From sequence record NC_134263.1: a DNA stretch of 64,000 nt; one strand, written 5' to 3'. Positions within the stretch are counted from its first letter, which is position 1, and the number at the start of each line of letters is the position of its first letter. The notes beneath the pieces were generated by a model. The model did not search any database. It had not been told where the DNA came from and was given only the letters and a program-made list of their open reading frames with translations. Of the stretch, positions 1 to 64,000 are shown one piece after another. A program made the position numbers and the translations under genes. Origin of the DNA: Escherichia phage T5_ev219.

Positions 1-190
1 TTCGCTTCGAGCGGAAGGAACTGCGTCATCTCGCAAACCCAATACACTATTCAGTTGCCGCTGAATCTAGTGGACTAATCTAGAACTTCTCCCAAATCGT
101 AGGAATCGTGCTTTTTGGCAGCCAGTCCTAGGTCGAGCTAATACCTTAGTGAACTATGATGAGGATTTCTCCCCATCAATTTATATAAAT

Positions 191-219
191 ATTATAACAA
201 GAAATTAAGCATTAAGCAA
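191..219 (-). promoter_or_regulatory. sigma70-type early promoter (-35 TTGCTT, 17-bp spacer, -10 TATAAT on minus strand)
   Basis: Plus strand shows ATTATA 191-196 and AAGCAA 214-219 with 17-bp spacing; AT-rich upstream tract; same architecture recurs about 17 times on the minus strand. Confidence 0.6.
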
Positions 220-238
220 CTGCGTTTTTTCTTGAAAT

Positions 239-317
239 TGGTAGATCGCCTGGGACTCGAACCCAGAACCTTCCGATTAAAAGTCGGATGCTACTAAACC
301 TATTGAGCTAGCGACCT
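239..317 (-). tRNA. tRNA-Lys (anticodon TTT)
   Basis: Reverse complement folds as cloverleaf: acceptor AGGTCGC/GCGATCT, anticodon stem TCCGA/TCGGA with loop CTTTTAA, T-arm CTGGG-TTCGAGT-CCCAG, encoded CCA. Confidence 0.75.
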
Positions 318-506
318 ATTAGTAACCATTATATACTTCTTTAATAGAGTGGACTTTTAAATAGGGATGATTAGTATTAAACTCTACCATTACTTCATCC
401 CAATTTTTACCATAATGGGCAAGTAAGGATTTTGATGTATTCTTACCTAAACGTTTGTCACTTACTACTAATCGAAATACTTTCATTTCGAAATCCTCTA
501 TTAAAA

Positions 507-584
507 TGGAAGCGGGTGCAGGAATCGAACCTACCTCTTTCTAGCTTATGAGACTAGTGATCTCTACCAGAGATCTAACCCGCA
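507..584 (-). tRNA. tRNA-Met or Ile2 (anticodon CAT)
   Basis: U8, D-arm GATC-TCTGGTAGA-GATC, anticodon stem CTAGT/GCTAG with loop CTCATAA, T-loop TTCGATT, encoded CCA; position 1-72 appears unpaired (T-T). Confidence 0.65.
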
Positions 585-590
585 ATTGTT

Positions 591-668
591 TGGTCTCCGT
601 GGGAGGATTTGAACCCCCGACCCTATCGCCCCAAACGAAACGCTCTGACCAAACTGAGCTACACGGAG
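591..668 (-). tRNA. tRNA-Pro (anticodon TGG)
   Basis: Perfect 7-bp acceptor CTCCGTG/CACGGAG, D-arm GCTC-AGTTTGGTCA-GAGC, anticodon loop TTTGGGG, T-arm GGGGG-TTCAAAT-CCTCC, encoded CCA; one mismatch in anticodon stem. Confidence 0.65.
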
Positions 669-863
669 AATATTATTTCTTCAACCACAACAAAGATAAG
701 CCCAGCATACTAAAGCCGCTAACTAATCCGATACCTTTTTCTTCTATAGTAAAAGTATCTAGATTAAATGCTGTTATAGCTATTGGCATACACCATAATG
801 CCATAAAAACTTGAGCTATCTTGTGTTTCATTTTGCTTTCCTTCCCTTCACTTTATAAGATAT

Positions 864-892
864 ATTATACAGAGAATTAAGCAGAATAGCAA
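864..892 (-). promoter_or_regulatory. sigma70-type early promoter driving the tRNA cluster at 239-668
   Basis: ATTATA 864-869 and TAGCAA 887-892 on plus strand (rc TTGCTA-17 bp-TATAAT); AT-rich UP-like tract at 893-905. Confidence 0.6.
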
Positions 893-918
893 ATGAATTT
901 TTAATAAATTTACTTATT

Positions 919-1019
919 GTGTAGGCCACCTGGAGGCTATGAACCCCACGGCTGACAAAGAAGTTTGCGAGACCTCTCTTAAATGCCAGAATAGACCCGC
1001 CGATCTATCGGAACCTACA
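919..1019 (-). ncRNA. structured RNA candidate (tRNA-like, non-canonical)
   Basis: Ends pair as a 7-bp stem (TGTAGGT / GCCTACA), internal hairpin GATAGA-cccgccga-TCTATC and a T-loop-like GGGGTTCATAGCC; no ORF; lies in a transcribed tRNA island, but a canonical cloverleaf could not be built. Confidence 0.25.
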
Positions 1020-1039
1020 TAATAAGTAAACTTTATAGT

Positions 1040-1170
1040 GTCATTCTAGACAGGATTCGAACCTGTTATCACTTGTGCGGACTTACGAGAACCATTCTTT
1101 CACTCGAATCGAACGAGCTTCTGCCCTCGCCAAGTTGGTTTCCCCATCAACCACGCTAGAATGTTTGATT
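1040..1170 (-). ncRNA. tRNA-like element(s), unresolved
   Basis: Canonical T-arm ACAGG-TTCGAAT-CCTGT (rc of 1050-1066) and a second T-arm-like CTCG-AATCGAA-CGAG, but acceptor pairing implies either a 67-nt or a 120-nt molecule; possible Ser-type anticodon loop TTCGATT; not resolved by eye. Confidence 0.25.
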
Positions 1171-1284
1171 GTTTTCAGTGCAAGAGTCCGAGTCTTGGAC
1201 ACGACCGCTTCGCAAGTACATAGGCAGCTTATCATGAGTCAGCACTTCCGAATTGCTAGCTCCGTGTTCTGCACTGAAATTTTA

Positions 1285-1641
1285 TTAGTTTAACCGTAAA
1301 GTATTATCTACTTCACCATTAATTGTTCGGCATTCCTCTGGGATTGCCGGGGTGGCCTTGTATTCCCACCACTCAGCACCATCATATTCCCCACGTTCTA
1401 GCCAAGTTCCATCGGCAAACCATACATTACCATAAAGTAATTGTCCACCGTATCCAGAATCATATTCAAAGTCTAGGTTATTAAGAAAATCCTCAATATC
1501 TTCTTCTGCATAACCTAAAGGTAATACCCAAACTTTTTTATCCCCATAATACCCGAATTCTATTTTAATACACTTAACTTCAGAATTAGTATTTTTTAAG
1601 GCAAGTAACAGCTCTTCTTTAGCATTACGCATATTACGCAT
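1285..1641 (-). CDS. hypothetical protein (start trimmed to MRNMRN... to clear tRNA-Asp)
   Basis: ORF track 1285..1728; the N-terminal 29 codons overlap tRNA-Asp, so internal ATG at 1639-1641 is preferred. Confidence 0.5.
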   Translation of the reverse strand: MRNMRNAKEELLLALKNTNSEVKCIKIEFGYYGDKKVWVLPLGYAEEDIEDFLNNLDFEYDSGYGGQLLYGNVWFADGTWLERGEYDGAEWWEYKATPAIPEECRTINGEVDNTLRLN

Positions 1642-1666
1642 AATATATTCCCATACTGGATTAATT

Positions 1667-1743
1667 TGGCGCGACCGATGGGATTTGAACCCACATTCTC
1701 TCCCGTGACAGGGGAGTACCATTACCAAGCCAGCCCCGGTCGC
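1667..1743 (-). tRNA. tRNA-Asp (anticodon GTC)
   Basis: Acceptor GCGACCG/CGGTCGC, anticodon stem CTCCC/GGGAG with loop CTGTCAC, T-arm GTGGG-TTCAAAT-CCCAT, discriminator G, encoded CCA. Confidence 0.8.
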
Positions 1744-1752
1744 ATAATTTAT

Positions 1753-1938
1753 TTACTCAGCTTTGAGTTTTTCAATAGCTGCATTAAGTTCTTTAAGAAA
1801 CTCTTTTCGTACATTAAGACGATTGAGACTTACTAGTATATCATGTTTAAGTTCTTCGATGTATTTCTTTTCAACTTCAATATTGTTGATAGTGCTATCA
1901 CGATGAACTTCTAACTGTGCAATTACATTCTTGGACAT
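1753..1938 (-). CDS. hypothetical small protein (61 aa)
   Basis: ORF between tRNAs on the transcribed strand; coiled-coil-like composition. Confidence 0.4.
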   Translation of the reverse strand: MSKNVIAQLEVHRDSTINNIEVEKKYIEELKHDILVSLNRLNVRKEFLKELNAAIEKLKAE

Positions 1939-2040
1939 GCTTGTTTCCTCAGTTATTAATGAAAATGGTATCTGTGGCTGAATTCGATGTCAGCAATGAT
2001 AGCTGGTTGGCTACCGGTTTACTTAACTCTACACAGAATT

Positions 2041-2118
2041 TGGCGGTTCCTGCTGGATTCGAACCAGCAACCCTCAACTTAACAAGATGCCGCTCTAACC
2101 AATTAGAGCTAAGGAACC
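2041..2118 (-). tRNA. tRNA-Asn (anticodon GTT), tentative
   Basis: Acceptor GGTTCCT/AGGAACC, T-arm GCTGG-TTCGAAT-CCAGC, encoded CCA, anticodon loop TTGTTAA; anticodon stem has two mismatches. Confidence 0.5.
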
Positions 2119-2613
2119 ATATAAGTCAGAACTAGAGTTAATACGTTCTAGATATTTACTAAGATCCCTAGAATTTATACTAAACCACTCATGTTCTTTT
2201 AAATCTTTGAAATACTGGTGAATTAGTTTTTCACCTTTTCGTTTGTCAAACCAAAAAGACCAATGCTCTAACTTATAATCCCTATAAGGGGAATAAGTCT
2301 GATATTGAGCTAATCTCTCTTTTGGATTTTGACTCATACCTATTTTATACTGATTTTTCCATGCAGGATTACTAATACAGTATACAAAACCTTCAGAAAT
2401 AGGAAGTTTATTTTCCTGCTTAAACTTTATAAAGGAAAGTGCAGCAAGTTTTCTCGAATACATAGTATTTGTATTCTTTTTGGTATTACCATTGGTTCCT
2501 GAAAGATTTATATATTCTTCCATAAATCTCTGGATTAGTTCTGCGGTTATATAGAAGGGCTCATTAGTAACAACGCCTTTCTTTACCAAACTATCAAAAA
2601 CTTTTGTATGCAC
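2095..2613 (-). CDS. T5orf172-domain (GIY-YIG-like) protein
   Basis: Motif GFVYCISNPAWKNQYKIGMSQNPKERLAQYQT matches the T5orf172/MUG113 signature (NP..YKIG....ERL..Y.T); 3-prime end overlaps tRNA by about 24 nt. Confidence 0.65.
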   Translation of the reverse strand: MHTKVFDSLVKKGVVTNEPFYITAELIQRFMEEYINLSGTNGNTKKNTNTMYSRKLAALSFIKFKQENKLPISEGFVYCISNPAWKNQYKIGMSQNPKERLAQYQTYSPYRDYKLEHWSFWFDKRKGEKLIHQYFKDLKEHEWFSINSRDLSKYLERINSSSDLYGSLALIG

Positions 2614-2634
2614 TACTTCTTTCCTTTAGTAATT

Positions 2635-2710
2635 TGGACGACCGCATGAGATTTGAACTCACATAAAAAGGATTTGCAATCCTTCGCCTAAGCCATTCAG
2701 CCAACGGTCG
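2635..2710 (-). tRNA. tRNA-Cys (anticodon GCA)
   Basis: Acceptor CGACCGT/GCGGTCG, anticodon stem AAGGA/TCCTT with loop TTGCAAA, T-arm GTGAG-TTCAAAT-CTCAT, encoded CCA. Confidence 0.75.
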
Positions 2711-2897
2711 ATTTATCTTGTTTTTCGAGATCTTCAAATTCTAAATCATTGAAGTTCCCTAGAGTACGGGAGTAGAACCCGTCTCCTGCGTCATAGCCTG
2801 ATTTGCCACAATCACACATTTTAAATTCACGAAGATGTGTGAAAATATGCTCAGAACCACAACACTTAAATCTAACTAATCGTTTCATTAGTTTCAT
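2697..2897 (-). CDS. small Cys-rich protein (zinc-ribbon-like, 66 aa)
   Basis: CCGSEH...CDCGKSG cysteine pairs; promoter at 2926-2954 immediately upstream. Confidence 0.5.
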   Translation of the reverse strand: MKLMKRLVRFKCCGSEHIFTHLREFKMCDCGKSGYDAGDGFYSRTLGNFNDLEFEDLEKQDKSTVG

Positions 2898-2925
2898 TAG
2901 CTTCTCCAGTTCAATTTATATAATT

Positions 2926-2954
2926 ATTATATAGAACTTTTGGAAACTAAGCAA
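2926..2954 (-). promoter_or_regulatory. sigma70-type early promoter
   Basis: ATTATA 2926-2931, AAGCAA 2949-2954, 17-bp spacer. Confidence 0.55.
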
Positions 2955-3231
2955 CTACATTTTTTAAGAATTTGATGTCTTTCTTCTTCTTATATTTCCA
3001 CGTTAATGGATTCTGTCGATTGTGAACGCTTGAGATCTTCGTCTCGTCAAAGTTCTTCAATATCATGTAATCACAAGATAATTGTTCTAATGGAATGTGA
3101 TCACCGTCAAAAGCATATACATAAGGCTGTTGACTAGCACGATAATGATAGACTTTGTTAATTCTACGTTTCAGCGACTTATCAGCGCAGTAAATAAAGA
3201 AGTTTTCAGGATGCATCAGCATCTCCTTCAA
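2947..3231 (-). CDS. hypothetical protein (94 aa)
   Basis: ORF on transcribed strand between tRNA and promoter. Confidence 0.45.
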   Translation of the reverse strand: MKEMLMHPENFFIYCADKSLKRRINKVYHYRASQQPYVYAFDGDHIPLEQLSCDYMILKNFDETKISSVHNRQNPLTWKYKKKKDIKFLKNVVA

Positions 3232-3233
3232 TT

Positions 3234-3308
3234 TGGTGCACCCTGTTCGTATCGAACGAACCTCTCAAGCTCTTCAGGCAAGCGCTAATCCATCTCAGCT
3301 AAAGGTGC
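3234..3308 (-). tRNA. tRNA-Phe (anticodon GAA), tentative
   Basis: Acceptor GCACCTT/AGGGTGC, T-arm GTTCG-TTCGATA-CGAAC, anticodon loop CTGAAGA, encoded CCA; anticodon stem has two T-T mismatches. Confidence 0.5.
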
Positions 3309-3399
3309 AAATTTTGGCAAACCTACTAGGACTCGAACCTAGACCGTACGGTTTTGGAGACCGACATGCTGTCCAGTAACACTCTAGGAATGCAGAAAT

Positions 3400-3476
3400 T
3401 GGCGTCCTGTGCGGGGATCGAACCCGCAAATCCTACCTTGAAAGGGTAGTGACTTTACCAGTTTGTCTAACAGGAC
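3400..3476 (-). tRNA. tRNA-Glu (anticodon TTC)
   Basis: Acceptor GTCCTGT/ACAGGAC, anticodon stem CTACC/GGTAG with loop CTTTCAA, T-arm GCGGG-TTCGATC-CCCGC, encoded CCA. Confidence 0.8.
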
Positions 3477-3483
3477 TTAAATT

Positions 3484-3574
3484 TGGTGTTGGATGATGGA
3501 GTCGAACCACCCGAGACCCTTCCGAGTCGGCAGATTTACAGTCTGCTTCGCTACCTCTACGATACTAATCCAAC
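3484..3574 (-). tRNA. tRNA-Tyr (anticodon GTA), long variable arm
   Basis: Acceptor GTTGGAT/ATCCAAC, anticodon stem GCAGA/TCTGC with loop CTGTAAA, long variable arm, T-arm GTGG-TTCGACT-CCAT, encoded CCA. Confidence 0.8.
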
Positions 3575-3637
3575 ATATTTAAAAGTATTCAAATACTAGT
3601 TTAAACACTTTTAAATATGTTTCCGAATTAGATAACT

Positions 3638-3666
3638 ATTATACCAAGTTTTAAGGCACTGAGCAA
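3638..3666 (-). promoter_or_regulatory. sigma70-type early promoter driving tRNA-Tyr/Glu cluster
   Basis: ATTATA 3638-3643, GAGCAA 3661-3666, 17-bp spacer; followed at 3655-3695 by a 13-bp perfect inverted repeat. Confidence 0.5.
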
Positions 3667-3702
3667 GTCAAATTTTAAAGAACTTGCTCAGTGCTGTATT
3701 AG

Positions 3703-3978
3703 TTAGTCGAACTTAGGAGTGACAGTTAAGGAGAACGGAAGTTCGAAAACTTCTTCGCCCTCATTACTAACGGTAACTACACGACCTTTAAGTTCAGACA
3801 TTAAAATATCAATATCAGCTTTTGCATCTGGAGCCATGCCAGCTTCAATACATTTAGCTTTAACTTCCGGTAAAAGCTCTACGTTATAGAGATAGAGCCA
3901 CTCAATCTCACCTTCCCAGTCTTCCCAGGATTTGCAGATTGCACTTTCAATACCAGTTGCTACAACACGATTTTGCAT
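3703..3978 (-). CDS. hypothetical protein (91 aa)
   Basis: ORF with promoter at 4009-4038 upstream. Confidence 0.5.
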   Translation of the reverse strand: MQNRVVATGIESAICKSWEDWEGEIEWLYLYNVELLPEVKAKCIEAGMAPDAKADIDILMSELKGRVVTVSNEGEEVFELPFSLTVTPKFD

Positions 3979-4008
3979 TAATTAACTCCTTCATCAATTT
4001 ATATAACT

Positions 4009-4038
4009 ATTATACCAGAAATTTAAAGTAAAAGGCAA
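4009..4038 (-). promoter_or_regulatory. sigma70-type early promoter
   Basis: ATTATA 4009-4014, -35-like AAGGCA 4032-4037. Confidence 0.45.
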
Positions 4039-4068
4039 GTACATTTTTAAAAATTCTGTTTGGAGGAG

Positions 4069-4275
4069 CTAAACTCCAGATTTTTCGGCCAAGTCTAGAC
4101 TAATAAGAGTTATAGCCATAATTGCTGCACCGTGTTCTTTTTCTCCGGTGTTTTTAGCAGAGTCTATAATATCCTTAATCTGTTCGTAATAACTTTTTAC
4201 TTCTTGTTCAATGCCTGCCTCGGCTATCATGCCTTTAGCCATGAATCGTTGCATGGTAATTTCAGGATTAGCCAT
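4069..4275 (-). CDS. hypothetical protein (68 aa)
   Basis: ORF; start ATG overlaps stop of an upstream 55-aa ORF (ATGGCTAA), suggesting translational coupling. Confidence 0.5.
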   Translation of the reverse strand: MANPEITMQRFMAKGMIAEAGIEQEVKSYYEQIKDIIDSAKNTGEKEHGAAIMAITLISLDLAEKSGV

Positions 4276-4437
4276 GTTGTTTCTCCAGTTTCATTTTTAA
4301 TAGTTTACAGATGAAATCAACGTCTTCATCTGTGCCTAAGTCTCTATCCTCAAGGGTCGCCTTGAAGTTTTTCGTCAATTCCATGAGGATGATTTCCCTA
4401 GAACGACGTGTTGGCGGAGGTGGATGTCTATACATCT
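4273..4437 (-). CDS. hypothetical small protein (about 55 aa, below ORF-track cutoff)
   Basis: Hand-translated MYRHPPPPTRRSREIILMELTKNF...; stop overlaps next start. Confidence 0.3.
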
Positions 4438-4450
4438 TATTTCCTTAATT

Positions 4451-4527
4451 TGGTAGGGGTGGTGGGATTCGAACCCACAAAACCTGAATTTTAAGTCCAG
4501 TACCTATGCCAATTCGATTACACCCCC
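4451..4527 (-). tRNA. tRNA with anticodon TAA (Leu-type anticodon, short variable arm), tentative
   Basis: Acceptor GGGGGTG/CACCCCT, anticodon stem CTGGA/TTCAG with loop CTTAAAA, T-arm GTGGG-TTCGAAT-CCCAC, encoded CCA; D-arm poorly paired. Confidence 0.5.
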
Positions 4528-4628
4528 GTGTAATCAGTTTATTAGTTGATACATATTATAGCCTAAAGAAAACCCTACTACTAATCCTACTAACCAACCA
4601 ATATAATAATCTTTTAATTTCACGGGTG

Positions 4629-4814
4629 TCAACCTCGTTCAATATCTAGAGAAATACCACAGGTAGGATTAATGCCTGTGCCTTTGCACGTCGGACAAAC
4701 CCAGATATTACAGAATGTATCCCCTGCTTCTGCATCAGAACTTTCTCCAACTCCTAGACAGTCAGGACAGGCACATTCTTCTAGCTCTTGCTTGAGTTCT
4801 TGAAACTTAGACAT
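4629..4814 (-). CDS. small Cys-rich protein (61 aa, CxxC pairs, zinc-finger-like)
   Basis: CACPDC...CPTCKGTG...C motif pattern. Confidence 0.5.
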   Translation of the reverse strand: MSKFQELKQELEECACPDCLGVGESSDAEAGDTFCNIWVCPTCKGTGINPTCGISLDIERG

Positions 4815-4823
4815 ATAGTTTCC

Positions 4824-5012
4824 TTATTCAATTACTTTTGAGGCTTCAAGGGAGTCGATATAGTGTACGTTTTCTACCATAATCATATAATCTGCCACTT
4901 TATCCATAGCCTGAGCTTCAGAGGTAGCCCTGGCTAACCTATATCCTTTTTTATATTCATCCGGGTATTCCCTATCTGGAATAAACACAACATAAACTAG
5001 GTATAGTTCCAC
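4824..5012 (-). CDS. hypothetical protein (62 aa)
   Basis: ORF directly downstream of tRNA-Met on the transcribed strand. Confidence 0.4.
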   Translation of the reverse strand: MELYLVYVVFIPDREYPDEYKKGYRLARATSEAQAMDKVADYMIMVENVHYIDSLEASKVIE

Positions 5013-5033
5013 TTGTAACCCCTCTAATTAAAC

Positions 5034-5111
5034 TGGTGGCTCCCCGAGGATTCGAACCTACGTACCTTCCGGTTATGAGCCGGGTGCTCATACCATATGA
5101 GCTTGAGAACC
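5034..5111 (-). tRNA. tRNA-Met (anticodon CAT), tentative
   Basis: Acceptor GGTTCTC/GGGAGCC with G-U pairs, anticodon loop CTCATAA flanked by CCGG stems, T-loop TTCGAAT, encoded CCA; T-stem imperfect. Confidence 0.55.
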
Positions 5112-5117
5112 AGAATT

Positions 5118-5207
5118 TGGCGGAAGAAGTGGGAATCGAACCCACAAGGCTATATTTCAAACCGACAGATTAGCAATCTGCTGCAATACCGTTATGCTAT
5201 TCTTCCG
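5118..5207 (-). tRNA. tRNA-Ser (anticodon GCT), long variable arm
   Basis: Acceptor GGAAGAA/TTCTTCC, anticodon stem CAGA/TCTG with loop TTGCTAA, long variable arm, T-arm GTGGG-TTCGATT-CCCAC, encoded CCA. Confidence 0.8.
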
Positions 5208-5221
5208 AATTTATAAGATAT

Positions 5222-5250
5222 ATTATATTAGAAATTTAGCTTCATAGCAA
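5222..5250 (-). promoter_or_regulatory. sigma70-type early promoter driving tRNA-Ser/Met cluster
   Basis: ATTATA 5222-5227, TAGCAA 5245-5250, 17-bp spacer. Confidence 0.55.
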
Positions 5251-5310
5251 GAAAATTTTTCAAGTTTTCGGTAGACATCTCATCCACATCTACAGGAGAA
5301 ACAAATCCAT

Positions 5311-5745
5311 TTAATTGTCTAGCAAATTTTCACCAGCAGGATCATTATCCCCAACAGCTACCAATTTAAAAGGTAATAATTTCAGTTGCTTTAATAACGC
5401 TTTTCCTGGAGAAGAACCCAACATTGCTAGGGCTGGATAACCAGCGTTATGTAACGCAACTGCCTTAAATACAGATTCAGCGATCAATACTACTTTTTCA
5501 TCTCCATTGAGAGTTTCTAGTCCCCATACACACTGGGTAGTAGAATAAGTAAAATATTTAGCTTCAAAGGGACACTTACCATGACCTTTTGGAGCAGAAG
5601 GATTATAAGTTTGATAGCCCCTCAACATCCCAGAGAAGTCATACAACGGGACTGTTAGCCATCCTTCCGGACTTAACCAGCAATGATATTTTTCTGTATC
5701 AAATCCTCTAGATAAGAGGTGCTGTGTTAGCTCATCAACATTCAT
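5311..5745 (-). CDS. stand-alone TOPRIM-domain protein
   Basis: IAESVF (Toprim Glu) and VAVGDNDPAG (DxD) motifs; start moved to MNVDELT because ORF-track start lies upstream of the promoter at 5776-5804; RBS GAGAGAGGAA. Confidence 0.5.
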   Translation of the reverse strand: MNVDELTQHLLSRGFDTEKYHCWLSPEGWLTVPLYDFSGMLRGYQTYNPSAPKGHGKCPFEAKYFTYSTTQCVWGLETLNGDEKVVLIAESVFKAVALHNAGYPALAMLGSSPGKALLKQLKLLPFKLVAVGDNDPAGENLLDN

Positions 5746-5775
5746 ATCTGGTTCCTCTCTCAAATTTATAGATAT

Positions 5776-5804
5776 ATTATACAGAGAATTTAGCATTCAA
5801 GCAA
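5776..5804 (-). promoter_or_regulatory. sigma70-type early promoter
   Basis: ATTATA 5776-5781, AAGCAA 5799-5804, 17-bp spacer, conserved downstream ATAAATTTGAGAGAGG leader. Confidence 0.6.
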
Positions 5805-5920
5805 TCAAATTTTTTAACTTTTTAGAGGAAAATCATAGGGCACTTAAGGGCAGCAGATAAGTGGTGAGGACCAAAATTTGTGACCCCACTAAAAATCCGG
5901 GGGCAATTTTTAAAGACCCT

Positions 5921-5949
5921 TTGACATTTTCGCCGGGGTAGTGTAAAGT
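5921..5949 (+). promoter_or_regulatory. plus-strand sigma70 promoter (TTGACATTTTCGCCG class)
   Basis: TTGACA 5921-5926, 17-bp spacer, TAAAGT -10; the 15-mer TTGACATTTTCGCCG recurs at 34561. Confidence 0.5.
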
Positions 5950-6011
5950 ATATGTTATGGATGAGTGATCAAAGAGACACACATTTTCTATATACTAGGA
6001 GGTGTCAAAAA

Positions 6012-6992
6012 ATGACAGAAGAAGTAGCTAAGAGTCCTGAGACCGTCGCTAGCGTAGCAGCAGAACTGCATCGTCACGAGGAATCAGATAAGAAAAAGTG
6101 GGAGAAGGTCAGAGCCTACGAAGAAGAACATCGTGAACACGATGATAAAGATGAAGAAGATGACGATGATGTACGTTGTCATAAATATGGAAAATATAAA
6201 ATGCAAGAACCAGTAAACGTATTTACTAACGGCTTCCCTGGCATGGGTGCATTCCCAGCTAACGCAAGTGCTTTCGGTGGAGAAGGTATGGGTCTATTCG
6301 GAGCTATCCTAATCGGTGCTCTATTAACCGGCGGATTTGGTGGTTTTGGTGGTTTTGGTCGTGGTGCTGGCGTTGCCGCTGAAGGAACCGCTGTGGACGC
6401 GATCCTTTCTAACCAGGATACTGCAAGTATTCTAGCTGCAATCAATACTACTCGTACAGAAGCTAACCAGGGCACTGGGGCTGTTCTAAGTGCAGTAAAC
6501 GGTGTGGGAGCTGCTCAAGCTGCTAGCACTCAGCAAGTTCTGACTACTATCTACGGTACAGGTGCTAATCTGTCAAACCAGATCTGTGCTGAAACTCGTA
6601 ACGTTATTCAGGGTCAGTTCGATCTTTCTCGTCAGATGGATCAATCTTTCGCTGCTAACCAGATAGCACGTGCTCAAGATAAGTTTGACTCTGCTCAGAT
6701 TGCTTTCCAGCAGTCTATTCAGACCAACAACCAGTTTGCCGCTGTTCAGGCTCAGATGTGCGCTAACCAGAACGCTATCGAACGTCAGCTTGCTGAATGT
6801 TGCTGTGAGCTTCAGACTGCGATCGCTGGTGTAACTACTGCACGTATCCAGGACGAACTGAATGAATGCCGTCTGCGCGAAGCAATCGCTGCAGGTAGCG
6901 GTGCAAATGGTCAGGTAATCAACCAAATCGCTGTAAGTCTTGGTGCTATCACTCAGACTCTGGCTGGTCTGCAGGCTAAACTGCCGGCTTAA
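6012..6992 (+). CDS. hypothetical protein: acidic N-terminus, Gly-rich hydrophobic segment, Q/A/N-rich C-terminal half
   Basis: AGGAGG RBS before ATG 6012; DDKDEEDDDD tract, GMGLFGAILIGALLTGGFGGFGGFG segment; host-like optimised codons (CGT, CTG, GGT). Confidence 0.6.
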   Translation: MTEEVAKSPETVASVAAELHRHEESDKKKWEKVRAYEEEHREHDDKDEEDDDDVRCHKYGKYKMQEPVNVFTNGFPGMGAFPANASAFGGEGMGLFGAILIGALLTGGFGGFGGFGRGAGVAAEGTAVDAILSNQDTASILAAINTTRTEANQGTGAVLSAVNGVGAAQAASTQQVLTTIYGTGANLSNQICAETRNVIQGQFDLSRQMDQSFAANQIARAQDKFDSAQIAFQQSIQTNNQFAAVQAQMCANQNAIERQLAECCCELQTAIAGVTTARIQDELNECRLREAIAAGSGANGQVINQIAVSLGAITQTLAGLQAKLPA

Positions 6993-7013
6993 AATTAAGG
7001 GGAGGAGCCCATT

Positions 7014-7430
7014 ATGAGTAAATATGGTTTTGTGAACAACGGATTTAATCAACCAATGGGCTCCCAGCAGCCCGTTCCGGGTCTGGATAATCCTTACCTA
7101 CAACAGTTGCAACAGCGTTTAGCAGAAGCGCAACAGATGCAGCAACAACTCCAGCAAAACCCTGGAAGTGTGAGTCCTATGCAAATGATGCAGCAAATGA
7201 GCGGGCAGTCGCAAATGCCTCAACAAATGCATCAACAGGTGACTCAGCAGCAAGTTCAGCAGCAAACCCAACAACCGCAGGTTTCTGCGGAAGGACAGGC
7301 AGTACTAGCCCTTTTCGAAGACTTCGCAAAGACAGAGGATGGGAAGCAGCTTGTATCACTTATGGGTAAGTTTAATAGCTTCTGCCAAAGCCAAATTGCA
7401 AAAGCTCAAAATAGCGGTAATAACTCCTAA
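7014..7430 (+). CDS. hypothetical Q-rich protein (138 aa)
   Basis: RBS GGGGAGGAG; extended polyglutamine-rich low-complexity region. Confidence 0.55.
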   Translation: MSKYGFVNNGFNQPMGSQQPVPGLDNPYLQQLQQRLAEAQQMQQQLQQNPGSVSPMQMMQQMSGQSQMPQQMHQQVTQQQVQQQTQQPQVSAEGQAVLALFEDFAKTEDGKQLVSLMGKFNSFCQSQIAKAQNSGNNS

Positions 7431-7439
7431 GGAGGAATT

Positions 7440-7634
7440 ATGTGTTGCAGAAAATCTGTTTCGTGCTGCCCAATGCCTGTAGCACGTTGTTGCTCTCCAG
7501 CAATGTTTACGCAAATACCGGCGTTCAATCCGTTTGCCTTTAAGCCTACTCTTATCCTGCCCCCTAGAGTAGATTTTCAGTCAAGATTGGCCTCCCGTAT
7601 GGGTGGTTGCTGTAACAAGAGTATATGGTTCTAA
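7440..7634 (+). CDS. hypothetical Cys-doublet peptide (64 aa, four CC pairs)
   Basis: RBS AAGGAGGA; MCCRKSVSCC...RCC...GGCC pattern. Confidence 0.5.
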   Translation: MCCRKSVSCCPMPVARCCSPAMFTQIPAFNPFAFKPTLILPPRVDFQSRLASRMGGCCNKSIWF

Positions 7635-7649
7635 GGAACCAAACAATAA

Positions 7650-7686
7650 AGCCCCTAGTCGAAAGACTTAGGGGCTTTTCTTTTAT
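7650..7686 (+). terminator. rho-independent terminator ending the plus-strand module
   Basis: Hairpin AGCCCCTA-gtcgaaagac-TTAGGGGCT followed by TTTTCTTTT. Confidence 0.7.
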
Positions 7687-7690
7687 CTTA

Positions 7691-7731
7691 AATACAGAAA
7701 AGCCCTGCGCTCTCCAGGGAACGCAGGGCTT
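7691..7731 (-). terminator. rho-independent terminator for minus-strand SPFH gene
   Basis: Hairpin AAGCCCTGCG...CGCAGGGCTT followed on minus strand by TTTTCTGTATTT. Confidence 0.65.
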
Positions 7732-15751: not shown

Positions 15752-16127
15752 CTAACCATCCTATGTCTATACTAAGTAATGCTTTTATTCCTGTAATACC
15801 TGTACCATAAGTATTATATCGAATAGCACTTCTGCTCTTTACTTCAAGTATATTTTCATGCTCTGTATTTTCTAGAATTTCTGTAGATATACCTAAATAT
15901 CCTAATTGATCTTCCTCGTCCCAACCCATATCTTCTAGAAGATTTAGACGTAACTCTACCTTCTCATCTCCATTGCCTACAGAGTAGTAGTCTTCTAAAG
16001 TCCTGAATTTAGAAGTGATAGAGTCTAGTATTAATAATACCTGTTCCTTAGTAACAGTTTCTTTATCACTCTGCAAGTAATTGGAGTAACTCAGAAGGGC
16101 TTGTTCTAATTCAATTTCTTTACTCAT
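15744..16127 (-). CDS. hypothetical protein (start trimmed to MSKEIELEQ)
   Basis: ORF-track start lies inside the promoter; internal ATG at 16125-16127 has RBS AAAGGA. Confidence 0.5.
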   Translation of the reverse strand: MSKEIELEQALLSYSNYLQSDKETVTKEQVLLILDSITSKFRTLEDYYSVGNGDEKVELRLNLLEDMGWDEEDQLGYLGISTEILENTEHENILEVKSRSAIRYNTYGTGITGIKALLSIDIGWLDE

Positions 16128-16157
16128 TTTATTATCCTTTTTGTACTTATTGAGTAT

Positions 16158-16187
16158 ATTATATTTGAAATTGTACTTAATAAGCAA
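16158..16187 (-). promoter_or_regulatory. sigma70-type early promoter
   Basis: ATTATA 16158-16163, AAGCAA 16182-16187. Confidence 0.5.
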
Positions 16188-16194
16188 ATACAAT

Positions 16195-16222
16195 TTCAAA
16201 TATAATAGCCCCGAAGGGCTAT
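16195..16222 (-). terminator. rho-independent terminator after thyA
   Basis: Hairpin TAGCCC-cgaa-GGGCTA with T-rich 3-prime tail on minus strand. Confidence 0.55.
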
Positions 16223-16227
16223 TTAAG

Positions 16228-17067
16228 TTAAGAGGACATTTTAGCTTTAAGAGCTGGGTGAGGATCGTACCCCTCTAAATGGAATGACCAAGCTGCCGTA
16301 TTATTTTCTAGTAAGTCGTAAAGATCTACAAACTCTGGCATTACTAGAGTTGGTAAAGCACGAGGTTTACGTTTTACCTGTTCTTCTACCTGTTCCATAT
16401 GGTCATTATAGATATGAGTATCACCACCACTAAAGATAAGATAACGAGGTTTTAATCCTGTCAGTTTTGCTAATATATGCGTTAATAAAGCATAACTAGC
16501 AATATTGAAAGGTAAACCGAGGAAACAATCTACAGAACGTTGTGTCCATTTAAGATCTAGGTATCCATCGTTACTTACATAACACTGGAAGCCGTAGTGA
16601 CAAGGTGGTAATGCCATTTTATCAAGTTCAGCTACGTTCCACGCAGAAACTAGATGTCTGCGGCCATGAGGATTATTCTTGAGTCCTTCAATAAGTTCTA
16701 GAATCTGATCTCGCCCACCAAAGTTACGCCACTGTTTACCATATACCGGTCCTAGATTACCCTTATCATACCCCATACTTATAGCTTGGTCTTCATAATT
16801 TGGAGTCCAGATGGTCCACTGTCCTTCGTCACGCCCAAATGTGAATACACGTAGATCATGAAGATTTGTGGAACCAGACAAGAACCATAAAAGTTCTCCT
16901 ACTACTGATTTCCAGGCCAGGCGTTTAGTAGTTACAGCCGGGAACCCTTCACGTAGATCGAACTTAGCATAGGAATCAAAAATTGAAACTGTGCCTGTTC
17001 CTGTACGGTCATTACGGGGTTCACCTAATAAAATTACATCTGTCAAAATTTTTAAGTATTGTTGCAT
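16228..17067 (-). CDS. thyA: thymidylate synthase
   Basis: Full-length ThyA signature including catalytic-Cys region ALPPCHYGFQCYV and DGYLDL, C-terminal HLEGYDPHPALKA. Confidence 0.9.
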   Translation of the reverse strand: MQQYLKILTDVILLGEPRNDRTGTGTVSIFDSYAKFDLREGFPAVTTKRLAWKSVVGELLWFLSGSTNLHDLRVFTFGRDEGQWTIWTPNYEDQAISMGYDKGNLGPVYGKQWRNFGGRDQILELIEGLKNNPHGRRHLVSAWNVAELDKMALPPCHYGFQCYVSNDGYLDLKWTQRSVDCFLGLPFNIASYALLTHILAKLTGLKPRYLIFSGGDTHIYNDHMEQVEEQVKRKPRALPTLVMPEFVDLYDLLENNTAAWSFHLEGYDPHPALKAKMSS

Positions 17068-17600
17068 TAATAAGTAACCAATTCCTGTACAAATCGCAGG
17101 CTGTTATCACTGTTTGCGCCAACTGCATAGACTAATCGAGTGGATTCATAGTTATAATCCAGTATCATACTATCTAGGTGTATATCTGCCTCTAGCTTCT
17201 GTTCGCTAAAGATTGTAGATACAAAAGCACTTTCTATATGCCCATGTTGGTACATTTCTAGAAGAAGATTAGCTCCACCTAGAACTACTGTTTGCTGATT
17301 TTTTAGAAAGGTAGGTAGTGTATCACCTATCATTGATATGGGAGTGTAAATATCATGTGTAATATCGTCTGGCAATGGACGATCAGCACGAATAAATAAG
17401 TCAGAAGCTCCAATCATACGTTCCCTAACGGCATATGGAAGAGCTAAATAAGTACCTGCCCCAATAATAATATTATCAGGATTTAGTACATCTAATTGTG
17501 AATAAAAAGCATCTAGTTCTTCTTTAAAAGAACCCCAGGGAAGCTTACCCTGGAGGCCGAACTCCCCATTCGGCCCAACTGCATACATTGCTGTAATCAT
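17067..17600 (-). CDS. frd: dihydrofolate reductase
   Basis: AVGPNGEFGLQGKLPW N-terminal DHFR motif, VVLGGANL; overlaps thyA by 1 nt as in T-even/T5-type thyA-frd pairs. Confidence 0.8.
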   Translation of the reverse strand: MITAMYAVGPNGEFGLQGKLPWGSFKEELDAFYSQLDVLNPDNIIIGAGTYLALPYAVRERMIGASDLFIRADRPLPDDITHDIYTPISMIGDTLPTFLKNQQTVVLGGANLLLEMYQHGHIESAFVSTIFSEQKLEADIHLDSMILDYNYESTRLVYAVGANSDNSLRFVQELVTY

Positions 17601-18742
17601 AGGAAATCTCCAAATTCATTGCCCAGATCTTTCAGAGTATCAGTAGAGGTCTCAGTTACCTGACCTACACGGTAGGCTGCACCAATCTGGATTTCTTGTG
17701 GAGCAGGCTGTAGAGAAGTAGTATCCAACCAGTTCATAATCCACGGAATAGGGTTTTTGGTGATTACTGGTAAATGACCAGGCCATTCTACACCGATGTG
17801 CATAAATGCATTACGCCCCACAAAGTATAGGTATTCTTCTAGAAGTTCTGCATTCAAGCCAATCAGACTACGACCTTTGAAAATGAAATGACCCCATTCA
17901 ATTTCAGTTTTCAGAGTTTTCAAGAGCTGTGCTGGTGCTTTAGCCACTGCTTCATCTACCAGATCTTTGTCAAACTGCTGGAACATGATCTGGATGATTG
18001 CTTTAGACATCTGGGTGTGTAGAGCTTCATCTTTAGCGATTAATTGCAGATTTTTAGCAATACCTTGCAGAATATCGTTCTCTGCTAATGCAAAGGTACA
18101 TGCAAAGGATGCGTAAAACTGCATTGCTTCCAGACCATAGATCGCAAAGTAAGCGTCTAATAGTTTAGCCTGAGTTTCACGTTTAACTTCAGGGAACTCA
18201 GTTTCTGGATATGTATTGTCGCCACGATGATCGCGTACTGCGATGAAATACTGACCTAACTGGTACAGTTCATCGAATAGTTCAACAGAATCAGCGATGC
18301 GCGCGAATGCTTCTTGGTTTTTGGTTACAGAATCAATAAATTCTGCTGGATCAGTCAGCACATTACGAATAATATTACTATATGCACGGCTATGCAGATC
18401 TTCGAAGTAGCTCCACTGCTTGAGCATACCTTCCAATTCTGGGCGACTTACAAGTGGCATAATAGCTGCTTCAGGAGCACGACTGATAAAGGAATCAGTT
18501 TGAGTTTGCCATGCTAAGTTCAGGAGTGTAATTTCCTGAATTTCTCGTGGGAGATTAGGCCATTGTTTCTTATCTGCTTCCAGACTGATTTCAGTTTCAG
18601 TCCAAAATTGAGAGCGTTGCAGAAGTGCCAGACGTTCTAGTTCTGGATGTGCTACACGTACATAATCTGCGATACCGAGAGAATCTCCCAGGAAAAGGTC
18701 AGCGTTAGTATGATCCCAATTCAGGTTTAATAAAGTAGTCAT
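17597..18742 (-). CDS. nrdB: ribonucleotide reductase class Ia small subunit
   Basis: Di-iron/tyrosyl radical motifs (KDEALHT region, FACTFALAEN). Confidence 0.85.
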   Translation of the reverse strand: MTTLLNLNWDHTNADLFLGDSLGIADYVRVAHPELERLALLQRSQFWTETEISLEADKKQWPNLPREIQEITLLNLAWQTQTDSFISRAPEAAIMPLVSRPELEGMLKQWSYFEDLHSRAYSNIIRNVLTDPAEFIDSVTKNQEAFARIADSVELFDELYQLGQYFIAVRDHRGDNTYPETEFPEVKRETQAKLLDAYFAIYGLEAMQFYASFACTFALAENDILQGIAKNLQLIAKDEALHTQMSKAIIQIMFQQFDKDLVDEAVAKAPAQLLKTLKTEIEWGHFIFKGRSLIGLNAELLEEYLYFVGRNAFMHIGVEWPGHLPVITKNPIPWIMNWLDTTSLQPAPQEIQIGAAYRVGQVTETSTDTLKDLGNEFGDFL

Positions 18743-18772
18743 TGATTTTCCTCTTTCTCACTATTTCAGGAA

Positions 18773-18801
18773 TATTATAGCAAATCTGGTAGTGATTAGC
18801 A
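18773..18801 (-). promoter_or_regulatory. sigma70-type early promoter for nrdB-frd-thyA
   Basis: ATTATA 18773-18778, TAGCAA 18796-18801, 17-bp spacer. Confidence 0.6.
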
Positions 18802-18811
18802 AGTAAAATTT

Positions 18812-18848
18812 CAAAGAAAAAGGAGACCCGAAGATCTCCTTGTTTTTA
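18812..18848 (-). terminator. rho-independent terminator after nrdA
   Basis: Hairpin AAGGAGATC-ttcg-GGTCTCCTT flanked by T runs on both strands. Confidence 0.55.
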
Positions 18849-21179
18849 TTATAACTGGCAACCACCAGAAGCACAACCCGCTGCTTCTTCACCAGCTCCT
18901 CCACCATTCGCAGTGTTAAAGTTAGCATAATACCAAGTTTTTATACCGTACTTAACAGCAGTCATGAAATCACGAACTACTACTGGGCCAGGGATGATTT
19001 CATTCTCGAATTTAGAGTAATCATAATACATCTGGAAACTTGATGACTGATTCAAGAATTTTTGGTAAACGGCGTTCCACTTGATCCACTCAGTGCGATC
19101 AATATCATAGGCCAGTTTATAGCTCATGAGAGTATCCCAATCAGTTGCACCTGGAGCAATTGCAATTACTTTATTCACTGCACTACCCTTGATAGATACA
19201 ATCTTACGAGGTGGTTCAATAGAGTTAGTAACCCCTAACAGAACGGAAGAACTTTCTCCTGGCATCTGCGCAGTCAGAACAGAGTTACGCATACCGTATT
19301 TCAGAATATCTGCACGCAGAGATTCCCAATCCATTTCTAGACCTACGGATACCAGCTCATCAACAGTTTTCTTATACGTGTCGATTACCAGAGTTCCTTT
19401 AGATGGTTTAGTACGATCGAACCATTCACATGCACCTTGCTCTTTGGCTAGACGTACAGAGGCTTTATGCAGGAAGTAAGACAGTTTTTCAGCTTCACGA
19501 TGGATCCAGTTACGTGCTTCAATACCTTCGTAAGCCAGACCTTCTGCTGCCATTGCACCTGCTGCGTTCATAAGGCCAATACCAACGTTACGACGTTTCT
19601 TAGCTGTGTATTCCATAGTTGGGAACGGATAGTCCTGAATTTCAATGATGGTATCAACGAATTTCAGAAGAATATAGCAAGTCTTTTCCCACTCAGCCAG
19701 AGATTCCATGCGTCCAAGTACAACACCACCTAAGTTACACAGAGATACTTCACCAATATCCTCCGGCTTCATTTGATCAAGTTGTTCTTTCGTTTTATAC
19801 AGTTCCGTGATATGATGGAACGGGCGTGTAGGCTGAGTAATTTCAACACAAAGGTTTGTCATACGGATCGGATCAAGGAAGTTACCGTGACGATTAGATT
19901 CCCCGATGTGGTGAGCATACATACGTCCTGTTTCCATTCGGATACGTAGCCAAGTATCTAGGATTTCTTTTGCAGAGACTTTAGGAGCTGCTGGAACTGT
20001 TTTTCCTTCGTGGTCGATCTTTGTAAGAGATGCCACACGTTTCTCCGCTGCCACATAGATTTCTTCAAATTTAGCCTCGTCATCACTATAAAACGCTTCA
20101 TGAACTTCTGGAGCATAGAAGTATGACATTAGCGTAATATCTTCATTTTTCAGATAACGTTTTAACAAAAGATTGTTGAAGCTCAGAGAATAATCCATCT
20201 TATCGATTTTATTCTCATCTGTAGCACGTTGCTGCTTAACCTGCATCAATTGAATGATTTCAGGGTCAAAGTATGGATAAGACACTGTAGCAGAACCACC
20301 ACGAGTTTGCTGAGTATTGGCCTTTACTGAGCGGTCAATGTGTCGATAATATGGCAGTTTTCCGGAATGCGGGAATGCCCCATTTCGCACCGGATCAGCA
20401 ATTGATCGGCTTTCAAGATGATACCCGATTCCCGCTCTGGCTGCGACCATTTTGAAGACGATGTGCTCGGCTGTGTCGATTGAATCCAATGTGTCAGTGG
20501 AATCCACGAGGCAACAACTAGCAAATCCACGATCACTAGAGCGCAAGCCAACCAATGGCGGCGTAGGAATGTTGATTTTGTGTAGCGACATTGCGTTGTA
20601 GAGGTCGATTGCATCTAGAATTGTCCAATTAGGTTGAGATAACATCGCCATTGCCATACCCATATAGGCGAATTGCGGGGTTTCGTAAATTTCGCCAGTT
20701 GCGATATTACGACGGGAATACTTATCAAAGAATTGTTTCAATCCTCCGCTAGTGAAAAGACGGTCGCGATCATGGTCGATAACCTGATTCAGAGCTTCAA
20801 ATTGCTCATCGGTAATCCATGCACTCATGTCTTCCCATGCACCTACACTAACCATATGATCGTGGAAGAAGCGTAGAGAAGGTGGTTCGAAGGAATCATA
20901 AAGGCGTTTACGCATTTGCGCAAGACGTAATTCCTTTGCTGGCACGTCGTATGCTGGATTATCTTTGATAAGACTTTCAGCAGCCTTAATTAAAGCATCC
21001 ATCAGAGTGTCGGAATCTACAACCCCTTTAGGCAGAGTTTTTTGAGCAGCCATAGTAATGGCAGACCAACTTACATCAACTGTTTTGCAACCATACTCTG
21101 CCCAACCATTGAGTTTTTCAGGAGCAAAGTCTTCTACAGTACCGTCACGTTTAATTACTTTTTCAATGCGATGGCTCAT
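18849..21179 (-). CDS. nrdA: ribonucleotide reductase class Ia large subunit
   Basis: ATP-cone N-terminus, catalytic CNLG and C-terminal CxxC tail; start trimmed to MSHRIEKV (RBS AAAAAGGAAAG) because the ORF-track start is upstream of promoter 21218-21246. Confidence 0.85.
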   Translation of the reverse strand: MSHRIEKVIKRDGTVEDFAPEKLNGWAEYGCKTVDVSWSAITMAAQKTLPKGVVDSDTLMDALIKAAESLIKDNPAYDVPAKELRLAQMRKRLYDSFEPPSLRFFHDHMVSVGAWEDMSAWITDEQFEALNQVIDHDRDRLFTSGGLKQFFDKYSRRNIATGEIYETPQFAYMGMAMAMLSQPNWTILDAIDLYNAMSLHKINIPTPPLVGLRSSDRGFASCCLVDSTDTLDSIDTAEHIVFKMVAARAGIGYHLESRSIADPVRNGAFPHSGKLPYYRHIDRSVKANTQQTRGGSATVSYPYFDPEIIQLMQVKQQRATDENKIDKMDYSLSFNNLLLKRYLKNEDITLMSYFYAPEVHEAFYSDDEAKFEEIYVAAEKRVASLTKIDHEGKTVPAAPKVSAKEILDTWLRIRMETGRMYAHHIGESNRHGNFLDPIRMTNLCVEITQPTRPFHHITELYKTKEQLDQMKPEDIGEVSLCNLGGVVLGRMESLAEWEKTCYILLKFVDTIIEIQDYPFPTMEYTAKKRRNVGIGLMNAAGAMAAEGLAYEGIEARNWIHREAEKLSYFLHKASVRLAKEQGACEWFDRTKPSKGTLVIDTYKKTVDELVSVGLEMDWESLRADILKYGMRNSVLTAQMPGESSSVLLGVTNSIEPPRKIVSIKGSAVNKVIAIAPGATDWDTLMSYKLAYDIDRTEWIKWNAVYQKFLNQSSSFQMYYDYSKFENEIIPGPVVVRDFMTAVKYGIKTWYYANFNTANGGGAGEEAAGCASGGCQL

Positions 21180-21217
21180 TTGGCTTTCCTTTTTATAGTT
21201 ATCAGGATTTAAGGAAT

Positions 21218-21246
21218 ATTCTACTTTATTATTGGTCATTAGGCAA
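21218..21246 (-). promoter_or_regulatory. sigma70-type promoter for nrdA
   Basis: -10 rc ATTCTA 21218-21223 (TAGAAT), -35 rc AGGCAA 21241-21246, 17-bp spacer. Confidence 0.5.
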
Positions 21247-21300
21247 ATAAAATTTTCTGATAGAAAAGGCCCGAGTATTTTCATACCCAGGCCTTATGTA

Positions 21301-21543
21301 TTACCAGTCTAGCTTTTTAGCTTGTTCAATTACTTTAGCTCTAGCTACTTCTTTTAATAGAATATCTATGGAAGTGCTTAACTCATTATAGTTGAACGGT
21401 TTATTTGGATTTGAGGTTATAATTTTCCACGCTAGGGTTGTCTTAGGACTTTCTTCCCCTTCCTTACGTGTAATCATATTAGCAGCACTCAGTGAAGTAC
21501 GATGTATTTTAGTTTTACGGTGTAGATGTACGACGTTTCCCAT
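21301..21543 (-). CDS. hypothetical protein (81 aa)
   Basis: Start ATG overlaps phoH stop (TAATATG). Confidence 0.45.
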   Translation of the reverse strand: MGNVVHLHRKTKIHRTSLSAANMITRKEGEESPKTTLAWKIITSNPNKPFNYNELSTSIDILLKEVARAKVIEQAKKLDW

Positions 21544-21544
21544 A

Positions 21545-22306
21545 TTACACCTTCCCCATGTCTTTAAAAATATCGTAGAATGCTTTAGACTCAACAGAAC
21601 GAACGTTATCAATTAATTCGATCATTGAGAACGGAGCATTTTCATATTTCTCATAGACTTCCATAAGGAGTGCTAGACCTGAGTCACCTTTAATGTCTTT
21701 CTGAGCTATATCTCCGCAGATAATTAAACGGCAGTCTTGTCCTACACGAGTTAGGAGACAAATCATTGCCTCAACGGAAATATTCTGAGCTTCATCGACA
21801 ATTACATAGGAGTTGTTGAAAGTTCTGCCACGAGCATGTTCTACAGCCAAAAATTTAATTTTCTGACGTTCGACATATCCCTTATAGGCATGATCACCGA
21901 TGGCCCATTTCATACCATCAGCTATTGGCTCTAACCAAGGCTCTAGCTTTTCCGCTAGATCACCAGGAAGCATACCAAGAGACTTACCTAGAGGTTCATT
22001 AGGACGTACGAGGATCACTTGCTCAATATCTGAGTGAATGTCTACGAGTTCCTGAGCTGCAAGAACAGACGGAATAAAGGTTTTACCTGTACCTGGCTCA
22101 CCAATACCCACAGTCACTGTGTTGTTCTTGATCATATTGATATATGATTTTTGCTCGCGGTTTTTACCTACTAGGGATTTAGCAACTGGGTTAGCGTAAT
22201 CATTAGAAAAATCAGCCTGAATTACGTTATTCTCATACTTGTTGCCACGCTTTCTTGAACCATTGCGGTTCTCTCTTTTTTGACGTGCTTTTCCCATAAA
22301 TAACAC
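21545..22306 (-). CDS. phoH: PhoH-like ATPase
   Basis: Walker A GEPGTGKT, Walker B VIVDEAQN. Confidence 0.85.
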   Translation of the reverse strand: MLFMGKARQKRENRNGSRKRGNKYENNVIQADFSNDYANPVAKSLVGKNREQKSYINMIKNNTVTVGIGEPGTGKTFIPSVLAAQELVDIHSDIEQVILVRPNEPLGKSLGMLPGDLAEKLEPWLEPIADGMKWAIGDHAYKGYVERQKIKFLAVEHARGRTFNNSYVIVDEAQNISVEAMICLLTRVGQDCRLIICGDIAQKDIKGDSGLALLMEVYEKYENAPFSMIELIDNVRSVESKAFYDIFKDMGKV

Positions 22307-22370
22307 TCCTATAGTGTACTTCGCTAACAGAGGATCAACAAAAAGATCTTGTTTATCAACTTACAAATAT

Positions 22371-22399
22371 ATTATACCAATATATACAGTAAAAAGCAA
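22371..22399 (-). promoter_or_regulatory. sigma70-type early promoter for phoH (divergent from nrdD promoters)
   Basis: ATTATA 22371-22376, AAGCAA 22394-22399, 17-bp spacer. Confidence 0.6.
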
Positions 22400-22591
22400 C
22401 TACAATTTTAAATAAGCCTATGATATTGCATTTAAATAAAAAATTTGCTTGCTTTTAACGTGAGATGTGTGATACTAGATAATCATTTTATATCGCGTGC
22501 ACGAGTGCGTGATTATACAATTTTTAATAGAGATTGGCAAATAAAATTTTTTGACTCAGATCATGTTACAGAACTTTATAGTAAAATATTG

Positions 22592-22620
22592 TTGACATCC
22601 GCCCTCGAATGAGTTATAAT
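22592..22620 (+). promoter_or_regulatory. consensus sigma70 promoter for nrdD operon
   Basis: Perfect TTGACA 22592-22597, 17-bp spacer, perfect TATAAT 22615-22620; further promoter-like sites at 22449-22476. Confidence 0.7.
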
Positions 22621-22649
22621 AGTAGTCTTAGTTAGAGAAGGAGAGTATA

Positions 22650-24524
22650 ATGAATCGCAATGAAGAACTAAAGTATAAAGAAATGCAGGCGTTAATTAGA
22701 AACTGCAAAGAGATTATCGAAGGGTCAGCAGATGAAGAGCTGCTGTTTAATAATGCCAATAAACCCTCAGAACGTTTCCCTACACAAAGGGATATGCTTG
22801 CAGGTGAATTGAGTAAGTATCTGATTCTAGAAGAAATGCCAATTCAGATTCGAAATGCTCATATGATTGGGGATATTCATTTCCATGATGCTGATTATGC
22901 TGCATTAGGTATGACTAACTGTTGTCTGGTAGCTTTGGAAGATATGTTGAAGAATGGTATGAAGGTTGGTAATGCTGAAATTAGCACTCCAAACTCTATC
23001 ACTACTGCGGCGGCTATTACTGCTCAGATTATCACTCAGGTTAGCTCCCACCAGTATGGTGGTACTTCTGTAGATCGTCTTGATGAAGTATTGGCTCCTT
23101 ATGTTCGTAAGTCTTATGATAAGAATCATGCGTTTGCAAAACGTTGGACTAAGGATGAAGCCAAAGCATCAGTAATGGCTACTGAGATGACTGAAAAAGA
23201 AGTCTATGATGCTTGTCAGGGTCTAGAGTATGAAATCAATACGATGTTCAACTCTAATGGTCAGAGTCCATTTATTACCTTTGGTTTTGGTCTAGGAACT
23301 TCTTGGGAAGCACGTCTAGTACAGAAAGCAATACTGAAAGTACGTATGGATGGTTTAGGTATCAATAAACGTACAGCTATCTTTCCGAAACTGGTGTTTG
23401 TTCTGCGTGATGGCGTAAATATGAAGCCAGGAGATGTTAATTATGACGTCAAGAAGTTAGCTATGAAATGTACTGCTGAACGTATGTATCCAGATTATAT
23501 CAGCTATGATAAGGTTGTGGAAGTTACTGGGGACTATAAAGTTTCTATGGGCTGCCGTTCATTCCTAGCTGCTACAGAAGATGGTGAAACTGCCGGTCGT
23601 AATAACTTAGGTGTTGTTTCTGTAAACTTGCCTAGAATTGCTATCGAAGCTGAAGGAAATATTGACCTATTCTTTGATTTGCTTGAGCTACGTGTAGATA
23701 CAGCATTAAAAGCGTTGGAGTGGAGAGTTGATCGCTTAAAATACATTCAAGCTAAAGCTGCACCCATCCTCTATATGTCAGGAGCCTTTGGGTTACGCTT
23801 GGAGCCTGATGAATATGTATTCGATCATTTCTATAACCGTGCTTCTGTATCTCTAGGGTATATTGGTTGCCATGAAATGCTACAGTTCATGTTTGGCAAA
23901 GATGTAGACACAATGTCCGAGACCTGCATCAAGTTTGTTCAGCGTGTATTGCAGTACATGCGGGATAGAGTCGATCAGAAGAAGGAAGAAACTAAGTTAG
24001 GTTATAGCCTGTATGCTACACCATCAGAATCCCTATGTGATCGTTTTTGTCGTCTAGACCGTGAATATTTCCCGGAGCATGAAGATATTCTGTCTAAAGG
24101 ATACTACACTAACTCGCACCACCTTGATGTAGAACGCAAAGTTGCTCCCAATGTGAAATTTGATTATGAATCTAATTTTACTCCGATTGCTTCTGGTGGG
24201 TGCATTTCCTATGTAGAACTACCAGATATGAAACGATTCCCAGATGCACTGGAATGGGTTATTAATTATGCTGCTAGTAAAGTTCATTACTTCGGTATTA
24301 ATACTCCAGTGGATTCTTGTAGTAAATGTGGATTCTTAGGTGAAACAATAGCATCCGAAGATGGATTTAAGTGCCCTATCTGTGGTAATCATGACCCCGA
24401 AACTCTTGAAGTAACTCGTCGAGTTTGTGGGTATCTTGGAAATCCGGGTGCTCGTCCATTTAACCCCGGCAAACAGCACGAGGTGATGGGCAGAGTGAAA
24501 CATCAGGATATTCGAGCTAAATAA
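22650..24524 (+). CDS. nrdD: anaerobic ribonucleoside-triphosphate reductase (class III)
   Basis: C-terminal Zn site CSKCG...CPICG and glycyl-radical motif RVCGYLG; RBS GAGAAGGAG. Confidence 0.9.
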   Translation: MNRNEELKYKEMQALIRNCKEIIEGSADEELLFNNANKPSERFPTQRDMLAGELSKYLILEEMPIQIRNAHMIGDIHFHDADYAALGMTNCCLVALEDMLKNGMKVGNAEISTPNSITTAAAITAQIITQVSSHQYGGTSVDRLDEVLAPYVRKSYDKNHAFAKRWTKDEAKASVMATEMTEKEVYDACQGLEYEINTMFNSNGQSPFITFGFGLGTSWEARLVQKAILKVRMDGLGINKRTAIFPKLVFVLRDGVNMKPGDVNYDVKKLAMKCTAERMYPDYISYDKVVEVTGDYKVSMGCRSFLAATEDGETAGRNNLGVVSVNLPRIAIEAEGNIDLFFDLLELRVDTALKALEWRVDRLKYIQAKAAPILYMSGAFGLRLEPDEYVFDHFYNRASVSLGYIGCHEMLQFMFGKDVDTMSETCIKFVQRVLQYMRDRVDQKKEETKLGYSLYATPSESLCDRFCRLDREYFPEHEDILSKGYYTNSHHLDVERKVAPNVKFDYESNFTPIASGGCISYVELPDMKRFPDALEWVINYAASKVHYFGINTPVDSCSKCGFLGETIASEDGFKCPICGNHDPETLEVTRRVCGYLGNPGARPFNPGKQHEVMGRVKHQDIRAK

Positions 24525-24566
24525 GCTAATCAGCCGGGTTGCTAGTCGACCTGGCTTTTATTTTAT

Positions 24567-24595
24567 TTGCTTTCAGCCAAAAATTTATATATAAT
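24567..24595 (+). promoter_or_regulatory. sigma70-type early promoter (plus strand class with ATAAATTTGAGAGGAG leader)
   Basis: TTGCTT 24567-24572, 17-bp spacer, TATAAT 24590-24595. Confidence 0.6.
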
Positions 24596-24623
24596 AGATT
24601 TATAAATTTGAGAGGAGAAAGCT

Positions 24624-24905
24624 ATGAGCGAGTTGCTTCCTAAAGTAGATGTCTCCCATCTTGGAGAGCCTAGTGAAGAACGTAAGGCTCTAGATTGGTT
24701 GGGTGGATTTGATTATCGTCGTGTTGTTGCAACATGGAATGTTAAGAAAGTTAAGAAGTTTCGGGTACATTATGTAGGTAAAGACAAGTGGCTCTGGATT
24801 GATTATGAAGAATCAAAGGGGTCTACTAAGGCTGTGAAAATTTATCGTATGTATGGGTATTATTATGCTCACTGTGACAAGAATGAATTTACAGTACAGA
24901 ACTAA
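24624..24905 (+). CDS. hypothetical protein (93 aa)
   Basis: ORF with RBS GAGAGGAGAAAG. Confidence 0.55.
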   Translation: MSELLPKVDVSHLGEPSEERKALDWLGGFDYRRVVATWNVKKVKKFRVHYVGKDKWLWIDYEESKGSTKAVKIYRMYGYYYAHCDKNEFTVQN

Positions 24906-24914
24906 GGAACAAGA

Positions 24915-25118
24915 ATGAAAAACGTAAAACATCTTAAATATCGCTTAATTTACAACGGACGTATGGAAACAGAAGACCTGGCCCAGTTAGCTATTAATTC
25001 TAATGAGGTTACAGTGCGTGCGCTGGCAATTGAAAAGTTGCGTGCTTCTTATGAAAATCGTGTTATGGAACTAGAGGAGAAACTTTATGGACTTCTTGAA
25101 TCAGAATCTAAAAAGTAA
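24915..25118 (+). CDS. hypothetical protein (67 aa)
   Basis: ORF, RBS AAGGAACAAG. Confidence 0.45.
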   Translation: MKNVKHLKYRLIYNGRMETEDLAQLAINSNEVTVRALAIEKLRASYENRVMELEEKLYGLLESESKK

Positions 25119-25281
25119 TCCAGAAAACATACTTATTGAGCAATGGAACTTTGGTTATAATGCTGGTGTAGCTACTTGTATTGCTAGATTGGATATGCTT
25201 ATTAAGCAAGAAAAGGTGCGTCCGGAGGAAGCAATTTTACTCCGAAATATTATCGAAGGATTTAAGCAAGGAATCGTATAG
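25087..25281 (+). CDS. hypothetical protein (64 aa)
   Basis: ORF overlapping neighbours at both ends. Confidence 0.4.
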   Translation: MDFLNQNLKSNPENILIEQWNFGYNAGVATCIARLDMLIKQEKVRPEEAILLRNIIEGFKQGIV

Positions 25282-26105
25282 TGCGTAGATTAATTATTAT
25301 TAGCGGTGCGGGTTTGAGTGTTGAAAGTGGTGTACGAGCTTTTCGTACTGATACTGCTAGTGGTAAAGCATTGTGGGATGATTATGATCTAGAAGAAGTA
25401 TGTAATATTCATGCCTTTCGTGGTAATTTTTACCATAAAACCCATATGTTTTACAACAAGCGACGTGAAGAGCTAGAAACTGTTGAACCTAACCTTGCGC
25501 ATCTTCGTATTGGTGAGTGGTATAAGAAATATCCGGGTCAAGTAGTAAATTTGACTACTAATGTTGATGACCTTATTGAGCGTGCTGGTGTTCCTCATAA
25601 TGATATTCTCCACATTCATGGATACTTAAAGGAGGTTGTTGTAGCTGATAGCTACAATAGTAGTAATAAACGAATTATTGATGTTGGGTATAACTCTATT
25701 GACCCAGATGATTATAAATGGGCTAAACCTAATGTAATCTTCTTTGGTGAGCATGCTCCAGCGTACGCAGAAATGTACAATATTTTTGATGGTATTACTA
25801 GTCAAGATATGATCGTTGTAGTTGGTTGCTCTAATCAAGTAATTAATTTCTACTGGGAATTATTTCCTGTTCTTAATTTGACTGCTGCTAAACTTATGGT
25901 TGTTAACTACTACGATAGTGCCCTAGCGGCAGAACCAGGCTATCAAGGTATGACTCGTAGTGATATGTACCAGTTGGAAGAACGGGGTATTCCTTACTGG
26001 AGTAAAGGTGCGGTAGATGCTTTCAGTGATCCTGGTTTTATCGCTCGTATAGAAGCTCATCTAGAGGGTAGACCTTATATGCAGGGGGAACAGACATGTC
26101 CATAG
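25281..26105 (+). CDS. Sir2 (sirtuin)-like NAD-binding protein, no zinc ribbon
   Basis: ISGAGLSVESGVRAFR (GAGxS.ESG), TTNVDDLIERAG...HIHGY (catalytic His), NVIFFGE, VVVGCSNQV; GTG start overlapping previous stop. Confidence 0.7.
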   Translation: MRRLIIISGAGLSVESGVRAFRTDTASGKALWDDYDLEEVCNIHAFRGNFYHKTHMFYNKRREELETVEPNLAHLRIGEWYKKYPGQVVNLTTNVDDLIERAGVPHNDILHIHGYLKEVVVADSYNSSNKRIIDVGYNSIDPDDYKWAKPNVIFFGEHAPAYAEMYNIFDGITSQDMIVVVGCSNQVINFYWELFPVLNLTAAKLMVVNYYDSALAAEPGYQGMTRSDMYQLEERGIPYWSKGAVDAFSDPGFIARIEAHLEGRPYMQGEQTCP

Positions 26106-26278
26106 TTAAATCTGTGTATACACATCCAGATGATATATTTGTATGGGCGGATGGTAGTTGGTGCTATCGATGTGAGTTATGGGAAATGGACTATAAATCT
26201 GAGGACTATGGTGTCATATATGTTGATACGGTTGAGTATGATACGTTCTTAGAAAGGGACAAAAATGGAAATAAGTAA
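26096..26278 (+). CDS. hypothetical protein (60 aa)
   Basis: ORF. Confidence 0.4.
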   Translation: MSIVKSVYTHPDDIFVWADGSWCYRCELWEMDYKSEDYGVIYVDTVEYDTFLERDKNGNK

Positions 26279-26771
26279 TACTCCAATTATTTTTCTAGAC
26301 ATTGATGGGGTGCTTAATTCTAGCATCTCCCACCATCATGCACCTGATGATGAAAAGATTTTCTTTGGAAGTGACTGGGTTTTTAAACCGCTTCTCAAGG
26401 CTTTTCAGGACTTTATTCGTCCTTCTCCAATAATGATTGTTGGGGTATCTTCATGGTTCTCTGTCAGGAATGAGATGGAGAACGTTCAGATTATGACCGG
26501 ATTAGATCTTATCGATCGTTTTCTTGGTACAACGGATTTTACTGGTGGTGGGCTATCTAGGGGTAATTCTGTTCTTCGCTTCGTTGAAAAGCATAAGCTC
26601 AAACATTGGTGTGTGCTGGATGATGCTGGTGCTATGATGTATCAGTATCCAACGGTTATAGTCAACGGTAGAACCGGAATAAATCTTCAAGATTTAAGAG
26701 CTGTTAGCTATATGTTAGAATTTAGTCCAGATCTTGAAATGTGTAAAGCCCTACAAAAATTTAAGGTGTAA
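26265..26771 (+). CDS. HAD-superfamily hydrolase (possible nucleotidase/phosphatase)
   Basis: N-terminal HAD motif I IIFLDIDGVLN; WCVLDDAG motif. Confidence 0.6.
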   Translation: MEISNTPIIFLDIDGVLNSSISHHHAPDDEKIFFGSDWVFKPLLKAFQDFIRPSPIMIVGVSSWFSVRNEMENVQIMTGLDLIDRFLGTTDFTGGGLSRGNSVLRFVEKHKLKHWCVLDDAGAMMYQYPTVIVNGRTGINLQDLRAVSYMLEFSPDLEMCKALQKFKV

Positions 26772-26773
26772 AT

Positions 26774-27202
26774 ATGTTCAATAATATACTCTCTAAAGAG
26801 GCTAACCCGATATTGGTTAATTTTTGGCGTACTCTTCCAGCCAACCTGTACAATGAGGCTATTAATGATCTGAAAATATGGTGTGAGAATAATGAAATCT
26901 CCTTTGCTTTTAAGGGTGAGATTGAAGAAGCTCCCTGTATTGGTTTAATTGTGCAGGTAGAGGATGGTCTGGAAGAGATTGTCGGCTGGAAAGAGTTGGA
27001 TGAAATGGGGTTGGTTTTTGCATTAAACTATAAGCTATTTATGCCCAATAAACACCGTATTGTTGTTAATTATAAAACCAGTGAATCTCCTGGTTTTCAA
27101 GTTAATGAACACTACGGTTGGTCTTACTCACCGGAAGAAGTAAATGATGGTATCCAAAAACTTCGTCGTTTTGGTTATCAAATTCCCGGTTTAACTGCCT
27201 AA
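26774..27202 (+). CDS. hypothetical protein, paralog A of tandem pair
   Basis: Shares F.F...PC.G...W.EL...GL..ALN..LF.P...Y.P...L.R.G..IPGL pattern with 27212..27604. Confidence 0.55.
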   Translation: MFNNILSKEANPILVNFWRTLPANLYNEAINDLKIWCENNEISFAFKGEIEEAPCIGLIVQVEDGLEEIVGWKELDEMGLVFALNYKLFMPNKHRIVVNYKTSESPGFQVNEHYGWSYSPEEVNDGIQKLRRFGYQIPGLTA

Positions 27203-27211
27203 GGGGGCACA

Positions 27212-27604
27212 ATGGAACAAGTATATTGGCGTCAGATTGATCCTAGTTTGGTGAAGCGTGCTGAGAAGCTGCTACAACGTTGGTTGGGGGTAAGACAAGC
27301 CTCCTTCACTTTTCCGGAGCAGCAAATAGACGATCCCTGTGTTGGTGTTTTTCTATCAGGCTACGCTGGGGAATGGGAATTGGATTGGAATGAATTGTCT
27401 GCTATAGGTCTAATTGTTGCCCTAAATTTCTCTTTGTTCCATCCACGTGGTTTGGCCATATGTCGTGTGCCTGATGACGGTTGTTCGCCCTATCTTTTAC
27501 AGGTGGAAGATGATATTTGGGAGTACACTCCAGATATTCTCAAAGAAGCCAAAGAACAATTAAACCGTGTTGGGATCTATGTTCCGGGGCTAAATGATAA
27601 ATGA
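27212..27604 (+). CDS. hypothetical protein, paralog B of tandem pair
   Basis: See paralog A; RBS AAGGGGG. Confidence 0.55.
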   Translation: MEQVYWRQIDPSLVKRAEKLLQRWLGVRQASFTFPEQQIDDPCVGVFLSGYAGEWELDWNELSAIGLIVALNFSLFHPRGLAICRVPDDGCSPYLLQVEDDIWEYTPDILKEAKEQLNRVGIYVPGLNDK

Positions 27605-27627
27605 TTTTTATTAGTTGACCTCTGATT

Positions 27628-27654
27628 ACCGAGTCATTTTGGCTCGGTTTTCTC
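27628..27654 (+). terminator. rho-independent terminator
   Basis: Hairpin ACCGAG-tcattttgg-CTCGGT followed by TTTTCTC. Confidence 0.65.
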
Positions 27655-27695
27655 TATGCTCAAAGACACTGATAGCACCATCCGGAAAATTTTAC

Positions 27696-27724
27696 TTGCA
27701 GGATGCCCAAAATCTTGATATAAT
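27696..27724 (+). promoter_or_regulatory. sigma70-type promoter preceding a 500-nt ORF-free leader
   Basis: TTGCAG 27696-27701, 17-bp spacer, TATAAT 27719-27724, conserved ATTTATATTGAATTGAGAGA leader. Confidence 0.5.
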
Positions 27725-28221
27725 ATTTATATTGAATTGAGAGACATTAGTAAAAATTGATTTTGCTAATTTTTCTTGTTTACAATCCGCGATACGGAAC
27801 AGTTAGGCTGCCCCATTAAGGGTTGTTTTAACTATTACTAGTGTTTATATTGCATTAGTTAATCTTCAATTAAGTGATCTGTGTACCCTGAATTCGGAAA
27901 GGTAAATCCAAACCGTGCATATTTAGCTCGTTATATAGGCAGAGTTTTATATGGGGGTGCGAACGAAAAGAGCAGCGAATGGCGGCACGTACAGTAGTCA
28001 CCTACCAATAGGATAGTGAGGACAAATAGAATCGGCTTAGCGGCCAATGACCTAGGTTCTATTCTGTATATGAGCGAAGAGAGCACAGCACTGAGATATG
28101 ATAACTTATTCATATTGTTTGATGATAATTGATGTTTACGTAAATAGTAGTAATAGTTGTTCTATTCTTTCTGAATAGTCCTAAAGAAAAGATTTCGATT
28201 AACCAACACAGGAGTATTGTT

Positions 28222-31011
28222 GTGTTTTCTATCCTCCAAGGTCACGCCGGATTTTCTCGTGATTTAGCAACAGGTATTTGGCGAGAAATCAAAGCGGAAG
28301 ATTATACCTTTGCCAAGCGATTCTCGAAAGAGCATCCAGAAGGTAAACCAGCTTCTATGCCCTTCAAATTTGATGTAATAGAAGAGCACGACCCACAAAG
28401 CCTTGCCGAAATGTTACCCCTTATGAGACGTTTAACGTCTGACCCTCATATCGTTGCGGTACGAGGTCGATGTCTTGCACCTAAAAATAATGTGCGACGT
28501 AAGAAAGGTAACTTTAATGTATCTAATCCTAGTAATATTATTGCTATGGACGTGGATGGTATCCTAGATACCGGTGGGTATGACAAATTTAATCTTGTTG
28601 GTATGGCCCGCCACATTATTAAGATGTTGAATAGTATTAGTGAGGACATGTTCCCTCTTGATGCAGGCTTTATAGCTCATGCATCGTCTTCGGCTGGGCT
28701 TAAACCAGGTATCCGAATGCACTTAATGCTAGAATCTAACGTCAAGGTAACTCAGGGTCAGCTAAAGTTCTTATTTACATCTATCAACGATAGTAGTAAG
28801 CAAAAATTTGGTTTTGATATTGCCGACCTAGCTTATTATTCATCTGTCCAGCTCCACTATTTTGCCGACCCCTTATTTAGCGATGGTATTGTTGATCCGT
28901 TTAAAGCGGAGAGTAAGCCACGTCTGGTGTATGTTAAAGGTTCGAAAGTAAATTTGCCCAATAATCTAGTTGACTATGAAACAACTAGAGGGGAGTTTAA
29001 GGAAGAGTTTTATTCTTTACTTGATCAAATTAAAGGCAAAAAGATTGCTTCTGATAAAGTAGAAGAAACCATCAGCGAGTTAGAAGAGGCTGATGATGGA
29101 GTGTATTTGCGTATTATCCCCAAACTATACCATAGAGCATTAGAGGATGGTGTTGATTTTGCATGGCTAGAACGTGAGATTAAACCAGCTTTATCCGAAT
29201 ATATTGCAACTAAAGATAACAGTCGTAATATTCAAGATTACTTTAATAACGGTCGTAAGCAGGCTCTCAAAGCGTTTGTTAATAATTCTAAACGTGAGAT
29301 TCCATTAAATCTGAAAGGTGTTCCACTTAAGAAATTAGAAGTGGATTCTCCACCAGAAGTTCCATACCTGAAGATTAACATTGTGCCCCCAAAAGGCCAT
29401 ATAACATTTGTTAAGGCAAGTCTTGGTACGGGTAAAACTACGGCAGTAACTAAATGGCTGGACGCAGGTGTTCTTCCGGGCAACTTTTTAGCAGTTACAA
29501 ATACTAGAGCACTGGTATCTTCAAATGCCAAGAAATTTAGTGCAGGACAATACGATAAGTCTGTAGATATGCTCAACTTTAAACGTGGGGCTATTGATCG
29601 TATGTCCACAACTATTCACTCTTTGCATAAGTTCAAAAGTTTTATTGGTCAAATAGACACCATTTTTATTGACGAATGTGACGCTGTAATGAATGACCTA
29701 TTATTCGCCCCTGTTGTTAAACAACGTCGCGAGTGTATTCAAGTTCTACGTGACATCCTCATGACAGCTAAAACTGTAATCTTATCCGATGGTGATATTA
29801 GTGCTGAGACTATTGAAGCATATGGTTCTCTAATTGATTTTGATAAACCGGTTGCATTTTATAATCATCATCGTAAGATGCTGTCAAAAGCTCATGCTTA
29901 TGAGTTCCCTGATGAGTCCAGTATTTGGGTTGCACTTCAAACATCTCTAGAGATGGGTGAAAAATCTATTCTAGTATCTGATTGTGGCCCTGATGAGCTG
30001 AATGAGAAGGGTATGGCACTACGTCGTAATACTGGTGCATTAGTTAAGGAAATCCATTCAAACTCCACATCTGATGTGGATATTAGACGTATTCTGGATT
30101 ACACAACTAATGAGCTAATTGATCAACAAATTGATTGCTTATTATGTAGTCCATCCGTAACGAGTGGAGTTGACTTCAACTACTTCGATAACGTATTTGT
30201 TATTACGAGAACTAGTAATCAAGCGCCAAACATGCGTTTTCAAGCAATCAGGCGCGACCGTGGTGCTCAGAATATCTATTATTTTATTGATAAATCCACT
30301 AGTGGGTTCTCCGCAGGTTCTGAACAATATAATATTGATGAAGGTTGGCTGGAGTTAGCACAGCAATTATACGCACGTCGCAGGGAGCTGGAATCTAGGA
30401 ACTATACTAGTACTTTACGTTATTACTTGCTTGATCAAGGTGCAACTATTGATATTTTCAGCGAAAGCTGGGGAACTATTGAAGGTGCTGGTAAAGAGTA
30501 CACAGAAGAGCGAATCAAAGCTATTCTACATTCAACTCCTGATTATTGTGCCCCACGTCATGCGGATGCGTATGAAGCTAAGCTACTTCTTGTTCGCTAT
30601 TATCATCTTGAGTCTATTAAAGATGTAACAGTTGAGCATGTTGAACAATATATCAAAGATAAGCCAAATGATCGAGCTGCATTCTTCCATAAGATGCACG
30701 AGATGTTCTGGGAGGATATTAAGAAGTGTTCAAATGTGACCATTAAACCATTCATAGAGGCTCTGAAAGGTAAGAAAAAGGACTTCTTCCTTAAAACAGG
30801 CCAGAGTGCGAACCCAAAATATGCAAGAATGTACCTCGGTATGATGGGTATTGGTAAGGATATGAACACTGAAAATATCGTAGACTGGTATAGAACCTAT
30901 TGTAAAATCGAGTGTATGCCAATTCCTTATAAGTTTATGACTGATGAGGAGAAACATATGCATGATGAAGCAATGTCAGAACTAGGTGCTAGAAATGACA
31001 GTGAAGAATAA
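28222..31011 (+). CDS. putative replication origin-binding protein / SF2-type helicase (929 aa)
   Basis: Walker A SLGTGKTT, Walker B IFIDECD, motif VI QAIRRDRG; N-terminal region with AMDVDG (DxD); GTG start with RBS ACAGGAG. Confidence 0.5.
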   Translation: MFSILQGHAGFSRDLATGIWREIKAEDYTFAKRFSKEHPEGKPASMPFKFDVIEEHDPQSLAEMLPLMRRLTSDPHIVAVRGRCLAPKNNVRRKKGNFNVSNPSNIIAMDVDGILDTGGYDKFNLVGMARHIIKMLNSISEDMFPLDAGFIAHASSSAGLKPGIRMHLMLESNVKVTQGQLKFLFTSINDSSKQKFGFDIADLAYYSSVQLHYFADPLFSDGIVDPFKAESKPRLVYVKGSKVNLPNNLVDYETTRGEFKEEFYSLLDQIKGKKIASDKVEETISELEEADDGVYLRIIPKLYHRALEDGVDFAWLEREIKPALSEYIATKDNSRNIQDYFNNGRKQALKAFVNNSKREIPLNLKGVPLKKLEVDSPPEVPYLKINIVPPKGHITFVKASLGTGKTTAVTKWLDAGVLPGNFLAVTNTRALVSSNAKKFSAGQYDKSVDMLNFKRGAIDRMSTTIHSLHKFKSFIGQIDTIFIDECDAVMNDLLFAPVVKQRRECIQVLRDILMTAKTVILSDGDISAETIEAYGSLIDFDKPVAFYNHHRKMLSKAHAYEFPDESSIWVALQTSLEMGEKSILVSDCGPDELNEKGMALRRNTGALVKEIHSNSTSDVDIRRILDYTTNELIDQQIDCLLCSPSVTSGVDFNYFDNVFVITRTSNQAPNMRFQAIRRDRGAQNIYYFIDKSTSGFSAGSEQYNIDEGWLELAQQLYARRRELESRNYTSTLRYYLLDQGATIDIFSESWGTIEGAGKEYTEERIKAILHSTPDYCAPRHADAYEAKLLLVRYYHLESIKDVTVEHVEQYIKDKPNDRAAFFHKMHEMFWEDIKKCSNVTIKPFIEALKGKKKDFFLKTGQSANPKYARMYLGMMGIGKDMNTENIVDWYRTYCKIECMPIPYKFMTDEEKHMHDEAMSELGARNDSEE

Positions 31012-31228
31012 AAAATGGGAAACAAGGAAGTTTCCAGTAAAAGAACGTAAAGTTCCTGTTTATGATACTTCGGAAAAGCTATGTAGGGTGGTTCCGCACA
31101 GATTAGCTGGCATCCCTAACATATCCGAGTGGTTACTTAAACAACGGAGGACTAACGTATCTCTTCGCATAGGGTTTGAGTTAGATAAAGTATATGCTGA
31201 ACTTTCTTCTTTGCTCAAGGAATCGTAA
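30995..31228 (+). CDS. hypothetical protein
   Basis: ORF overlapping end of previous gene; start at MTVKNKK. Confidence 0.4.
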   Translation: MTVKNKKWETRKFPVKERKVPVYDTSEKLCRVVPHRLAGIPNISEWLLKQRRTNVSLRIGFELDKVYAELSSLLKES

Positions 31229-31236
31229 AAATTTAT

Positions 31237-31265
31237 TTGCTTTCAGGAAAATTTTTCTGTATAAT
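31237..31265 (+). promoter_or_regulatory. strong sigma70 early promoter (sequence matches phage T5 PN25 from memory)
   Basis: TTGCTT 31237-31242, 17-bp spacer, TATAAT 31260-31265, AT-rich UP tract, leader ATAAATTTGAGAGAGGAG then ATG 31297. Confidence 0.75.
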
Positions 31266-31296
31266 AGATTCATAAATTTGAGAGAGGAGTTTAAAT

Positions 31297-32001
31297 ATGG
31301 CTGGTTCTCGCAGAAAGAAACATATCCATGAAATCCCTGATGAAGTCTTTAAAAAAGTTATAGAGCATCTGGAGAACGGTGGTACTAAGAAAGCAGCATG
31401 TGAGATGCTCGGCGTATCATCCAATCCGACTATGGAAAGGATGATAGAAGAGTGGCAAGATCGCCAAATTCAGGTTGCCGAGATGAAGAAAAAGAAACGT
31501 GGTACACTCATTGAAGGTATTGAGTTGGCCAACGTTATTGAACAGTATCTATCTGGTGATTCTTTTGAAGAGATTGCCGATCGTAACTACCGCTCTGTAG
31601 CAATGGTTAAATCTGTTCTAGAACGATATGGTGCTCTACTTCGTTTGAACGATATTGTAGACCCCTTGAATCCTCCAATTATTCCTGACGATGCTGTAGC
31701 AGAAGAATTTGAGGTTGGAGAACTTGTTTGGGTTCCTGGATACCAGTGTATCGGTGAAATCAAAAAAGCAATGGATAACCCTGTTGGTTGTTATCGAGTC
31801 TGGTTACTATCGGAAGGCAAACAACAGAACGTTCATTATATGAATTACGAGCTGGCTTCTGTTAAACATCTGGAAAAGTTAGGGGTTGACGTAAAATCTC
31901 TGGGGTACAAGTGGACTCGTGAAGAAGTTATTACGTTGATTAACGAAGCTGTTAAGGCTGCCTTGAAACTTGATAAAGAAAAAGGAAAACGCCGTGAGTA
32001 G
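31297..32001 (+). CDS. putative DNA-binding protein with helix-turn-helix motifs
   Basis: HTH-like GTKKAACEMLGVSSNPTMERM and SFEEIADRNYRSVAMVKSVLERYG. Confidence 0.5.
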   Translation: MAGSRRKKHIHEIPDEVFKKVIEHLENGGTKKAACEMLGVSSNPTMERMIEEWQDRQIQVAEMKKKKRGTLIEGIELANVIEQYLSGDSFEEIADRNYRSVAMVKSVLERYGALLRLNDIVDPLNPPIIPDDAVAEEFEVGELVWVPGYQCIGEIKKAMDNPVGCYRVWLLSEGKQQNVHYMNYELASVKHLEKLGVDVKSLGYKWTREEVITLINEAVKAALKLDKEKGKRRE

Positions 32002-32245
32002 ACTAACTGATTTACTTAAAGATGGGGAAGTAAAAACACTATATCGCAGAAGCTGGGATAACGATAATAACGGCTTAGTGTTACTAACTTTAGATGCTGA
32101 CTCGGATGTAGTTACTCAGCATACTTGGATAGCCGGTAACTATCCATATAGCGAGGTTGTTTCATTAACAGTATGCGAAGCTATTGCGGACGATTGGGAG
32201 GTTGCCAGCATTGATGATATGCTCGCTGTTGGCCTGGTGGAGTAA
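31994..32245 (+). CDS. hypothetical protein (GTG start)
   Basis: RBS AAGGAAA 8 nt before GTG 31994; ORF track gives upstream ATG 31970 inside previous gene. Confidence 0.4.
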   Translation: MSRLTDLLKDGEVKTLYRRSWDNDNNGLVLLTLDADSDVVTQHTWIAGNYPYSEVVSLTVCEAIADDWEVASIDDMLAVGLVE

Positions 32246-32262
32246 CTACTTAAAAATTTCAG

Positions 32263-32291
32263 TTGCTTAATCCTACAATTCTTGATATAAT
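32263..32291 (+). promoter_or_regulatory. sigma70-type early promoter
   Basis: TTGCTT 32263-32268, 17-bp spacer, TATAAT 32286-32291. Confidence 0.6.
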
Positions 32292-32348
32292 ATTCTCATA
32301 GTTTGAAAGAACTATTCTGTTTAATTCTTAATTAAGGAAATATAAAAT

Positions 32349-32759
32349 ATGACTACTCCAACTCAGTGGACTGATGAACTGTTCGAAAAAATGTCTTCCG
32401 AATACGTTGCTCGTATGGAGCAATTCCCAGAGGATGAACGTCCGGGTGTTAGCATGGAAATTGTTAGCGAAATTGCCCAGGAAAATGGTGTAACTCCGAA
32501 CGGTTTTCGTATGAAGCTGACTAAAGCAGGTGTGTATATCAAGAAAGCTGCTGGCTCTGCTTCTAAATCTAGCGCATCTACTGGAGAAAAAGCTTCCGGT
32601 GGTTCTCGTACCTCCAAAGCCCAGGCTCATGCTGACCTTCGTTCAGCGTTCTCTGATGCTGGCTTAGCACCAGATTTTCTGGATGATGCAATTATCGACA
32701 AACTGACCGGTAAAGCGGCTGCTCATCTGGCAGAAGCAATCCGAGCTATCACTAAGTAA
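32349..32759 (+). CDS. hypothetical protein (136 aa), highly optimised codons
   Basis: RBS AAGGAAA; host-like codon usage suggests high expression. Confidence 0.55.
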   Translation: MTTPTQWTDELFEKMSSEYVARMEQFPEDERPGVSMEIVSEIAQENGVTPNGFRMKLTKAGVYIKKAAGSASKSSASTGEKASGGSRTSKAQAHADLRSAFSDAGLAPDFLDDAIIDKLTGKAAAHLAEAIRAITK

Positions 32760-32795
32760 TTTTAGATAAATCCACCAACAAAAGGAACTATAGCT

Positions 32796-33092
32796 ATGAC
32801 TAAAGCTGAAATTATTGCACAGTGCGAAAAATTTGGTGAGTTTTATCTTCATTACGAGAAACTTCGTCAGAAAGGAACCACGTACCTTCAGGGTACAATG
32901 GAATTTGATCCGGCCCAAGATAAATATCTGGCTGAGCGTATTAAACGCGAACGTATTCGTAAAGCGAAAGATGATGAAATCCTTGTCTTCTCTCGTACTA
33001 ATGATAGCTTCCGTTTTATTCCTGTCGAGAAAGTTCGTCGTGTGACTAGCCTCCAATCAGAGTTAGATCGTGCTTCTCCAGTAGGCCGATAA
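32796..33092 (+). CDS. hypothetical protein (98 aa)
   Basis: RBS AAAGGAACTATAG...; followed by terminator. Confidence 0.55.
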   Translation: MTKAEIIAQCEKFGEFYLHYEKLRQKGTTYLQGTMEFDPAQDKYLAERIKRERIRKAKDDEILVFSRTNDSFRFIPVEKVRRVTSLQSELDRASPVGR

Positions 33093-33102
33093 GAAAACAA
33101 TT

Positions 33103-33126
33103 AGCCCCTATATGGGGCTTTTTGTG
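33103..33126 (+). terminator. rho-independent terminator
   Basis: Hairpin AGCCCC-tatat-GGGGCT followed by TTTTTGTG. Confidence 0.7.
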
Positions 33127-33142
33127 TATTTGGGATATGTAA

Positions 33143-33451
33143 ATGAGCGAACAGGTAAATCAAAACTATGAAGGACACGTTGATGATCAGTCCATCATAC
33201 TTTGGGAGAAGGAGGGGGAACAAGTAAGATTAACAGTATCTGAATTTCGTGGGAATCTATACATGGGTATTCGTTACTGGCTTCTTGATATTAATGATGA
33301 ATGGTTTCCAACGAAATCTGGCTTCTCTTTTCCTTACACCCTAGAAACAACATCACAGCTTTTCTATGCGTTTACACAGATTCTTAGCGAATCTGAGGTT
33401 TTACATGAAGTACAGAAACGAGCTGAAGAACTCAAAGCCAAGAATGCCTAG
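33143..33451 (+). CDS. hypothetical protein (102 aa)
   Basis: ORF ending inside terminator hairpin 33438-33468. Confidence 0.5.
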   Translation: MSEQVNQNYEGHVDDQSIILWEKEGEQVRLTVSEFRGNLYMGIRYWLLDINDEWFPTKSGFSFPYTLETTSQLFYAFTQILSESEVLHEVQKRAEELKAKNA

Positions 33452-33468
33452 TTCTTGGCTTTTTCTTT
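33438..33468 (+). terminator. rho-independent terminator
   Basis: Hairpin GCCAAGAA-tgcctag-TTCTTGGC followed by TTTTTCTTT. Confidence 0.65.
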
Positions 33469-33478
33469 ATAAATGTAT

Positions 33479-33507
33479 TTGCTTTCAACTCAGTTTTGTT
33501 ATATAAT
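33479..33507 (+). promoter_or_regulatory. sigma70-type early promoter for ligase A
   Basis: TTGCTT 33479-33484, 17-bp spacer, TATAAT 33502-33507. Confidence 0.6.
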
Positions 33508-33538
33508 ATTTATATAAATTAATGAGAGATATAAATAA

Positions 33539-34510
33539 ATGACTAATGTAAAAGAATTTATTAAACGCTGTCAAGAAGCATATTATCAGGGTATGTCTTT
33601 AATCTCTGATGAGGAGTATGATTGCCTGGTAAAACGCTTCCCGTTAGAAGAAGAGATCGGGCCTAGGGGTGATATTCCACATCTGTATCGTATGTATTCT
33701 TTACAGAAAGTTTACTATAACCGTGGAGATAAATCACCATTCAATCCTTTAGGTCAGGTGGAAACCGATAAGTTAGATGGTTGTGCAATTTCTCTGCTAT
33801 ATATTAATGGCGAATTTGTTCAAGCATTAACCCGTGGTAATGGTATTCTGGGGAATGATGTCACAAGCAACGTAAGATTGCTGAACATTCCTAAAAAGAT
33901 TTCCCAAAAAGTACCTACTCAAATCACTGGTGAAGTTCTAATTACAAAAGAAGTAGAAAATAAACGTAACTTTGCCTCTGGTGCTATTAACCTCAAAGAT
34001 AGTGATGCTTTCGTACAACGTATTGGAGAAGGTGGTTTAATCTTCGTTGCATACGGTATCCAGTGTTCTGCTGAATCTGTAGGTATTACAGAAGCATATT
34101 TAAAAGATATGCTTTGGCTGGAGAATGAGAACTTCTTAACAGTTGTTAATGTGCGTTCCTTCTTTAAATGGATTCCGACGGACGGTAAAGTTGTTCGTAT
34201 TAATGACAACAACAAATTCTTCCGTGAAGGCTGGACTAATAAATTCCCTCGTGGAGCATTCGCCATTAAAGAGGATGAAGAAGGCGAGATTACAACTCTT
34301 ACTAAAGTTGAATGGCAGGTAGGGGCTTCTGGTAAAGTAACTCCAGTCGGTTATTTTGAACCAGTAATTATTGATGATGCTACAATTGTTAAAGCGACTC
34401 TTAATAACGTTGATTATATTAACTCTCTTGATCTAGAGATCGGTTGCCAGATTCGAGTGATTCGTGCTGGTGGTGTAATCCCGTGCATAGTAGAGCGAGT
34501 ATACGATTAA
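33539..34510 (+). CDS. ligA: NAD-dependent DNA ligase, adenylation/OB part (subunit A of split ligase)
   Basis: LigA N-terminal Ia-like region and adenylation motif KLDG (ETDKLDGCAISLLY); no Zn-finger/HhH/BRCT, which are in the next ORF. Confidence 0.8.
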   Translation: MTNVKEFIKRCQEAYYQGMSLISDEEYDCLVKRFPLEEEIGPRGDIPHLYRMYSLQKVYYNRGDKSPFNPLGQVETDKLDGCAISLLYINGEFVQALTRGNGILGNDVTSNVRLLNIPKKISQKVPTQITGEVLITKEVENKRNFASGAINLKDSDAFVQRIGEGGLIFVAYGIQCSAESVGITEAYLKDMLWLENENFLTVVNVRSFFKWIPTDGKVVRINDNNKFFREGWTNKFPRGAFAIKEDEEGEITTLTKVEWQVGASGKVTPVGYFEPVIIDDATIVKATLNNVDYINSLDLEIGCQIRVIRAGGVIPCIVERVYD

Positions 34511-34560
34511 TACATAACCCTTTGCTACCCATCTACCATATCGGAATTATAAAGTGGTTA

Positions 34561-34589
34561 TTGACATTTTCGCCGCTTAGGTATATACT
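34561..34589 (+). promoter_or_regulatory. sigma70 promoter (TTGACATTTTCGCCG class) inside ligase spacer
   Basis: TTGACA 34561-34566, 17-bp spacer, TATACT 34584-34589; shares 15-mer with promoter at 5921. Confidence 0.5.
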
Positions 34590-34653
34590 ATTATCATTCA
34601 GTTGAGGGATAGAAAGTTATGGCGAGGGTAAGCAAAGTTAGTTAAAATTGTAG

Positions 34654-34682
34654 TTGCTAAATGCTTAAATACTTGCTATAAT
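34654..34682 (+). promoter_or_regulatory. sigma70-type early promoter for ligase B
   Basis: TTGCTA 34654-34659, 17-bp spacer, TATAAT 34677-34682, conserved leader. Confidence 0.6.
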
Positions 34683-34712
34683 ATTTATATAAATTGATAA
34701 GGAAGAAATTTG

Positions 34713-35492
34713 ATGAAAATCGAAATTCCAACACAATGTCCCTCTTGTGGTTCTAAGCTAGATCTTGTCAACGGACAATTATTCTGTCGTAATAAGTCCA
34801 ACTGTCCAGCGCAATCAAGTAAGTTAATTGAGAACTTCTGTTCAAAAATGAAGTTAAAGGGTTTTGGCCCAAAAACTATTGAGAAGCTGGAGCTGACGAA
34901 GATTTCAGAACTATTTTACCTAACCGAAGAAGATTTGGTTAGAGCCGTGGGTAGCAAGGTTGCCGCTAAGTTAATTAGCGAATTAAATACTAAAGTTCGC
35001 GGAGACATTGACTTTGGTTCAGTTCTCGGTTCTTTAGGAATCCCTCTAATCGGAGAGGTTGCAGCAAAGAAATTATCCCAAAATTGCACTAGCTTCCACG
35101 ATGTGAAGGCTGACGGCAAGGCTGGAGAAAACTATAAAGCCTGGCTAAATTCCCCACAGGGCAAGGATGTTATCGAATTACCGTGGAAATTCACAACTGG
35201 TATTAAAGGTGCTAAAGCTGAGGTCATCATCACTGATGGTCTAGTAGCCCAACCAAACGGAATAACGGTATGTATTACCGGATCTTTGCAAGATTTTGCA
35301 AATAGAACGGATGCAACAAACTATTTAGAAGGTCTAGGATATACGGTTAAGAAATCCGTTACCAAAGACGTCAAATACCTAATCTGTGAGGATGAATCTA
35401 AGCGTTCTTCCTCATCTTATAAGAAAGCCGAAACGAATGGGATAGAAATCCTGTCGATTAAAGAACTATTGGAGAAAAATAATAATGTCTAA
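34713..35492 (+). CDS. ligB: NAD-dependent DNA ligase C-terminal part (Zn finger, HhH, BRCT; subunit B)
   Basis: CPSCGSKL...C..C Zn finger, helix-hairpin-helix GFGPKTIEKL / LGIPLIGEVAAKKL, BRCT-like ITVCITGSL. Confidence 0.75.
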   Translation: MKIEIPTQCPSCGSKLDLVNGQLFCRNKSNCPAQSSKLIENFCSKMKLKGFGPKTIEKLELTKISELFYLTEEDLVRAVGSKVAAKLISELNTKVRGDIDFGSVLGSLGIPLIGEVAAKKLSQNCTSFHDVKADGKAGENYKAWLNSPQGKDVIELPWKFTTGIKGAKAEVIITDGLVAQPNGITVCITGSLQDFANRTDATNYLEGLGYTVKKSVTKDVKYLICEDESKRSSSSYKKAETNGIEILSIKELLEKNNNV

Positions 35493-36252
35493 ACTGAACT
35501 GGAACGTAGAAGGTGTAACCGAGTCTCTGAAAGCAAAAGCCACTGCTCTGGGTGTTGCTGTAATCTCTCAAGAACAAGTAGCGGCTATCGCTGCTGAACT
35601 GGCTGCTGAAACTGGCAAAGACGTTACCGCTCGCTCTGTTGGCTCTAAGCTGCGCAAAGAAGGTTTCGAAGTACAGAAAGCTAACGAAGTACAGAAATCC
35701 CCGTGGACTCCTGAGCAGGAAGCTGAACTGGTTGATTTCCTGAACGCTCATGCTGGTCAGTATACTTATGCTGAAATCGCTGCTGCTGTAGCTGGTGGTC
35801 AGTTTGGTGCTAAGCAGGTACAGGGTAAGATCCTGAGTCTGGAAATGACAGCATCTGTTAAGCCGACCGAAAAAGCTGCTGCTGTTCGTTCCTTCACTCC
35901 TGATGAAGAAACTGATTTTGTTAATCAGGTTGTTGCTGGTGCTACTATTGAAGCTATCGCTGCTCACTTCGGTCGTAATATCAAGCAGATCCGTGGTAAA
36001 GCTCTGAGTCTGCTTCGCGAAGGTCGTATCGCTGCTATGCCGGTACAGGAAACTTCAAGTGCTAAAACTCGTGAAGATCTGTTAGAAGGTCTGGATCTGG
36101 CTAACATGACTGTTGCTGAGATCGCTGAGAAAACTGGTAAGTCTGAGCGCGGTGTTAAATCTATGCTGTCTCGTCGTGGTCTGGTTGCTAAGGACTATGA
36201 TGGTGCCGCTAAGCGTGCTAAATTGGATGCAAAAGCTGCGGCTGCTGAATAA
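35485..36252 (+). CDS. putative DNA-binding protein with four internal repeats of about 35 aa
   Basis: Repeats ...AIAAELAAETGKDVTARSVGSKLRKEG / TYAEIAAAVAGGQFGAKQVQGKILSL / TIEAIAAHFGRNIKQIRGKALSL / TVAEIAEKTGKSERGVKSMLSRRG; strongly optimised codons. Confidence 0.55.
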   Translation: MSKLNWNVEGVTESLKAKATALGVAVISQEQVAAIAAELAAETGKDVTARSVGSKLRKEGFEVQKANEVQKSPWTPEQEAELVDFLNAHAGQYTYAEIAAAVAGGQFGAKQVQGKILSLEMTASVKPTEKAAAVRSFTPDEETDFVNQVVAGATIEAIAAHFGRNIKQIRGKALSLLREGRIAAMPVQETSSAKTREDLLEGLDLANMTVAEIAEKTGKSERGVKSMLSRRGLVAKDYDGAAKRAKLDAKAAAAE

Positions 36253-36269
36253 TCTGGTAAATTAAACCT

Positions 36270-36304
36270 AAGGGGAGGGGGCTATGCTCCTTCCCCTTTT
36301 TGCA
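36270..36304 (+). terminator. rho-independent terminator
   Basis: Hairpin AAGGGGAGG...CTCCTTCCCCTT followed by TTTTGCATTT. Confidence 0.65.
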
Positions 36305-36337
36305 TTTAGAAGGCACGAAAGCGTGCAAAGGAGAATG

Positions 36338-37807
36338 ACCTTGTTTAACGTGCAAGCTGTAGTGTTGAAGATGCTTCTAGCTTCAGAACAGAAGCAAATA
36401 GCATTGGAAACATTCTCAAAACTGCATAAAGATCATTTTAATGACGCTTTCTCCTCAATTTACCAAGCCGTCCAGAATTATTATAAAAAATATAACACAA
36501 TGCCGTCCATTGACGCACTGATGCTTGAGGCTAATAGGAACGCCCGCCTTTCTCAAGCTCTAGTCGTTTTAGCTAACACTCAAATTCCAGAAGTTAGCAT
36601 GGAACAGGCACTTGAAGTCCTAGAGGCCGAGTATACACAGGATTTATTCCTGAAGCTTCTAGAAACAGACGTGCTTCAAGATTTAACAATGCTGGATCAG
36701 GGAGAAATTCTTAACCGAGTTGCCTCCCTTCACTTAAAATTAGAAGAGAAAGTAACGAATACTGGAAAAGTATTCAACGCAGATAACATGCGTATTTTCC
36801 AGAGAGAAGAAGATACCAAACTGAACTTAATCGCTCTTGGTATTTGTAATGAGTTCGACGCTCAAATTGGTTTAGCTCGCACAGAAACGTTACTGCTTGG
36901 TGGTTGGCGTGGTACTGGTAAATCCATTATCTGTTCAAACATACAGGTTCAGCAATATTTGAATGGAGATATTGCTCCATACTTCTCAATTGAGATGAAA
37001 GAACATGAAGTATTTAGACGTAATCTAGCCATGTTAGCTGGTGTATCAGCACTAGCAATGCGTAATAATACTCTAGAAGGTGCAGCTCTGTTGAGATTAG
37101 CCAGAACTAGAGCTAGGATGTTTAACGGTGGTGAAGAGCTTTTCGATAACTTCGTTAAACAGTACACAATGGCTAAGATGAGTGATTTCTACGATATGGA
37201 AAGTAAGCTAATAGAAGGGTATGAACTACATACTCCTATGATTATTGTTTATGATCCTGAGCTGTCTATTACAACAGTTGACGTAGAATTAAATAAATTA
37301 GTTGCTAGATATGGTGATAAAGTTACAGTAGCTTTACTTGACTATATTAACCAAACCCGACTTCCAGATTCTAAAACCATTGATATGTATGACTGGAAAG
37401 AACAGATGGTTGTTAGCTCGTCTTTCAAATCTATCTGCCAGAAACATAACGTGGCTGGTGTAGCTCCTTACCAGATTGATCAAGATGGTAGAACACGTAT
37501 GTCAAAGGGGATTCTTGATTCCGCAGACATGGCTGCTAATCTTAATGCTGCAAAAGCTGATAATGGTCAAGGTGCTATTATGTTTGACTTCGTTAAGACT
37601 CGTTCTTCTGATAGTGTGAAGTTTATGCCTAAAATGAACTGGGAAACCCTACGGATGGATAACACTACCAACCTAGCAATGGAAGATATATCTCAAATGG
37701 AAGCTGAGTTCGTTATCCCTATTGAGAAGGATAAGCCGGCTCAATCTAAACGTGCTAAGAAAGACAAAGCTGAAAATTCAACAGGTGAACAGGCCAGCGA
37801 TATATGA
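36338..37807 (+). CDS. DnaB-like replicative helicase (RecA-fold ATPase)
   Basis: Walker A GGWRGTGKS, Walker B IIVYDPEL; start moved to MTLFNVQ (RBS AAAGGAGA) because the ORF-track start lies in the terminator. Confidence 0.65.
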   Translation, partial: TLFNVQAVVLKMLLASEQKQIALETFSKLHKDHFNDAFSSIYQAVQNYYKKYNTMPSIDALMLEANRNARLSQALVVLANTQIPEVSMEQALEVLEAEYTQDLFLKLLETDVLQDLTMLDQGEILNRVASLHLKLEEKVTNTGKVFNADNMRIFQREEDTKLNLIALGICNEFDAQIGLARTETLLLGGWRGTGKSIICSNIQVQQYLNGDIAPYFSIEMKEHEVFRRNLAMLAGVSALAMRNNTLEGAALLRLARTRARMFNGGEELFDNFVKQYTMAKMSDFYDMESKLIEGYELHTPMIIVYDPELSITTVDVELNKLVARYGDKVTVALLDYINQTRLPDSKTIDMYDWKEQMVVSSSFKSICQKHNVAGVAPYQIDQDGRTRMSKGILDSADMAANLNAAKADNGQGAIMFDFVKTRSSDSVKFMPKMNWETLRMDNTTNLAMEDISQMEAEFVIPIEKDKPAQSKRAKKDKAENSTGEQASDI

Positions 37808-38334
37808 TAACACAGGAACGACTAAAAGAACTGTTTGACTACTCCCCAGAGACTGGGGAGTTTACTAGAAAAGTATCTAGAGGCAATCAGAAAGCTGGTA
37901 GTATTGCGGGTACTCTAGATAGTGGATACATACGGATAAAGGTAGATAGAAAATTATACTTTGCACACCAACTAGCCTTCCTATATATGGAAGGATATAT
38001 GCCAGAGGAAGTAGACCATATTAATCGAATTACTTGGGATAATAGATGGATTAATATTAGGCCATCCACCCGGCAAGAAAATAGCAGAAATAAAACAGCT
38101 AGAAGTAAATCTGGATACTTGGGAGTTTTCTGGTTTAAGCGGGATCACAAATGGCATGTAAGAGTAGTAAATTCTATGGGAGAAAAAGTTCACGGTGGGC
38201 TCTTTAATTACGCAGATCTAAAGCTTGCAGTCACTAAAGCCAATGAACTACGTCTACAATTACATGGAGAAAATGCTGTTCAAGAGATCTTTGATCCAAC
38301 TAAGTATCCTTCACTGGAGGAGTTAAATTCATGA
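37804..38334 (+). CDS. HNH homing endonuclease, copy 2
   Basis: Paralog of 15203..15751 (LAFLYMEG...VDHINR...DNRWINIR...SGYLGVFW); overlaps helicase stop and primase start by 4 nt each. Confidence 0.75.
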   Translation: MITQERLKELFDYSPETGEFTRKVSRGNQKAGSIAGTLDSGYIRIKVDRKLYFAHQLAFLYMEGYMPEEVDHINRITWDNRWINIRPSTRQENSRNKTARSKSGYLGVFWFKRDHKWHVRVVNSMGEKVHGGLFNYADLKLAVTKANELRLQLHGENAVQEIFDPTKYPSLEELNS

Positions 38335-39221
38335 GTAGAATAACAGAATTACTTGATCTTAAGGGAATTGAGTATAAAGATACTGGTGGAGATATTTTAA
38401 TCTGTTGCTTAAATCCAGATCATGACGATAAACACCCAAGTTTGCGTATTGACCCTGAAACAGGTATTATGCACTGCTTGAGTTGTGGCTTCGGTAAAGG
38501 TATACCGAGCATTTACCATTATTTTAATGAGACTCAGTACCGACAGTCCCCAAGGCTATCGCAAGTACGTAAAAAGATTTCAGAGATTAGGAATGGATCA
38601 ACGAATCTTGCAATTCCTGAATCTGCTTGCCTTTTCGAAGGTGATTTCCGAGGTATAAGTTCTAAGACCTTGAAGAAATATTTTGCTTTCCAACACCAAG
38701 CAGACTGGGAAGGCAGAATTGTATTCCCAATCACAGATGCTGTTGGACGCAATATCCTATTTTTGGGTCGTTCTATAAACAGTTCTGCCCCTCCTAAATA
38801 CTTAGTAAAACCAAAACAAGTTTCACCGCCAATTTTTCCTGTACGATATAATACTCCAGTTCTTATTCTAGTTGAAGGCATCTTTGATATGCTGAACCTA
38901 GAGGATAATGGTATAGACTATACTTCTTGCTGCTTTGGTACACACCAGTTTACTTCGGATAACATTGCAGATAAGTTCAGTCCTTATATTATTGCCGGTG
39001 TAAAAGTTGTTGTTATCTTACTAGATAATGATGCTTCTGGTAATAAAGCTGCCCAGGCGCTAGCAAAATTAATTAGTACAAAAACGCGTTTAACACCTGT
39101 AGTTGCTAACTTTCTTCTGCCTGAAGGTAAAGACCCTGGTGACTTAAATAAAGAAGAGATTGATATGTTAGCAAAACGTATTGAAATTTTAGTTGCTGAA
39201 TCGCTTAAAGATTTGGTATAA
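38331..39221 (+). CDS. DNA primase (DnaG-like, Zn finger plus TOPRIM)
   Basis: Zn-binding CCLNPDHDDKHPS...HCLSCG, TOPRIM LVEGIFD and LLDNDASG. Confidence 0.8.
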   Translation: MSRITELLDLKGIEYKDTGGDILICCLNPDHDDKHPSLRIDPETGIMHCLSCGFGKGIPSIYHYFNETQYRQSPRLSQVRKKISEIRNGSTNLAIPESACLFEGDFRGISSKTLKKYFAFQHQADWEGRIVFPITDAVGRNILFLGRSINSSAPPKYLVKPKQVSPPIFPVRYNTPVLILVEGIFDMLNLEDNGIDYTSCCFGTHQFTSDNIADKFSPYIIAGVKVVVILLDNDASGNKAAQALAKLISTKTRLTPVVANFLLPEGKDPGDLNKEEIDMLAKRIEILVAESLKDLV

Positions 39222-39283
39222 TATATTGGTAAGTTAGAGAAGAAACACTGAAGTTATACTTACTTACCAAGAGGAGATTAAAT

Positions 39284-41851
39284 TTGAAAATCGCAGTAGT
39301 TGATAAAGCTCTAAATAACACTCGTTATGATAAACATTTCCAGCTATACGGCGAGGAAGTTGATGTATTCCATATGTGTAACGAGAAGTTATCCGGTCGT
39401 TTGCTCAAAAAGCATATTACTATCGGGACTCCGGAAAACCCATTTGACCCGAATGATTATGATTTTGTTATACTGGTAGGTGCCGAACCTTTTCTGTACT
39501 TCGCAGGTAAGAAAGGCATTGGTGACTATACTGGTAAACGCGTAGAGCATAATGGATATGCTAACTGGATTGCTAGTATCAGCCCAGCCCAGTTACACTT
39601 TAAGCCTGAAATGAAACCAGTTTTTGATGCAACAGTAGAGAGTATCCACGATATTATCAATGGTCGTGAGAAGGTTGCAAAAGCTGGTGATTACCGTCCT
39701 ATTACTGACCCTGACGAGGCGGAAGAATATATCAAGATGGTGTATAATATGGTTATCGGACCTGTCGCATTTGACTCCGAAACCTCAGCACTATACTGTC
39801 GAGATGGTTATCTGCTTGGTGTTTCTATGTCTCACCAAGAGTATCAGGGTGTATATATCGATTCTGATTGTCTCACAGAAGTTGCAGTATATTATCTCCA
39901 GAAAATTCTGGATAGTGAAAACCACACTATTGTTTTTCACAACTTGAAGTTTGATATGCACTTTTATAAGTACCATCTGGGACTTACTTTTGATAAAGCA
40001 CATAAAGAACGCAGGCTCCATGATACCATGTTGCAGCACTATGTTCTAGATGAACGTCGTGGTACTCATGGCTTGAAATCTCTAGCAATGAAGTATACCG
40101 ATATGGGTGACTATGACTTCGAACTAGATAAGTTCAAAGATGATTACTGCAAAGCACATAAAATCAAGAAAGAAGATTTCACCTATGATTTAATTCCGTT
40201 TGATATTATGTGGCCTTACGCTGCGAAAGATACAGATGCTACCATACGTTTACACAACTTCTTCTTACCAAAAATTGAGAAGAATGAAAAACTTTGTAGT
40301 CTGTACTATGATGTTTTGATGCCTGGTTGCGTATTCTTGCAACGTGTTGAGGATCGTGGAGTACCTATCTCTATTGATCGTTTGAAAGAAGCTCAGTATC
40401 AGTTAACTCATAACCTGAATAAAGCCCGTGAGAAACTGTATACTTATCCAGAAGTTAAACAGCTAGAACAAGATCAGAATGAAGCATTTAACCCGAACTC
40501 TGTTAAACAACTTCGTGTTCTTCTGTTCGATTATGTTGGTTTGACTCCAACTGGTAAGTTAACGGATACTGGTGCAGATTCTACAAACGCAGAAGCTCTG
40601 AATGAACTGGCTACGCAGCATCCAATTGCTAAAACTCTGCTAGAGATTCGTAAGCTGACTAAGCTAATCTCTACTTATGTTGAGAAGATTCTTCTGAGTA
40701 TTGATGCGGATGGTTGCATTCGTACTGGTTTTCATGAACATATGACTACTTCTGGTCGTCTGAGTTCTTCTGGTAAACTGAACCTGCAACAGTTACCTCG
40801 TGATGAATCTATCATTAAGGGTTGTGTAGTTGCACCACCTGGATACCGTGTAATCGCATGGGACTTAACAACTGCGGAAGTTTATTATGCTGCTGTTCTA
40901 TCTGGTGATAGAAATATGCAACAAGTATTTATCAACATGAGAAATGAACCTGATAAATACCCTGACTTCCACTCTAACATCGCCCACATGGTATTTAAAT
41001 TGCAATGTGAACCTCGTGATGTTAAGAAGCTGTTCCCAGCTCTACGTCAGGCAGCTAAGGCAATTACCTTTGGTATTTTGTATGGTTCTGGCCCGGCTAA
41101 AGTAGCACATTCTGTTAACGAAGCATTGCTCGAACAAGCATCCAAAACTGGTGAACCGTTTGTTGAATGTACTGTTGCAGATGCTAAAGAGTACATTGAG
41201 ACTTACTTTAGTCAATTCCCACAGCTTAAGCGTTGGATTGATAAGTGCCACGATCAGATCAAGAATCATGGATTTATCTATAGTCACTTTGGTCGCAAAC
41301 GTCGTCTACATAATATCCACTCCGAGGACCGTGGCGTTCAGGGTGAAGAAATTCGTTCTGGATTTAACGCAATCATTCAGTCTGCTTCTTCTGATAGTCT
41401 CCTTTTAGGTGCTGTAGATGCAGATAATGAGATCATTTCTCTTGGCCTAGAACAAGAGATGAAGATTGTTATGCTGGTTCATGACTCCGTAGTTGCTATT
41501 GTTCGTGAGGATTTGATCGACCAATACAATGAAATTCTGATTCGTAATATTCAGAAAGACCGTGGTATCAGTATTCCTGGCTGTCCAATTGGTATTGATT
41601 CAGATTCTGAAGCTGGAGGTTCTCGTGACTATTCTTGTGGTAAGATGAAGAAACAGCACCCATCAATCGCTTGTATTGATGATGACGAATATACTCGTTA
41701 CGTTAAAGAAATGCTACTTGACGCAGAGTTCGAGTATAAGAAACTAGCTGCAATGGATAAAGAGCATCCAGATCATAGCAAATACAAGGATGATAAGTTT
41801 ATTGCTGTATGCAAAGATCTGGATAACGTGAAAAGGATTCTCGGTGCTTAA
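39284..41851 (+). CDS. DNA polymerase, family A, with 3-prime to 5-prime exonuclease domain
   Basis: Exo I FDSETSALY, motif B KAITFGILYGSG, motif C LVHDSVV; TTG start with RBS GAGGAGA. Confidence 0.9.
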   Translation: MKIAVVDKALNNTRYDKHFQLYGEEVDVFHMCNEKLSGRLLKKHITIGTPENPFDPNDYDFVILVGAEPFLYFAGKKGIGDYTGKRVEHNGYANWIASISPAQLHFKPEMKPVFDATVESIHDIINGREKVAKAGDYRPITDPDEAEEYIKMVYNMVIGPVAFDSETSALYCRDGYLLGVSMSHQEYQGVYIDSDCLTEVAVYYLQKILDSENHTIVFHNLKFDMHFYKYHLGLTFDKAHKERRLHDTMLQHYVLDERRGTHGLKSLAMKYTDMGDYDFELDKFKDDYCKAHKIKKEDFTYDLIPFDIMWPYAAKDTDATIRLHNFFLPKIEKNEKLCSLYYDVLMPGCVFLQRVEDRGVPISIDRLKEAQYQLTHNLNKAREKLYTYPEVKQLEQDQNEAFNPNSVKQLRVLLFDYVGLTPTGKLTDTGADSTNAEALNELATQHPIAKTLLEIRKLTKLISTYVEKILLSIDADGCIRTGFHEHMTTSGRLSSSGKLNLQQLPRDESIIKGCVVAPPGYRVIAWDLTTAEVYYAAVLSGDRNMQQVFINMRNEPDKYPDFHSNIAHMVFKLQCEPRDVKKLFPALRQAAKAITFGILYGSGPAKVAHSVNEALLEQASKTGEPFVECTVADAKEYIETYFSQFPQLKRWIDKCHDQIKNHGFIYSHFGRKRRLHNIHSEDRGVQGEEIRSGFNAIIQSASSDSLLLGAVDADNEIISLGLEQEMKIVMLVHDSVVAIVREDLIDQYNEILIRNIQKDRGISIPGCPIGIDSDSEAGGSRDYSCGKMKKQHPSIACIDDDEYTRYVKEMLLDAEFEYKKLAAMDKEHPDHSKYKDDKFIAVCKDLDNVKRILGA

Positions 41852-42341
41852 TTTCAAATTGCCCGTCTATGCGTTACGGGCGTTTGTATCAATTGAGCAA
41901 GAAGGTGATTATTCCGTAATTACAACAAGATATAATAAATATGTGCTAGATAACAGGAAGTTGCCTGGCACGTTTTCTCAACGTAGGCTTATTCTATTTG
42001 AGAAACGGAAAGAATTACCATACAAGCTTTATCCTATTAGGGGTAGAATATCAATGTTGTCTCAATTAGTTGGGTCAAAGCGTAACCAATTTATAGATTC
42101 TGATGGAAATCTTATTAATTGGAAGAAAACTACGTTCTATGATGTTGTCACCTCTAAAGTTTTGCATTCAGCTAGAATTTATAATGGAAAATACCAATGC
42201 TATGTGGCTAAAGTTCCTTATCCATTTGTATTATCCTATGTTCCAGCTTATATAAGCTATATTCTGGTAAATAATAGCCCTGTTATTTATCAAGTCCATC
42301 AAGAGGAGCCTGAAATTCCTAGACTTAGAATAAAATTATGA
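41844..42341 (+). CDS. hypothetical protein (165 aa)
   Basis: ORF overlapping polymerase stop and helicase start. Confidence 0.5.
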   Translation: MLNFKLPVYALRAFVSIEQEGDYSVITTRYNKYVLDNRKLPGTFSQRRLILFEKRKELPYKLYPIRGRISMLSQLVGSKRNQFIDSDGNLINWKKTTFYDVVTSKVLHSARIYNGKYQCYVAKVPYPFVLSYVPAYISYILVNNSPVIYQVHQEEPEIPRLRIKL

Positions 42342-43690
42342 AGGTTGTTATATCTAATAAAGCCTATTTCAAGCCAGATGATGAACTTTGGGATTATTGT
42401 AGTAAGCAAACCACTTATCACATAGAGACAATGACTAGTAAATACCCTATTATGTATAAGAATAGTGGTGTTGTTGCCAAAGAGATTAAGTGGATTCCTA
42501 TTACGCGTCTGGACTTACTAGATGCTAAAGGAGTAAAATACGAATTAGTCGATAAACGCACATTAGCACCGGTAGATATACCAAAACCGTCGTTTAAACT
42601 GCGTGAAGAAGATCAGCTTCCAATATATGAAGAATGCGATGATACCTGTATTATTAATGGTAAGCCTGGGTTTGGTAAAACTATCCTAGCACTTGCACTT
42701 GCGTATAAATTTGGTCAGAAAACTTTGGTAATCTGTACGAATACATCCATTCGTGAAATGTGGGCGGCAGAAGTTCGTAAATGGTTTGGGTTTGAACCAG
42801 GCATCATAGGTTCTGGGAAATACAATATTGATCCACCAATTGTAGTCAGTAATATTCAAACAGTGAATAAACATGCGAATAATCTTTCTAAAGTATTCGG
42901 TACTGTTATAGTTGATGAAGTTCACCATTGTGTGGCTACAACTTTCACTAACTTCCTAGAAATATCATGTGCTCGCTATAAAATTGGACTATCTGGTACA
43001 CTAAAACGAAAAGATGGTTTACAAGTTATGTTCAAAGATTTCTTTGGATATAAGATATTTAGCCCACCGGTTAATAATACTGTTGCACCTACAATCCATA
43101 GGTACTCCGTGCCTGTTGAGCTATCAGGAAACCAAAACGTACCGTGGGCATTACGTGCTAATGATGTGTATAACCATCCTGAATATCGAGAGACTATTAT
43201 AAACCTAGCACATTTATATGTGAATATGGGACATAAGGTAATCATTGTAAGTGATAGAACAGAGTTAATCCAAACAGTACTAGAAGCTCTTACACAGCGT
43301 GGTGTTACAACCTATGAAATTATAGGAGCAACCCACTTAGATGACCGATTAAAAATTCAGGAAGATATAGCAAAAGGTGGACCTTGTGTACTTGCAGCAG
43401 CTCAAAGTATCTTCTCTGAAGGTATTTCCCTTAATGAGCTGTCTTGTTTAATAATGGGAAGCCTCATTAATAATGAATCTCTCATTGAACAGCTTGCAGG
43501 CCGTGTTCAACGTATTGTCGAGGGCAAACTCGACCCTATTGTTGTAGATCTAATCATGAAAGGTGGCACTGGACTAAGACAGGCTTCTGGACGTATGGCA
43601 GTATATCGTAACAACGGGTGGAAAACTATTACTATGACTCCGGAGAAAGCAGTTCAATTAGCTAAAATTGCATTTGGCAACAGCTCATAA
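42338..43690 (+). CDS. SF2 DNA helicase (DEAH-type)
   Basis: Walker A GKPGFGKT, Walker B DEVHH, motif VI QLAGRVQR. Confidence 0.8.
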   Translation: MKVVISNKAYFKPDDELWDYCSKQTTYHIETMTSKYPIMYKNSGVVAKEIKWIPITRLDLLDAKGVKYELVDKRTLAPVDIPKPSFKLREEDQLPIYEECDDTCIINGKPGFGKTILALALAYKFGQKTLVICTNTSIREMWAAEVRKWFGFEPGIIGSGKYNIDPPIVVSNIQTVNKHANNLSKVFGTVIVDEVHHCVATTFTNFLEISCARYKIGLSGTLKRKDGLQVMFKDFFGYKIFSPPVNNTVAPTIHRYSVPVELSGNQNVPWALRANDVYNHPEYRETIINLAHLYVNMGHKVIIVSDRTELIQTVLEALTQRGVTTYEIIGATHLDDRLKIQEDIAKGGPCVLAAAQSIFSEGISLNELSCLIMGSLINNESLIEQLAGRVQRIVEGKLDPIVVDLIMKGGTGLRQASGRMAVYRNNGWKTITMTPEKAVQLAKIAFGNSS

Positions 43691-43702
43691 ATGATGTATA
43701 AT
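43674..43702 (+). promoter_or_regulatory. sigma70-type promoter inside helicase 3-prime end
   Basis: TTGGCA 43674-43679, 17-bp spacer, TATAAT 43697-43702, conserved leader ATAAATTTGAGAGAG. Confidence 0.5.
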
Positions 43703-43773
43703 ATATACATAAATTTGAGAGAGAAAGTTTCGGATTGATAAGAAAGTCCGAAGCAGAAAAATAAAAATTTTAG

Positions 43774-43803
43774 TTGCTAAATTCTCTCGAAATCTAGTAT
43801 AAT
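43774..43803 (+). promoter_or_regulatory. sigma70-type early promoter
   Basis: TTGCTA 43774-43779, 18-bp spacer, TATAAT 43798-43803. Confidence 0.55.
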
Positions 43804-43910
43804 ATATACATAAATTCGAGGAGAAAACAAAAATTAAATTCTTCGATTATGAAAAGCTATACTTACTAGCTAGAGGAAATTCCGACCTAATTATTAAGCT
43901 ATTCAAAAGA

Positions 43911-44195
43911 ATGCTTACAGAGCCTGATGCTCACCAATTATTGGTCGGTTCCTCATTCATTTTGAATGAATCAACAATAGTTGATAATCCAAATAAATTG
44001 TCTAATAGACAACTGGCAGAATATCTAGGAATTTTAAGTCTACGAAATTATGCCGAATACAAGTTTACAAACGATCCTAGTTTGGACATACAATATGTTC
44101 CAGTATGGATACCACGTTTAGTAATCGACACTAACCCACTAATCGCAATTAACAAATCGAAATTAATCTTTAAAGAGGAAATAAAATATGGCTAA
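43911..44195 (+). CDS. hypothetical protein (94 aa)
   Basis: ORF; weak RBS. Confidence 0.4.
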   Translation: MLTEPDAHQLLVGSSFILNESTIVDNPNKLSNRQLAEYLGILSLRNYAEYKFTNDPSLDIQYVPVWIPRLVIDTNPLIAINKSKLIFKEEIKYG

Positions 44196-44961
44196 GTCTT
44201 GGGGCGAAACTACTGGCGGTTCTAACGATAAAATCGAATTCCTGAAGTTCAACAACGGTATCACTCGTGTTCGTATCGTTTCTGGTGTTCTTCCACGTTA
44301 TGTCTATTGGCTGACTAATAAAGAGGGTAGCGTAGCTCCTTTCGAATGTCTCCGTTTTAACCGCGACAAAGAGAGCTTTGTTCGTGGTAAAGCTGACCCG
44401 GTTCATGAGATGGGCTTCTTTGAGAAAGAGCTGGATAAAGATGGCAATCGTGTTCCGCTGAAACCGAAGAAAAACTATATCGCTTTTGTTATCGACCGTT
44501 CTGATAACAAACTGAAAGTAATGGAAGTCAAAGCTACTATTCTGAAAGGCATCCAGTCTATCATGAAGCAGTTGAATCTGGCAACTCCGTTTGATATTGA
44601 TATTTCTATCGAGAAAAAAGGCAAAGGTTTCGATACTGAGTATGATGTACAGCAGATTGCTGCTATGCAGTTCCAGATTAAGCTGCAAGATCCTAACAGT
44701 GCGGAATCTAAGCAATATGCTGCGGATGTAGATCTGATTGGTGAAGCTATGTGTGACGAAGATGGCGACATCATTAAGTTCGAGAAAGTTCCTTCTCTGG
44801 AACAAACCTATCCAGTTCCTACCTATGAAGAGCAGAAAGAAGCAATTCAAGCCTTCATGGAAGGTCGTGAGAATAAAGATGATGATGCCAAATCTGGTAA
44901 CAGCAATGCTGGTTCCCAGAAAGGTATTGACTCAGAAGCTGCAAGCGATCTGGACGACTAA
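44188..44961 (+). CDS. putative single-stranded DNA-binding protein (acidic C-terminal tail)
   Basis: Position within replication module, highly optimised codons, C-terminal DSEAASDLDD tail typical of phage SSBs; no motif-level proof. Confidence 0.4.
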   Translation: MAKSWGETTGGSNDKIEFLKFNNGITRVRIVSGVLPRYVYWLTNKEGSVAPFECLRFNRDKESFVRGKADPVHEMGFFEKELDKDGNRVPLKPKKNYIAFVIDRSDNKLKVMEVKATILKGIQSIMKQLNLATPFDIDISIEKKGKGFDTEYDVQQIAAMQFQIKLQDPNSAESKQYAADVDLIGEAMCDEDGDIIKFEKVPSLEQTYPVPTYEEQKEAIQAFMEGRENKDDDAKSGNSNAGSQKGIDSEAASDLDD

Positions 44962-44967
44962 TAAATA

Positions 44968-44992
44968 GAGGGGCTTCGGCCCCTTTCTTTTT
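44968..44992 (+). terminator. rho-independent terminator
   Basis: Hairpin GAGGGGC-ttcg-GCCCCT followed by TTCTTTTT. Confidence 0.7.
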
Positions 44993-44997
44993 AACCA

Positions 44998-45974
44998 ATG
45001 AGAATATTATTTAGTGCTGATCATCATATCAAACTAGGACAAGATAAAGTTCCAAAGGAATGGCAGAAGCGTCGTTTCCTGATGCTAGGAGAACGGTTAA
45101 ATGATATATTCCATAATCATAACTGTGATCTTCATATTGCTGGTGGTGATATTCTTGATGTTGCCGACCCGTCGTCAGAAGAAATAGAACTGCTTGAACA
45201 GTTCATGTCAAGACTTGACCACCCAGGTAAAATCTTTACTGGAAATCATGAAATGTTAACTAAAACGATTTCATGTCTATATCATTATGCAGGAGTTATA
45301 ATAAGGTAACGAGTGGTAAGTGGGAAGTAATTACCAAACCATATCGTTCCCCTGAATTTGATATTGTTCCGTATGATGAGATCCATAAATCCAAATGGAA
45401 ACCGTCTGAATCAAAACTATGTTTCACGCATGTTCGTGGTGAAATCCCTCCACATGTAAAACCAGAAATTGATCTAACTAAGTATAACTGTTATGATACT
45501 GTAATTGCTGGCGATTTACATTCTTATACTAATAGCCAGACTATCGGATCTACTAGACTTCTCTACCCAGGGTCTCCATTAACTACAACGTTCCATAGAG
45601 AACGCACAAAAGGTACAAATGGTTGCTTTATCGTTGATACCGACACATTAAAAGTAGAATGGATTGAACTAGGTGATTTACCACAACTGATTCGTAAAAC
45701 AATCGGAGCCGGTGAAGAGATGGAACCTAGTGATTATGATCGTGTAGTCTATGAAGTTACTGGTGACGTTGTTCAATTAAAGTCTATCAAAGACTCTGAT
45801 TTATTAGATAAGAAGATTAACCATCGAGTTACTAAAGACGCTAAGTTAAATCTTGTTGATCTTGATATGTTAGGTGAACTTGAACTTTACTTCCGTGAAG
45901 TCGAGAAGCTATCTCAAGGCGACATTGATAGAATCTTGGCTAGAGCTGCGAAATATGTCAAAGATTACAATTAA
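44998..45974 (+). pseudogene. SbcD/Mre11-like nuclease split across two frames (possible frameshift)
   Basis: Frame 1 (44998..45309) carries phosphoesterase motifs I-III (DHH, GGDILD, GNHE); frame 0 (45273..45974) carries downstream HVRGE and GDLH motifs; frames switch near 45260-45310. Confidence 0.55.
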
Positions 45975-47793
45975 GACACTAAAATTTAGTAACGTTATGT
46001 CTTACGGTAAGGACATCGTAATTCATTTCGATAAGAATCCAGTTACTCAACTAATTGGTGGCAATGGGCTGGGGAAATCCACCATCGCTACGGTTATCGA
46101 GGAATTGTTTTATAACAAGAACTCACGTGGTATTAAGAAGGATGCTCTGTTCTCCTGGTCTACTCCGAAAAAAGAGTATGATATGCACGCTTACTTCTCA
46201 AAAGATGAAGATGAGTATGAATTGCATAAAGTAGTTAAATCCACTGCTAAAGTAACCCTTATTAAGAATGGAGAGGATATTAGTGGACACACGGCAACCC
46301 AAACATACAAGATGATTGAAGAGATTATGGGTGGTGACTTCCAAACATTCACCAAACTGATTTATCAATCGGTGGGTTCCAATCTAGATTTTCTAAAGGC
46401 AACGGATGCAACACGTAAGGCTTTTCTTGTTAACTTGTTCAATCAAGAACAGTACAAAGAAATGTCAGAAACTATTAAGGCTGATCGTAAAGAAATAGCA
46501 AATACCTTAAATAATTTGCAGGGCCAAATGGCTGTAATTACGAAAATCCTTAATGGAAAGAATAATCTGGGAACTTTGCAGGAACCTGTAGAAGTACCGG
46601 AGTTTGATGAAGAGCCATTAGCACAAGAACTTACTGAATCGAAAATTAAGGCGGCATTAGCCAAGTCTCAAGAGGCTAATATTACTAAATTGCGTAATTT
46701 GGACAAAGCTGTACAAGTTGCCGAACAATCTTTCGAACCTTTCAAAAATTTACCCGCGCCCACCGACCAAAATGAAGAGATCTCGAGTGTTACGCGTGAC
46801 CTAACGATTGTGACCTCACGTGCGGGCGAAGTTAAGAAACGTTATCAGAAGTTCAAGCAAGAGGCTTCAAATACTGAATGCCCTACTTGTGGTACTCATC
46901 TAGATACAACTGCTGCTCAAAAAGCAATGGATATGGCTAGAATAGAATATGATCCTTTGTTCAACGAGAAGCAATCTCTTGAAGCTAAGCTAGAACAGTT
47001 GAAGAAAGAACAACTTGAGTACGTTGCGTATACTAGAGCAAAGGATGCTTTGGATAAAGCAGTGGTAGCTAGAGACGAGTTCAAAAATTCAATGAGTGAT
47101 GCTTCTTTTGAAGAACTCAATGTGCAAATCCTACAGGTGCAAATCCGACAATTAGAACAGGAAATCGCTGATGGCCGCTCTAAGGTTGCAATTGCTAAAG
47201 AGCATAATGCAAATGTCGAATTAGCCAATGCAAAATATAAAGCGAAACTAGAACAGATTGAGAAAGCTGAGGCAGAAATGTCTGAGATTACTTCCAAACT
47301 GGATGAGGTATCAGAAGCTGTTGCTGATCTCGATATTCTGATTGCTGCTTTGAAAAATCTGGTGGGATATAAACTAGAGCATAGTGTGAAAGTATTTGAA
47401 GAACTAATTAATAAATACCTTTCTATTATGACTGGTGGTAAATTTGCACTTGGATTTGAACTTGATGAAACAAAATTACAAGTAGTAATCTTCAATGATG
47501 GAAACCGTACCAGTATGGAGAATTGCTCTACTGGTCAGCAAAGTCGAATCAACCTAGCAACTCTGTTAGCTATTCGAATGCTACTAACATCTATTAGTAA
47601 AGTTAATATTAATCTTCTATTCCTTGATGAAGTAATTAGCTTTATTGATACAAAAGGACTTGATACTCTAGTTGAATTATTAAATGAGGAAGAAAGCCTA
47701 AATTCTATCATTGTTTCTCACGGGCATACGCATCCATTAGCCCATAAGATTACTGTTAAAAAAGATGCAGAAGGATTTTCCTACTTAGAATAA
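45955..47793 (+). CDS. SbcC/Rad50-like ATPase
   Basis: Walker A GGNGLGKST, long coiled coil, zinc hook CPTCG, Walker B LLFLDEV; start at MSKITIKT. Confidence 0.8.
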   Translation: MSKITIKTLKFSNVMSYGKDIVIHFDKNPVTQLIGGNGLGKSTIATVIEELFYNKNSRGIKKDALFSWSTPKKEYDMHAYFSKDEDEYELHKVVKSTAKVTLIKNGEDISGHTATQTYKMIEEIMGGDFQTFTKLIYQSVGSNLDFLKATDATRKAFLVNLFNQEQYKEMSETIKADRKEIANTLNNLQGQMAVITKILNGKNNLGTLQEPVEVPEFDEEPLAQELTESKIKAALAKSQEANITKLRNLDKAVQVAEQSFEPFKNLPAPTDQNEEISSVTRDLTIVTSRAGEVKKRYQKFKQEASNTECPTCGTHLDTTAAQKAMDMARIEYDPLFNEKQSLEAKLEQLKKEQLEYVAYTRAKDALDKAVVARDEFKNSMSDASFEELNVQILQVQIRQLEQEIADGRSKVAIAKEHNANVELANAKYKAKLEQIEKAEAEMSEITSKLDEVSEAVADLDILIAALKNLVGYKLEHSVKVFEELINKYLSIMTGGKFALGFELDETKLQVVIFNDGNRTSMENCSTGQQSRINLATLLAIRMLLTSISKVNINLLFLDEVISFIDTKGLDTLVELLNEEESLNSIIVSHGHTHPLAHKITVKKDAEGFSYLE

Positions 47794-47796
47794 AAC

Positions 47797-48279
47797 ATGG
47801 CTGTAGATAGTAGAGAGAAAGGTAAACGTGGTGAATATCAGGTAAGAGATATTCTACGTGAGCGCACAGGTCTTGAGTGGGAACGTGTTCCTGGCTCTGG
47901 TGCTTTTGGCCAGAGCCATGGACTAAAGGGTGACATTTACCTTCCCCCACAAAGTGGACATATTAGTAAATACTGCTTCGAAGTTAAGTGGTATAAAGAT
48001 GATAATATATCAAGTAATTTATTTAATGTTGGTGAATCCACTCTAGAGAAATGGTGGCAGCAGTGCTCACGTGAAGGTGAGCAGATGAACTCCAAACCTG
48101 CATTAATATTCAAAAAAGACAGAGGACAGTGGTTAATAGCTTTGGATAGCTCAGACCCGATGGTTGACAACTTAATGAGTCGTACCCATATGGTGTTAAA
48201 TAAGAAAGGCATGGAAATCGTAATCGGTTTATTTGAGCCGTGGCTACATAATGCATCTGTTGAGGACTTAATTAAATAA
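47797..48279 (+). CDS. putative PD-(D/E)xK-type nuclease (resolvase-like)
   Basis: KGKRGEYQVRDIL...GDIY...FEVK pattern resembles Hjc/RecU-type active site (G..E...D...E.K). Confidence 0.4.
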   Translation: MAVDSREKGKRGEYQVRDILRERTGLEWERVPGSGAFGQSHGLKGDIYLPPQSGHISKYCFEVKWYKDDNISSNLFNVGESTLEKWWQQCSREGEQMNSKPALIFKKDRGQWLIALDSSDPMVDNLMSRTHMVLNKKGMEIVIGLFEPWLHNASVEDLIK

Positions 48280-49154
48280 TGAGTAAATCCTGGGGAAAAT
48301 TTATTGAAGAAGAGGAAGCTGAAATGGCTTCCCGTCGTAACCTAATGATTGTTGATGGAACTAACTTAGGTTTTCGATTTAAGCATAACAACAGTAAAAA
48401 ACCATTTGCCTCAAGTTATGTTTCAACTATTCAATCTCTGGCAAAATCCTACTCTGCAAGAACTACGATTGTTCTAGGTGATAAGGGGAAATCTGTATTT
48501 CGCCTAGAACATCTACCAGAGTATAAAGGCAATCGTGATGAAAAGTATGCACAACGTACAGAAGAAGAGAAAGCACTGGACGAACAGTTCTTTGAGTATT
48601 TGAAAGATGCTTTCGAGTTGTGTGAAACTACATTCCCAACTTTTACCATTCGTGGCGTAGAAGCAGATGATATGGCGGCTTATATTGTTAAACTCATTGG
48701 GCATCTATATGATCATGTTTGGTTGATTTCTACCGATGGTGACTGGGATACGTTATTAACGGATAAAGTTTCTAGATTTTCTTTTACTACACGTCGTGAG
48801 TATCATCTTCGTGATATGTATGAACATCATAATGTTGATGATGTTGAGCAGTTTATCTCCCTGAAAGCAATTATGGGTGATCTAGGGGATAATATTCGTG
48901 GCGTTGAAGGTATTGGGGCAAAACGCGGATATAATATTATTCGTGAGTTTGGTAACGTACTAGATATTATTGATCAGCTTCCACTGCCTGGAAAACAGAA
49001 ATATATACAGAATCTGAATGCATCGGAAGAACTGCTTTTCCGAAACTTGATTCTGGTTGACTTACCGACGTATTGTGTAGATGCTATTGCTGCCGCAGGG
49101 CAAGATGTATTAGATAAATTTACAAAAGATATTTTGGAGATTGCAGGACAATGA
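48279..49154 (+). CDS. flap endonuclease / 5-prime to 3-prime exonuclease
   Basis: N-terminal LMIVDGTNLGFR, central acidic cluster GVEADD, H3TH region GIGAKRG. Confidence 0.85.
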   Translation: MSKSWGKFIEEEEAEMASRRNLMIVDGTNLGFRFKHNNSKKPFASSYVSTIQSLAKSYSARTTIVLGDKGKSVFRLEHLPEYKGNRDEKYAQRTEEEKALDEQFFEYLKDAFELCETTFPTFTIRGVEADDMAAYIVKLIGHLYDHVWLISTDGDWDTLLTDKVSRFSFTTRREYHLRDMYEHHNVDDVEQFISLKAIMGDLGDNIRGVEGIGAKRGYNIIREFGNVLDIIDQLPLPGKQKYIQNLNASEELLFRNLILVDLPTYCVDAIAAAGQDVLDKFTKDILEIAGQ

Positions 49155-49597
49155 TTAAAATTAAATTAACTCACCCAGATTGTATGCCTAAGATTGGTTC
49201 CGAAGATGCCGCAGGTATGGATCTGCGAGCATTCTTTGGTACGAACCCTGCCGCAGATTTACGTGCTATTGCACCGGGCAAATCCTTAATGATTGACACC
49301 GGTGTCGCGGTGGAAATTCCGCGAGGTTGGTTCGGTTTGGTAGTTCCGCGTAGTTCTTTAGGAAAGCGCCATTTGATGATTGCAAACACCGCAGGTGTGA
49401 TCGACTCAGATTATCGTGGGACTATTAAGATGAACCTGTTTAACTACGGTTCTGAAATTCAAACATTAGAAAATTTCGAGAGACTTTGTCAGCTAGTGGT
49501 ACTACCACACTATTCAACTCGTAATTTTGAAATAGTTGACGAACTAGAGGAGACTATTCGTGGAGAAGGTGGATTTGGAAGCTCAGGAAGCAAGTAA
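49151..49597 (+). CDS. dut: dUTP diphosphatase
   Basis: dUTPase motifs AAGMDLRA, RSS, GVIDSDYRG, C-terminal RGEGGFGSSG. Confidence 0.85.
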   Translation: MIKIKLTHPDCMPKIGSEDAAGMDLRAFFGTNPAADLRAIAPGKSLMIDTGVAVEIPRGWFGLVVPRSSLGKRHLMIANTAGVIDSDYRGTIKMNLFNYGSEIQTLENFERLCQLVVLPHYSTRNFEIVDELEETIRGEGGFGSSGSK

Positions 49598-49606
49598 TCT
49601 ACATAT

Positions 49607-49656
49607 AAAATAAATAATAAACCCCAGTGGATTTTGTCCACTGGGGTTTTCTTTTA
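49607..49656. terminator. bidirectional rho-independent terminator between convergent early and late blocks
   Basis: Hairpin ACCCCAGTGG-attttgt-CCACTGGGGT flanked by A-run upstream and T-run downstream. Confidence 0.7.
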
Positions 49657-51375
49657 TTGTGATACTAATTGTACCTTTAATTGCTCAAGCTCTTTCTCTA
49701 GATCTTCAATCCGTTTAATAAGATCTTGCACAACATGCATAGTGTCAAGAAGCATTGGAGTTGTATCTAATTCCTTTTGCTCCTGCTCTATTCCGTCATC
49801 ATTATAAAATTTTCTAGTTTTTACATAAAGTGGTTCTATAGTCTCTACTTGCTGAGCAATAACCCCACGTCGAACACGAGATTTTTCATCGTTATTATAT
49901 ACAAAGGATTGGAATTCTAATCCTTTTAATACCTCGATGGACTTAGTTGCGTCTATAGCCTTAATATCATGCTTTAAGCGAGAATCAGATACAGCATTTA
50001 ATTGCAAAGTATAGGTTGCTGAAGCACCAGGCCACCAAGAATAAAAATAAATACTATTATTATTCGGCTGAATTTTTAAACGCACACCAAATTTATTATC
50101 ATCATCTCCCGCTACCTGCCAACAAGAATCTGCAAATGAGCCTAAGTCATTATGAATTAATCCAAAATGTGCAGATGTCTTATACCCTGCGGAAGAAGAC
50201 TGGGAACCGCTCAATATACTATTAAAGTTAAATGTACTACCTATATTGACCTCGTTCTGAGAAAGAGTACCTTGTACACAGCCAGTCTGAGACCACGCCA
50301 TGCCAGTAACTAATCTAGCTTTAAAACGATCCGTTACAAAATCCCCATTATCTACAAGCTGGGCGGAATTCGATTTACCGGTAGATTTATTGTCTATTAG
50401 TAGTTCAGTAGAGTAGGTGCCACCAATAGTAGCTTTAGCTCGTAGTGTACTTACAGCCTCACTACTAGTACCTACTTTATACTCAGATAGTACACTCCCG
50501 CCATAAACAGTAGTACCAGTATTAGGTTTGACAGCATCACCACTAATAACACTCCACGATGTATTCGCAGCAACGAACCCGCCTGATGCGCGGATTACCC
50601 AGACGCCGACGAAGTTGCGCCCCATAATTTCATCAGCGCATCTTCCGTATACCGCACTACTTCCCGCAGCATTTAACGAAAGGCGTTGCGTACCTAAGTT
50701 TGTGCCAGGCTGCGCACCCACAACGGCATCTCCTTGACTCGAATAGCTAAATGCGCCATTAGCGCCGTAAGCTATAATGCCACCTGCATCACCCGTGATG
50801 TTGGGAGCGCCTGAATCGAACACTAGACCATCAGCATTTGAGTTTGCCGTGCCACTTCCTGCACCGTCGCCACGCCCATAAAGAGCGGCTAATGAACCGA
50901 CTTGAACGCCGTTACGGTCTGGAACGCGGAATGTAGTTGATCCGTCACCCTTAGAATACTTGCCGCGCTGAAATTTATCAGCCAGCCATTTAGAATCATC
51001 TATAGCACCCACCATTTGAGCGTAAGCCCAAAGCTCCGGCCAGTCAGCCCTGTTAAGAAGCTGCCCATCAGAAACTACCTCATAAGGTTGAATATACGCA
51101 CGGCTATCGCGAAGGTGGAAATCACCTACACCGTAATTCATAACACCATTCATAGTGGGACCGACTGTACCGGTGTTAATCTTATTCTCTACCCAACGTT
51201 TAGTTGCGGCATCATAGTCCCCAACAGGATCTCCCGCAAGAGGGGTGGACCCAATAGGACGCACATTTAACCATGCTGCTGCACGGTCTGCTAAGTCACT
51301 TAAATTATTATTCTTGTTAAGTGACTCATTTTTAAGTTTTGTAATATCCGTAGGAATTACTGTTTTAGTTACCAT
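49654..51375 (-). CDS. distal tail fibre protein with phage tail-collar domain and C-terminal S74-type intramolecular chaperone
   Basis: Tail-collar-like WPELWAYAQMVGAIDD...GSTTFRVPDRNG; C-terminal SDSRLKHDIKAIDATKSIEVLKGLEFQSFVYNND...GVIAQQV chaperone signature. Confidence 0.7.
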   Translation of the reverse strand: MVTKTVIPTDITKLKNESLNKNNNLSDLADRAAAWLNVRPIGSTPLAGDPVGDYDAATKRWVENKINTGTVGPTMNGVMNYGVGDFHLRDSRAYIQPYEVVSDGQLLNRADWPELWAYAQMVGAIDDSKWLADKFQRGKYSKGDGSTTFRVPDRNGVQVGSLAALYGRGDGAGSGTANSNADGLVFDSGAPNITGDAGGIIAYGANGAFSYSSQGDAVVGAQPGTNLGTQRLSLNAAGSSAVYGRCADEIMGRNFVGVWVIRASGGFVAANTSWSVISGDAVKPNTGTTVYGGSVLSEYKVGTSSEAVSTLRAKATIGGTYSTELLIDNKSTGKSNSAQLVDNGDFVTDRFKARLVTGMAWSQTGCVQGTLSQNEVNIGSTFNFNSILSGSQSSSAGYKTSAHFGLIHNDLGSFADSCWQVAGDDDNKFGVRLKIQPNNNSIYFYSWWPGASATYTLQLNAVSDSRLKHDIKAIDATKSIEVLKGLEFQSFVYNNDEKSRVRRGVIAQQVETIEPLYVKTRKFYNDDGIEQEQKELDTTPMLLDTMHVVQDLIKRIEDLEKELEQLKVQLVSQ

Positions 51376-51384
51376 TATAAAACC

Positions 51385-51663
51385 TTACGCCCACTCTCTA
51401 AGAGGCTGTTCCAACTGAACTATAAAAGGCTCAAAGTATTCATAAGTAAAGGATTCACCAAGAATCCTTACATTAACATAGTATCCTTCATTACGGGTGT
51501 ATCTAGGTTCCTCATCGCCTGGTGCGGAGATTTCAGTATAAGTATAGCCAATCTCGTCCAGGATAAACATATCTCGTAACTCTTCATTTTCTTGCCAGTT
51601 TATTCCAACTAAGAAATTTTTATATTCGTTCTTGTCTTTAAATTTTAATATTATATCTTTCAT
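51385..51663 (-). CDS. hypothetical protein (92 aa) inside fibre locus
   Basis: ORF between the two fibre genes. Confidence 0.45.
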   Translation of the reverse strand: MKDIILKFKDKNEYKNFLVGINWQENEELRDMFILDEIGYTYTEISAPGDEEPRYTRNEGYYVNVRILGESFTYEYFEPFIVQLEQPLREWA

Positions 51664-54086
51664 ACAGACTCCCTCATTTGACGATCCGTTAATTCTTTAT
51701 GCCAGATTCTAAAATTTCTGACATGCCCGAAAAGATGTTTCCCACCATCTGCACTTATGCCGCCGATACGAAGATTTTTAGAAAAACCAGCTTTCCATGT
51801 TGTTTTCACAGGCGTACCGAACACAGCGTTTGTTACGCATCTTAATTCTGAGCTTTTGTTGCAAACAAAACCCGTCACCATTTTCCCGCTTGTTTTTGTT
51901 GATACTGGCGTAAATGACTGACTGACCCCCAACTGAGAATAAGGCAGCGGCTCTACTGTATCGCTTGATGGAACCCTGAAAGCAACTAATAACTGGTCTT
52001 CTGGTGCATTTGCTACATGTACTATCCTTGGTGCTGAGTTTGGGGCTATATCCCAATTTCTATTTACCTCAACAAGTAGACTTAACGGTATAGAGGATGG
52101 TTGATTGCAATCAGTTGGTATTAGGACCATGTCACTAGCTCTTGTGGCGGGCGTACTGCTTGTAATTATGAACGATGAAGCGCATGACCCTTTTTCAATT
52201 TGCGGAGTAGTCACCTCAACAAAACTAGAATCATCATAAGTGGCATCGGCTTTTTGCACAATCTGAATTCCACCGTTAATATATGCTGAGTTATCTGTAA
52301 CTTTATAAACAACCTCTATAGCAACCCATTCACCATCCTGAACAACATTTTTCACAGTGATGTTAGACGCATCCTGCCCGGACGTGAATGTAGCTAGCGT
52401 GTCGCTGTCAATAAAAAGAACAGCAACAGTAGCAGGTGTTTCTCCTTTGCTAAATCTAGCAACAAATCTTAGATTATGTCCTCTTGCCCTAAACGATAGT
52501 GTAACTGCGTCATCTTTAACTACAGATATATTGTTTTGCGAGTTACCTGATATAATCCCATATGTACCAGTAGAGCCAGAGTAAACACCAGGGCCGAACG
52601 TTGCATATTTAAAACCACGATCATCGGTTTTTGTTTCACTTTTGCTTAGCCCTGAATTCGAGTTCCATAATTCTGGCGCGTTTGAATTCGCAAAATAGTT
52701 AGTTCTCTGACCTTCAATAAGCAGACCTTCTTTTTCAAAACGTGGCTCATTAATTTCTGCAATGGTAAGAGCGCCGGACTTATTGATATAGGTCGCAGTT
52801 GATGCACGAGTAAAGCTAACAATCTTGTCGCTAGGCAGTGTTATTTCCTCATCACCAACTGTTATTTTTTTATAGCCTGGTGCAAAGCCGGTGATCATAT
52901 CTAGAGAATCGTTAAACGGTATCCATACATCTGGAAGAGGTTGAATGTCGGGGGTAGAATTAGCAGCAGCTTCTGATCTATCAGCCTCAGTTTTTGAACG
53001 ATCGGCTTCAGTTTTAGCAGTATTAGCACTATTAGCAGCAGCAGTAGCCTGTTCCCCCGCTTCTGCTGCAGAATTAGCAGCATTAGTTGCAGAAGTTGCA
53101 GCTTGGTTTTTTAAAGTTGTTGTCTCAGATACCGCGCTATTCTTAATACCTTGTGTATCTGTTTTTAGTTGCTCAACATCCGCTTTTAAAGCTGTTGTCT
53201 CTGTTACAGCACTATTTTTAATGGCCTGGGTATCAGATTTTAACTGTTCTACATCCGCTTTTAAAGCTGTTGTCTCTGTTACAGCACTATTTTTAATGGC
53301 TTGGGTATCAGATTTTAACTGTTCAACATCTGATTTAAGTACTTGAATAGCAGCTACAGATTGGCTGGCAGAAGTTGCAGATCCCGCAGCATTAGTTTCA
53401 CTAGCCTTAGCTTTTGTTTCCGAGGTTTTTGCATTGGTTTCAGAGATTTTTGCCGCAGATGCCGATGCAGCAGCTTGCTCAGAGAATATTTCCGCCTCAT
53501 TCCTAAAACCGTTAGAAGCAGCAGCTGATTGAGCTGCATTAGTCTCACTGACCTTTGCATTATCCTCACTAAGTTTTGCCGCTGCAGTCGAAGCAGCAGC
53601 ATTAGTTTCACTAGCCTTTGCCTTATCCTCACTAGCTTTTGCATTAGTTTCGCTAGTTTTAGCTTTTGTTTCACTAGCTTTTGCATTAGTTTCGCTAGTT
53701 TTAGCTTTTGTTTCACTAGACTTAGCATTAGTTTCAGAGGTTTTTGCAGCTGCAGCTGATTCTGCAGATTTAGTAGCAGAAGTGGCAGACTGAGTAGCAG
53801 AGGTAGCAGATTGAGTAGCAGAAGCTTCAGAAGCTCCAGCAGAAATAGCAGCTTCCTGTTCAGAGTTCTTAGCATTAAGCTCTGAAGTCTTAGCTGCTAT
53901 TTCAGAATCTTTTGCAGCCGCAGCAGATTTAGCAGCAGCCTCTATAGAAGATACTAACTCATTAGCAGTAATAGAGCTAATAGAATTTCCAAAAGTTACT
54001 GTGTATCTAGGAAATTTACTAGCAGTAGCTTTAGTATCATCAATATTTAATATTTGTTGTACAATAATCTTAGTAGTTATTGCCAT
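51660..54086 (-). CDS. L-shaped tail fibre protein, proximal part (808 aa, A/S/T/E-rich repeats)
   Basis: Long low-complexity repeat region (SETNAKASETKAK..., ALKADVEQLKSDTQAIKNSAVTETT x3), position next to pb4/pb3-like genes. Confidence 0.65.
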   Translation of the reverse strand: MAITTKIIVQQILNIDDTKATASKFPRYTVTFGNSISSITANELVSSIEAAAKSAAAAKDSEIAAKTSELNAKNSEQEAAISAGASEASATQSATSATQSATSATKSAESAAAAKTSETNAKSSETKAKTSETNAKASETKAKTSETNAKASEDKAKASETNAAASTAAAKLSEDNAKVSETNAAQSAAASNGFRNEAEIFSEQAAASASAAKISETNAKTSETKAKASETNAAGSATSASQSVAAIQVLKSDVEQLKSDTQAIKNSAVTETTALKADVEQLKSDTQAIKNSAVTETTALKADVEQLKTDTQGIKNSAVSETTTLKNQAATSATNAANSAAEAGEQATAAANSANTAKTEADRSKTEADRSEAAANSTPDIQPLPDVWIPFNDSLDMITGFAPGYKKITVGDEEITLPSDKIVSFTRASTATYINKSGALTIAEINEPRFEKEGLLIEGQRTNYFANSNAPELWNSNSGLSKSETKTDDRGFKYATFGPGVYSGSTGTYGIISGNSQNNISVVKDDAVTLSFRARGHNLRFVARFSKGETPATVAVLFIDSDTLATFTSGQDASNITVKNVVQDGEWVAIEVVYKVTDNSAYINGGIQIVQKADATYDDSSFVEVTTPQIEKGSCASSFIITSSTPATRASDMVLIPTDCNQPSSIPLSLLVEVNRNWDIAPNSAPRIVHVANAPEDQLLVAFRVPSSDTVEPLPYSQLGVSQSFTPVSTKTSGKMVTGFVCNKSSELRCVTNAVFGTPVKTTWKAGFSKNLRIGGISADGGKHLFGHVRNFRIWHKELTDRQMRESV
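53110..53330. repeat. in-frame tandem repeat, period 69 bp, about 3 copies
   Basis: Unit CATCCGCTTTTAAAGCTGTTGTCTCTGTTACAGCACTATTTTTAATGGC(C/T)TGGGTATCAGATTTTAACTGTT repeated at 53183, 53252 with a diverged copy upstream. Confidence 0.8.
53590..53750. repeat. in-frame tandem repeat, period 42 bp (21-bp sub-unit)
   Basis: GCATTAGTTTCGCTAGTTTTAGCTTTTGTTTCACTAGCTTTT repeated at 53641 and 53683 with degenerate flanking copies. Confidence 0.75.
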
Positions 54087-54508
54087 TATCTAGTTACCCC
54101 ATCACTGATAAATACTTTACCCTCCATTATACGAAAAGAGCTAATAGCGGATCCTATGACATCTCGTGTCATAATTATATCATAATATCCTGCAAAACGT
54201 TGGCGAGGATTATATTTATCTCTCTCTTTGGTAGCTTTTTCACCAATATTATCTACCGCCTCTACAGGTAAACTTATAGCTATAGCACCTTGAGCAGCAT
54301 CAATAATTTTAGTAGTAAAAGATGCCAAAGTTTCCGCGTTCTCATCAAGCCCGGCCTTTATAGTACCCCTTAGGGAATACCCTGTTAAGTTAACAGGGGT
54401 ATTTGTAGGTGGGTAAGTACTATCATCAACATCTAAGAATTGCATCATTAGACCATAAGGTACTTTCTCATCTATCACTAGGTCTATAACTCTATTTTCA
54501 GTACTCAT
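54086..54508 (-). CDS. tail/collar protein (T5 p132-like by size and position)
   Basis: 140-aa ORF between fibre and pb4-like gene; assignment by synteny and length only. Confidence 0.45.
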
Positions 54509-54514
54509 TATTTA

Positions 54515-56587
54515 TTACCTTATATGGATATACCCACTATTTAGGTCTATCTTCATCTTGTAGTATGCCTCAGGGTTTCCTGATAACGCAGCGTTCCTAT
54601 CATAAATGATGTTAACACCGATCTGAGATAAGAAAGCATTTCCTGCTACAATTTTATCTGCCGTCACCGTTCCGTTAACAATCATGTTTCCGTGGAGAAC
54701 CATTGCAGGGTTAACCCAACCAGACCCATTCCATTGCCTTGTAAATGCTGATTGTGGGGCATTACTATTAAATTCAGTTAATACATCATATTTAACTGGA
54801 GGAGAACCGAAGTTACTTTGAAAGAAGGAATTAGCTTGTCCATCGTCCCAACCACCTAAACCTGCTATACCTACAGAGTACATCCCAGGACCACGTTGTC
54901 CATCATGCCCTATAGTACCTTCAGTACCACTCCACTGAACCACATCTGACCAACTAGTACCCTCTAATAACCTATTAGTAACTGGATCAAGCGTACCCGT
55001 AGTCGCATAGATATTTTGTGTCATATCTGTACGGTTAGGTGGAGTTTTTGACCAACCAGGAGGTGGATAATCTTGTTCTAGTGGTTTAGCAGGTAGAGAT
55101 GTTGCTAACTTATAAACAAATACTGTCTGTTTACCTTGTAAACCAGTCTCAATATCTACGTCACCATTTGGTGTCCCAATTACTACACCACTAGAGATGC
55201 GCAAGGTAGTACCATCATAACGTATCCATTGTGTAGCGTTACCAATGTCTAATTTAGCTTTGGCAGAGGTATTATCCATACCCATCCAAATACCAGAGTT
55301 ATTATCCCCCCAAGATTTACCTTGAGTGTAAATTGCTGGATTATCCTTACCAGATAAGTTAGTCATGATAAAGTTCGCAGCATTAATATCTCTAGTAATT
55401 ACTTTACCGTCAACGTTAACAACACGGTTTATAGGGTCAAAAGAAATAGGTGCTTTTCCTTCTTCATCTAGCAGACCAATGTTAATAGCACCAGTAGCTG
55501 CGTCGATTAAGAATGTCTGTCTCCAGATTTCTCCATCTTTCATGCTGCCCTTAATAAAGGCATAATTAACATCAATACCCGTCTCATTGACAAAGCTGTT
55601 GTCTAGAGGAGTATCTTCATTAAGTATAAACGTTACAGGAGCTGATTCTGTTATATCTTGCTTATTTGGTCCCCAGGCAATTGATGATACCTTAAAAGTA
55701 TGCTCAACTTTCCATGGGAATGATATAATCGTTGCAGCTCTAGCAGCTCCAACGTTTATCTTTTGAGCTTTAGCCCAGCCAGTCTTGGCATATTCTTCAG
55801 AGTTTATATAAGTAACCAGAAATTCACGGACATTAGCACCAGCACCACGTTCCCAGTCCCATTCTACTCTAACATCATATCGTTCCTTACCATCTGCAAT
55901 TCGTGCAGCTTTAAAGGCAATGTTAGTAGGTGCAGTAGGAGGTACGAAATTATAAGCTACAGTGAAAACGCTAGGATACTCATAATAACCAGATGAGTCA
56001 ACTGTAACACCATCTGGCATCGTAACTTGACCAGATATTCTGATCTTATAGTCGCCAACAGGAACACCACCAAATTTGATAGTAGGTCCCAGCGCGCCTA
56101 TATAATATTTAACCCATTCACTATCTTCTGATATAGCACTTTTTAATTCAATAGTGCAGTAACTAGCTTCACCAGCAGTCTCTACAACAACTATTGGAGC
56201 ACCAACACCAACGTCAACGGGTTCTGATTCAGATCTTGCTGCAGTAATTATTGGCTTTTCCTTTGTTCTAAAGTTAGTTTCATTAGAGAGGTTGATACCA
56301 ATCTTAGCTTCTAGTAACTCTGAGTCAATAATTGAGTCATAGAAAGCCCCCTGAATCTCATAGGAGGTAGAGGGGGTTAAATTATTAATCATTACGAAGA
56401 AAGTATCTATACCGGTGTAATCACGTCTATCTATACTTTCTCCTATTTTTAACCAAAAAGATCTACCAATAACATCATAATCAGTATAAATGGAGTGCTG
56501 GACATAAGCCAAAGTATATCCAGTCATTATACTATTTAAGACCATTTTGGCTGGTGCATTATTTGAAATCATTAAATGGATGCCCAC
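54515..56587 (-). CDS. baseplate/tail tip protein (T5 pb4-like by size and synteny)
   Basis: 690 aa, beta-rich; position between collar and hub genes. Confidence 0.5.
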   Translation of the reverse strand: MGIHLMISNNAPAKMVLNSIMTGYTLAYVQHSIYTDYDVIGRSFWLKIGESIDRRDYTGIDTFFVMINNLTPSTSYEIQGAFYDSIIDSELLEAKIGINLSNETNFRTKEKPIITAARSESEPVDVGVGAPIVVVETAGEASYCTIELKSAISEDSEWVKYYIGALGPTIKFGGVPVGDYKIRISGQVTMPDGVTVDSSGYYEYPSVFTVAYNFVPPTAPTNIAFKAARIADGKERYDVRVEWDWERGAGANVREFLVTYINSEEYAKTGWAKAQKINVGAARAATIISFPWKVEHTFKVSSIAWGPNKQDITESAPVTFILNEDTPLDNSFVNETGIDVNYAFIKGSMKDGEIWRQTFLIDAATGAINIGLLDEEGKAPISFDPINRVVNVDGKVITRDINAANFIMTNLSGKDNPAIYTQGKSWGDNNSGIWMGMDNTSAKAKLDIGNATQWIRYDGTTLRISSGVVIGTPNGDVDIETGLQGKQTVFVYKLATSLPAKPLEQDYPPPGWSKTPPNRTDMTQNIYATTGTLDPVTNRLLEGTSWSDVVQWSGTEGTIGHDGQRGPGMYSVGIAGLGGWDDGQANSFFQSNFGSPPVKYDVLTEFNSNAPQSAFTRQWNGSGWVNPAMVLHGNMIVNGTVTADKIVAGNAFLSQIGVNIIYDRNAALSGNPEAYYKMKIDLNSGYIHIR

Positions 56588-59421
56588 TCCACAGACTGTT
56601 CTCCATCATCCCCTTCAGCCCTAATACGAAAATACAATTTTCTATTTATACCTAGAGCACCGCTGTTCTGGAGAGCAAAGTCTGCCTTATTATATGTTAA
56701 TAAATAGTCATAAGTATACTGATTTTCAATACGTACACTTCTTAACATCCTATTTTGCGAATCGTGTATTTCAAGTGTATAAAATATACTCTCTATTATA
56801 TCTTCTTCAGGTATTCTATCCCAAGCTAGTTTTACATCTGGGCCAACAAACTCAGTTACATCTCCAGAAGCAGTATTAGTTACCCTAAAATTAGATACTA
56901 CACTAAGGTTTTTAGCAGAGTTAAGTTCTATAGACAGAGTCACCGGGGAACTTCTTCTACCATTAATATCTACTGCTCTTATCTCAAATATAGCCAGACC
57001 TGCTGGTTCCCCAATTATTTCTTGGATCATACGTTCGTTAGGATTGGTCTCTAACTGTTGTACTATGTAAGGTTCGGCATGGCCTGAGTGCACAATAGAG
57101 TAATAAACTACATTATTGGTTAGACTCGGAAGCCAGGATAACTCACCATTTTTACCTATAGAGCCTACTAAACCGCCAGGAGTAGGGGTATACTTAAAGT
57201 CCCTAGGAGGAAGGACATTATTACTAATATCGGGAATATCATTACCGCTATTATCAACCTGCTCAGAGTTGATGAATACATCTTCTCCATACTCCTGTAA
57301 GGTAACATTTATCTTACCCTCTCTAGAGTTTTCAACCTCATCAACTAGGAAATACTTTTTGTTCCACCCGTAACGGTCATACGTGAATGCAATAGCATCA
57401 TTGGGTTCAATCCCTATGAACTGGTATGGTAATGAGAATGAAAGTGTTCTTGAGTATCTGGATTTCTTAAGTTCTCTATCCGCAAAACTTCTTGCAGTAT
57501 AGTAGTTAGTAATATTAGCAAAAGATAGTTGTAATTTTTTATCTAGGTTCTTGTCCTGTTCCTTATACTTGGAATTATAGAATGTAATAGAATTAGTTTT
57601 CCAGCTAAGGGCGGGATCTACGATAGATGCTTGAACTGAGTTGAATTTATTTCTACCAGTAGTATCTGATAGCTCCAAATCACCGTAAGTATCTAGAAAA
57701 TTAATCTCTAATGGAGTATTAGAGTATTTTTCTACAGTAACCCTATACTGGCCAGATAAATTGTTAATAGCCCCACCATAGGACTCTAACAAACCTTGCA
57801 CATTTTTAAATACTGATTCAGATGTATCCAGAATAGTATTCATTTGTACTATTTGTCTATTTTCTGCTAGTGGATCAGTCCACCCAACGTATCTCCAGTA
57901 TGGCTGCCAAGATACTTGGTAGGATTCATCTATAATATCTAAGATAGCTGCTTCTTGTATCAGTTGCTGAAGCGGGAACTGATCAATAGTAATGTTAGCG
58001 CCGTATCTATCTGAAGTTAGATAATCAAGCGTTTGCCAGATACCATTTAAACTAGTACTATCAGCAGTTACTCTACCATCAGAATGATAGACTTTTACTT
58101 TTTTACCTTGAATTTCAGCACTAACTTCAGGAATCTCAGTCCTATTTTCATTAATAGTGAAGCGCACCACTGCGTACGCAGTATCTAGTAGTTTATACCT
58201 AGCATCCCAGTACTCCGGCCCATTGCCATTCATATTCTGAAGGTAAAACCCACGTTCTTTAGCTATATCTACTAGTACTTCAGAAGCCGTTTGGTCAGGT
58301 TTTCCATGATACGTCCAAATCCTTATATCACCATTACCATCATTATACTTATATTCCTGACCATGCACAGAAGGACTACTAGAAGATATTCCTGATGCTA
58401 TTCTTTGCATGGTGTCTCCGGCTACTTTTTTAACACCGAAACAGGTTCTAGCAGAGCTATCATTAGAGTCCATACAAATCATAGGGTTATCCCCAAAGGA
58501 AAAGTCAAGAAAACCGTCTATCTCTCCTTCAGCAAAAGCATATACTACGTAAACTATATTAGGATTGTGTAATTCCGTATCCGCAAAAATAGGTATTCCC
58601 GGTATTTTCTGTACACCATAAACTACTGGTATATACTTAGCAGCAAGGTTAAAATCTATATCTACTTCTTTAGTAACAGTCTCATAATACTTTTTAAGAC
58701 TATAACTTCTAGATAGTCCAAATAGCTTTTTCTTAGACTTTAGCTTGTATCTTTCTTCCTGTACCTGATACTTTGCTAGAATAGAGATACTTTTATTGGC
58801 ATGAAAGAAACCGTAGTCTTCTTGGTACTCAAGTCTTTTAGCCCCGTTAGATGGAACTAACTGCCCTGCTACAACCTCAAGCCCTCTATGAGAAGCATCA
58901 TCAGTAAATCTACCATTAACCCTATCAAAATCATAGAATTGATTAGAACAATTCCAAGTAATTGTGGAGGTTCCAACCCCAGAAGTACTAATGTTGTCCT
59001 TAATACCCCCGCCGGTAATTCTCCCTCTAAAGTATAATAAAGGCCCGTTTGTGTCTGGGTCTACAGGTAAAATAGAACCATCCTCTGTAATAATTGCTTG
59101 GTGGATTGATACTATTCTATCTAAAAAGGACACACCATTCTGCACTAATTTCAGTACTTCATCCTGCGCTGTACCTGTAATAGTAAAAGATAGACTGCCA
59201 ATAGATAAATCTCTATTTTGTTTATGTGTGCTAATAGATTTAACTTTACCGGCCTGGTACAAAATACCATTATATAGTACATCTCTAAAATAATCAGTTA
59301 AATAGATAAAAGCAGTACTAGTACCAGTAGAGCCAGGTAATTCTAGGGAAATTAGACTAGCAGTTTTTATTCTGCTATTATTTTTTAAGTAGTTTCTAGC
59401 ACTATCTAGTATTTTCTTCAT
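56572..59421 (-). CDS. baseplate hub protein (T5 pb3-like by size and synteny)
   Basis: 949 aa ORF following Dit-like gene; overlap of 4 nt with upstream gene. Confidence 0.55.
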   Translation of the reverse strand: MKKILDSARNYLKNNSRIKTASLISLELPGSTGTSTAFIYLTDYFRDVLYNGILYQAGKVKSISTHKQNRDLSIGSLSFTITGTAQDEVLKLVQNGVSFLDRIVSIHQAIITEDGSILPVDPDTNGPLLYFRGRITGGGIKDNISTSGVGTSTITWNCSNQFYDFDRVNGRFTDDASHRGLEVVAGQLVPSNGAKRLEYQEDYGFFHANKSISILAKYQVQEERYKLKSKKKLFGLSRSYSLKKYYETVTKEVDIDFNLAAKYIPVVYGVQKIPGIPIFADTELHNPNIVYVVYAFAEGEIDGFLDFSFGDNPMICMDSNDSSARTCFGVKKVAGDTMQRIASGISSSSPSVHGQEYKYNDGNGDIRIWTYHGKPDQTASEVLVDIAKERGFYLQNMNGNGPEYWDARYKLLDTAYAVVRFTINENRTEIPEVSAEIQGKKVKVYHSDGRVTADSTSLNGIWQTLDYLTSDRYGANITIDQFPLQQLIQEAAILDIIDESYQVSWQPYWRYVGWTDPLAENRQIVQMNTILDTSESVFKNVQGLLESYGGAINNLSGQYRVTVEKYSNTPLEINFLDTYGDLELSDTTGRNKFNSVQASIVDPALSWKTNSITFYNSKYKEQDKNLDKKLQLSFANITNYYTARSFADRELKKSRYSRTLSFSLPYQFIGIEPNDAIAFTYDRYGWNKKYFLVDEVENSREGKINVTLQEYGEDVFINSEQVDNSGNDIPDISNNVLPPRDFKYTPTPGGLVGSIGKNGELSWLPSLTNNVVYYSIVHSGHAEPYIVQQLETNPNERMIQEIIGEPAGLAIFEIRAVDINGRRSSPVTLSIELNSAKNLSVVSNFRVTNTASGDVTEFVGPDVKLAWDRIPEEDIIESIFYTLEIHDSQNRMLRSVRIENQYTYDYLLTYNKADFALQNSGALGINRKLYFRIRAEGDDGEQSVEWASI

Positions 59422-60032
59422 AAACTTTCCCGTAAATTTAATGAGATGCCGGAATATGTTCCGTTATTATTTAGTGTAGATCCGAAAGCATCACCATTCA
59501 TGAGTTTTGTTCTAAATAGTATTCCGTTAAACACTGGTTTCTCAGCCCCAGTAGTAGTTATAAATAAATCAGGATATAAGTTTATAGACCACGTATTGCC
59601 TGATTTATTGAATGATGTTATTTTATATACTTTTGGGTGGTTAGATAGCTTAAATAGATCCCCAGGTTTTGGAGTACCTGTTAGGAGCCCTTTTGTATCC
59701 ATAGTTATAGTAGAACCCTTCTGCCCCGCAGGTATGTTTACTAGACTAGTATTACCTCTAACCCTGAAGGCCTCATATTGTGGTAGTATAACATCTATAT
59801 AACCACCGGTCCTTTTGTACTCTAGAATAAAAGCATCTAGAACACTATATTCATCTGGAAATAATTCTGGGTAGGAAATATTTATACCCCAGTATTGAGC
59901 AGATACCTTAACTTCGTTAACTTTACCATTAGGTAACTCATCACGAATTACTGGGTCATTATCAATCAGGTTAACACTTTCGAATCCTAATCCTGAAAGT
60001 TCTGGATTCGTGTATGGGTCTGGTAGTCTCAT
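59418..60032 (-). CDS. distal tail protein Dit (T5 pb9-like by size and synteny)
   Basis: 204 aa ORF immediately after tape measure gene. Confidence 0.55.
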   Translation of the reverse strand: MRLPDPYTNPELSGLGFESVNLIDNDPVIRDELPNGKVNEVKVSAQYWGINISYPELFPDEYSVLDAFILEYKRTGGYIDVILPQYEAFRVRGNTSLVNIPAGQKGSTITMDTKGLLTGTPKPGDLFKLSNHPKVYKITSFNKSGNTWSINLYPDLFITTTGAEKPVFNGILFRTKLMNGDAFGSTLNNNGTYSGISLNLRESL

Positions 60033-60141
60033 AGTTAATTTCTCCTCTTAGATACAATTATTATAATAGTATTAGAAAATTTTATCAAGAAATTTTTATT
60101 TTTCCATAAAGAAAAGGAGGACTCAAAGTCCTCCTCCAGTT

Positions 60142-63100
60142 TTAAGAATTTCCTAGTGTTTTTAGGCTAGCACCATTCTCATTCAGAGCTAATTCTACTG
60201 CATCCCTCAGAGCACCGCTATTACTAGAGGCGAATTCCCTAAAACTAGCAGCATCCATAGCACTAATATTCAGGATGATAGGCCTTCCTGAGGTTGAGTT
60301 AGATGAGGTTTTTAGCTCATCATTAGGCGTAGCTTTCATAGGAACCATAGGGGTAACTACTTCTGTACCATGCTCACCCATTTGATAGCTAACCCCAGGG
60401 TACATATTACCACCCTCAGCACGAGGAACGAAAGAGTTAGCACCGCCTATGCCTTTATCGCCACGGATATAAGATAATTCACCAGCATTAGCAGACATAG
60501 ACACATCTATATTCTTCTGACGCTCTCCAAGAGTTAAATAACTAGTAGTATCCGCTCCAGAATCTGCAATACTTGACATACTAGAGGCAGAGGATGCCTG
60601 TGCTAATGCCAGAGCACCTGCTAATCCTGCCGCTACCATCAGAGGGATAGAGAACGGGTATGGTACAGCTGTTGCTGCCTGCATAACTGCTACTGCAGTT
60701 TGGATGATAATCTGCTTCTTAGCTGCATCTTGTTGAATCTTCAGCTTTTCAGCTTCTAGCTTCTTCAATTTAGCTTTAGATGCTTCTGATTTACCATCAC
60801 GTTTCTGCTCCGCTGCGATAGCTGCATCAATAGCACTAACCTGTTGACTAGTACTATACTGAATCATAGAAGATACAGTTTGCATGCCAGAAGCAATCAA
60901 GGAGGTAGTATCTAGGGATCCCTGAGAGAACTGAATCATGGCGTTAGTTAAGTTACCCATACTTTGAGCCACAGCGGTTGCTTCAGAATTTAATTCAGAT
61001 AGCTTAGAGATTGCCTGATCATAAGAAGCCATTCTATTTTGCATATCTGCAAAATCTTTGTCTTCCCCAGATAGTCCAGTTGTAGGAGTGTATACAGCAC
61101 CCACAGAAGATCCTACCTGTTGCTGCATTTGGCCTTCTCTCTGCTTTCTAAGTTGCTCTAGAGTAGCAGCAGTTTTATAGATCTCATTACGATATTTGAT
61201 CTCTTCTTCGGTATTGCCCTTAGATAGTTCTAGCTGTTCTTGCAAAACAGATAATCTTTCTGTAAGAATCTGGGCTTGGCCAGTAACATTTCTTTGTGTT
61301 TGGCTGACTTCTAGTGCATCCATAAGAGATGATACATGTGATGCAGTTGCCTGCTTCTCAGCCTCCCATAACTCCCGGCTTATTTGTGCTTGCGCACGTC
61401 TAGACTGTTCCGCCTCTTTCTGTTTGTCCGCTTGTTTTGTATACCATTCGTACTTCTCTTTCTCTACAGTTAGTTCTAGTTTTAGCTGAGCTAATCTATA
61501 TTGAGTAGTAGTCATAGTACGGTCATTCAGAAGAGCTATCTCACGATCTACACCAAGAATTTTATCTGTGTAATCCTTGACCTTCTTCTGAGCTTCCATA
61601 CCCTGATTGGTAAGTTTAAGTTTCTCCAGCTGAATTTTTTCAATTTCTTTCTCAACAGCTTTATTCCCCTGGTTTGTTTGAAGAACACGGCGTAAAGCAG
61701 CTTCTTGCTCTTCTAACTGTTGCAACTCTAAACGTCTACCAGCTTCCTGAGCCTTTTCCTTATCCTTAGTTTGATTATACACATCAGCTATTTTCTGTTG
61801 AACTGCTAATTGATTTTTAGTTTCATTACCAGTTAGTTTAACATACTCAGATAGAGCCTGAGATGCAGTTTTCATTTCAGACAGGGTGTTATAGCCCAGG
61901 TTAAGGTTTTTAACATACTCATCTGCACTCTTACCAGTGCCTAAGGATAGAGATTCTATGTTTTTTATAGCATCTGCTAAAGTAGCACTAGTTTTAGCAG
62001 CAGTATCTGTATTCTGAGCAACGTTCTGTATGTCATTAGCTAAGTCACTAGCAGTTTTCTTAGTTTGATTATATGCTTTCTGTTGTTCAGTTAGTCCTTT
62101 TAATACTGTGGAGTTAAAGTCATATACAGCACCAGGATCAGTAGTATCCCTCTGTAGATTAATCTGTTTTTGGAATTCTGGATTAGCTTTTGCAGCAGCA
62201 GCACCCGCAGCTTGATAGGCTGACTTCCAAGCATTAAGGTTTTCAGTAGAATCTTCTACTTCCTTACCTAGTCTGGTTACTTGTAGACCCATAGCCGCAG
62301 TTTCTTCTACGAACTTTTTATTAGCTTCGGAAGCACCAGCAGCAGCAAGACCAACAGGAATACCTTCACCAACTTGACGTATGGCTAATCTTGTATAGAA
62401 ATCCGCTTGCTCCATTCGTTTATCGAATTCTGATTTTAGCTTATTACGCTTATCAAGAGATTCCTTATACATATCTAGAGCTTTATTATAGCCTTCTTCA
62501 GAAGCTGCCAAACTTAAAGCAACAGCACCAACGTTGGTAGGATCTATCTGTCTATTAGTTTTTTCTTGAGCTCTAGCTGCTTCAGCAGATACAGAAGCCT
62601 GAGAAGTATAAAATACTGTGTTGATAGCATCAATTACCGGCCCTAAATACTTAGCAGCAGCCTGCTGAATCTTTCTCAGCGCGGCATCAGCATTAGCGGC
62701 AAATTGCTCCCATGGAGTAGCACGTAAAACTTCATCTAAGTAACCAAAACGTTTAGTAGACTCTGCTATAACAGCATTAGCATACGCTTGCTGTTTCTGG
62801 AAGGTAGTAAGGCTATTAATATTATATGTTATACCTGTGTTTGCAGCATTTAACTGTTTAACGTAATCAGCATAAGCATCATTAAGACGAATAGTAACAC
62901 CAAGTTCATCCAGAAGTTCGATTTCCTGTTTAGATACACCCTTAATTACACGGTTAAGTGCATCAGTCATATCAACGCCAAGAACAGCAGCAGCACGACG
63001 AGCTACTAGACCAAATTTATTAAGTTGTTCAGCATCAAAACCGTATGCAGAAGCAGAGGATGCTTGTCTCATAGCTTCTTCAAAGGAAATAGCGTACCCG

Positions 63101-63822
63101 GCTGCTTCTTGTAGGGATCTAGCAAGGGACTGAACAGGAGTACCTGTCTGAGTACCTACTATAACACCAAATTTTTCTAGACGATTTAGCTGATCACCTA
63201 ACTTAAGTTGTTCGAATGCAGATTGCAAAACGAAGATGTTGGAAGCAAGAGCTGCATACATAATAGGTAAACTACCACCTATCTTAGCCATTGCCGCAAA
63301 ATCACGAGTTGCACCACGTGCTGAACCAGAAGTATTACCAATAGCTCTAGAAGCTCTACCAGCAGCACCAGTAGTATCATTAAAGCCCTTAGTTGTACCA
63401 CCTAAAGCTCTATTAGTATCGTATAACCTATCTTGAACTTTCTCTGTTGCAGCTGCAACATCATTGCCCATTGTTTTAACAGATCTAGAAACTCCATCAA
63501 ATCCAACTTCTAGTTTATCTGCTACTTCAATCATTGTAATAGCTAGGTCATCCAGCTTAGTCCCTATATCATTAATAGATTTAGTAATACCAAGCATGCC
63601 CCTACTAGCCTGCATTTTAGTAAGACTTTTTGCTGCTCTATCTGCTGCCCTCTCAATGGAGTATAGAGTTTTGGGCATTTTACCTAACTGCTCATTCGTT
63701 AGCTCAGAAGCCGCAGCAGCATTCTCTAATGCATCAGATACGTTTTCAATAGACTTTGCAGTACGAGTTGCCCCCTTCTGTTTAACGTCTATCAGTAATT
63801 CTCGTATTAGCTTATCAGTCAT
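60142..63822 (-). CDS. tail tape measure protein (T5 pb2-like)
   Basis: 1226 aa, long alpha-helical/coiled-coil body, hydrophobic AGLAGALALAQ segment, C-terminal region with YIRGDKG...peptidase-like tail. Confidence 0.75.
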   Translation of the reverse strand: MTDKLIRELLIDVKQKGATRTAKSIENVSDALENAAAASELTNEQLGKMPKTLYSIERAADRAAKSLTKMQASRGMLGITKSINDIGTKLDDLAITMIEVADKLEVGFDGVSRSVKTMGNDVAAATEKVQDRLYDTNRALGGTTKGFNDTTGAAGRASRAIGNTSGSARGATRDFAAMAKIGGSLPIMYAALASNIFVLQSAFEQLKLGDQLNRLEKFGVIVGTQTGTPVQSLARSLQEAAGYAISFEEAMRQASSASAYGFDAEQLNKFGLVARRAAAVLGVDMTDALNRVIKGVSKQEIELLDELGVTIRLNDAYADYVKQLNAANTGITYNINSLTTFQKQQAYANAVIAESTKRFGYLDEVLRATPWEQFAANADAALRKIQQAAAKYLGPVIDAINTVFYTSQASVSAEAARAQEKTNRQIDPTNVGAVALSLAASEEGYNKALDMYKESLDKRNKLKSEFDKRMEQADFYTRLAIRQVGEGIPVGLAAAGASEANKKFVEETAAMGLQVTRLGKEVEDSTENLNAWKSAYQAAGAAAAKANPEFQKQINLQRDTTDPGAVYDFNSTVLKGLTEQQKAYNQTKKTASDLANDIQNVAQNTDTAAKTSATLADAIKNIESLSLGTGKSADEYVKNLNLGYNTLSEMKTASQALSEYVKLTGNETKNQLAVQQKIADVYNQTKDKEKAQEAGRRLELQQLEEQEAALRRVLQTNQGNKAVEKEIEKIQLEKLKLTNQGMEAQKKVKDYTDKILGVDREIALLNDRTMTTTQYRLAQLKLELTVEKEKYEWYTKQADKQKEAEQSRRAQAQISRELWEAEKQATASHVSSLMDALEVSQTQRNVTGQAQILTERLSVLQEQLELSKGNTEEEIKYRNEIYKTAATLEQLRKQREGQMQQQVGSSVGAVYTPTTGLSGEDKDFADMQNRMASYDQAISKLSELNSEATAVAQSMGNLTNAMIQFSQGSLDTTSLIASGMQTVSSMIQYSTSQQVSAIDAAIAAEQKRDGKSEASKAKLKKLEAEKLKIQQDAAKKQIIIQTAVAVMQAATAVPYPFSIPLMVAAGLAGALALAQASSASSMSSIADSGADTTSYLTLGERQKNIDVSMSANAGELSYIRGDKGIGGANSFVPRAEGGNMYPGVSYQMGEHGTEVVTPMVPMKATPNDELKTSSNSTSGRPIILNISAMDAASFREFASSNSGALRDAVELALNENGASLKTLGNS

Positions 63823-63835
63823 ATTTTATTTTTCC

Positions 63836-63871
63836 CAATAAAAAAGGCTCTGGGCAAATCACCCAGAGCCA
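63836..63871 (-). terminator. rho-independent terminator upstream of tape measure gene
   Basis: Hairpin GGCTCTGGG-tgatttg-CCCAGAGCC followed on minus strand by TTTTTTATT. Confidence 0.65.
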
Positions 63872-63905
63872 AGCCTCATCGTGGAACGCCCATTGGAGGA
63901 AACTT

Positions 63906-64000
63906 TTATCGCGCCCGAGATCTAGCATGTGGCTTAACGTTAGGTATTCTTCCGTTTTGCGGTTTATGCTTCTCGGCGCGTTTACGTGCAGCATCTACAG
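63906..64000 (-). CDS. partial CDS (C-terminus only; gene continues beyond window)
   Basis: Open frame to window edge ending ...KRAEKHKPQNGRIPNVKPHARSRAR, stop at 63906-63908. Confidence 0.3.
   Translation of the reverse strand, partial: VDAARKRAEKHKPQNGRIPNVKPHARSRAR

Follow-up and report, generated by a model that had tools for sequence, protein, structure and literature searches.

The locus examined here, part of a 64,000-nucleotide stretch of phage DNA (hereafter the window), raises the question of how an NAD+-dependent DNA ligase comes to be encoded in two pieces with promoters between them. The initial annotation, made from the sequence alone, took this arrangement to imply either a two-subunit ligase or the remnant of a mobile-element insertion or excision. 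The reading we favour, with a probability of about 0.9, is that the region encodes a two-polypeptide LigA-type NAD+-dependent ligase of T5-like phages (Demerecviridae), which would work as set out below.

Two genes that together cover LigA

The region is 98% identical to the phages T5 and BF23, identifying the source as a T5-like phage (Tequintavirus), and 454 phage records match it, 429 of them over at least 80% of the 2.2-kb query. The order of the p15-like gene, ligA, ligB, D5 and the D6 helicase gene is that of T5. The T5 record AY543070 annotates ligA, 'promoter P-K 28b', 'promoter P-K 28a' and ligB ('subunit B'), followed by D5 and the D6 helicase, and the BF23 record gives ligA and ligB the same names. 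The closest known system is accordingly T5 itself (ligA/ligB, T5.116/T5.117, AAS77162/AAS77163; Wang et al. 2005, Virology 332:45), which has the same genes in the same order, the same 202-bp spacer, a promoter block identical to that of the window and proteins that are 98-99% identical, so that the two differ by strain-level substitutions only (about 2% of the DNA in the region). The coding features of the locus are as follows.

33539-34510, + strand: ligA, N-terminal part of an NAD-dependent DNA ligase, 323 aa
33770-33781, + strand: motif I KLDG (LigA residues 78-81), aligning to E. coli K115-L-D-G and invariant in six genera
34511-34712, + strand: ligA-ligB spacer, 202 bp, non-coding, 31% GC
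34699-34705, + strand: ligB Shine-Dalgarno AAGGAAG, read from the sequence and conserved in the spacer alignment
34713-35492, + strand: ligB, NAD-dependent DNA ligase subunit B, 259 aa, with C4 zinc finger, HhH and BRCT
34737-34805, + strand: LigB zinc-finger cysteines C9, C12, C25 and C31, invariant in eight orthologues
35485-36252, + strand: D5 DNA-binding protein gene, the ATG of which overlaps the ligB stop by 8 nt

The ligA product comprises domain Ia, an adenylation domain carrying KLDG (DNA_ligase_aden, PF01653, Pfam E 9e-24) and, after the nucleotidyltransferase (NTase) domain, an OB fold at residues 252-321 (DNA_ligase_OB, PF03120, E 3e-22). In the ligB ORF, Pfam detected a BRCT domain (E 1.6e-8) together with HhH matches that were weak, HHH_2 at 24.4 bits and HHH_5 at 17 bits lying below the 27-bit gathering score, and the four cysteines line up with the cluster of cysteines in LigA of E. 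coli and Thermus. The ORF list, Pfam and these cysteines thus bear out the earlier assignment of the adenylation/OB part, with its KxDG motif, and the zinc-finger/HhH/BRCT part to separate ORFs, and their proposed separation of about 200 bp proved to be 202 bp. The ORF list places the ligB start at TTG 34710, with an ATG at 34713; the latter is almost certainly the true start, since the T5 annotation uses ATG, the orthologue in the PDB (chain B) begins MKIQIPT and the Shine-Dalgarno motif lies at 34699-34705.

The initial annotation had suggested alignment to full-length bacterial LigA, and the two ORFs do tile that protein. On PHROG 3869, a full-length phage NAD-ligase profile of 656 positions, LigA occupies positions 9-381 and LigB 388-654. 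In BLASTP against E. coli LigA (671 aa), LigA residues 78-318 matched 115-388 and LigB residues 2-253 matched 401-666, and the C-terminal region of LigA was best covered by the Thermus structure 1dgs, in which LigB residues 3-251 correspond to 400-653. A global alignment places the junction at approximately E. coli LigA residues 393/394, within the linker that joins OB fold and zinc finger. Relative to E. coli LigA no residues are missing or repeated at this point, which leaves no space for intein halves.

The catalytic motifs I, III, IV and V of the nucleotidyltransferase domain are present: LigA K78, R99, E132 and K244 correspond in the alignment to E. coli K115, R136, E173 and K314, residues of functional significance, and K78 is the predicted adenylated lysine. 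LigA also has the domain Ia motif for NMN binding and NAD+ specificity, with AYYQGMSLISDEEYDCL (residues 14-30) aligning to E. coli YHVMDAPEIPDAEYDRL; the pattern (A)YYxGxxxISDEEYD is conserved, and Y15, Y16, S23, E25, Y27 and D28 show no variation across six genera. One position departs from E. coli, as the motif IV lysine K290 is replaced by an arginine, R220, that is invariant across the split clade; this is, from the alignment, a conservative but non-canonical change. The pair therefore shares with single-chain LigA (E. coli, PDB 2owo; Thermus filiformis, 1dgs/1v9p) the domain order Ia, NTase, OB, zinc finger, HhH and BRCT, the catalytic motifs and the domain Ia residues for NAD+ specificity, and differs from it in motif IV, in being made as two polypeptides, with zinc finger, HhH and BRCT all on the second, and in combined length (582 versus 671 aa in E. 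coli, the shortening lying in the Ia-NTase linker, an NTase insert and the HhH region).

When solved structures were searched, both halves matched the same deposition, LigA to chain A of PDB 9hu3 (E 6e-103) and LigB to chain B (E 4e-80). Entries 9hu3 and 9i5i contain a 339-aa chain named 'DNA ligase (NAD(+))' and a 248-aa chain named 'DNA ligase subunit B', which tblastn identified as proteins of the Providencia phages PSTCR5 and vB_PreS_PR1 (Priunavirus, Demerecviridae). The loci of these phages are orthologous and show the same domain split with tandem promoters in a 192-nt gap; amino-acid identity to the window is about 56% in both subunits. The T5 enzyme is already termed a split NAD+-dependent ligase in the literature (PMC1684257), and other papers routinely list both ligase subunits. 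Our literature search returned no paper describing 9hu3 or 9i5i and, beyond PMC1684257, no biochemical study showing nick joining by T5 A and B. A split ligase with promoters between its halves is thus real, already known and ordinary for this phage family, and the two-subunit reading of the initial annotation is supported but was already the established one, both orthologous chains being present in the two PDB entries.

The spacer and its promoters

The region contains several transcription signals, three of them promoters.

33434-33462, + strand: terminator-like hairpin after the upstream p15/PC4-like gene (33143-33451), a 12-pair stem followed by a T run
33474-33533, + strand: early promoter upstream of ligA, TTGCTT-17-TATAAT at about 33479-33507
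34561-34589, + strand: distal promoter P-K28b, TTGACA-17-TATACT, 11/12 consensus positions
34654-34682, + strand: proximal promoter P-K28a, TTGCTA-17-TATAAT, 10/12 consensus positions, with a TG extended -10; repeat family D6

The promoter upstream of ligA belongs to the T5 early-promoter repeat families D5/D6, and a promoter is annotated at the matching position in T5. Early promoters of the proximal type (the P-K28a family) are repeated through the window. The 15-mer of the distal promoter, TTGACATTTTCGCCG, described as rare in the initial annotation, has exactly two copies in the window, at 5921 and 34561. The copy at 5921 was expected to correspond to T5 promoter P12, but T5 36500-39500 contains no match to the 15-mer even with one mismatch allowed. 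A generic scan with the sigma-70 consensus over 2.4 kb was not enriched over shuffled sequences (4 promoters found against 6.8 expected), and the two spacer promoters, which the initial annotation had also reported, owe their credibility to the T5 annotation and to conservation rather than to the scan count. Both are conserved in position in five enterobacterial genera, the distal as TTGAC(A/G)-17-TATA(C/A)T and the proximal with its extended -10. A literature search for P-K28a and P-K28b gave only unrelated matches. We take the two to have been mapped experimentally, going by the GenBank feature names and by the T5 promoter series of the Bujard laboratory.

An alignment of the spacer from Tequintavirus, Epseptimavirus and Sugarlandvirus divides it into two parts. 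The first ~35 nt are variable and are the site at which relatives carry insertions, while the remaining 167 nt (34546-34712), containing both promoters and the ligB ribosome-binding site, are nearly invariant: between the window and Epseptimavirus phages 165-167 of the 167 positions are identical, against differences of 26-48% at the synonymous sites of the flanking genes, and in Sugarlandvirus the block is still 78% identical.

Two further candidates within this block were set aside. The predicted P-K28b leader (34596-34712) has an unusually stable fold (-26.1 kcal/mol, z -4.0), but a leader hairpin is unsupported, as RNAalifold on five genera gave no conserved pairs and, by eye, both helices are broken by the Sugarlandvirus sequence. 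A mini-ORF, MARVSKVS (34619-34645), follows a Shine-Dalgarno-like GAGGGA motif; we rejected it as a peptide because its ATG is absent in Sugarlandvirus.

Other contents were sought and not found. Each frame of the spacer has several stops and ligA and ligB lie in different frames, so that a single sequencing error cannot account for the break. An Rfam scan of 34300-34900 at E values up to 1 gave no match, indicating that the spacer holds no intron or known RNA; together with the absence of a spacer ORF and of extra residues at the junction, the locus lacks the marks of a gene interrupted by an intron, an intein or a homing endonuclease. No terminator was detected after ligA in our scan, and the fold of 34490-34565 was no better than that of shuffled sequences (z +0.49), whereas the PR1 record annotates a terminator as well as a promoter in its gap. 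Transcription from the ligA promoter may therefore continue into ligB in the window, and the boundary between transcription units may be leaky. Downstream, the 8-nt overlap places D5 in the ligB transcription unit and suggests that expression of ligB and D5 is coupled.

Distribution of the split and the question of its origin

We scanned IMG/VR with a six-genus LigA alignment and examined 79 loci for both halves. The ligase is split in 71 and fused in 5, and the remaining 3 end before ligB. LigA of the split loci is ~41% or more identical to the window protein, while all five fused loci lie at or below 35%; a distant Yersinia phage likewise encodes a single 637-aa ligase. In 71 of 71 split loci the break falls in the OB-to-zinc-finger linker and the order is A then B. 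The split therefore defines a clade and is fixed across the surveyed T5-like phages. The initial annotation held that a continuous reading frame upon resequencing would refute the split, and every record or locus inspected at this similarity, drawn from hundreds of matching genomes, keeps two genes.

What varies is the gap, which ranges from 61 to 3829 nt across the split loci. Annotated genomes of several genera, all with distinct A and B genes broken at one and the same point, have gaps of the following sizes and contents.

Tequintavirus, Epseptimavirus RN29 and Sugarlandvirus: about 200 nt each, without an ORF
Priunavirus: about 190 nt, with an annotated terminator and promoter
Novosibvirus: 345 nt, containing a 55-aa ORF
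Epseptimavirus smaug: 358 nt, containing a 64-aa ORF
Vibrio phage D260: about 770 nt, with two small ORFs and a third overlapping the ligB start
Cetovirus: about 1.1 kb, containing a small ORF and a DprA-like gene

The promoter ahead of ligB is the constant element. In 30 of 30 representative split loci, in which LigA identity runs from 41 to 99% and gap length covers the full range, the highest-scoring sigma-70 match combines 17-bp spacing with a -10 element ending 27-41 nt before the ligB start, and in most of them few or no shuffled sequences score as high. The shortest gaps, the 61-79 nt of marine metagenomic split relatives, consist of little besides TTGACT-17-TATAAT. Since all 30 scanned loci have such a promoter, ligB appears always to head a transcription unit.

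Both halves are under strong purifying selection, with dN/dS of 0.06-0.14 where synonymous sites are unsaturated. Amino-acid identities of A and B to the window fall together, from 0.72 and 0.73 in Sugarlandvirus to 0.56 and 0.56 in Priunavirus and 0.51 and 0.52 in Cetovirus. Divergence in step of this kind fits one enzyme made of two co-evolving parts, and counts against a ligase in decay.

These comparisons bear on the origin of the split, for which the initial annotation had offered a mobile element. The split could be the scar of a homing-endonuclease or mobile-gene insertion and the T5 spacer what was left after loss of the cargo, an account that concerns origin only and is compatible with a two-subunit function. 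Relatives do carry such cargo at this very junction: a 218-aa GIY-YIG endonuclease (Pfam E 1.1e-5) in the Epseptimavirus locus L035, T5orf172 (GIY-YIG-like) proteins in L083 and L084, a NADAR protein in L045, DprA-like proteins in Vibrio phages and various small ORFs, their insertions falling within the variable first ~35 nt of the spacer. The spacer of the window, however, holds no ORF, no endonuclease remnant and no repeats that we could find, and in the most distant split relatives the minimal gap contains the promoter alone. Because the cargo differs from lineage to lineage and the minimal gaps of the deepest split lineages are free of cargo, we read the cargo genes as later arrivals in an intergenic gap that already existed, and regard an origin by insertion as possible but doubtful. 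The comparison with related phages that the initial annotation had proposed showed a GIY-YIG endonuclease at the site in some relatives, while the Rfam scan of 34300-34900 gave no sign of an intron; the idea of a remnant finds its support in the cargo of relatives and none in the window spacer.

A parallel is offered by the 'genes in pieces' of T4-like phages, such as nrdA of Aeromonas phage Aeh1, which is split by the homing endonuclease mobE, and the gp39/gp60 topoisomerase of T4. There, as here, an essential enzyme of DNA metabolism is produced as two separately translated polypeptides, which in the present case would likewise reassemble, and a free-standing homing endonuclease sits at the junction in some ligase relatives (L035). 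Unlike those cases, the gap in the window contains promoters only, and the split is ancient and fixed in the clade, with no endonuclease tied to its origin.

A probable two-part ligase and its alternatives

For the two-polypeptide ligase, we infer the following division of labour from the way in which LigA fragments are known to behave. LigA would carry the catalytic chemistry, reacting with NAD+ to form a lysyl-AMP intermediate at K78, and LigB, with its zinc finger, HhH and BRCT domains, would supply the DNA-binding part of the clamp. The two are expected to form a non-covalent heterodimer able to seal nicks as single-chain LigA does; such an interface and activity are suggested by the co-deposition of the orthologous chains in the same PDB entries. 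At the level of expression, the break in the OB-to-zinc-finger linker would also be a boundary between transcription units, with ligA closing one early unit and ligB opening the next, followed by D5 and then probably the helicase gene. Transcription of this second unit would start from P-K28b and P-K28a, the two early promoters in tandem in the spacer, and ligB would be translated from its own Shine-Dalgarno motif and ATG. Against this reading stand the arginine at the motif IV position, the shortened HhH region with its Pfam matches below the gathering score, and the failure to detect a terminator after ligA.

The two proteins might instead be independent of one another, LigA being a minimal ligase and LigB a separate DNA-binding/BRCT scaffold that works, for example, with D5. 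The assignment of ligA and ligB to different transcription units, the overlap between ligB and D5, and the distance of up to 3.8 kb between the two genes in some relatives would all agree with this. Set against it are the constant co-occurrence of ligA and ligB in the same order, the fact that the PDB entries each contain both chains and the matched rates at which the halves diverge. LigA fragments without the zinc finger and HhH domains self-adenylate and join nicks poorly, which also counts against independence. Self-adenylation of this kind is documented as well for Haloferax LigN, which retains it when truncated to the Ia, adenylation and OB domains (PMC1684257). Altogether we consider independent roles highly improbable.

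That the ligase is a decaying pseudogene, with the phage relying on the LigA of its host, has nothing in its favour beyond the interruption itself, and is effectively refuted by the intactness of both ORFs in all inspected split loci and annotated records, drawn from hundreds of matching genomes, and by the low dN/dS, the conserved catalytic motifs and the solved structure of an orthologous pair. Rejoining of the ORFs through an intron, split intein or programmed frameshift, or a break due to sequencing error, can be dismissed, given stops in all frames over 202 bp between genes in different frames, the lack of an Rfam family match, a LigA that ends at the OB fold and a LigB that begins at the zinc finger without intein residues, a ligB with its own translation signals, a PDB entry with separate chains, and an identical layout in the 429 phage records and all inspected loci.

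Returning to the two-polypeptide ligase, since the break always coincides with a promoter heading the ligB-D5 unit, the amounts and timing of LigA and LigB might be set independently, making assembly of the ligase a regulatory step; we put this forward as an improbable extension of our reading. Were it true, limited nick sealing late in infection could let the site-specific nicks of T5 virion DNA persist, and LigB could act with D5 in a role of its own, independent of the ligase.

The split itself carries little weight as a discovery, having been annotated in T5 since 2004-2005 and cited as such, with the structure of an orthologue solved. What the present analysis adds is comparative and incremental: the split is fixed in the surveyed clade, both halves are under purifying selection, the ligB promoter is constant and the junction has repeatedly taken up accessory and homing-endonuclease genes. 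These points could guide the study of why the enzyme stays in two pieces.

The ligase halves and the genes found between them in relatives

Codon 220 of LigA, at 34196-34198, encodes an arginine (R220) that aligns with K290, the motif IV lysine of E. coli LigA. Whereas the E. coli enzyme carries lysine here, the split ligases have arginine at this position in all six genera examined. In related IMG/VR viral loci (L-numbers; coordinates are those of each locus), the following genes lie at the ligA-ligB junction:

L035, 4950-5606: GIY-YIG homing endonuclease gene
L083, 5584-5946: gene for a T5orf172-domain protein
L084, 4918-5289: gene for a T5orf172-domain protein
L045, 4953-5609: gene for a NADAR protein

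The ligA-ligB junction is a recurrent site of insertion among these relatives.

P-K28b, its predicted leader and a second copy of its 15-mer

The predicted leader of P-K28b, the distal promoter in the ligA-ligB spacer, folds in silico into a long hairpin (34596-34712; -26.1 kcal/mol, z -4.0, with no shuffled sequence equally stable), in which upstream sequence would pair with the -10 region of the proximal promoter, P-K28a. A search for conserved structure in this leader across five genera found none. The P-K28b 15-mer TTGACATTTTCGCCG has a second exact copy in the window at 5921-5935, preceding a plus-strand ORF that starts at 6013. In the matching T5 region (AY543070, 36500-39500), which contains promoter P12, the 15-mer was not found, even allowing one mismatch. 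The element at 5921-5935 may differ between T5_ev219 and T5.

Repeats elsewhere in the window

239-9386, minus strand: cluster of 14 tRNA genes
9313-9386, minus strand: one of these 14, called tRNA-Ser with anticodon ACT by ARAGORN
31226-31290: AAAAATTTATTTGCTTTCAGGAAAATTTTTCTGTATAATAGATTCATAAATTTGAGAGAGGAG, upstream of the D2 ORF (31297-32001)
51660-54086, minus strand: 808-aa ORF with extensive 21-nt and 75-nt tandem repeats

Promoter-like 62-nt repeats, forming a 12-copy family, are scattered among the tRNA genes; the ACT anticodon of the tRNA-Ser is itself unusual. The sequence before D2 belongs to repeat family D5, one of the T5 early-promoter families, and it matches the classic T5 P-N25 promoter, which is used in pQE expression vectors. 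The tandem repeats of the 808-aa ORF read SETNAK / KSDTQAIKNSAVTETTALKADVEQL. Its product, much shorter than T5 pb1, is probably an L-shaped tail-fibre protein.

What the first reader, a model, noticed from the sequence alone, without database searches (positions are those of the whole stretch)
35485..36252. Highly expressed DNA-binding-like protein built from four internal repeats
The protein consists of four approximately 35-aa repeats each resembling a short helix-turn-helix unit and uses strongly host-optimised codons. Such an abundant repeat protein could be a nucleoid-remodelling or transcription shut-off factor.
Basis: partly seen in the sequence, partly recalled or inferred. Interest (0 to 1): 0.5.

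Follow-up and report, generated by a model that had tools for sequence, protein, structure and literature searches.

The report
Phage T5 D5 DNA-binding protein

Summary
ORF 35485-36252 (+) is gene D5 of a T5-like phage. It is 253/255 aa identical to T5 D5 (T5.118) and matches PHROG 323 'transcriptional regulator, D5-like' at E 2e-71. The T5 record annotates D5 as a DNA-binding protein required for DNA replication and late transcription and involved in shut-off.

- There are four internal repeats, but the period is 55-60 aa, not about 35 aa. They show up even in the DNA: a 22-nt motif occurs four times, spaced 177/180/165 nt.
- AlphaFold2 (pLDDT 90, pTM 0.43) gives four separate three-helix helix-turn-helix bundles plus a conserved C-terminal helix.
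- Codon adaptation is the highest of 64 ORFs in the window (CAI 0.69, median 0.27). Strong codon bias is kept in all 10 distant relatives checked.

Expression unit: tandem promoters P-K28b/a, then ligB, then D5 (ATG overlaps the ligB stop), then a strong terminator.

Verdict: real, correctly interpreted, already known. The GcrA-like four-module architecture is a modest addition.

The parts
34561..34589 (+). Sigma-70 promoter (TTGACA, 17 nt, TATACT). It corresponds to T5 early promoter P-K28b.
   Evidence: Consensus scan gives 11 of 12 matches. The T5 record annotates 'promoter P-K 28b' at the equivalent position upstream of ligB.
34654..34682 (+). Sigma-70 promoter (TTGCTA, 17 nt, TATAAT, with extended -10 TG). 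It corresponds to T5 early promoter P-K28a.
   Evidence: Consensus scan gives 10 of 12 matches plus TG. The T5 record annotates 'promoter P-K 28a'.
34713..35492 (+). ligB, NAD-dependent DNA ligase subunit B. It is the upstream gene of the same transcription unit, and its TAA stop overlaps the D5 start (ATGTCTAA).
   Evidence: Pfam BRCT E 1.6e-8 and HHH_2; T5 annotation. No promoter-like site was found between ligB and D5. CAI is only 0.243.
35471..35474 (+). GGAG Shine-Dalgarno-like motif, 10 nt upstream of the D5 ATG.
   Evidence: Read directly from the sequence. Its function is inferred.
35485..36252 (+). D5 coding sequence: 255 aa, 27.0 kDa, pI 6.8, no cysteine.
35494..35670 (+). Repeat unit 1 (aa 4-62): three-helix HTH, basic (pI 8.1). 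Helix 3 reads 'ARSVGSKLRK', with R50, S51, K55, L56 and R57 invariant in the family.
35698..35850 (+). Repeat unit 2 (aa 72-122): three-helix HTH, acidic (pI 4.8). Helix 3 reads 'AKQVQGKILSLE', with Q113, G114, K115 and L117 invariant.
35887..36030 (+). Repeat unit 3 (aa 135-182): three-helix HTH. Helix 3 reads 'IKQIRGKALSLLR', with G171 and K172 invariant. Of the four units it is the one most like the GcrA DNA-binding domain in sequence.
   Evidence: U3 against GcrA: 80% probability.
36070..36192 (+). Repeat unit 4 (aa 196-236): HTH with a shortened first helix, basic (pI 9.1). Helix 3 reads 'ERGVKSMLSRRG', with G223, L228, R230 and R231 invariant. It carries the only Pfam match above threshold (Sigma70_r4_2).
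36193..36249 (+). Conserved C-terminal tail and helix (aa 237-255, 'DYDGAAKRAKLDAKAAAAE'). D237 and G240 are invariant and K246 nearly so. I propose it as a protein-protein or cooperativity element.
   Evidence: Conservation; predicted helix 240-254. The role is inferred only.
36270..36298 (+). Intrinsic terminator ending the ligB-D5 unit: 13-bp stem with 8 G-C pairs, 3-nt loop, then TTTTGCATTT.

Best explanation
This is gene D5 of a T5-like phage (Tequintavirus).

Expression. D5 is an early gene transcribed with ligB from the tandem strong promoters P-K28b and P-K28a, and the unit ends at a strong terminator. D5 is translated very efficiently. Its codons are those read by the host's major tRNAs, and it avoids the codons served by the phage's own tRNAs.

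Protein. The 27-kDa product is a string of four three-helix helix-turn-helix domains of the GcrA / Myb / sigma-region-4 type. They are joined by short conserved linkers and followed by a conserved C-terminal helix.

Proposed mechanism. The third helix of the DNA-binding units sits in the major groove, as in the GcrA DNA-binding domain. With several such modules, one monomer would span roughly two turns of duplex, with little sequence specificity. Many copies would coat intracellular phage DNA. This coat would alter access of E. coli sigma-70 RNA polymerase and of the T5 replisome, which would explain why D5 is needed for DNA replication, for late transcription and for shut-off.

What is shown here: identity with D5, the four-repeat HTH architecture, the codon bias and the layout of the transcription unit.
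What comes from annotation and literature: dsDNA binding and the replication, late-transcription and shut-off phenotypes.
What is inferred: the major-groove mode of each unit, the span per monomer, coating of DNA, and how that produces the regulatory switch.
For: Identity with D5:
- 97.9% nucleotide identity to T5, with the D5 CDS under the match. 508 phage records cover at least 80% of the query.
- 253/255 aa identical to T5 D5.
- PHROG 323 'transcriptional regulator, D5-like', E 1.9e-71.
- The T5 record's note on function.

Architecture:
- AlphaFold2 pLDDT is 90.3 but pTM is 0.43, meaning four confident domains with undefined mutual orientation.
- The pooled unit profile aligns to the GcrA domain at 94.8% probability, against 16% or less for Myb R1/R2, engrailed, sigma-70 region 4, Hin, resolvase and Cro. 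The GcrA sequence was verified against PDB.
- GcrA uses helices 2-3 in the major groove, with K39, H41 and R42 contacting DNA (PMC5887438). The aligned positions in D5 are K55/R57/K58 in unit 1, G171-K172 in unit 3 and R230 in unit 4, and most of these are invariant in the family.

Abundance:
- CAI 0.691, top of 64 ORFs.
- In all 10 distant loci examined, the D5 homologue has the lowest Nc of its neighbourhood (29.5-41.5, against 37.8-57.9).
- The tandem promoters and the terminator.
- The D5 homologue is among the major proteins in a phiR2-01 virion preparation (PMC8624392).

Replication context: the gene order ligA-ligB-D5-DnaB-like helicase-primase is conserved at 47-48% identity.

DNA engagement: in a 2026 preprint one retron-escape phage (T5.1) carried four D5 changes. 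Two of them, G53D and G232D, fall in or at the end of helix 3 of units 1 and 4. Purified D5 remodelled the msDNA-containing retron complex.

From my own memory, not checked here: Rice et al. 1979 (J Biol Chem) and Fujimura & Roop 1983 (J Virol) reported cooperative binding of purified D5 to duplex DNA and effects on T5 DNA polymerase.
Against: - No DNA-binding experiment could be done or read at first hand. The 1979 paper is not in the library.
- The whole protein is nearly neutral (pI 6.8) and unit 2 is acidic (pI 4.8), so not all four units need bind DNA.
- The residues that give GcrA its base specificity (R33, N34, I37) are not conserved in the D5 units, so the binding mode is only an analogy.
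- Unit 1 is linked to the other units only weakly by sequence.
- The preprint saw a 26-kDa species for free D5. This neither supports nor excludes cooperativity on DNA.
- How a DNA coat would discriminate early from late sigma-70 promoters is unexplained. PMC7472727 states that the mechanism of the T5 class switch is still unknown (abstract).
Confidence: 0.8

Rival explanations
1. D5 is a sequence-specific transcription factor. It would work like GcrA or an appropriated sigma region 4, binding defined sites at T5 late (or early) promoters and contacting sigma-70 RNA polymerase to switch promoter classes, rather than coating DNA in general.
For: - The units are most like the GcrA DNA-binding domain and sigma-70 region 4.
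- D5 is required for late transcription and is labelled 'putative transcription factor' or 'transcriptional regulator' in database records.
- Four HTH modules could read a long composite site.
- Some distant relatives fuse a LuxR / sigma-region-4-type HTH to 4-5 D5-like units (P0241, P0247).
Against: - Extreme codon bias, conserved across the family, is typical of stoichiometric, abundant proteins rather than site-specific regulators.
- D5 has no counterpart of GcrA's sigma-interacting CCCH zinc-finger domain, and it contains no cysteine at all (PMC5887438).
- GcrA's base-reading residues are not conserved.
- The requirement for DNA replication and the replisome gene context are not explained by a promoter-specific factor.
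- The classical biochemistry, as I recall it, reported non-specific duplex binding.
Confidence: 0.13
2. D5 is the phage's single-stranded DNA-binding protein (SSB) for replication, as one GenBank record labels it.
For: - Klebsiella phage vB_Kpn_3 annotates the homologue as 'single stranded DNA-binding protein'.
- The gene sits in the replication module and is highly expressed, as SSBs are.
Against: - The predicted fold is all-alpha HTH with no OB fold, and no SSB family matched in Pfam or NCBIfam.
- The same window encodes a separate PC4-like ssDNA-binding candidate at 33143-33451 (Pfam PC4, E 8e-8).
- The T5 record does not call D5 an SSB.
Confidence: 0.03
3. The 'repeats' are a by-product of an Ala-rich, helix-rich composition, and the protein is a single non-repetitive helical domain.
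For: - One of 200 composition-preserving shuffles reached the observed self-alignment score.
- The profile of pooled units also hits designed coiled coils carrying 'EIAQQLEEIAK' motifs in PDB, which shows some low-complexity character.
- Unit 1 scores only 10-19% probability against the other units.
Against: - A four-fold periodic DNA motif at 177/180/165 nt.
- U2-U3 at 95.8% probability.
- Four discrete three-helix bundles at pLDDT above 90.
- Natural family members with a fifth unit inserted exactly as a module (P0121, with unit 2 duplicated; P0192; P0250).
Confidence: 0.02

Closest known systems
Bacteriophage T5 D5 protein (gene D5, T5.118, AAS77164.1); PHROG 323 'transcriptional regulator, D5-like'
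   Same: 253/255 identical residues, same length, same flanking genes (ligB upstream, D6 helicase downstream), same promoters and terminator. PHROG 323 E 1.9e-71.
   Different: Two substitutions only: A25 against D25, and A206 against V206. The window comes from a close relative of T5 rather than T5 itself; the best nucleotide hits, at 98.4-98.6%, are other T5-like phages.
DNA-binding domain of Caulobacter crescentus GcrA (PDB 5yiu; Pfam PF07750)
   Different: - D5 has four such modules in tandem; GcrA has one.
- D5 lacks GcrA's linker and its sigma-70-binding CCCH zinc-finger domain.
- GcrA's base-contacting residues are not conserved.
- HMMER does not detect Pfam GcrA in D5.
- GcrA is a monomeric promoter-associated activator that prefers methylated GANTC sites. 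Nothing suggests this for D5.
Myb/SANT repeat arrays (for example c-Myb R1R2R3) and other tandem tri-helical HTH arrays (Tc3/Pax bipartite domains, Timeless DNA-binding domain)
   Different: - No triad of regularly spaced tryptophans.
- The Pfam Myb score (17.6) is below the gathering score (24.4).
- HHalign to c-Myb R1/R2 gives only 7-9%.
- Bacteriophage rather than eukaryotic context.
Sigma-70 region 4 (Pfam Sigma70_r4_2, PF08281)
   Same: Unit 4 (aa 204-230) exceeds the Pfam gathering score (29.1 against 25.7). 15 of 52 isolated units match this model. The GcrA paper itself reports that the GcrA DNA-binding domain resembles sigma region 4.
   Different: Only the HTH (model positions 23-49 of 54) is matched. 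There are no sigma regions 1-3 and no core-binding determinants, so D5 is not a sigma factor.
Phage phi29 protein p6 (functional analogue; from my own knowledge, not tested here)
   Same: An abundant early phage protein that binds dsDNA along the viral genome, and that is needed both for replication and for the early-to-late transcription switch.
   Different: Unrelated sequence and fold, and a different phage group. The comparison concerns how D5 may work, not membership.

Membership tests
T5 D5 protein family (PHROG 323) | Full-length sequence similarity to T5 D5 | tested here: met
   253/255 identity; PHROG 323 E 1.9e-71 over residues 1-253; 726 homologues found, of which the 120 listed are nearly all about 240-260 aa.
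T5 D5 protein family (PHROG 323) | Position in the early replication module, between ligase subunit B and the DnaB-like helicase | tested here: met
   Window gene order equals that of T5. The same order holds in L035 and L062 at 47-48% identity.
T5 D5 protein family (PHROG 323) | Binds double-stranded DNA | not testable with these tools
   Only the annotation and literature are available. The fold is consistent with it.
T5 D5 protein family (PHROG 323) | Required for phage DNA replication and late transcription | not testable with these tools
   Genetic phenotype taken from the T5 record note and the title of McCorquodale 1979.
GcrA (Pfam PF07750) | N-terminal three-helix DNA-binding domain of the GcrA type | tested here: met
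GcrA (Pfam PF07750) | Match to the Pfam GcrA model above its gathering score | tested here: not met
   No GcrA hit for D5 at E <= 0.1, and GcrA is not among the 25 Pfam families listed for the 52 isolated units scanned at E <= 1. Only a distant array protein, P0259, scores, and at 25.2 it is below the threshold of 26.9.
GcrA (Pfam PF07750) | C-terminal sigma-70-interacting domain with a CCCH zinc finger | tested here: not met
   D5 contains no cysteine. Its C-terminus is a single short helix. The domain definition is from PMC5887438.
GcrA (Pfam PF07750) | Base-reading residues R33, N34, I37, H41, R42 for methylated GANTC | tested here: not met
   In the HHalign register, R33, N34 and I37 align with A49/R50/G53 (unit 1), I166/K167/R170 (unit 3) and E221/R222/K225 (unit 4). 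Only the K39/R42-type backbone and edge contacts recur.
Myb/SANT | Pfam Myb_DNA-binding above its gathering score; three spaced Trp per repeat | tested here: not met
   17.6 bits against 24.4. There is one aromatic residue at the start of each unit and no Trp triad. HHalign gives 7-9%.
Sigma-70 family sigma factor | Region 4 HTH | tested here: met
   Sigma70_r4_2: 29.1 bits against a cut-off of 25.7, at aa 204-230.
Sigma-70 family sigma factor | Region 2 (core binding, -10 recognition) | tested here: not met
   No Sigma70_r2 match. The rest of the protein consists of three more HTH bundles.
Single-stranded DNA-binding proteins (OB-fold SSB) | OB fold or SSB profile match | tested here: not met
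   All-alpha model. No SSB family in Pfam or NCBIfam.

The most novel reading that the evidence does not exclude
D5 may be a modular 'phage chromatin' protein whose four GcrA-type HTH modules have divided the work.

- The basic units 1 and 4 clamp duplex DNA. Two of the four D5 changes carried by the retron-escape phage T5.1, G53D and G232D, fall there.
- The acidic unit 2 (pI 4.8), together with the invariant C-terminal helix, would act like a SANT domain. It would contact neighbouring D5 molecules, sigma-70 RNA polymerase or the T5 polymerase.
- A D5 coat laid down on phage DNA would then physically couple replication to the early-to-late transcription switch.
- D5 and GcrA would share a common ancestor module that phages multiply (4, 5 or more copies) to tune DNA coverage.
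Probability: 0.2. Interest if true: 0.5.

Novelty: already known. Interest (0 to 1): 0.2.

Why it matters
The gene itself is a classic: T5 amber-mutant class D5, with the protein described in the 1970s. Finding it in a T5-like genome is therefore ordinary.

Three points give it some value.
- How T5 switches between early and late genes is still described as unknown, although both classes use sigma-70 promoters (PMC7472727), and D5 is one of the few genes required for the switch.
- No experimental structure of the family exists.
- The architecture documented here gives concrete constructs and point mutants for testing how D5 binds DNA: four GcrA-like HTH modules of different charge, conserved linkers, a conserved C-terminal helix, and natural 5-unit variants.

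It also bears on the 2026 report that D5 is the trigger sensed by retron-Kva2.

Tried and rejected
- Foldseek against BFVD: apart from two closer matches (the Vibrio phage X1 D5, and an unnamed 186-aa protein at 47% identity), it returned only loose multi-HTH phage proteins.
- NCBIfam: no hit for D5, D3 or D11.
- Sequence search of PDB with the family profile: only E >= 0.014 hits to designed engrailed variants. With the pooled-unit profile, the top hits are designed coiled coils, which I treat as composition artefacts. GcrA reaches only E 1.5 by HMMER.
- McCorquodale 1979 (PMC353123) is not held in the library. So the classical biochemistry is cited from annotation, from reference lists, or from my own memory, and is flagged as such.
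- Several literature calls failed on the 3-character term rule, and one search was swamped by 'tumor protein D52'.
- The DRT4 paper's 'phage-encoded DNA binding protein' turned out to be T5 ORF55, not D5.
- The antisense ORF 35458-35967 (169 aa) was considered and dismissed. It has no homology support and is what a strongly biased GCT/CTG-rich gene is expected to produce.
- The SSB label in one GenBank record is rejected on fold grounds.
- Membership in the GcrA, Myb and sigma-factor families is rejected (see the membership tests).
Full report
**What is at the coordinates**

Window 35485-36252 (+) is a clean ATG-to-TAA ORF of 255 aa.
- A megablast of the ORF against 50,697 phage records finds 510 matching records. 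In 508 of them one place covers at least 80% of the query. All of the 25 records listed are T5-like phages of Escherichia, Salmonella and Klebsiella, apart from one unannotated 13.6-kb record deposited as a Listeria phage.
- In phage T5 itself (AY543070) the match is 97.9% identical and coincides exactly with the CDS of gene D5 (T5.118, AAS77164.1).
- The T5 record's note reads 'DNA-binding protein; required for DNA replication and late transcription; also is involved in shutoff of expression of ...' (the output cuts it off there).
- At the protein level the window's product is 253/255 identical to T5 D5.
- PHROGs assigns it to phrog_323, 'transcriptional regulator, D5-like', at E 1.9e-71 over the full length.

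The window is therefore a stretch of a Tequintavirus genome, and the finding is the classical gene D5.

**Is the four-fold repeat real?**

Yes, on several independent grounds.

1. It is visible in the DNA. A 22-nt motif encoding the 'T-x-x-E-I-A' helix occurs four times, at 35586, 35763, 35943 and 36108. The spacings are 177, 180 and 165 nt, that is 59, 60 and 55 codons. A 30-nt motif ('KQVQGKILSL' / 'KQIRGKALSL') recurs at 171 nt.
2. The best off-diagonal self-alignment scores 75, against 38.9 +/- 6.9 for 200 shuffles. One shuffle reached 75, which reflects the Ala-rich composition.
3. I aligned 30 homologues at 50-81% identity (A1), cut the alignment into four segments and compared the segment profiles:
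   - units 2 and 3 are clearly related (95.8% probability, E 7e-9);
   - units 3 and 4 moderately so (60.8%);
   - unit 1 is only weakly similar to the others (10-19%), but always aligns in the same register.
4. AlphaFold2 on A1 gives mean pLDDT 90.3 but pTM 0.43. This is the signature of confidently folded domains with no fixed mutual arrangement. DSSP shows four three-helix bundles and a C-terminal helix at 240-254:
   - unit 1: 11-22 / 29-43 / 49-58
   - unit 2: 76-88 / 95-101 / 109-118
   - unit 3: 139-150 / 155-162 / 166-178
   - unit 4: a short turn at 205-207, then 210-217 / 221-231
5. Natural variants treat the unit as a module. P0121 (309 aa) has unit 2 duplicated, and P0192 and P0250 (about 290 aa) have five units.

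The period is 55-60 aa and the folded core is 45-55 aa.

**Is each unit an HTH?**

Yes.
- Pfam places HTH-type matches in each unit: HTH_33 at 32-68, Myb at 71-100, HTH_23 at 151-184 and Sigma70_r4_2 at 204-230. Only the last passes its gathering score, at 29.1 against 25.7 bits.
- I pooled 52 unit sequences into one alignment (A2) and compared it with the GcrA domain, whose sequence I first verified against PDB. HHalign gives 94.8% probability (E 4.9e-8, 45 columns).
- The same profile gives 16% or less against c-Myb R1 and R2, engrailed, sigma-70 region 4, Hin, gamma-delta resolvase and Cro. The E-values are for single pairs.

So the units belong to the tri-helical HTH class and are closest to the GcrA DNA-binding domain. 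This is not family membership:
- HMMER does not detect Pfam GcrA in D5 or in its units.
- D5 has no cysteine, and therefore no CCCH sigma-interaction domain.
- GcrA's base-reading residues R33, N34 and I37 are not conserved.

What is conserved are the positions that in GcrA touch the DNA backbone or the groove edge, namely K39, H41, R42 and G44 (PMC5887438). They align with:
- K55/R57/K58/G60 in unit 1
- G114-K115 in unit 2
- G171-K172 in unit 3
- R230/G232 in unit 4

Most of these are invariant or nearly so across the family.

**Codon usage and expression**

- With E. coli CAI weights, D5 scores 0.691. This is the highest of 64 ORFs in the window (median 0.266, z = 4.1).
- The pattern is that of E. 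coli ribosomal-protein genes: CTG 16 of 19 Leu, GCT 39 of 46 Ala, GGT 17 of 19 Gly, CGT/CGC only for Arg, ATC 9 of 10 Ile. In contrast, ligA, ligB, D6 and the primase use TTA, CTA, AGA, ATA and CCA freely.
- The window also carries 14 phage tRNA genes, including Leu-UAA, Arg-UCU and Pro-UGG. D5 almost completely avoids the codons they read. It appears tuned to the host's major tRNAs.
- The bias does not depend on my weight table. Wright's Nc is 31.4 for D5, against 41-53 for neighbouring genes. In all ten diverged loci examined (47-77% identity, including marine metagenomic contigs) the D5 homologue has the lowest Nc of its neighbourhood. Strong bias is therefore a conserved property of the family.

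**Transcription unit**

- Two sigma-70 promoters lie upstream of ligB: 34561-34589 (11 of 12 consensus matches) and 34654-34682 (10 of 12, with an extended -10). They coincide with the T5 features 'promoter P-K 28b' and 'P-K 28a'.
- No promoter-like site lies between ligB and D5.
- The D5 ATG overlaps the ligB stop (ATGTCTAA), and a GGAG lies 10 nt upstream.
- A 13-bp, 8-GC hairpin followed by a T-run at 36270-36298 ends the unit.
- One proteomics study found the D5 homologue among the major proteins of a phiR2-01 virion preparation, although it is not a virion component in T5. This fits an abundant DNA-bound protein (PMC8624392).

**Family and context**

- The word-indexed search found 726 homologues. 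The 120 listed are almost all 240-260 aa.
- The exhaustive search of 1.84 billion cluster representatives found 537 at E <= 1e-3, and 76 at E <= 1e-30.
- In IMG/VR, 581 loci encode a relative.
- The order ligA - ligB - D5 - DnaB-like helicase - primase is retained in relatives at 47-48% identity.
- No member has a solved structure.
- More distant profile hits are long arrays of 7-10 similar HTH units. Others fuse a LuxR / sigma-region-4 HTH to 4-5 such units.

**What the literature adds**

- The T5 record and later genome papers cite McCorquodale et al. [quoted passage not shown] The paper itself is not held.
- From memory only: Rice et al. 1979 (J Biol Chem) purified D5 as a cooperative duplex-DNA-binding protein, and Fujimura & Roop 1983 studied its effect on T5 DNA polymerase.
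- A July 2026 preprint (10.64898/2026.07.11.737809) identifies D5 as the trigger of the type IX retron Kva2. It reports that:
  - D5 is toxic on its own;
  - free D5 is seen at 26 kDa by mass photometry;
  - AlphaFold3 predicts that its HTH binds the msDNA stem-loop;
  - purified D5 remodels the retron complex;
  - the escape phage T5.1 carries G53D, W74*, V149I and G232D in D5.
- In my alignment, G53 lies in helix 3 of unit 1 (aligned with GcrA I37). G232 lies at the end of helix 3 of unit 4 (aligned with GcrA G44). These are the two basic units (pI 8.1 and 9.1).
- PMC7472727 states that the mechanism of the early-to-late switch in T5 remains unknown (abstract).

**Most likely mechanism**

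Shown here: the gene is D5; it is a chain of four tri-helical HTH modules plus a conserved C-terminal helix; it has the codon usage and promoter/terminator setting of a very highly expressed early gene; and it sits in the replication module.

Taken from annotation and literature: it binds DNA and is needed for replication, late transcription and shut-off.

Inferred:
- Helix 3 of (at least) units 1, 3 and 4 occupies the major groove, as in GcrA.
- One monomer spans about two helical turns with low specificity.
- Many copies coat phage DNA.
- The conserved linkers (VQKA, VKPTEK, P-x-Q) and the C-terminal helix mediate spacing, cooperativity or partner contacts.
- The acidic unit 2 (pI 4.8) may be a protein-contact module rather than a DNA-binding one.

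How such a coat distinguishes early from late promoters is not explained by anything I found.

**Rivals**

- A sequence-specific, GcrA-like activator is the main alternative (about 0.13). The conserved extreme codon bias, the lack of a sigma-interaction domain and the replication phenotype weigh against it.
- The 'SSB' label in one record is contradicted by the all-alpha fold and by the separate PC4-like gene at 33143-33451.
- A compositional artefact is excluded by the periodic DNA motif, by the structure and by the natural 5-unit variants.

**Verdict**

The object is already known. The explicit four-module, GcrA-like architecture, the charge asymmetry of the modules and the family-wide codon bias are modest additions that make old questions about D5 easier to test. 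Interest is low to moderate (0.2).

Noticed in passing
window 36270-36343: The mechanical (and T5-annotated) start of the D6 DnaB-like helicase, ATG 36284, lies inside the D5 terminator hairpin (36270-36298). Across seven homologues, N-terminal conservation begins only at 'M-(F/I)-N-V-Q-A-V-V-L-K'. The real start is therefore probably TTG 36341 (GGAG at 36330-36333, 7-nt spacer) or ATG 36335, which would shorten the protein by 17-19 residues.
   Followed up: partly
window 32349-32759 and 44188-44961: After D5, the most codon-biased ORFs in the window are D3 (CAI 0.584, Nc 36.6) and D11 (CAI 0.553, Nc 34.8). D11 has the same cassette layout as D5: tandem promoters (P31A/P31B), a small upstream ORF overlapping its ATG by 8 nt, and a terminator just downstream. 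Neither has a Pfam or NCBIfam assignment that I obtained. The 2026 retron preprint calls D3 a DNA-binding gene.
   Followed up: partly
window 239-9386 (- strand): A cluster of 14 phage tRNA genes, including Leu-UAA, Arg-UCU and Pro-UGG. The codons they read (TTA, AGA, CCA) are common in ligA, ligB, D6 and the primase but almost absent from D5. This suggests two translational regimes within one early region.
   Followed up: partly
window 33143-33451: A 102-aa ORF with a PC4 (transcriptional coactivator p15) domain, Pfam E 8e-8, PHROG 4053. It is a candidate ssDNA-binding protein of the phage, flanked by terminator-like hairpins at 33103-33119 and 33434-33462.
   Followed up: no
window 33539-35492: The NAD-dependent DNA ligase is split into two genes. 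ligA carries the adenylation and OB domains; ligB carries the Zn-finger, HhH and BRCT domains. They are separated by about 200 nt that carries the two strong promoters P-K28b/a. The split and the spacing are kept in relatives at 47-48% identity.
   Followed up: partly
window 37804-38334: A 176-aa ORF, corresponding to the HNH homing-endonuclease gene annotated in T5 (hegJ), sits between the helicase and primase genes and overlaps both by 4 nt. It has the lowest CAI of the neighbourhood (0.158). It is absent from that position in the distant relatives L035 and L062, where the primase directly follows the helicase.
   Followed up: no
proteins P0121, P0192, P0250, P0241, P0247, P0246, P0255, P0259 (hits): Repeat number varies among relatives. 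There are 5-unit D5 variants (unit 2 duplicated in P0121). Some proteins fuse a LuxR / sigma-region-4 HTH to 4-5 D5-like units. Others are arrays of 7-10 similar HTH units. I did not determine where these are encoded.
   Followed up: partly
D5 residue W74 (window 35704-35706): The retron-Kva2 preprint reports a viable T5 escape phage carrying a premature stop, W74*, in D5 together with three missense changes. Yet the T5 record annotates D5 as required for DNA replication and late transcription. Possible explanations are a suppressor, a mixed phage population, or a functional unit-1-only fragment. This is unexplained.
   Followed up: no
window 35458-35967 (- strand): A 169-aa antisense ORF lies wholly inside D5. 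It has no independent support and is most simply a by-product of the strongly biased GCT/CTG-rich sense strand.
   Followed up: no

Follow-up and report, generated by a model that had tools for sequence, protein, structure and literature searches.

The gp47/gp46 proteins of phage T4, homologues of Mre11/Rad50, constitute a phage recombination nuclease that is encoded by adjacent nuclease and ATPase genes. The D12/D13 locus of T5-like phages shares with E. coli SbcCD and with Mre11-Rad50 the calcineurin-like phosphoesterase domain and an adjacent SMC-like ATPase gene, and it would fall in the same functional class as T4 gp47/gp46. Counterparts at the same locus have been annotated in phage genomes as HASG4_00153/00154, FFH1 ORF125/126, and T5_ev212 VUF55559/VUF55566 ("putative recombination endonuclease"), with the gene order D10 helicase-like, D11, D12, D13, D14, and D15. 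We analyzed this locus in a stretch of 64,000 nucleotides from Escherichia phage T5_ev219 (hereafter the window; all positions refer to it). The intact Tequintavirus D12 is a 325-aa ORF, while the T5_ev219 gene lacks one T and is therefore read as pieces of 103 and 233 aa. The D12 gene of HASG4 is nucleotide-identical to that of T5_ev219 save for one base.

Organization of the D12 Locus

In T5_ev219, the SbcD/Mre11-like gene D12 is broken into two overlapping ORFs on the + strand, the frame of the second lying one base back (−1) relative to the first. The features of the locus are the following:

44969–44984 (+): intrinsic terminator hairpin after D11, GGGGCTTCGGCCCC followed by a T-run; a terminator is annotated at the homologous HASG4 position
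44998–45309 (+): ORF1, the N-terminal D12 fragment, 103 aa, codon phase 1
45013–45027 (+): phosphoesterase motif I (DHH), in ORF1
45139–45159 (+): phosphoesterase motif II (GGD), in ORF1
45241–45252 (+): phosphoesterase motif III (GNHE), in ORF1
45273–45974 (+): ORF2, the C-terminal D12 piece, 233 aa, codon phase 0
45298–45299 (+): site of the single-base deletion, aligned as GTT ATT AAT in relatives and GTT AT- AAT in T5_ev219
45423–45440 (+): phosphoesterase motif IV (FTHVRG), in ORF2
45507–45524 (+): phosphoesterase motif V (AGDLHS), in ORF2
45955–47793 (+): D13, SbcC/Rad50-like ATPase, 612 aa, intact, with matches to AAA_23, AAA_15, SMC_N, and SbcC_Walker_B

All five motifs of the calcineurin-like phosphoesterases were found, but on two frames in T5_ev219. 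The preliminary description had placed the split between motifs III and IV, with motifs I–III in a frame ending at 45309 and motifs IV–V in a second frame starting by 45273, and the ORF coordinates, the motif positions, and a tblastn search bear this out. When the intact 325-aa protein of HASG4 was used as the tblastn query, residues 1–108 mapped to frame +1 and residues 102–325 to frame +3, with identities of 95–100%; since a single protein maps across both frames in this way, the split is not a product of chance. Residues 1–100 of ORF1 are authentic D12 and are followed by an out-of-frame I-R-stop. The authentic part of ORF2 comprises only 45300–45974 (NKVTSGKW... to the stop), corresponding to residues 101–325, and its first nine codons (MSISLCRSY) are out-of-frame sequence.

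Regarding the neighborhood, the start of D13 overlaps the end of D12 by 20 nt, and D13 is read in one frame with 98.9% identity to HASG4. Downstream of D13 lie a PDDEXK endonuclease-like gene (D14) and then the D15 flap endonuclease, and D12 is situated in the replication and recombination module of a Tequintavirus (T5-like) genome. The D12 ATG (44998) stands almost directly after the terminator hairpin and its T-run, with no recognizable Shine-Dalgarno sequence. In some relatives, an HNH endonuclease gene is located between D11 and D12 (L026:4934–5341, a Logan SRR30129155 contig, and L030:45732–46037, JLBYU40). In L026, the HNH insertion measures 527 bp and sits at the position of window 45002, the HNH ORF overlapping the D12 start; between D11 and D12 of the window there is no HNH insert.

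In the family comparisons, ORF1 matched Pfam Metallophos with an E-value of 1.8e-6, above the gathering score (28.7–29 bits vs 21.5). The repaired D12, which equals the HASG4 protein, matched PHROG 100, "SbcD-like subunit of palindrome specific endonuclease", over residues 1–323 with an E-value of 2.2e-63. Together with the adjacent SbcC/Rad50-like SMC ATPase partner found in D13, these matches lead us to infer that intact D12 is a divergent metallophosphoesterase of the SbcD/Mre11 type.

Nature of the Lesion

Alignment of the gene with those of HASG4, VEc33, FFH1, and T5_ev212 gave a single gap, in which a TT pair is reduced to one T: the context reads GGAGTTATTAATAAGG in the four aligned relatives versus GGAGTTATAATAAGG in T5_ev219, and the junction strings at 45298/45299 are GTTATTAAT with the T and GTTATAAT without it. 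Restoring the T yields a 325-aa protein (...YAGVI-NKVTSGKWEV...) identical to HASG4 D12, and translation across the deletion would need a −1 shift of the ribosome. The break falls after residue 100 of the repaired protein, and both domain matches span it (Metallophos, residues 1–131; Metallophos_2, residues 1–203).

An A-run had earlier been singled out in the region of the frame switch. The sequence CTAAAACGATTTCATG is indeed present at 45260–45275, but it holds merely an A4 tract and is not the lesion; the run CTAAAACG (45260–45267) is the same in relatives, and the missing base is 33 nt downstream of it. The A-run at 45262–45265 was therefore rejected as the switch point: the missing base aligns to 45298/45299, and shifting at the run would alter the 12 residues that come immediately after motif III.

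When compared to HASG4 over 44911–46070 (1,160 nt), the window differs only by the gap, with 0 substitutions, so the lesion is either extremely recent or not biological. The flanks of this segment are diverged from HASG4 by about 3.5%, and the identical stretch over D12 resembles a mosaic patch acquired by recent recombination. One lesion and 0 substitutions over 1,160 nt do not describe a decaying gene, and the earlier proposal of a pseudogene in that sense found no support.

Conservation of D12 among Relatives

A comparison with orthologs in related phages, as the preliminary description had suggested, was run, and the relatives checked carry the T and a single ORF, namely one 978-nt CDS of 325 aa named D12, recombination endonuclease subunit, or SbcD-like. 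A 991-nt query from the D12 region matched 443 phage records, 436 of them covering most of the query, and in every one of the relatives listed (40/40), 992 nt aligned to the 991-nt query. The 71-nt deletion junction gave 116 matches among phage records, none of them identical, and all those listed span 72 nt. The exact junction had no match in IMG/VR, where the intact version used as a control gave 18, and none in metagenome contigs or in bacterial and archaeal genome contigs.

At the protein level, 902 of the 907 Demerecviridae records encode the D12 orthologue without a break in frame, and the identities reach as low as about 48%. This set spans phages of Escherichia, Salmonella, Klebsiella, Vibrio, Proteus, and Pectobacterium, and each of 60 sampled rows was single-piece (60/60). 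Additionally, the exact D11 protein was found on three independent contigs (two Logan assemblies and phage BB1), which are different phages with D12 intact. Each is about 95% identical to the window over 8.8 kb, with some 410 substitutions, and no internal single-base indel other than the missing T separates it from the window. One of the three is the contig that bears the 527-bp HNH insertion. On these sequence comparisons, the lesion is established as a single-base deletion private to the T5_ev219 record, in an otherwise ordinary Tequintavirus D12 gene.

A Second Frame Break and Other Features of the Window

A scan for frame breaks against HASG4, T5_ev212, and JLBYU40 returned two real genes broken in the window and none in the relatives. 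Besides D12, the gene affected is:

5311–5796 (−): truncated Toprim/primase-like gene (PHROG 849), the conserved protein having 172 aa

Its frame is interrupted at about 5326–5327 by another 1-nt deletion private to the record, in the + strand context GCAAA[C/T]TTTTC, which represents a T5-to-T4 contraction with respect to ev212 and JLBYU40 and cuts the protein after approximately residue 141 of 172. None of the 115 records matching this site is identical, all listed rows carrying the extra base, and the exact truncated product was not in the protein collection. The other window-specific indels are situated in divergent or intergenic stretches, including an intergenic pair at 32759/32789 that also occurs in T5 itself.

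The NAD-dependent DNA ligase is likewise encoded by two ORFs on the + strand (33539–34507 and 34713–35489), about 200 nt apart. This ligA/ligB layout is the same in HASG4, T5_ev212, and JLBYU40, and the split ligase is therefore a conserved arrangement and not a lesion. Another feature is an ORF of 176 aa at 37804–38334 (+), which bears an HNH motif (DHINRITWDNRWINIR...ENSRN) and an AP2-like segment, and which is flanked by the DnaB-like helicase and primase genes, overlapping each by 4 nt. The segment containing it is missing from HASG4, and the ORF is for this reason probably a homing endonuclease insertion. Finally, about 5.3 kb after the dUTPase gene (49598–54918) have no megablast match to HASG4, and the tail genes at 54918–61131 are only about 77% identical to it; these stretches make up the variable tail-fibre and receptor-binding region.

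Programmed Recoding

Three options had been put forward for the frame switch. A sequencing or assembly indel and an inactivating mutation are weighed below, while a programmed frameshift lost its place, with no motif, significant structure, or conservation to sustain it. The sole feature that speaks for a −1 ribosomal frameshift or a transcriptional slippage evolved for D12 expression is the existence of two overlapping frames. An AGGAG does lie upstream of the break, at 45292–45296, but the same letters occur in every intact relative as ordinary A-G-V coding. A stop at 45261 in the frame of ORF2 confines any workable −1 shift to 45264–45309; neither a slippery X_XXY_YYZ heptamer nor an X_XXY tetramer occurs in the zero frame in 45240–45312, a range that covers this permissive stretch. 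No homopolymer of at least 5 nt is present in 44998–45974, so the gene has no long A or T run of the kind on which transcriptional slippage depends. The predicted structure downstream of the break (45300–45400) has a folding energy of −19.6 kcal/mol with z=−0.87, and it is not significant, as 37 of 200 shuffles were as stable. Moreover, the two-frame layout is shared by none of more than 900 relatives, and the junction is missing from four collections (phage records, IMG/VR, metagenome contigs, and genome contigs).

Known programmed −1 frameshifts, such as those of dnaX (A_AAA_AAG) and of the phage tail chaperones (G/GT), resemble the present case in the −1 relation of two overlapping ORFs. 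Those sites, however, combine a conserved slippery heptamer with stimulatory elements and are maintained across relatives, and all of these features are missing at T5_ev219 D12, where we found no slippery site, no stimulatory structure, and no conserved architecture. Programmed frameshifting and transcriptional slippage are rejected and effectively refuted; the probability that either evolved to express this gene is negligible.

Consensus Error or Genuine Mutation

T5_ev219 corresponds to LR597655.1 (PMC9961651). It is a plaque-purified isolate from an infant-gut virome described by Mathieu et al. 2020, sequenced by Illumina MiSeq, assembled with SPAdes 3.13 ("--only-assembler --meta"), and annotated with RAST, and it infected 27% of the test strains (PMC6969025). 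The authors reported high coverage and accepted DNA preparations even with a faint gel band, and the source paper is silent on a frameshift (PMC6969025). The depositor annotated only the 233-aa piece at 45273–45974, as "SbcD, putative exonuclease SbcCD D subunit" (VUF55621.1, on a 110,393-bp contig), as is evident because the protein collection contains ORF2 exactly but has no entry for the 103-aa ORF1. Looking up the exact proteins of ORF1, ORF2, and D13 returned no independent assembly or reads of T5_ev219.

We lean slightly toward a consensus error, at about even odds, with the T present in the phage itself. The missing T would then have been introduced into the deposited consensus by assembly or editing, and the real phage would make a normal full-length D12. 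The near-universal intactness of the gene across the family (902/907 Demerecviridae) is consistent with such an error, as are the viability of a phage able to infect over a quarter of the strains on which it was tried and an assembly made without read correction or polishing, in a study that accepted low-input DNA. The private 1-nt deletion at ~5326 points in the same direction, given that an imperfect consensus would be one common cause for both. Against an error stand the rarity of consensus indels in Illumina data outside long homopolymers, together with the high coverage reported, and the sister genome T5_ev212, which came from the same pipeline and shows no gene break over the homologous 64 kb. 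These same points, namely that MiSeq and SPAdes seldom yield consensus indels in a TT context and that T5_ev212 is clean, argue for a genuine recent deletion giving a null or near-null D12 allele, which would have arisen while the phage was being plaque-purified and amplified or not long before; we regard such an event as a real possibility of slightly less than even probability. The lack of any substitution around the gap suits a very recent event, and the break lies inside the phosphoesterase domain (Metallophos_2, residues 1–203), so truncation would inactivate the protein. Translation would stop at 45307–45309, after motif III, and leave a 103-aa fragment which, without the metal ligands of motifs IV–V, should be inactive; D13 may in addition be under-expressed through loss of translational coupling, given the 20-nt overlap of its start with the D12 end. 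Survival of the phage would then rest on D12 being dispensable on the propagation host. A genuine null is less easily reconciled with the 902 of 907 relatives that keep D12 intact although all were lab-propagated too, which argues that loss is counter-selected even in the short term, and it demands that a second independent loss-of-function deletion (~5326) be fixed in the same lineage. The "D" genes of T5 were defined by conditional-lethal amber mutants, an origin that would argue against a viable null for the T5_ev219 ORF, which we take to be D12 on a putative assignment. A literature search for a mutant phenotype or essentiality of D12/D13 returned nothing usable.

A genuine deletion might also leave the function in place, either by reassembly of two fragments (ORF1 and ORF2, the latter started from the ATG at 45273) or by rare spontaneous −1 slippage within 45298–45309, although we consider this very unlikely. 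A −1 shift inside 45298–45309 would restore the downstream frame with at most one residue altered; slippage at AUA-AGG before the UAA stop, for example, would give a near-wild-type protein with N101I, and AGG is a rare codon in E. coli. Since the natural D12 start is also devoid of a Shine-Dalgarno sequence, the lack of one would not count against an internal start at 45273. On the other side, the stretch contains neither X_XXY nor X_XXY_YYZ, re-pairing of the Ile-tRNA from AUA to AAU or UAU would be poor, and the downstream structure is not significant (z=−0.87). The split falls within the catalytic domain, and no relative is built as two pieces.

Should the deletion be genuine, the isolate would be a viable, broadly infective T5-like phage of the infant gut with a truncated SbcD-like D12 and a truncated Toprim/primase-like protein, a picture for which the odds lean somewhat to the negative. 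Such a phage would be a natural D12 knock-out, a modestly useful reagent for studying the role of the phage SbcCD-like complex, and a near-universally conserved recombination nuclease of the Demerecviridae would be dispensable on some hosts. More speculatively, selection could have favored the loss, e.g., by letting the phage evade a host defence that recognizes the D12/D13 complex. In practical terms, the analysis flags LR597655.1 for curation at 45298 and ~5326.

Comparison with SbcCD and Mre11-Rad50 Systems

The resemblance of D12 to the bacterial enzyme is confined to one end of the protein. The N-terminal 87 residues of D12, including motifs I–III, align with E. coli SbcD (PDB 4lty, 6s6v), but E. 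coli SbcD is very distant, with E-values of about 0.1 against the PDB entries, and D12 is shorter (325 vs 400 aa). Likewise, the match to TIGR00619 (sbcd) had an E-value of 5.7e-9 and 36.6 bits vs a cut-off of 77.65, with only the N-terminal 85 residues aligned. Falling below the curated cut-off, D12 was not assigned to bacterial SbcD sensu stricto (TIGR00619/PRK10966); it is a distant phage relative and not a bona fide equivalog. D12/D13 is the already-known, conserved SbcCD/Mre11-Rad50-like module of T5-like phages, with no sign of a new decoding mechanism, and, judging from their protein families, D12 and D13 would together make a recombination nuclease that processes DNA ends and hairpins, as T4 gp46/47 does.

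Follow-up and report, generated by a model that had tools for sequence, protein, structure and literature searches.

The fibre locus of Escherichia phage T5_ev219 is interpreted, with a probability of about 0.85, as a T5-like lateral L-shaped tail-fibre operon of the IrisVonRoten (Bas32) type, in which three translationally coupled genes would encode a non-covalently jointed fibre. It is located in a window of 64,000 nt, the whole stretch analysed, from sequence record NC_134263.1. Sequence comparison places the three open reading frames well beyond what chance would give; the proteins each represent a separate full-length family and are kept at full length in many phages. Among T5-like fibre loci this layout recurs as a published allele class and is not peculiar to T5_ev219. 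Since it has already been described in related phages, the locus is a typical case whose receptor-binding tip has been reshuffled.

Organization of the fibre locus

The features of the locus, with genes taken from the ORF list, are as follows (window coordinates).

54086–54508, minus strand: LtfC-like collar protein, 140 aa, anchors lateral fibres to the tail tip
51660–54086, minus strand: proximal fibre gene, 808 aa, repeat-rich
53967–54086, minus strand: N-terminal anchor, aa 1–40 (homology to DT57C LtfA)
52947–53966, minus strand: Ala/Ser/Thr/Lys/Glu-rich repeat shaft, aa 41–380 (tandem repeats)
52707–52946, minus strand: conserved junction segment, aa 381–460, QPLPDVWIPFNDSLDMI...PRFEKEGLLIEGQRTN (many invariant alignment columns)
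51663–52706, minus strand: LamG/pentraxin-like lectin-fold module, aa 461–808 (fold by prediction)
51385–51663, minus strand: small gene, 92 aa
49654–51375, minus strand: distal fibre gene, 573 aa, with Peptidase_S74 chaperone
51286–51375, minus strand: putative N-terminal docking peptide, aa 1–30, MVTKTVIPTDITKLK... (conserved motif)
50596–50895, minus strand: hypervariable insert, aa 161–260 (identity windows)
49990–50595, minus strand: conserved core and second (T5-like) receptor-binding region, aa 261–462
49654–49989, minus strand: S74 intramolecular chaperone, aa 463–573, and stop codon (PF13884)
49619–49649, both strands: bidirectional intrinsic terminator between the fibre operon and the convergent dut

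The fibre genes are flanked by the LtfC collar gene and dut, in the place occupied by a single 1396-aa ltf in T5, and the order pb4, LtfC, fibre genes, terminator and dut is syntenic with T5 and DT57C. The LtfC-like protein matches Pfam PF23926 (LtfC, E 8.4e-15) and is 84% identical to DT57C LtfC. The terminator consists of a stem of 13–14 bp followed by a T-run on each strand; T5 carries one, annotated as bidirectional, at the corresponding place. The proximal and small genes are read in different frames and overlap by the 4 nt ATGA, which holds the proximal stop and the start of the small gene, and the distal gene begins 9 nt past the small-gene stop. All three fibre proteins have 100% identity to those of T5_ev219, the 573-aa protein matching VUF55652.1. 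An earlier note on this DNA had described ORFs of 808, 92 and 573 aa, the first repeat-rich, in place of the single long gene of T5; the lengths, coordinates and minus-strand orientation are as it gave them, the tandem repeats have been located in the 808-aa gene, and the difference from T5 ltf is borne out.

The three fibre proteins and their mosaic composition

The proximal protein has a match to phrog_1419, a tail protein family (E 7.6e-207), and is 91% identical to its homologue in JLBYU40 and 61% to IrisVonRoten Gp22. The orthologue in mar004NP2 was seen in virions by mass spectrometry and is annotated 'confirmed structural protein by MS' (PMC6563131); that set consists of eight proteins in all, with the small protein and the distal fibre not among them, and is uninformative for both. 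Positions 1–212 match residues 1–226 of DT57C LtfA (PDB 8hqz_d, E 6.4e-35). Identity of the N-terminal region to T5 Ltf and DT57C LtfA is 53–55%, with 55% between aa 1–227 and T5 Ltf 1–205. By analogy with the DT57C cryo-EM structure (PMC10713586), the anchor would insert into the LtfC ring.

The shaft has a 25-aa repeat unit (75 nt × 3.0 at 53109–53330) and a 7-aa unit (21 nt × 6.6 at 53598–53736 and 21 nt × 2.9 at 53764–53824). In L008, a relative from IMG/VR, the proximal fibre is 783 aa, exactly one 25-aa unit shorter. Positions 269–372 match T7 gp17 in the region 165–267 (E 4e-4), and DT57C LtfA is helical from T40 on (PMC10713586). The shaft is probably a trimeric coiled coil. In an AlphaFold2 monomer model the junction at aa 381–460 has a pLDDT below 50, and this low confidence suggests that the segment needs the trimer or a partner in order to fold. 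Structure prediction gives the C-terminus a beta-sandwich lectin fold (LamG/concanavalin-like); a comparison of PF13385 with the 808-aa protein itself gave no match at E up to 10. This domain may itself bind a receptor. Pfam places no S74 domain on the proximal protein.

The 92-aa protein is 78% identical to its IrisVonRoten counterpart and has no family or fold match, including none to tail-fibre chaperones of the Tfa, Caudo_TAP or gp38 types. Its gene always follows a LamG-type C-terminus, even in rV5, where a terminator comes after the small gene and no distal fibre gene is coupled to it. The sequence TGG GCN TAA GGA at the end of the small gene holds the ribosome-binding site of the distal gene, so the invariance of the protein's C-terminus may partly represent nucleotide constraint.

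The distal protein is 85.6% identical to IrisVonRoten Gp24. It is the counterpart of the C-terminal half of DT57C LtfA, with 46% identity to LtfA 511–1073 (PDB 8hqz_d, E 6.8e-137); positions 30–567 match this region and also LtfB 206–785. In VSe12 the distal gene is genuinely broken, into pieces of 277 aa and 80 aa. Peptidase_S74 (PF13884) is found at aa 463–515 (E 3.3e-12, 46.9 bits with a cut-off of 22). The motif SDSRLK at 463–468 aligns with SDARLK at 1264–1269 of T5 Ltf, such that the Ser/Lys dyad S463 and K468 corresponds to S1264 and K1269, and cleavage is predicted before S463. The S74-type chaperone proposed in the earlier note is thus substantiated by a Pfam match above cut-off and by the dyad. 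Its tail-collar domain is a weaker case: the Pfam Collar match at aa 139–156 (E 0.039) scores 14.4 bits and is below the cut-off of 24, and the same weak match is present in 18 of 26 homologues. With respect to a Gp12-like first receptor-binding domain, a PDB profile search with the distal fibre did not reach T4 gp12.

The insert at aa 161–260 shows 10–50% identity (20-aa windows) to IrisVonRoten, JLBYU40 and L008, with flanks of about 100%. AZ21/AZ23 match it at 94% identity, compared with about 62% over the rest of their fibres. Its GC content is 0.54, compared with 0.39 for the window. The insert is likely the specificity determinant of the first receptor-binding domain, and the combination of an AZ21/AZ23-type insert with an otherwise Iris-type distal fibre is, among the sequences compared, specific to T5_ev219.

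Homology thus describes the whole fibre as a mosaic of a T5/DT57C-type anchor, a shared joint cassette and a DT57C LtfA-like distal fibre. The shaft, LamG-like domain and small gene are common to lambdoid, Dhillonvirus, Nonagvirus, Drexlerviridae and P2-like phages. Relatives of the cassette are found in the lambdoid PhiR49_1* and 1H12, the Nonagvirus JenP1 and JenP2, the Dhillonvirus KarlBarth, the Drexlerviridae phage XY3 and P2-like prophage loci. In these and in T5_ev219 the LamG-type C-terminus ends in ...HLFGH[VI]RNFRIW.K.LTD.Q..E.V, a small gene of 85–99 aa overlaps or abuts the proximal stop, a spacer of 9–12 nt follows, and the distal protein begins with M-x-T-x-T-x-IP-x-DI-x-x-LK. 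This motif is present in 13 of the loci examined, which are T5-like, Nonagvirus, Dhillonvirus, Drexlerviridae, lambdoid and P2-like. The anchors of the cassette loci are specific to the phage type (lambda Stf-type PF08400, P2 H-type, T5 Ltf-type), and the distal fibres of the relatives are mostly unrelated past the first ~30 aa; the T5_ev219 distal fibre shares only its aa 1–30 with those of JenP2 and KarlBarth, which are otherwise unrelated to it. Positions 225–808 of the proximal protein match the proximal fibres of JenP2, 1H12 and KarlBarth with 38–46% identity. The swapped receptor-binding module suggested in the earlier note is seen in the mosaic distal fibre with its hypervariable segment. 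As an account of what was exchanged it falls short, in that by similarity the proximal protein from about aa 225 on is a module shared with non-T5 phages and the exchange reaches past the tip.

Assembly of the fibre and alternative explanations

In the proposed assembly, three copies of the 808-aa protein would be anchored in the LtfC collar ring by their first ~40 residues, as in DT57C LtfA. Residues ~40–380 would form a repeat-built trimeric helical shaft whose length shifts by gain or loss of 25-aa units. The proximal end would consist of the junction and the LamG/pentraxin-like lectin module, of predicted fold and with putative roles in sugar binding or docking, and the 92-aa protein may be a dedicated partner of this module. 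The 573-aa protein would dock by its conserved N-terminal peptide and present variable receptor-binding regions, probably directed at O-antigen. The S74 chaperone would aid trimerisation and cut itself off before S463, leaving a mature protein of 462 aa.

Two other readings of the locus have been considered. According to one, the three ORFs represent an assembly or sequencing artefact, or recent pseudogenisation, of one long ltf. Nothing was found in favour of this reading, which has virtually no probability and is ruled out by comparative data across related genomes. The gene order, ATGA overlap and 9-nt spacer are the same in at least nine independent genomes inspected, and the three-gene layout is found in JLBYU40, IrisVonRoten, mar004NP2, L6jm, one IMG/VR contig and others. 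The same boundaries recur in independently sequenced genomes of several phage families, with the first two genes in different frames and the overlap conserved; the small gene has a dN/dS of 0.10–0.19 relative to T5-like relatives, indicative of purifying selection, and each protein is its own full-length family. The comparison of related genomes shows that the split described in the earlier note is real. According to the other reading, the fibre is branched as in DT57C, with the second protein branching off the middle of the first, and an independent C-terminal receptor-binding domain and S74 chaperone on each. Two-gene ltf loci of this sort are known from T5-like phages (PMC4728585), the proximal LamG-like domain is a possible second binding module, and the distal protein is homologous to LtfB 206–785. 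Nevertheless, a branched fibre is improbable. PF13884 is confined to the 573-aa protein, the proximal protein having no S74 domain. BLASTP finds no homology to LtfA 227–510, with low-complexity matches only, reaching residue 311; this is the region with the phiEco32 gp14-like stretch (LtfA aa 223–471) proposed to hold LtfB. The distal N-terminus likewise has no BLASTP match to LtfB 1–205, the phiEco32 gp15-like docking end, and instead matches the docking peptide found in distal fibres that come after a proximal fibre ending in LamG.

Within the jointed, three-gene fibre, the role of the 92-aa protein can be read in two ways. We tentatively prefer the view that it stays in the fibre as part of the joint or as a cap, rather than acting as a chaperone present only during assembly. 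A non-structural chaperone comparable to lambda Tfa or T4 gp38/gp57, which folds or trimerises the proximal fibre and is absent from the mature virion while the distal fibre docks directly on the proximal protein, is a possible though less probable role. Consistent with it, the gene is directly 3' of, and translationally coupled to, a fibre gene that has no intramolecular chaperone; it accompanies the LamG-type C-terminus without a canonical distal fibre in 1H12, an E. ruysiae prophage and rV5; and the published IrisVonRoten model joins Gp24 to Gp22 without the small protein (PMC11990801). Against it, there is no sequence or fold likeness to any known tail-fibre chaperone family, the BASEL authors label the orthologue 'tail fiber protein', and the small gene, spacer and distal N-terminal motif are co-inherited in 13 of the loci examined.

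Comparison with known fibre systems

IrisVonRoten is of the same genus and has the same locus position and gene order, with proteins of 796, 92 and 574 aa compared with 808, 92 and 573 aa; all three are homologous (61%, 78% and 85.6% identity), and the gene boundaries coincide. JLBYU40 has the same order with 790, 92 and 589 aa, and the layout was remarked on in mar004NP2 in 2019. For IrisVonRoten, Humolli et al. 2025 (PMC11990801) predict a proximal Gp22 with a C-terminal lectin-like, protruding galectin-like domain and, attached to Gp22, a distal Gp24 that is T-shaped and has two receptor-binding domains; for T5_ev219 the T shape and the names RBD1/RBD2 rest on this prediction for an 85%-identical homologue. 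The distal fibres are 95–100% identical over aa 1–120 and 261–573, including the second binding region and the S74 chaperone. They differ at aa ~161–260, inside the putative Gp12-like first binding domain, where identity is only 13–50%, and the shafts differ in repeat content. IrisVonRoten infects K-12 with restored O16 O-antigen (PMC8594841, PMC11990801). By analogy with its 85.6%-identical distal fibre, the O-antigen recognition proposed in the earlier note is plausible, but the insert is unlike that of IrisVonRoten and like AZ21/AZ23, so O16 specificity cannot be assumed for T5_ev219.

DT57C (also DT571/2; Golomidova et al. 2016, PMC4728585; Ayala et al. 2023, PMC10713586, PDB 8HQZ) shares LtfC, the anchor and coiled-coil start (LtfA 1–226), the distal half and S74, and LtfA ~526–625 is nearly identical in the T5_ev219 distal fibre. 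In DT57C these parts form one polypeptide of 1076 aa, with the second fibre LtfB attached to its middle, whereas in T5_ev219 the middle is replaced by the shaft, LamG module, small protein and docking peptide. This replacement implies a non-covalent, end-on joint.

T5 Ltf (pb1) is an L-shaped fibre of 1396 aa encoded by one gene, with polymannose O-antigen as its ligand. It has in common the locus position, the LtfC collar, the N-terminal ~205 aa (55%), the C-terminal S74 with its SD-x-R-L-K motif and the function of a primary adhesin that is not essential. Both the anchor homology and an LtfC gene in the pb4–dut position are present in T5_ev219, as in LtfC-anchored T5-like lateral fibres. T5 differs in having one polypeptide from anchor to S74 in place of three ORFs, and homology is undetectable beyond the N-terminus and cleavage motif. 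In the T4 long tail fibre (gp34, gp35, gp36, gp37), proximal and distal halves are joined non-covalently with small hinge proteins; the likeness is one of functional analogy only, with no sequence or fold relationship detected. Over the course of evolution, a plug-in joint cassette that is common to many unrelated coliphages appears to have taken the place of the covalent continuity seen in a DT57C LtfA-like fibre.

Organization and recurrence of the three-gene fibre locus

The tail fibre locus of Escherichia phage T5_ev219 consists of three consecutive minus-strand ORFs within positions 49654-54086, exactly at the sizes recorded in an earlier note. The 808-aa gene is repeat-rich, as was also recorded, with three tandem-repeat blocks.

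Features of the fibre locus and its surroundings
Upstream of the fibre genes: pb4 straight-fibre gene
54086-54508, upstream of the fibre genes: LtfC-like collar gene (PF23926)
51660-54086, minus strand: proximal fibre gene, 808 aa (ORF)
53764-53824: tandem repeat, 21 nt x 2.9, in the 808-aa gene
53598-53736: tandem repeat, 21 nt x 6.6, in the 808-aa gene
53109-53330: tandem repeat, 75 nt x 3, in the 808-aa gene
51385-51663, minus strand: small gene, 92 aa (ORF)
49654-51375, minus strand: distal fibre gene, 573 aa (ORF)
49619-49649, downstream of the fibre genes: hairpin terminator, active on both strands
Beyond this terminator: dut gene, convergent

The 75-nt block encodes a 25-aa shaft repeat with three units in T5_ev219; in the closest IMG/VR relative (L008) the count is lower by exactly one (783 aa). 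This copy difference resembles the 19-aa repeat gain reported in the DT571/2-ABF fibre mutant. Two further ORFs, one of 133 aa antisense to the repeat region (52945-53346, +) and one of 173 aa in another frame than the repeat-region gene (53354-53875, -), translate into low-complexity sequence and are by-products of the repeats, not genes.

The T5_ev219 genome is 110,393 bp; its accession is LR597655.1 (PMC9961651). The replication region shows 94-97% identity to many Tequintavirus genomes. In the 'phages' BLAST collection the T5_ev219 genome is absent at the level of 99% identity or more. All three fibre proteins are 100% identical to database entries VUF55664.1, VUF55658.1 and VUF55652.1. 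Two of the three genes are labelled hypothetical in GenBank, and a literature search found no analysis of the T5_ev219 fibre locus.

The same layout is present in the T5-like phages JLBYU40 (790/92/589 aa), IrisVonRoten (796/92/574 aa), mar004NP2, L6jm and FFH1, and in an IMG/VR contig of 95-97% identity. The dN/dS of the 92-aa gene relative to T5-like phages is 0.10-0.19, which is of the purifying type. This comparative and selection evidence rules out a pseudogene, and also the assembly artefact that the earlier note had considered as a source of the split. Homologues of the 92-aa gene are found in 162 phage records, and about 48 records cover 80% or more of the 808-aa protein. The three-gene locus is thus a minority allele class compared with the approximately 540 records that match this T5-like genome in its replication region, yet it is recurrent.

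The gene junctions were inspected in 14 loci. The small gene either abuts the proximal stop codon or overlaps it, by ATGA in most loci. In all of them except rV5, the start of the distal gene lies 9-12 nt past the small-gene stop. In the window the small and distal genes share a reading frame, with TAA and 6 nt between them (51376-51390). The shared frame looks incidental, since among the junctions of the relatives' loci compared (L001-L021) the spacer is 9 nt in most and 10-12 nt in some. The stop codon of the small gene sits inside a conserved TAAGG(A) ribosome-binding site in the window and at the equivalent junctions.

Some loci in the comparison are irregular. In Salmonella phage VSe12 (L010, 4280-6018) the distal gene is in pieces of 277 aa and 80 aa and its canonical start is missing, which reflects either a degenerate locus or sequencing errors. 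Coliphage-type fibre loci are also found under the names Listeria phage LM 4-14-1 (OR848352) and Campylobacter phage C13 (MG065692), both T5-like, and Campylobacter phage C2 (MG065655), which is rV5-like; these are probably mislabelled or contaminant sequences.

Proximal and distal fibre proteins

Residues 1-212/227 of the proximal fibre are 53-55% identical to T5 Ltf 1-205 and DT57C LtfA 1-226 (BLASTP and PDB searches). Cryo-EM of DT57C shows that the matching part of LtfA threads into the LtfC ring, with a three-helix coiled coil from T40 (PMC10713586). The remainder, aa 225-808, is 38-46% identical to lateral or side fibres of JenP2 (Nonagvirus), 1H12 (lambdoid) and KarlBarth (Dhillonvirus). 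When aa 368-808 are modelled with AlphaFold2, confidence is good at aa ~468-627 and moderate at ~667-797. NCBIfam NF048003 ('phage head spike fiber domain') scores above its cut-off on aa 456-650. PF13385 (Laminin_G_3) is recorded for many homologues; it has no match on the proximal protein of the window itself. The predicted C-terminal fold agrees with the protruding 'galectin-like domain' of IrisVonRoten Gp22, which Humolli et al. suggested to be a further receptor-binding domain (PMC11990801). A docking role for this module is conceivable by analogy, in that a loop of Pa193 gp46 holds the trimeric tail fibre of that phage (PMC11456595).

An S74-type chaperone and a tail-collar domain had been assigned to the distal protein. 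For the chaperone, there is a Peptidase_S74 match at aa 463-515 (E 3.3e-12), and the motif SDSRLK (463-468) aligns with SDARLK (1264-1269) of T5 Ltf. A tail-collar signal is present and recurs weakly in 18 of 26 homologues, but it is sub-threshold in Pfam (E 0.039). A PDB profile search started from the distal-fibre alignment reached none of T4 gp12, gp37 and T5 pb1 beyond the S74 region. Homology to DT57C starts at the NNLSDLADRAAAWLNVRPIGSTPLAGDP linker: aa 30-567 align with LtfA 511-1073 (46%) and LtfB 206-785 (43%). Only the first ~30 residues (MVTKTxIPxDITxLK) are common to this protein and the JenP2 and KarlBarth distal fibres.

Comparison with IrisVonRoten Gp24, JLBYU40 and the IMG/VR relative reveals 90-100% identity over aa 1-120 and 261-573 and only 10-50% over aa ~161-260. 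This insert is 94% identical to that of the T5-like phages AZ21 and AZ23, whose fibres elsewhere are about 62% identical, and 70% identical to a Wifcevirus fibre. The GC content of aa 31-260 (50596-51285) is 0.50-0.54. The window as a whole has 0.39, and the remaining parts of the gene, among them the S74 chaperone and the second binding region, have 0.35-0.39. This difference suggests that the segment was imported from a background richer in GC. At 90% clustering the whole protein stands as a singleton, an exact-sequence contig look-up gave no record, and distal-fibre homologues are present in Gordonclarkvirinae and Wifcevirus. The variation and the singleton status fit published 'T-shaped' fibres, whose two binding domains have been swapped independently of each other among sipho-, myo- and podoviruses (PMC11990801). 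The ~100-aa insert is predicted to largely set host range on smooth (O-antigen-bearing) E. coli. Its exchange independently of the remaining fibre can help to predict host range and to engineer T5-like therapeutic phages.

The 92-aa protein and a candidate fibre joint

The 92-aa protein belongs to phrog_1361, a family of unknown function, and has no match in Pfam or NCBIfam. AlphaFold2 predicts an alpha/beta core (aa 1-70, pLDDT ~88), for which no structural analogues were found, and an unstructured tail (...QPLREWA) that is almost invariant. The final codons of the gene (TGG GCN TAA GGA) include the ribosome-binding site of the distal gene, which may account for part of the invariance. An exhaustive profile search with the family reached only 69 cluster representatives, with repeated weak matches to PKD-like units of giant PKD/RTX-type proteins (P0192, P0199, P0209, P0223 and others). 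Because the hhalign probability is only 55% and the predicted fold has helices, this match is a weak lead rather than a finding; there may be a distant PKD-like relationship or just a common 'Y-V-N-V-R-I-x-D' motif.

The small gene is always behind a LamG-type fibre C-terminus, in T5-like, Nonagvirus, Dhillonvirus, Drexlerviridae, lambdoid and P2-like contexts. This is also the case in rV5-like myoviruses, whose small gene has a terminator behind it and lacks a coupled distal fibre gene. In rV5_ev146 (L019, 824-5700) a 1479-aa rV5-type tail fibre with the same LamG-type C-terminus precedes a divergent homologue of the small protein (110 aa), after which comes an intrinsic terminator. The constant partner of the small protein is therefore the proximal C-terminal module. 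Across species-representative bacterial genomes the small gene was found at one locus only, in an E. ruysiae prophage. In this prophage and in lambdoid 1H12, a 97-aa membrane-like protein and sitABCD cargo lie behind it in place of a distal fibre; these prophages may have lost the distal fibre, or their LamG module may act as the fibre tip.

We tentatively propose, with a probability of roughly 0.35, that the LamG-type C-terminus and the ~90-aa protein, usually with a docking peptide (M-x-T-x-T-x-IP-x-DI-x-x-LK) on the fibre that follows, constitute an uncharacterised universal tail-fibre joint. The small protein would be a new-fold structural hinge or cap by which interchangeable distal receptor-binding fibres are plugged onto the own anchors of unrelated phages: sipho- and myoviruses of the T5-like, lambdoid, T1-like, Dhillonvirus, Nonagvirus, P2-like and rV5-like types. 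As such a hinge or cap it may stay in the virion; alternatively, it may be a transient chaperone for a fibre without an S74 domain. In mar004NP2 the proximal protein was detected in virions, and the proteome held too few proteins to inform on the small one (PMC6563131). The phi92 cryo-EM paper (PMC13450770) has nothing on this module.

A new-fold hinge across many phage families would be moderately interesting and of practical use in fibre engineering. The cassette singles out one small, widespread protein of ~90 aa, and its conserved parts are natural cut-and-paste points for distal-fibre swaps between phage families. For the T5_ev219 genome the gain is mainly better annotation, as its three genes can now be given names: proximal fibre, joint-associated small protein, and distal dual-domain receptor-binding fibre.

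Comparison with known fibre systems

T5-like phages with a two-gene ltf locus have been on record since 2016 (PMC4728585), the three-gene layout of mar004NP2 was remarked on in 2019 (PMC6563131), and the fibre architecture of IrisVonRoten, a phage that can use the O16 O-antigen (PMC8594841), was modelled in 2025 (PMC11990801). The three-gene arrangement is thus already known and is ordinary in T5_ev219. The earlier interpretation of a swapped receptor-binding module is broadly right, but the arrangement is not peculiar.

The T5_ev219 locus displays the features of a T5-type anchor and of the IrisVonRoten-type layout, and lacks those of the T5 single-gene and DT57C branched types. T5 has a single ltf gene of 1396 aa, close to the length given in the earlier note, where T5_ev219 has three genes; DT57C has ltfA (1076 aa) and ltfB (788 aa) in comparison with 808, 92 and 573 aa. 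A DT57C-type branched fibre is rejected as unlikely, as the defining docking regions and a second S74 domain are absent. In the middle third of LtfA lie a phiEco32 gp14-like stretch (aa 223-471), by which LtfB has been proposed to be held, and part of a 19-aa repeat block (aa 478-542) (PMC4728585). This third is replaced in T5_ev219, since matches cover LtfA 1-226 and 511-1073; in its place are the shaft, the C-terminal module, the small gene and the docking peptide. Judged from these alignments, a covalent LtfA-type fibre appears to have become a jointed fibre in T5_ev219.
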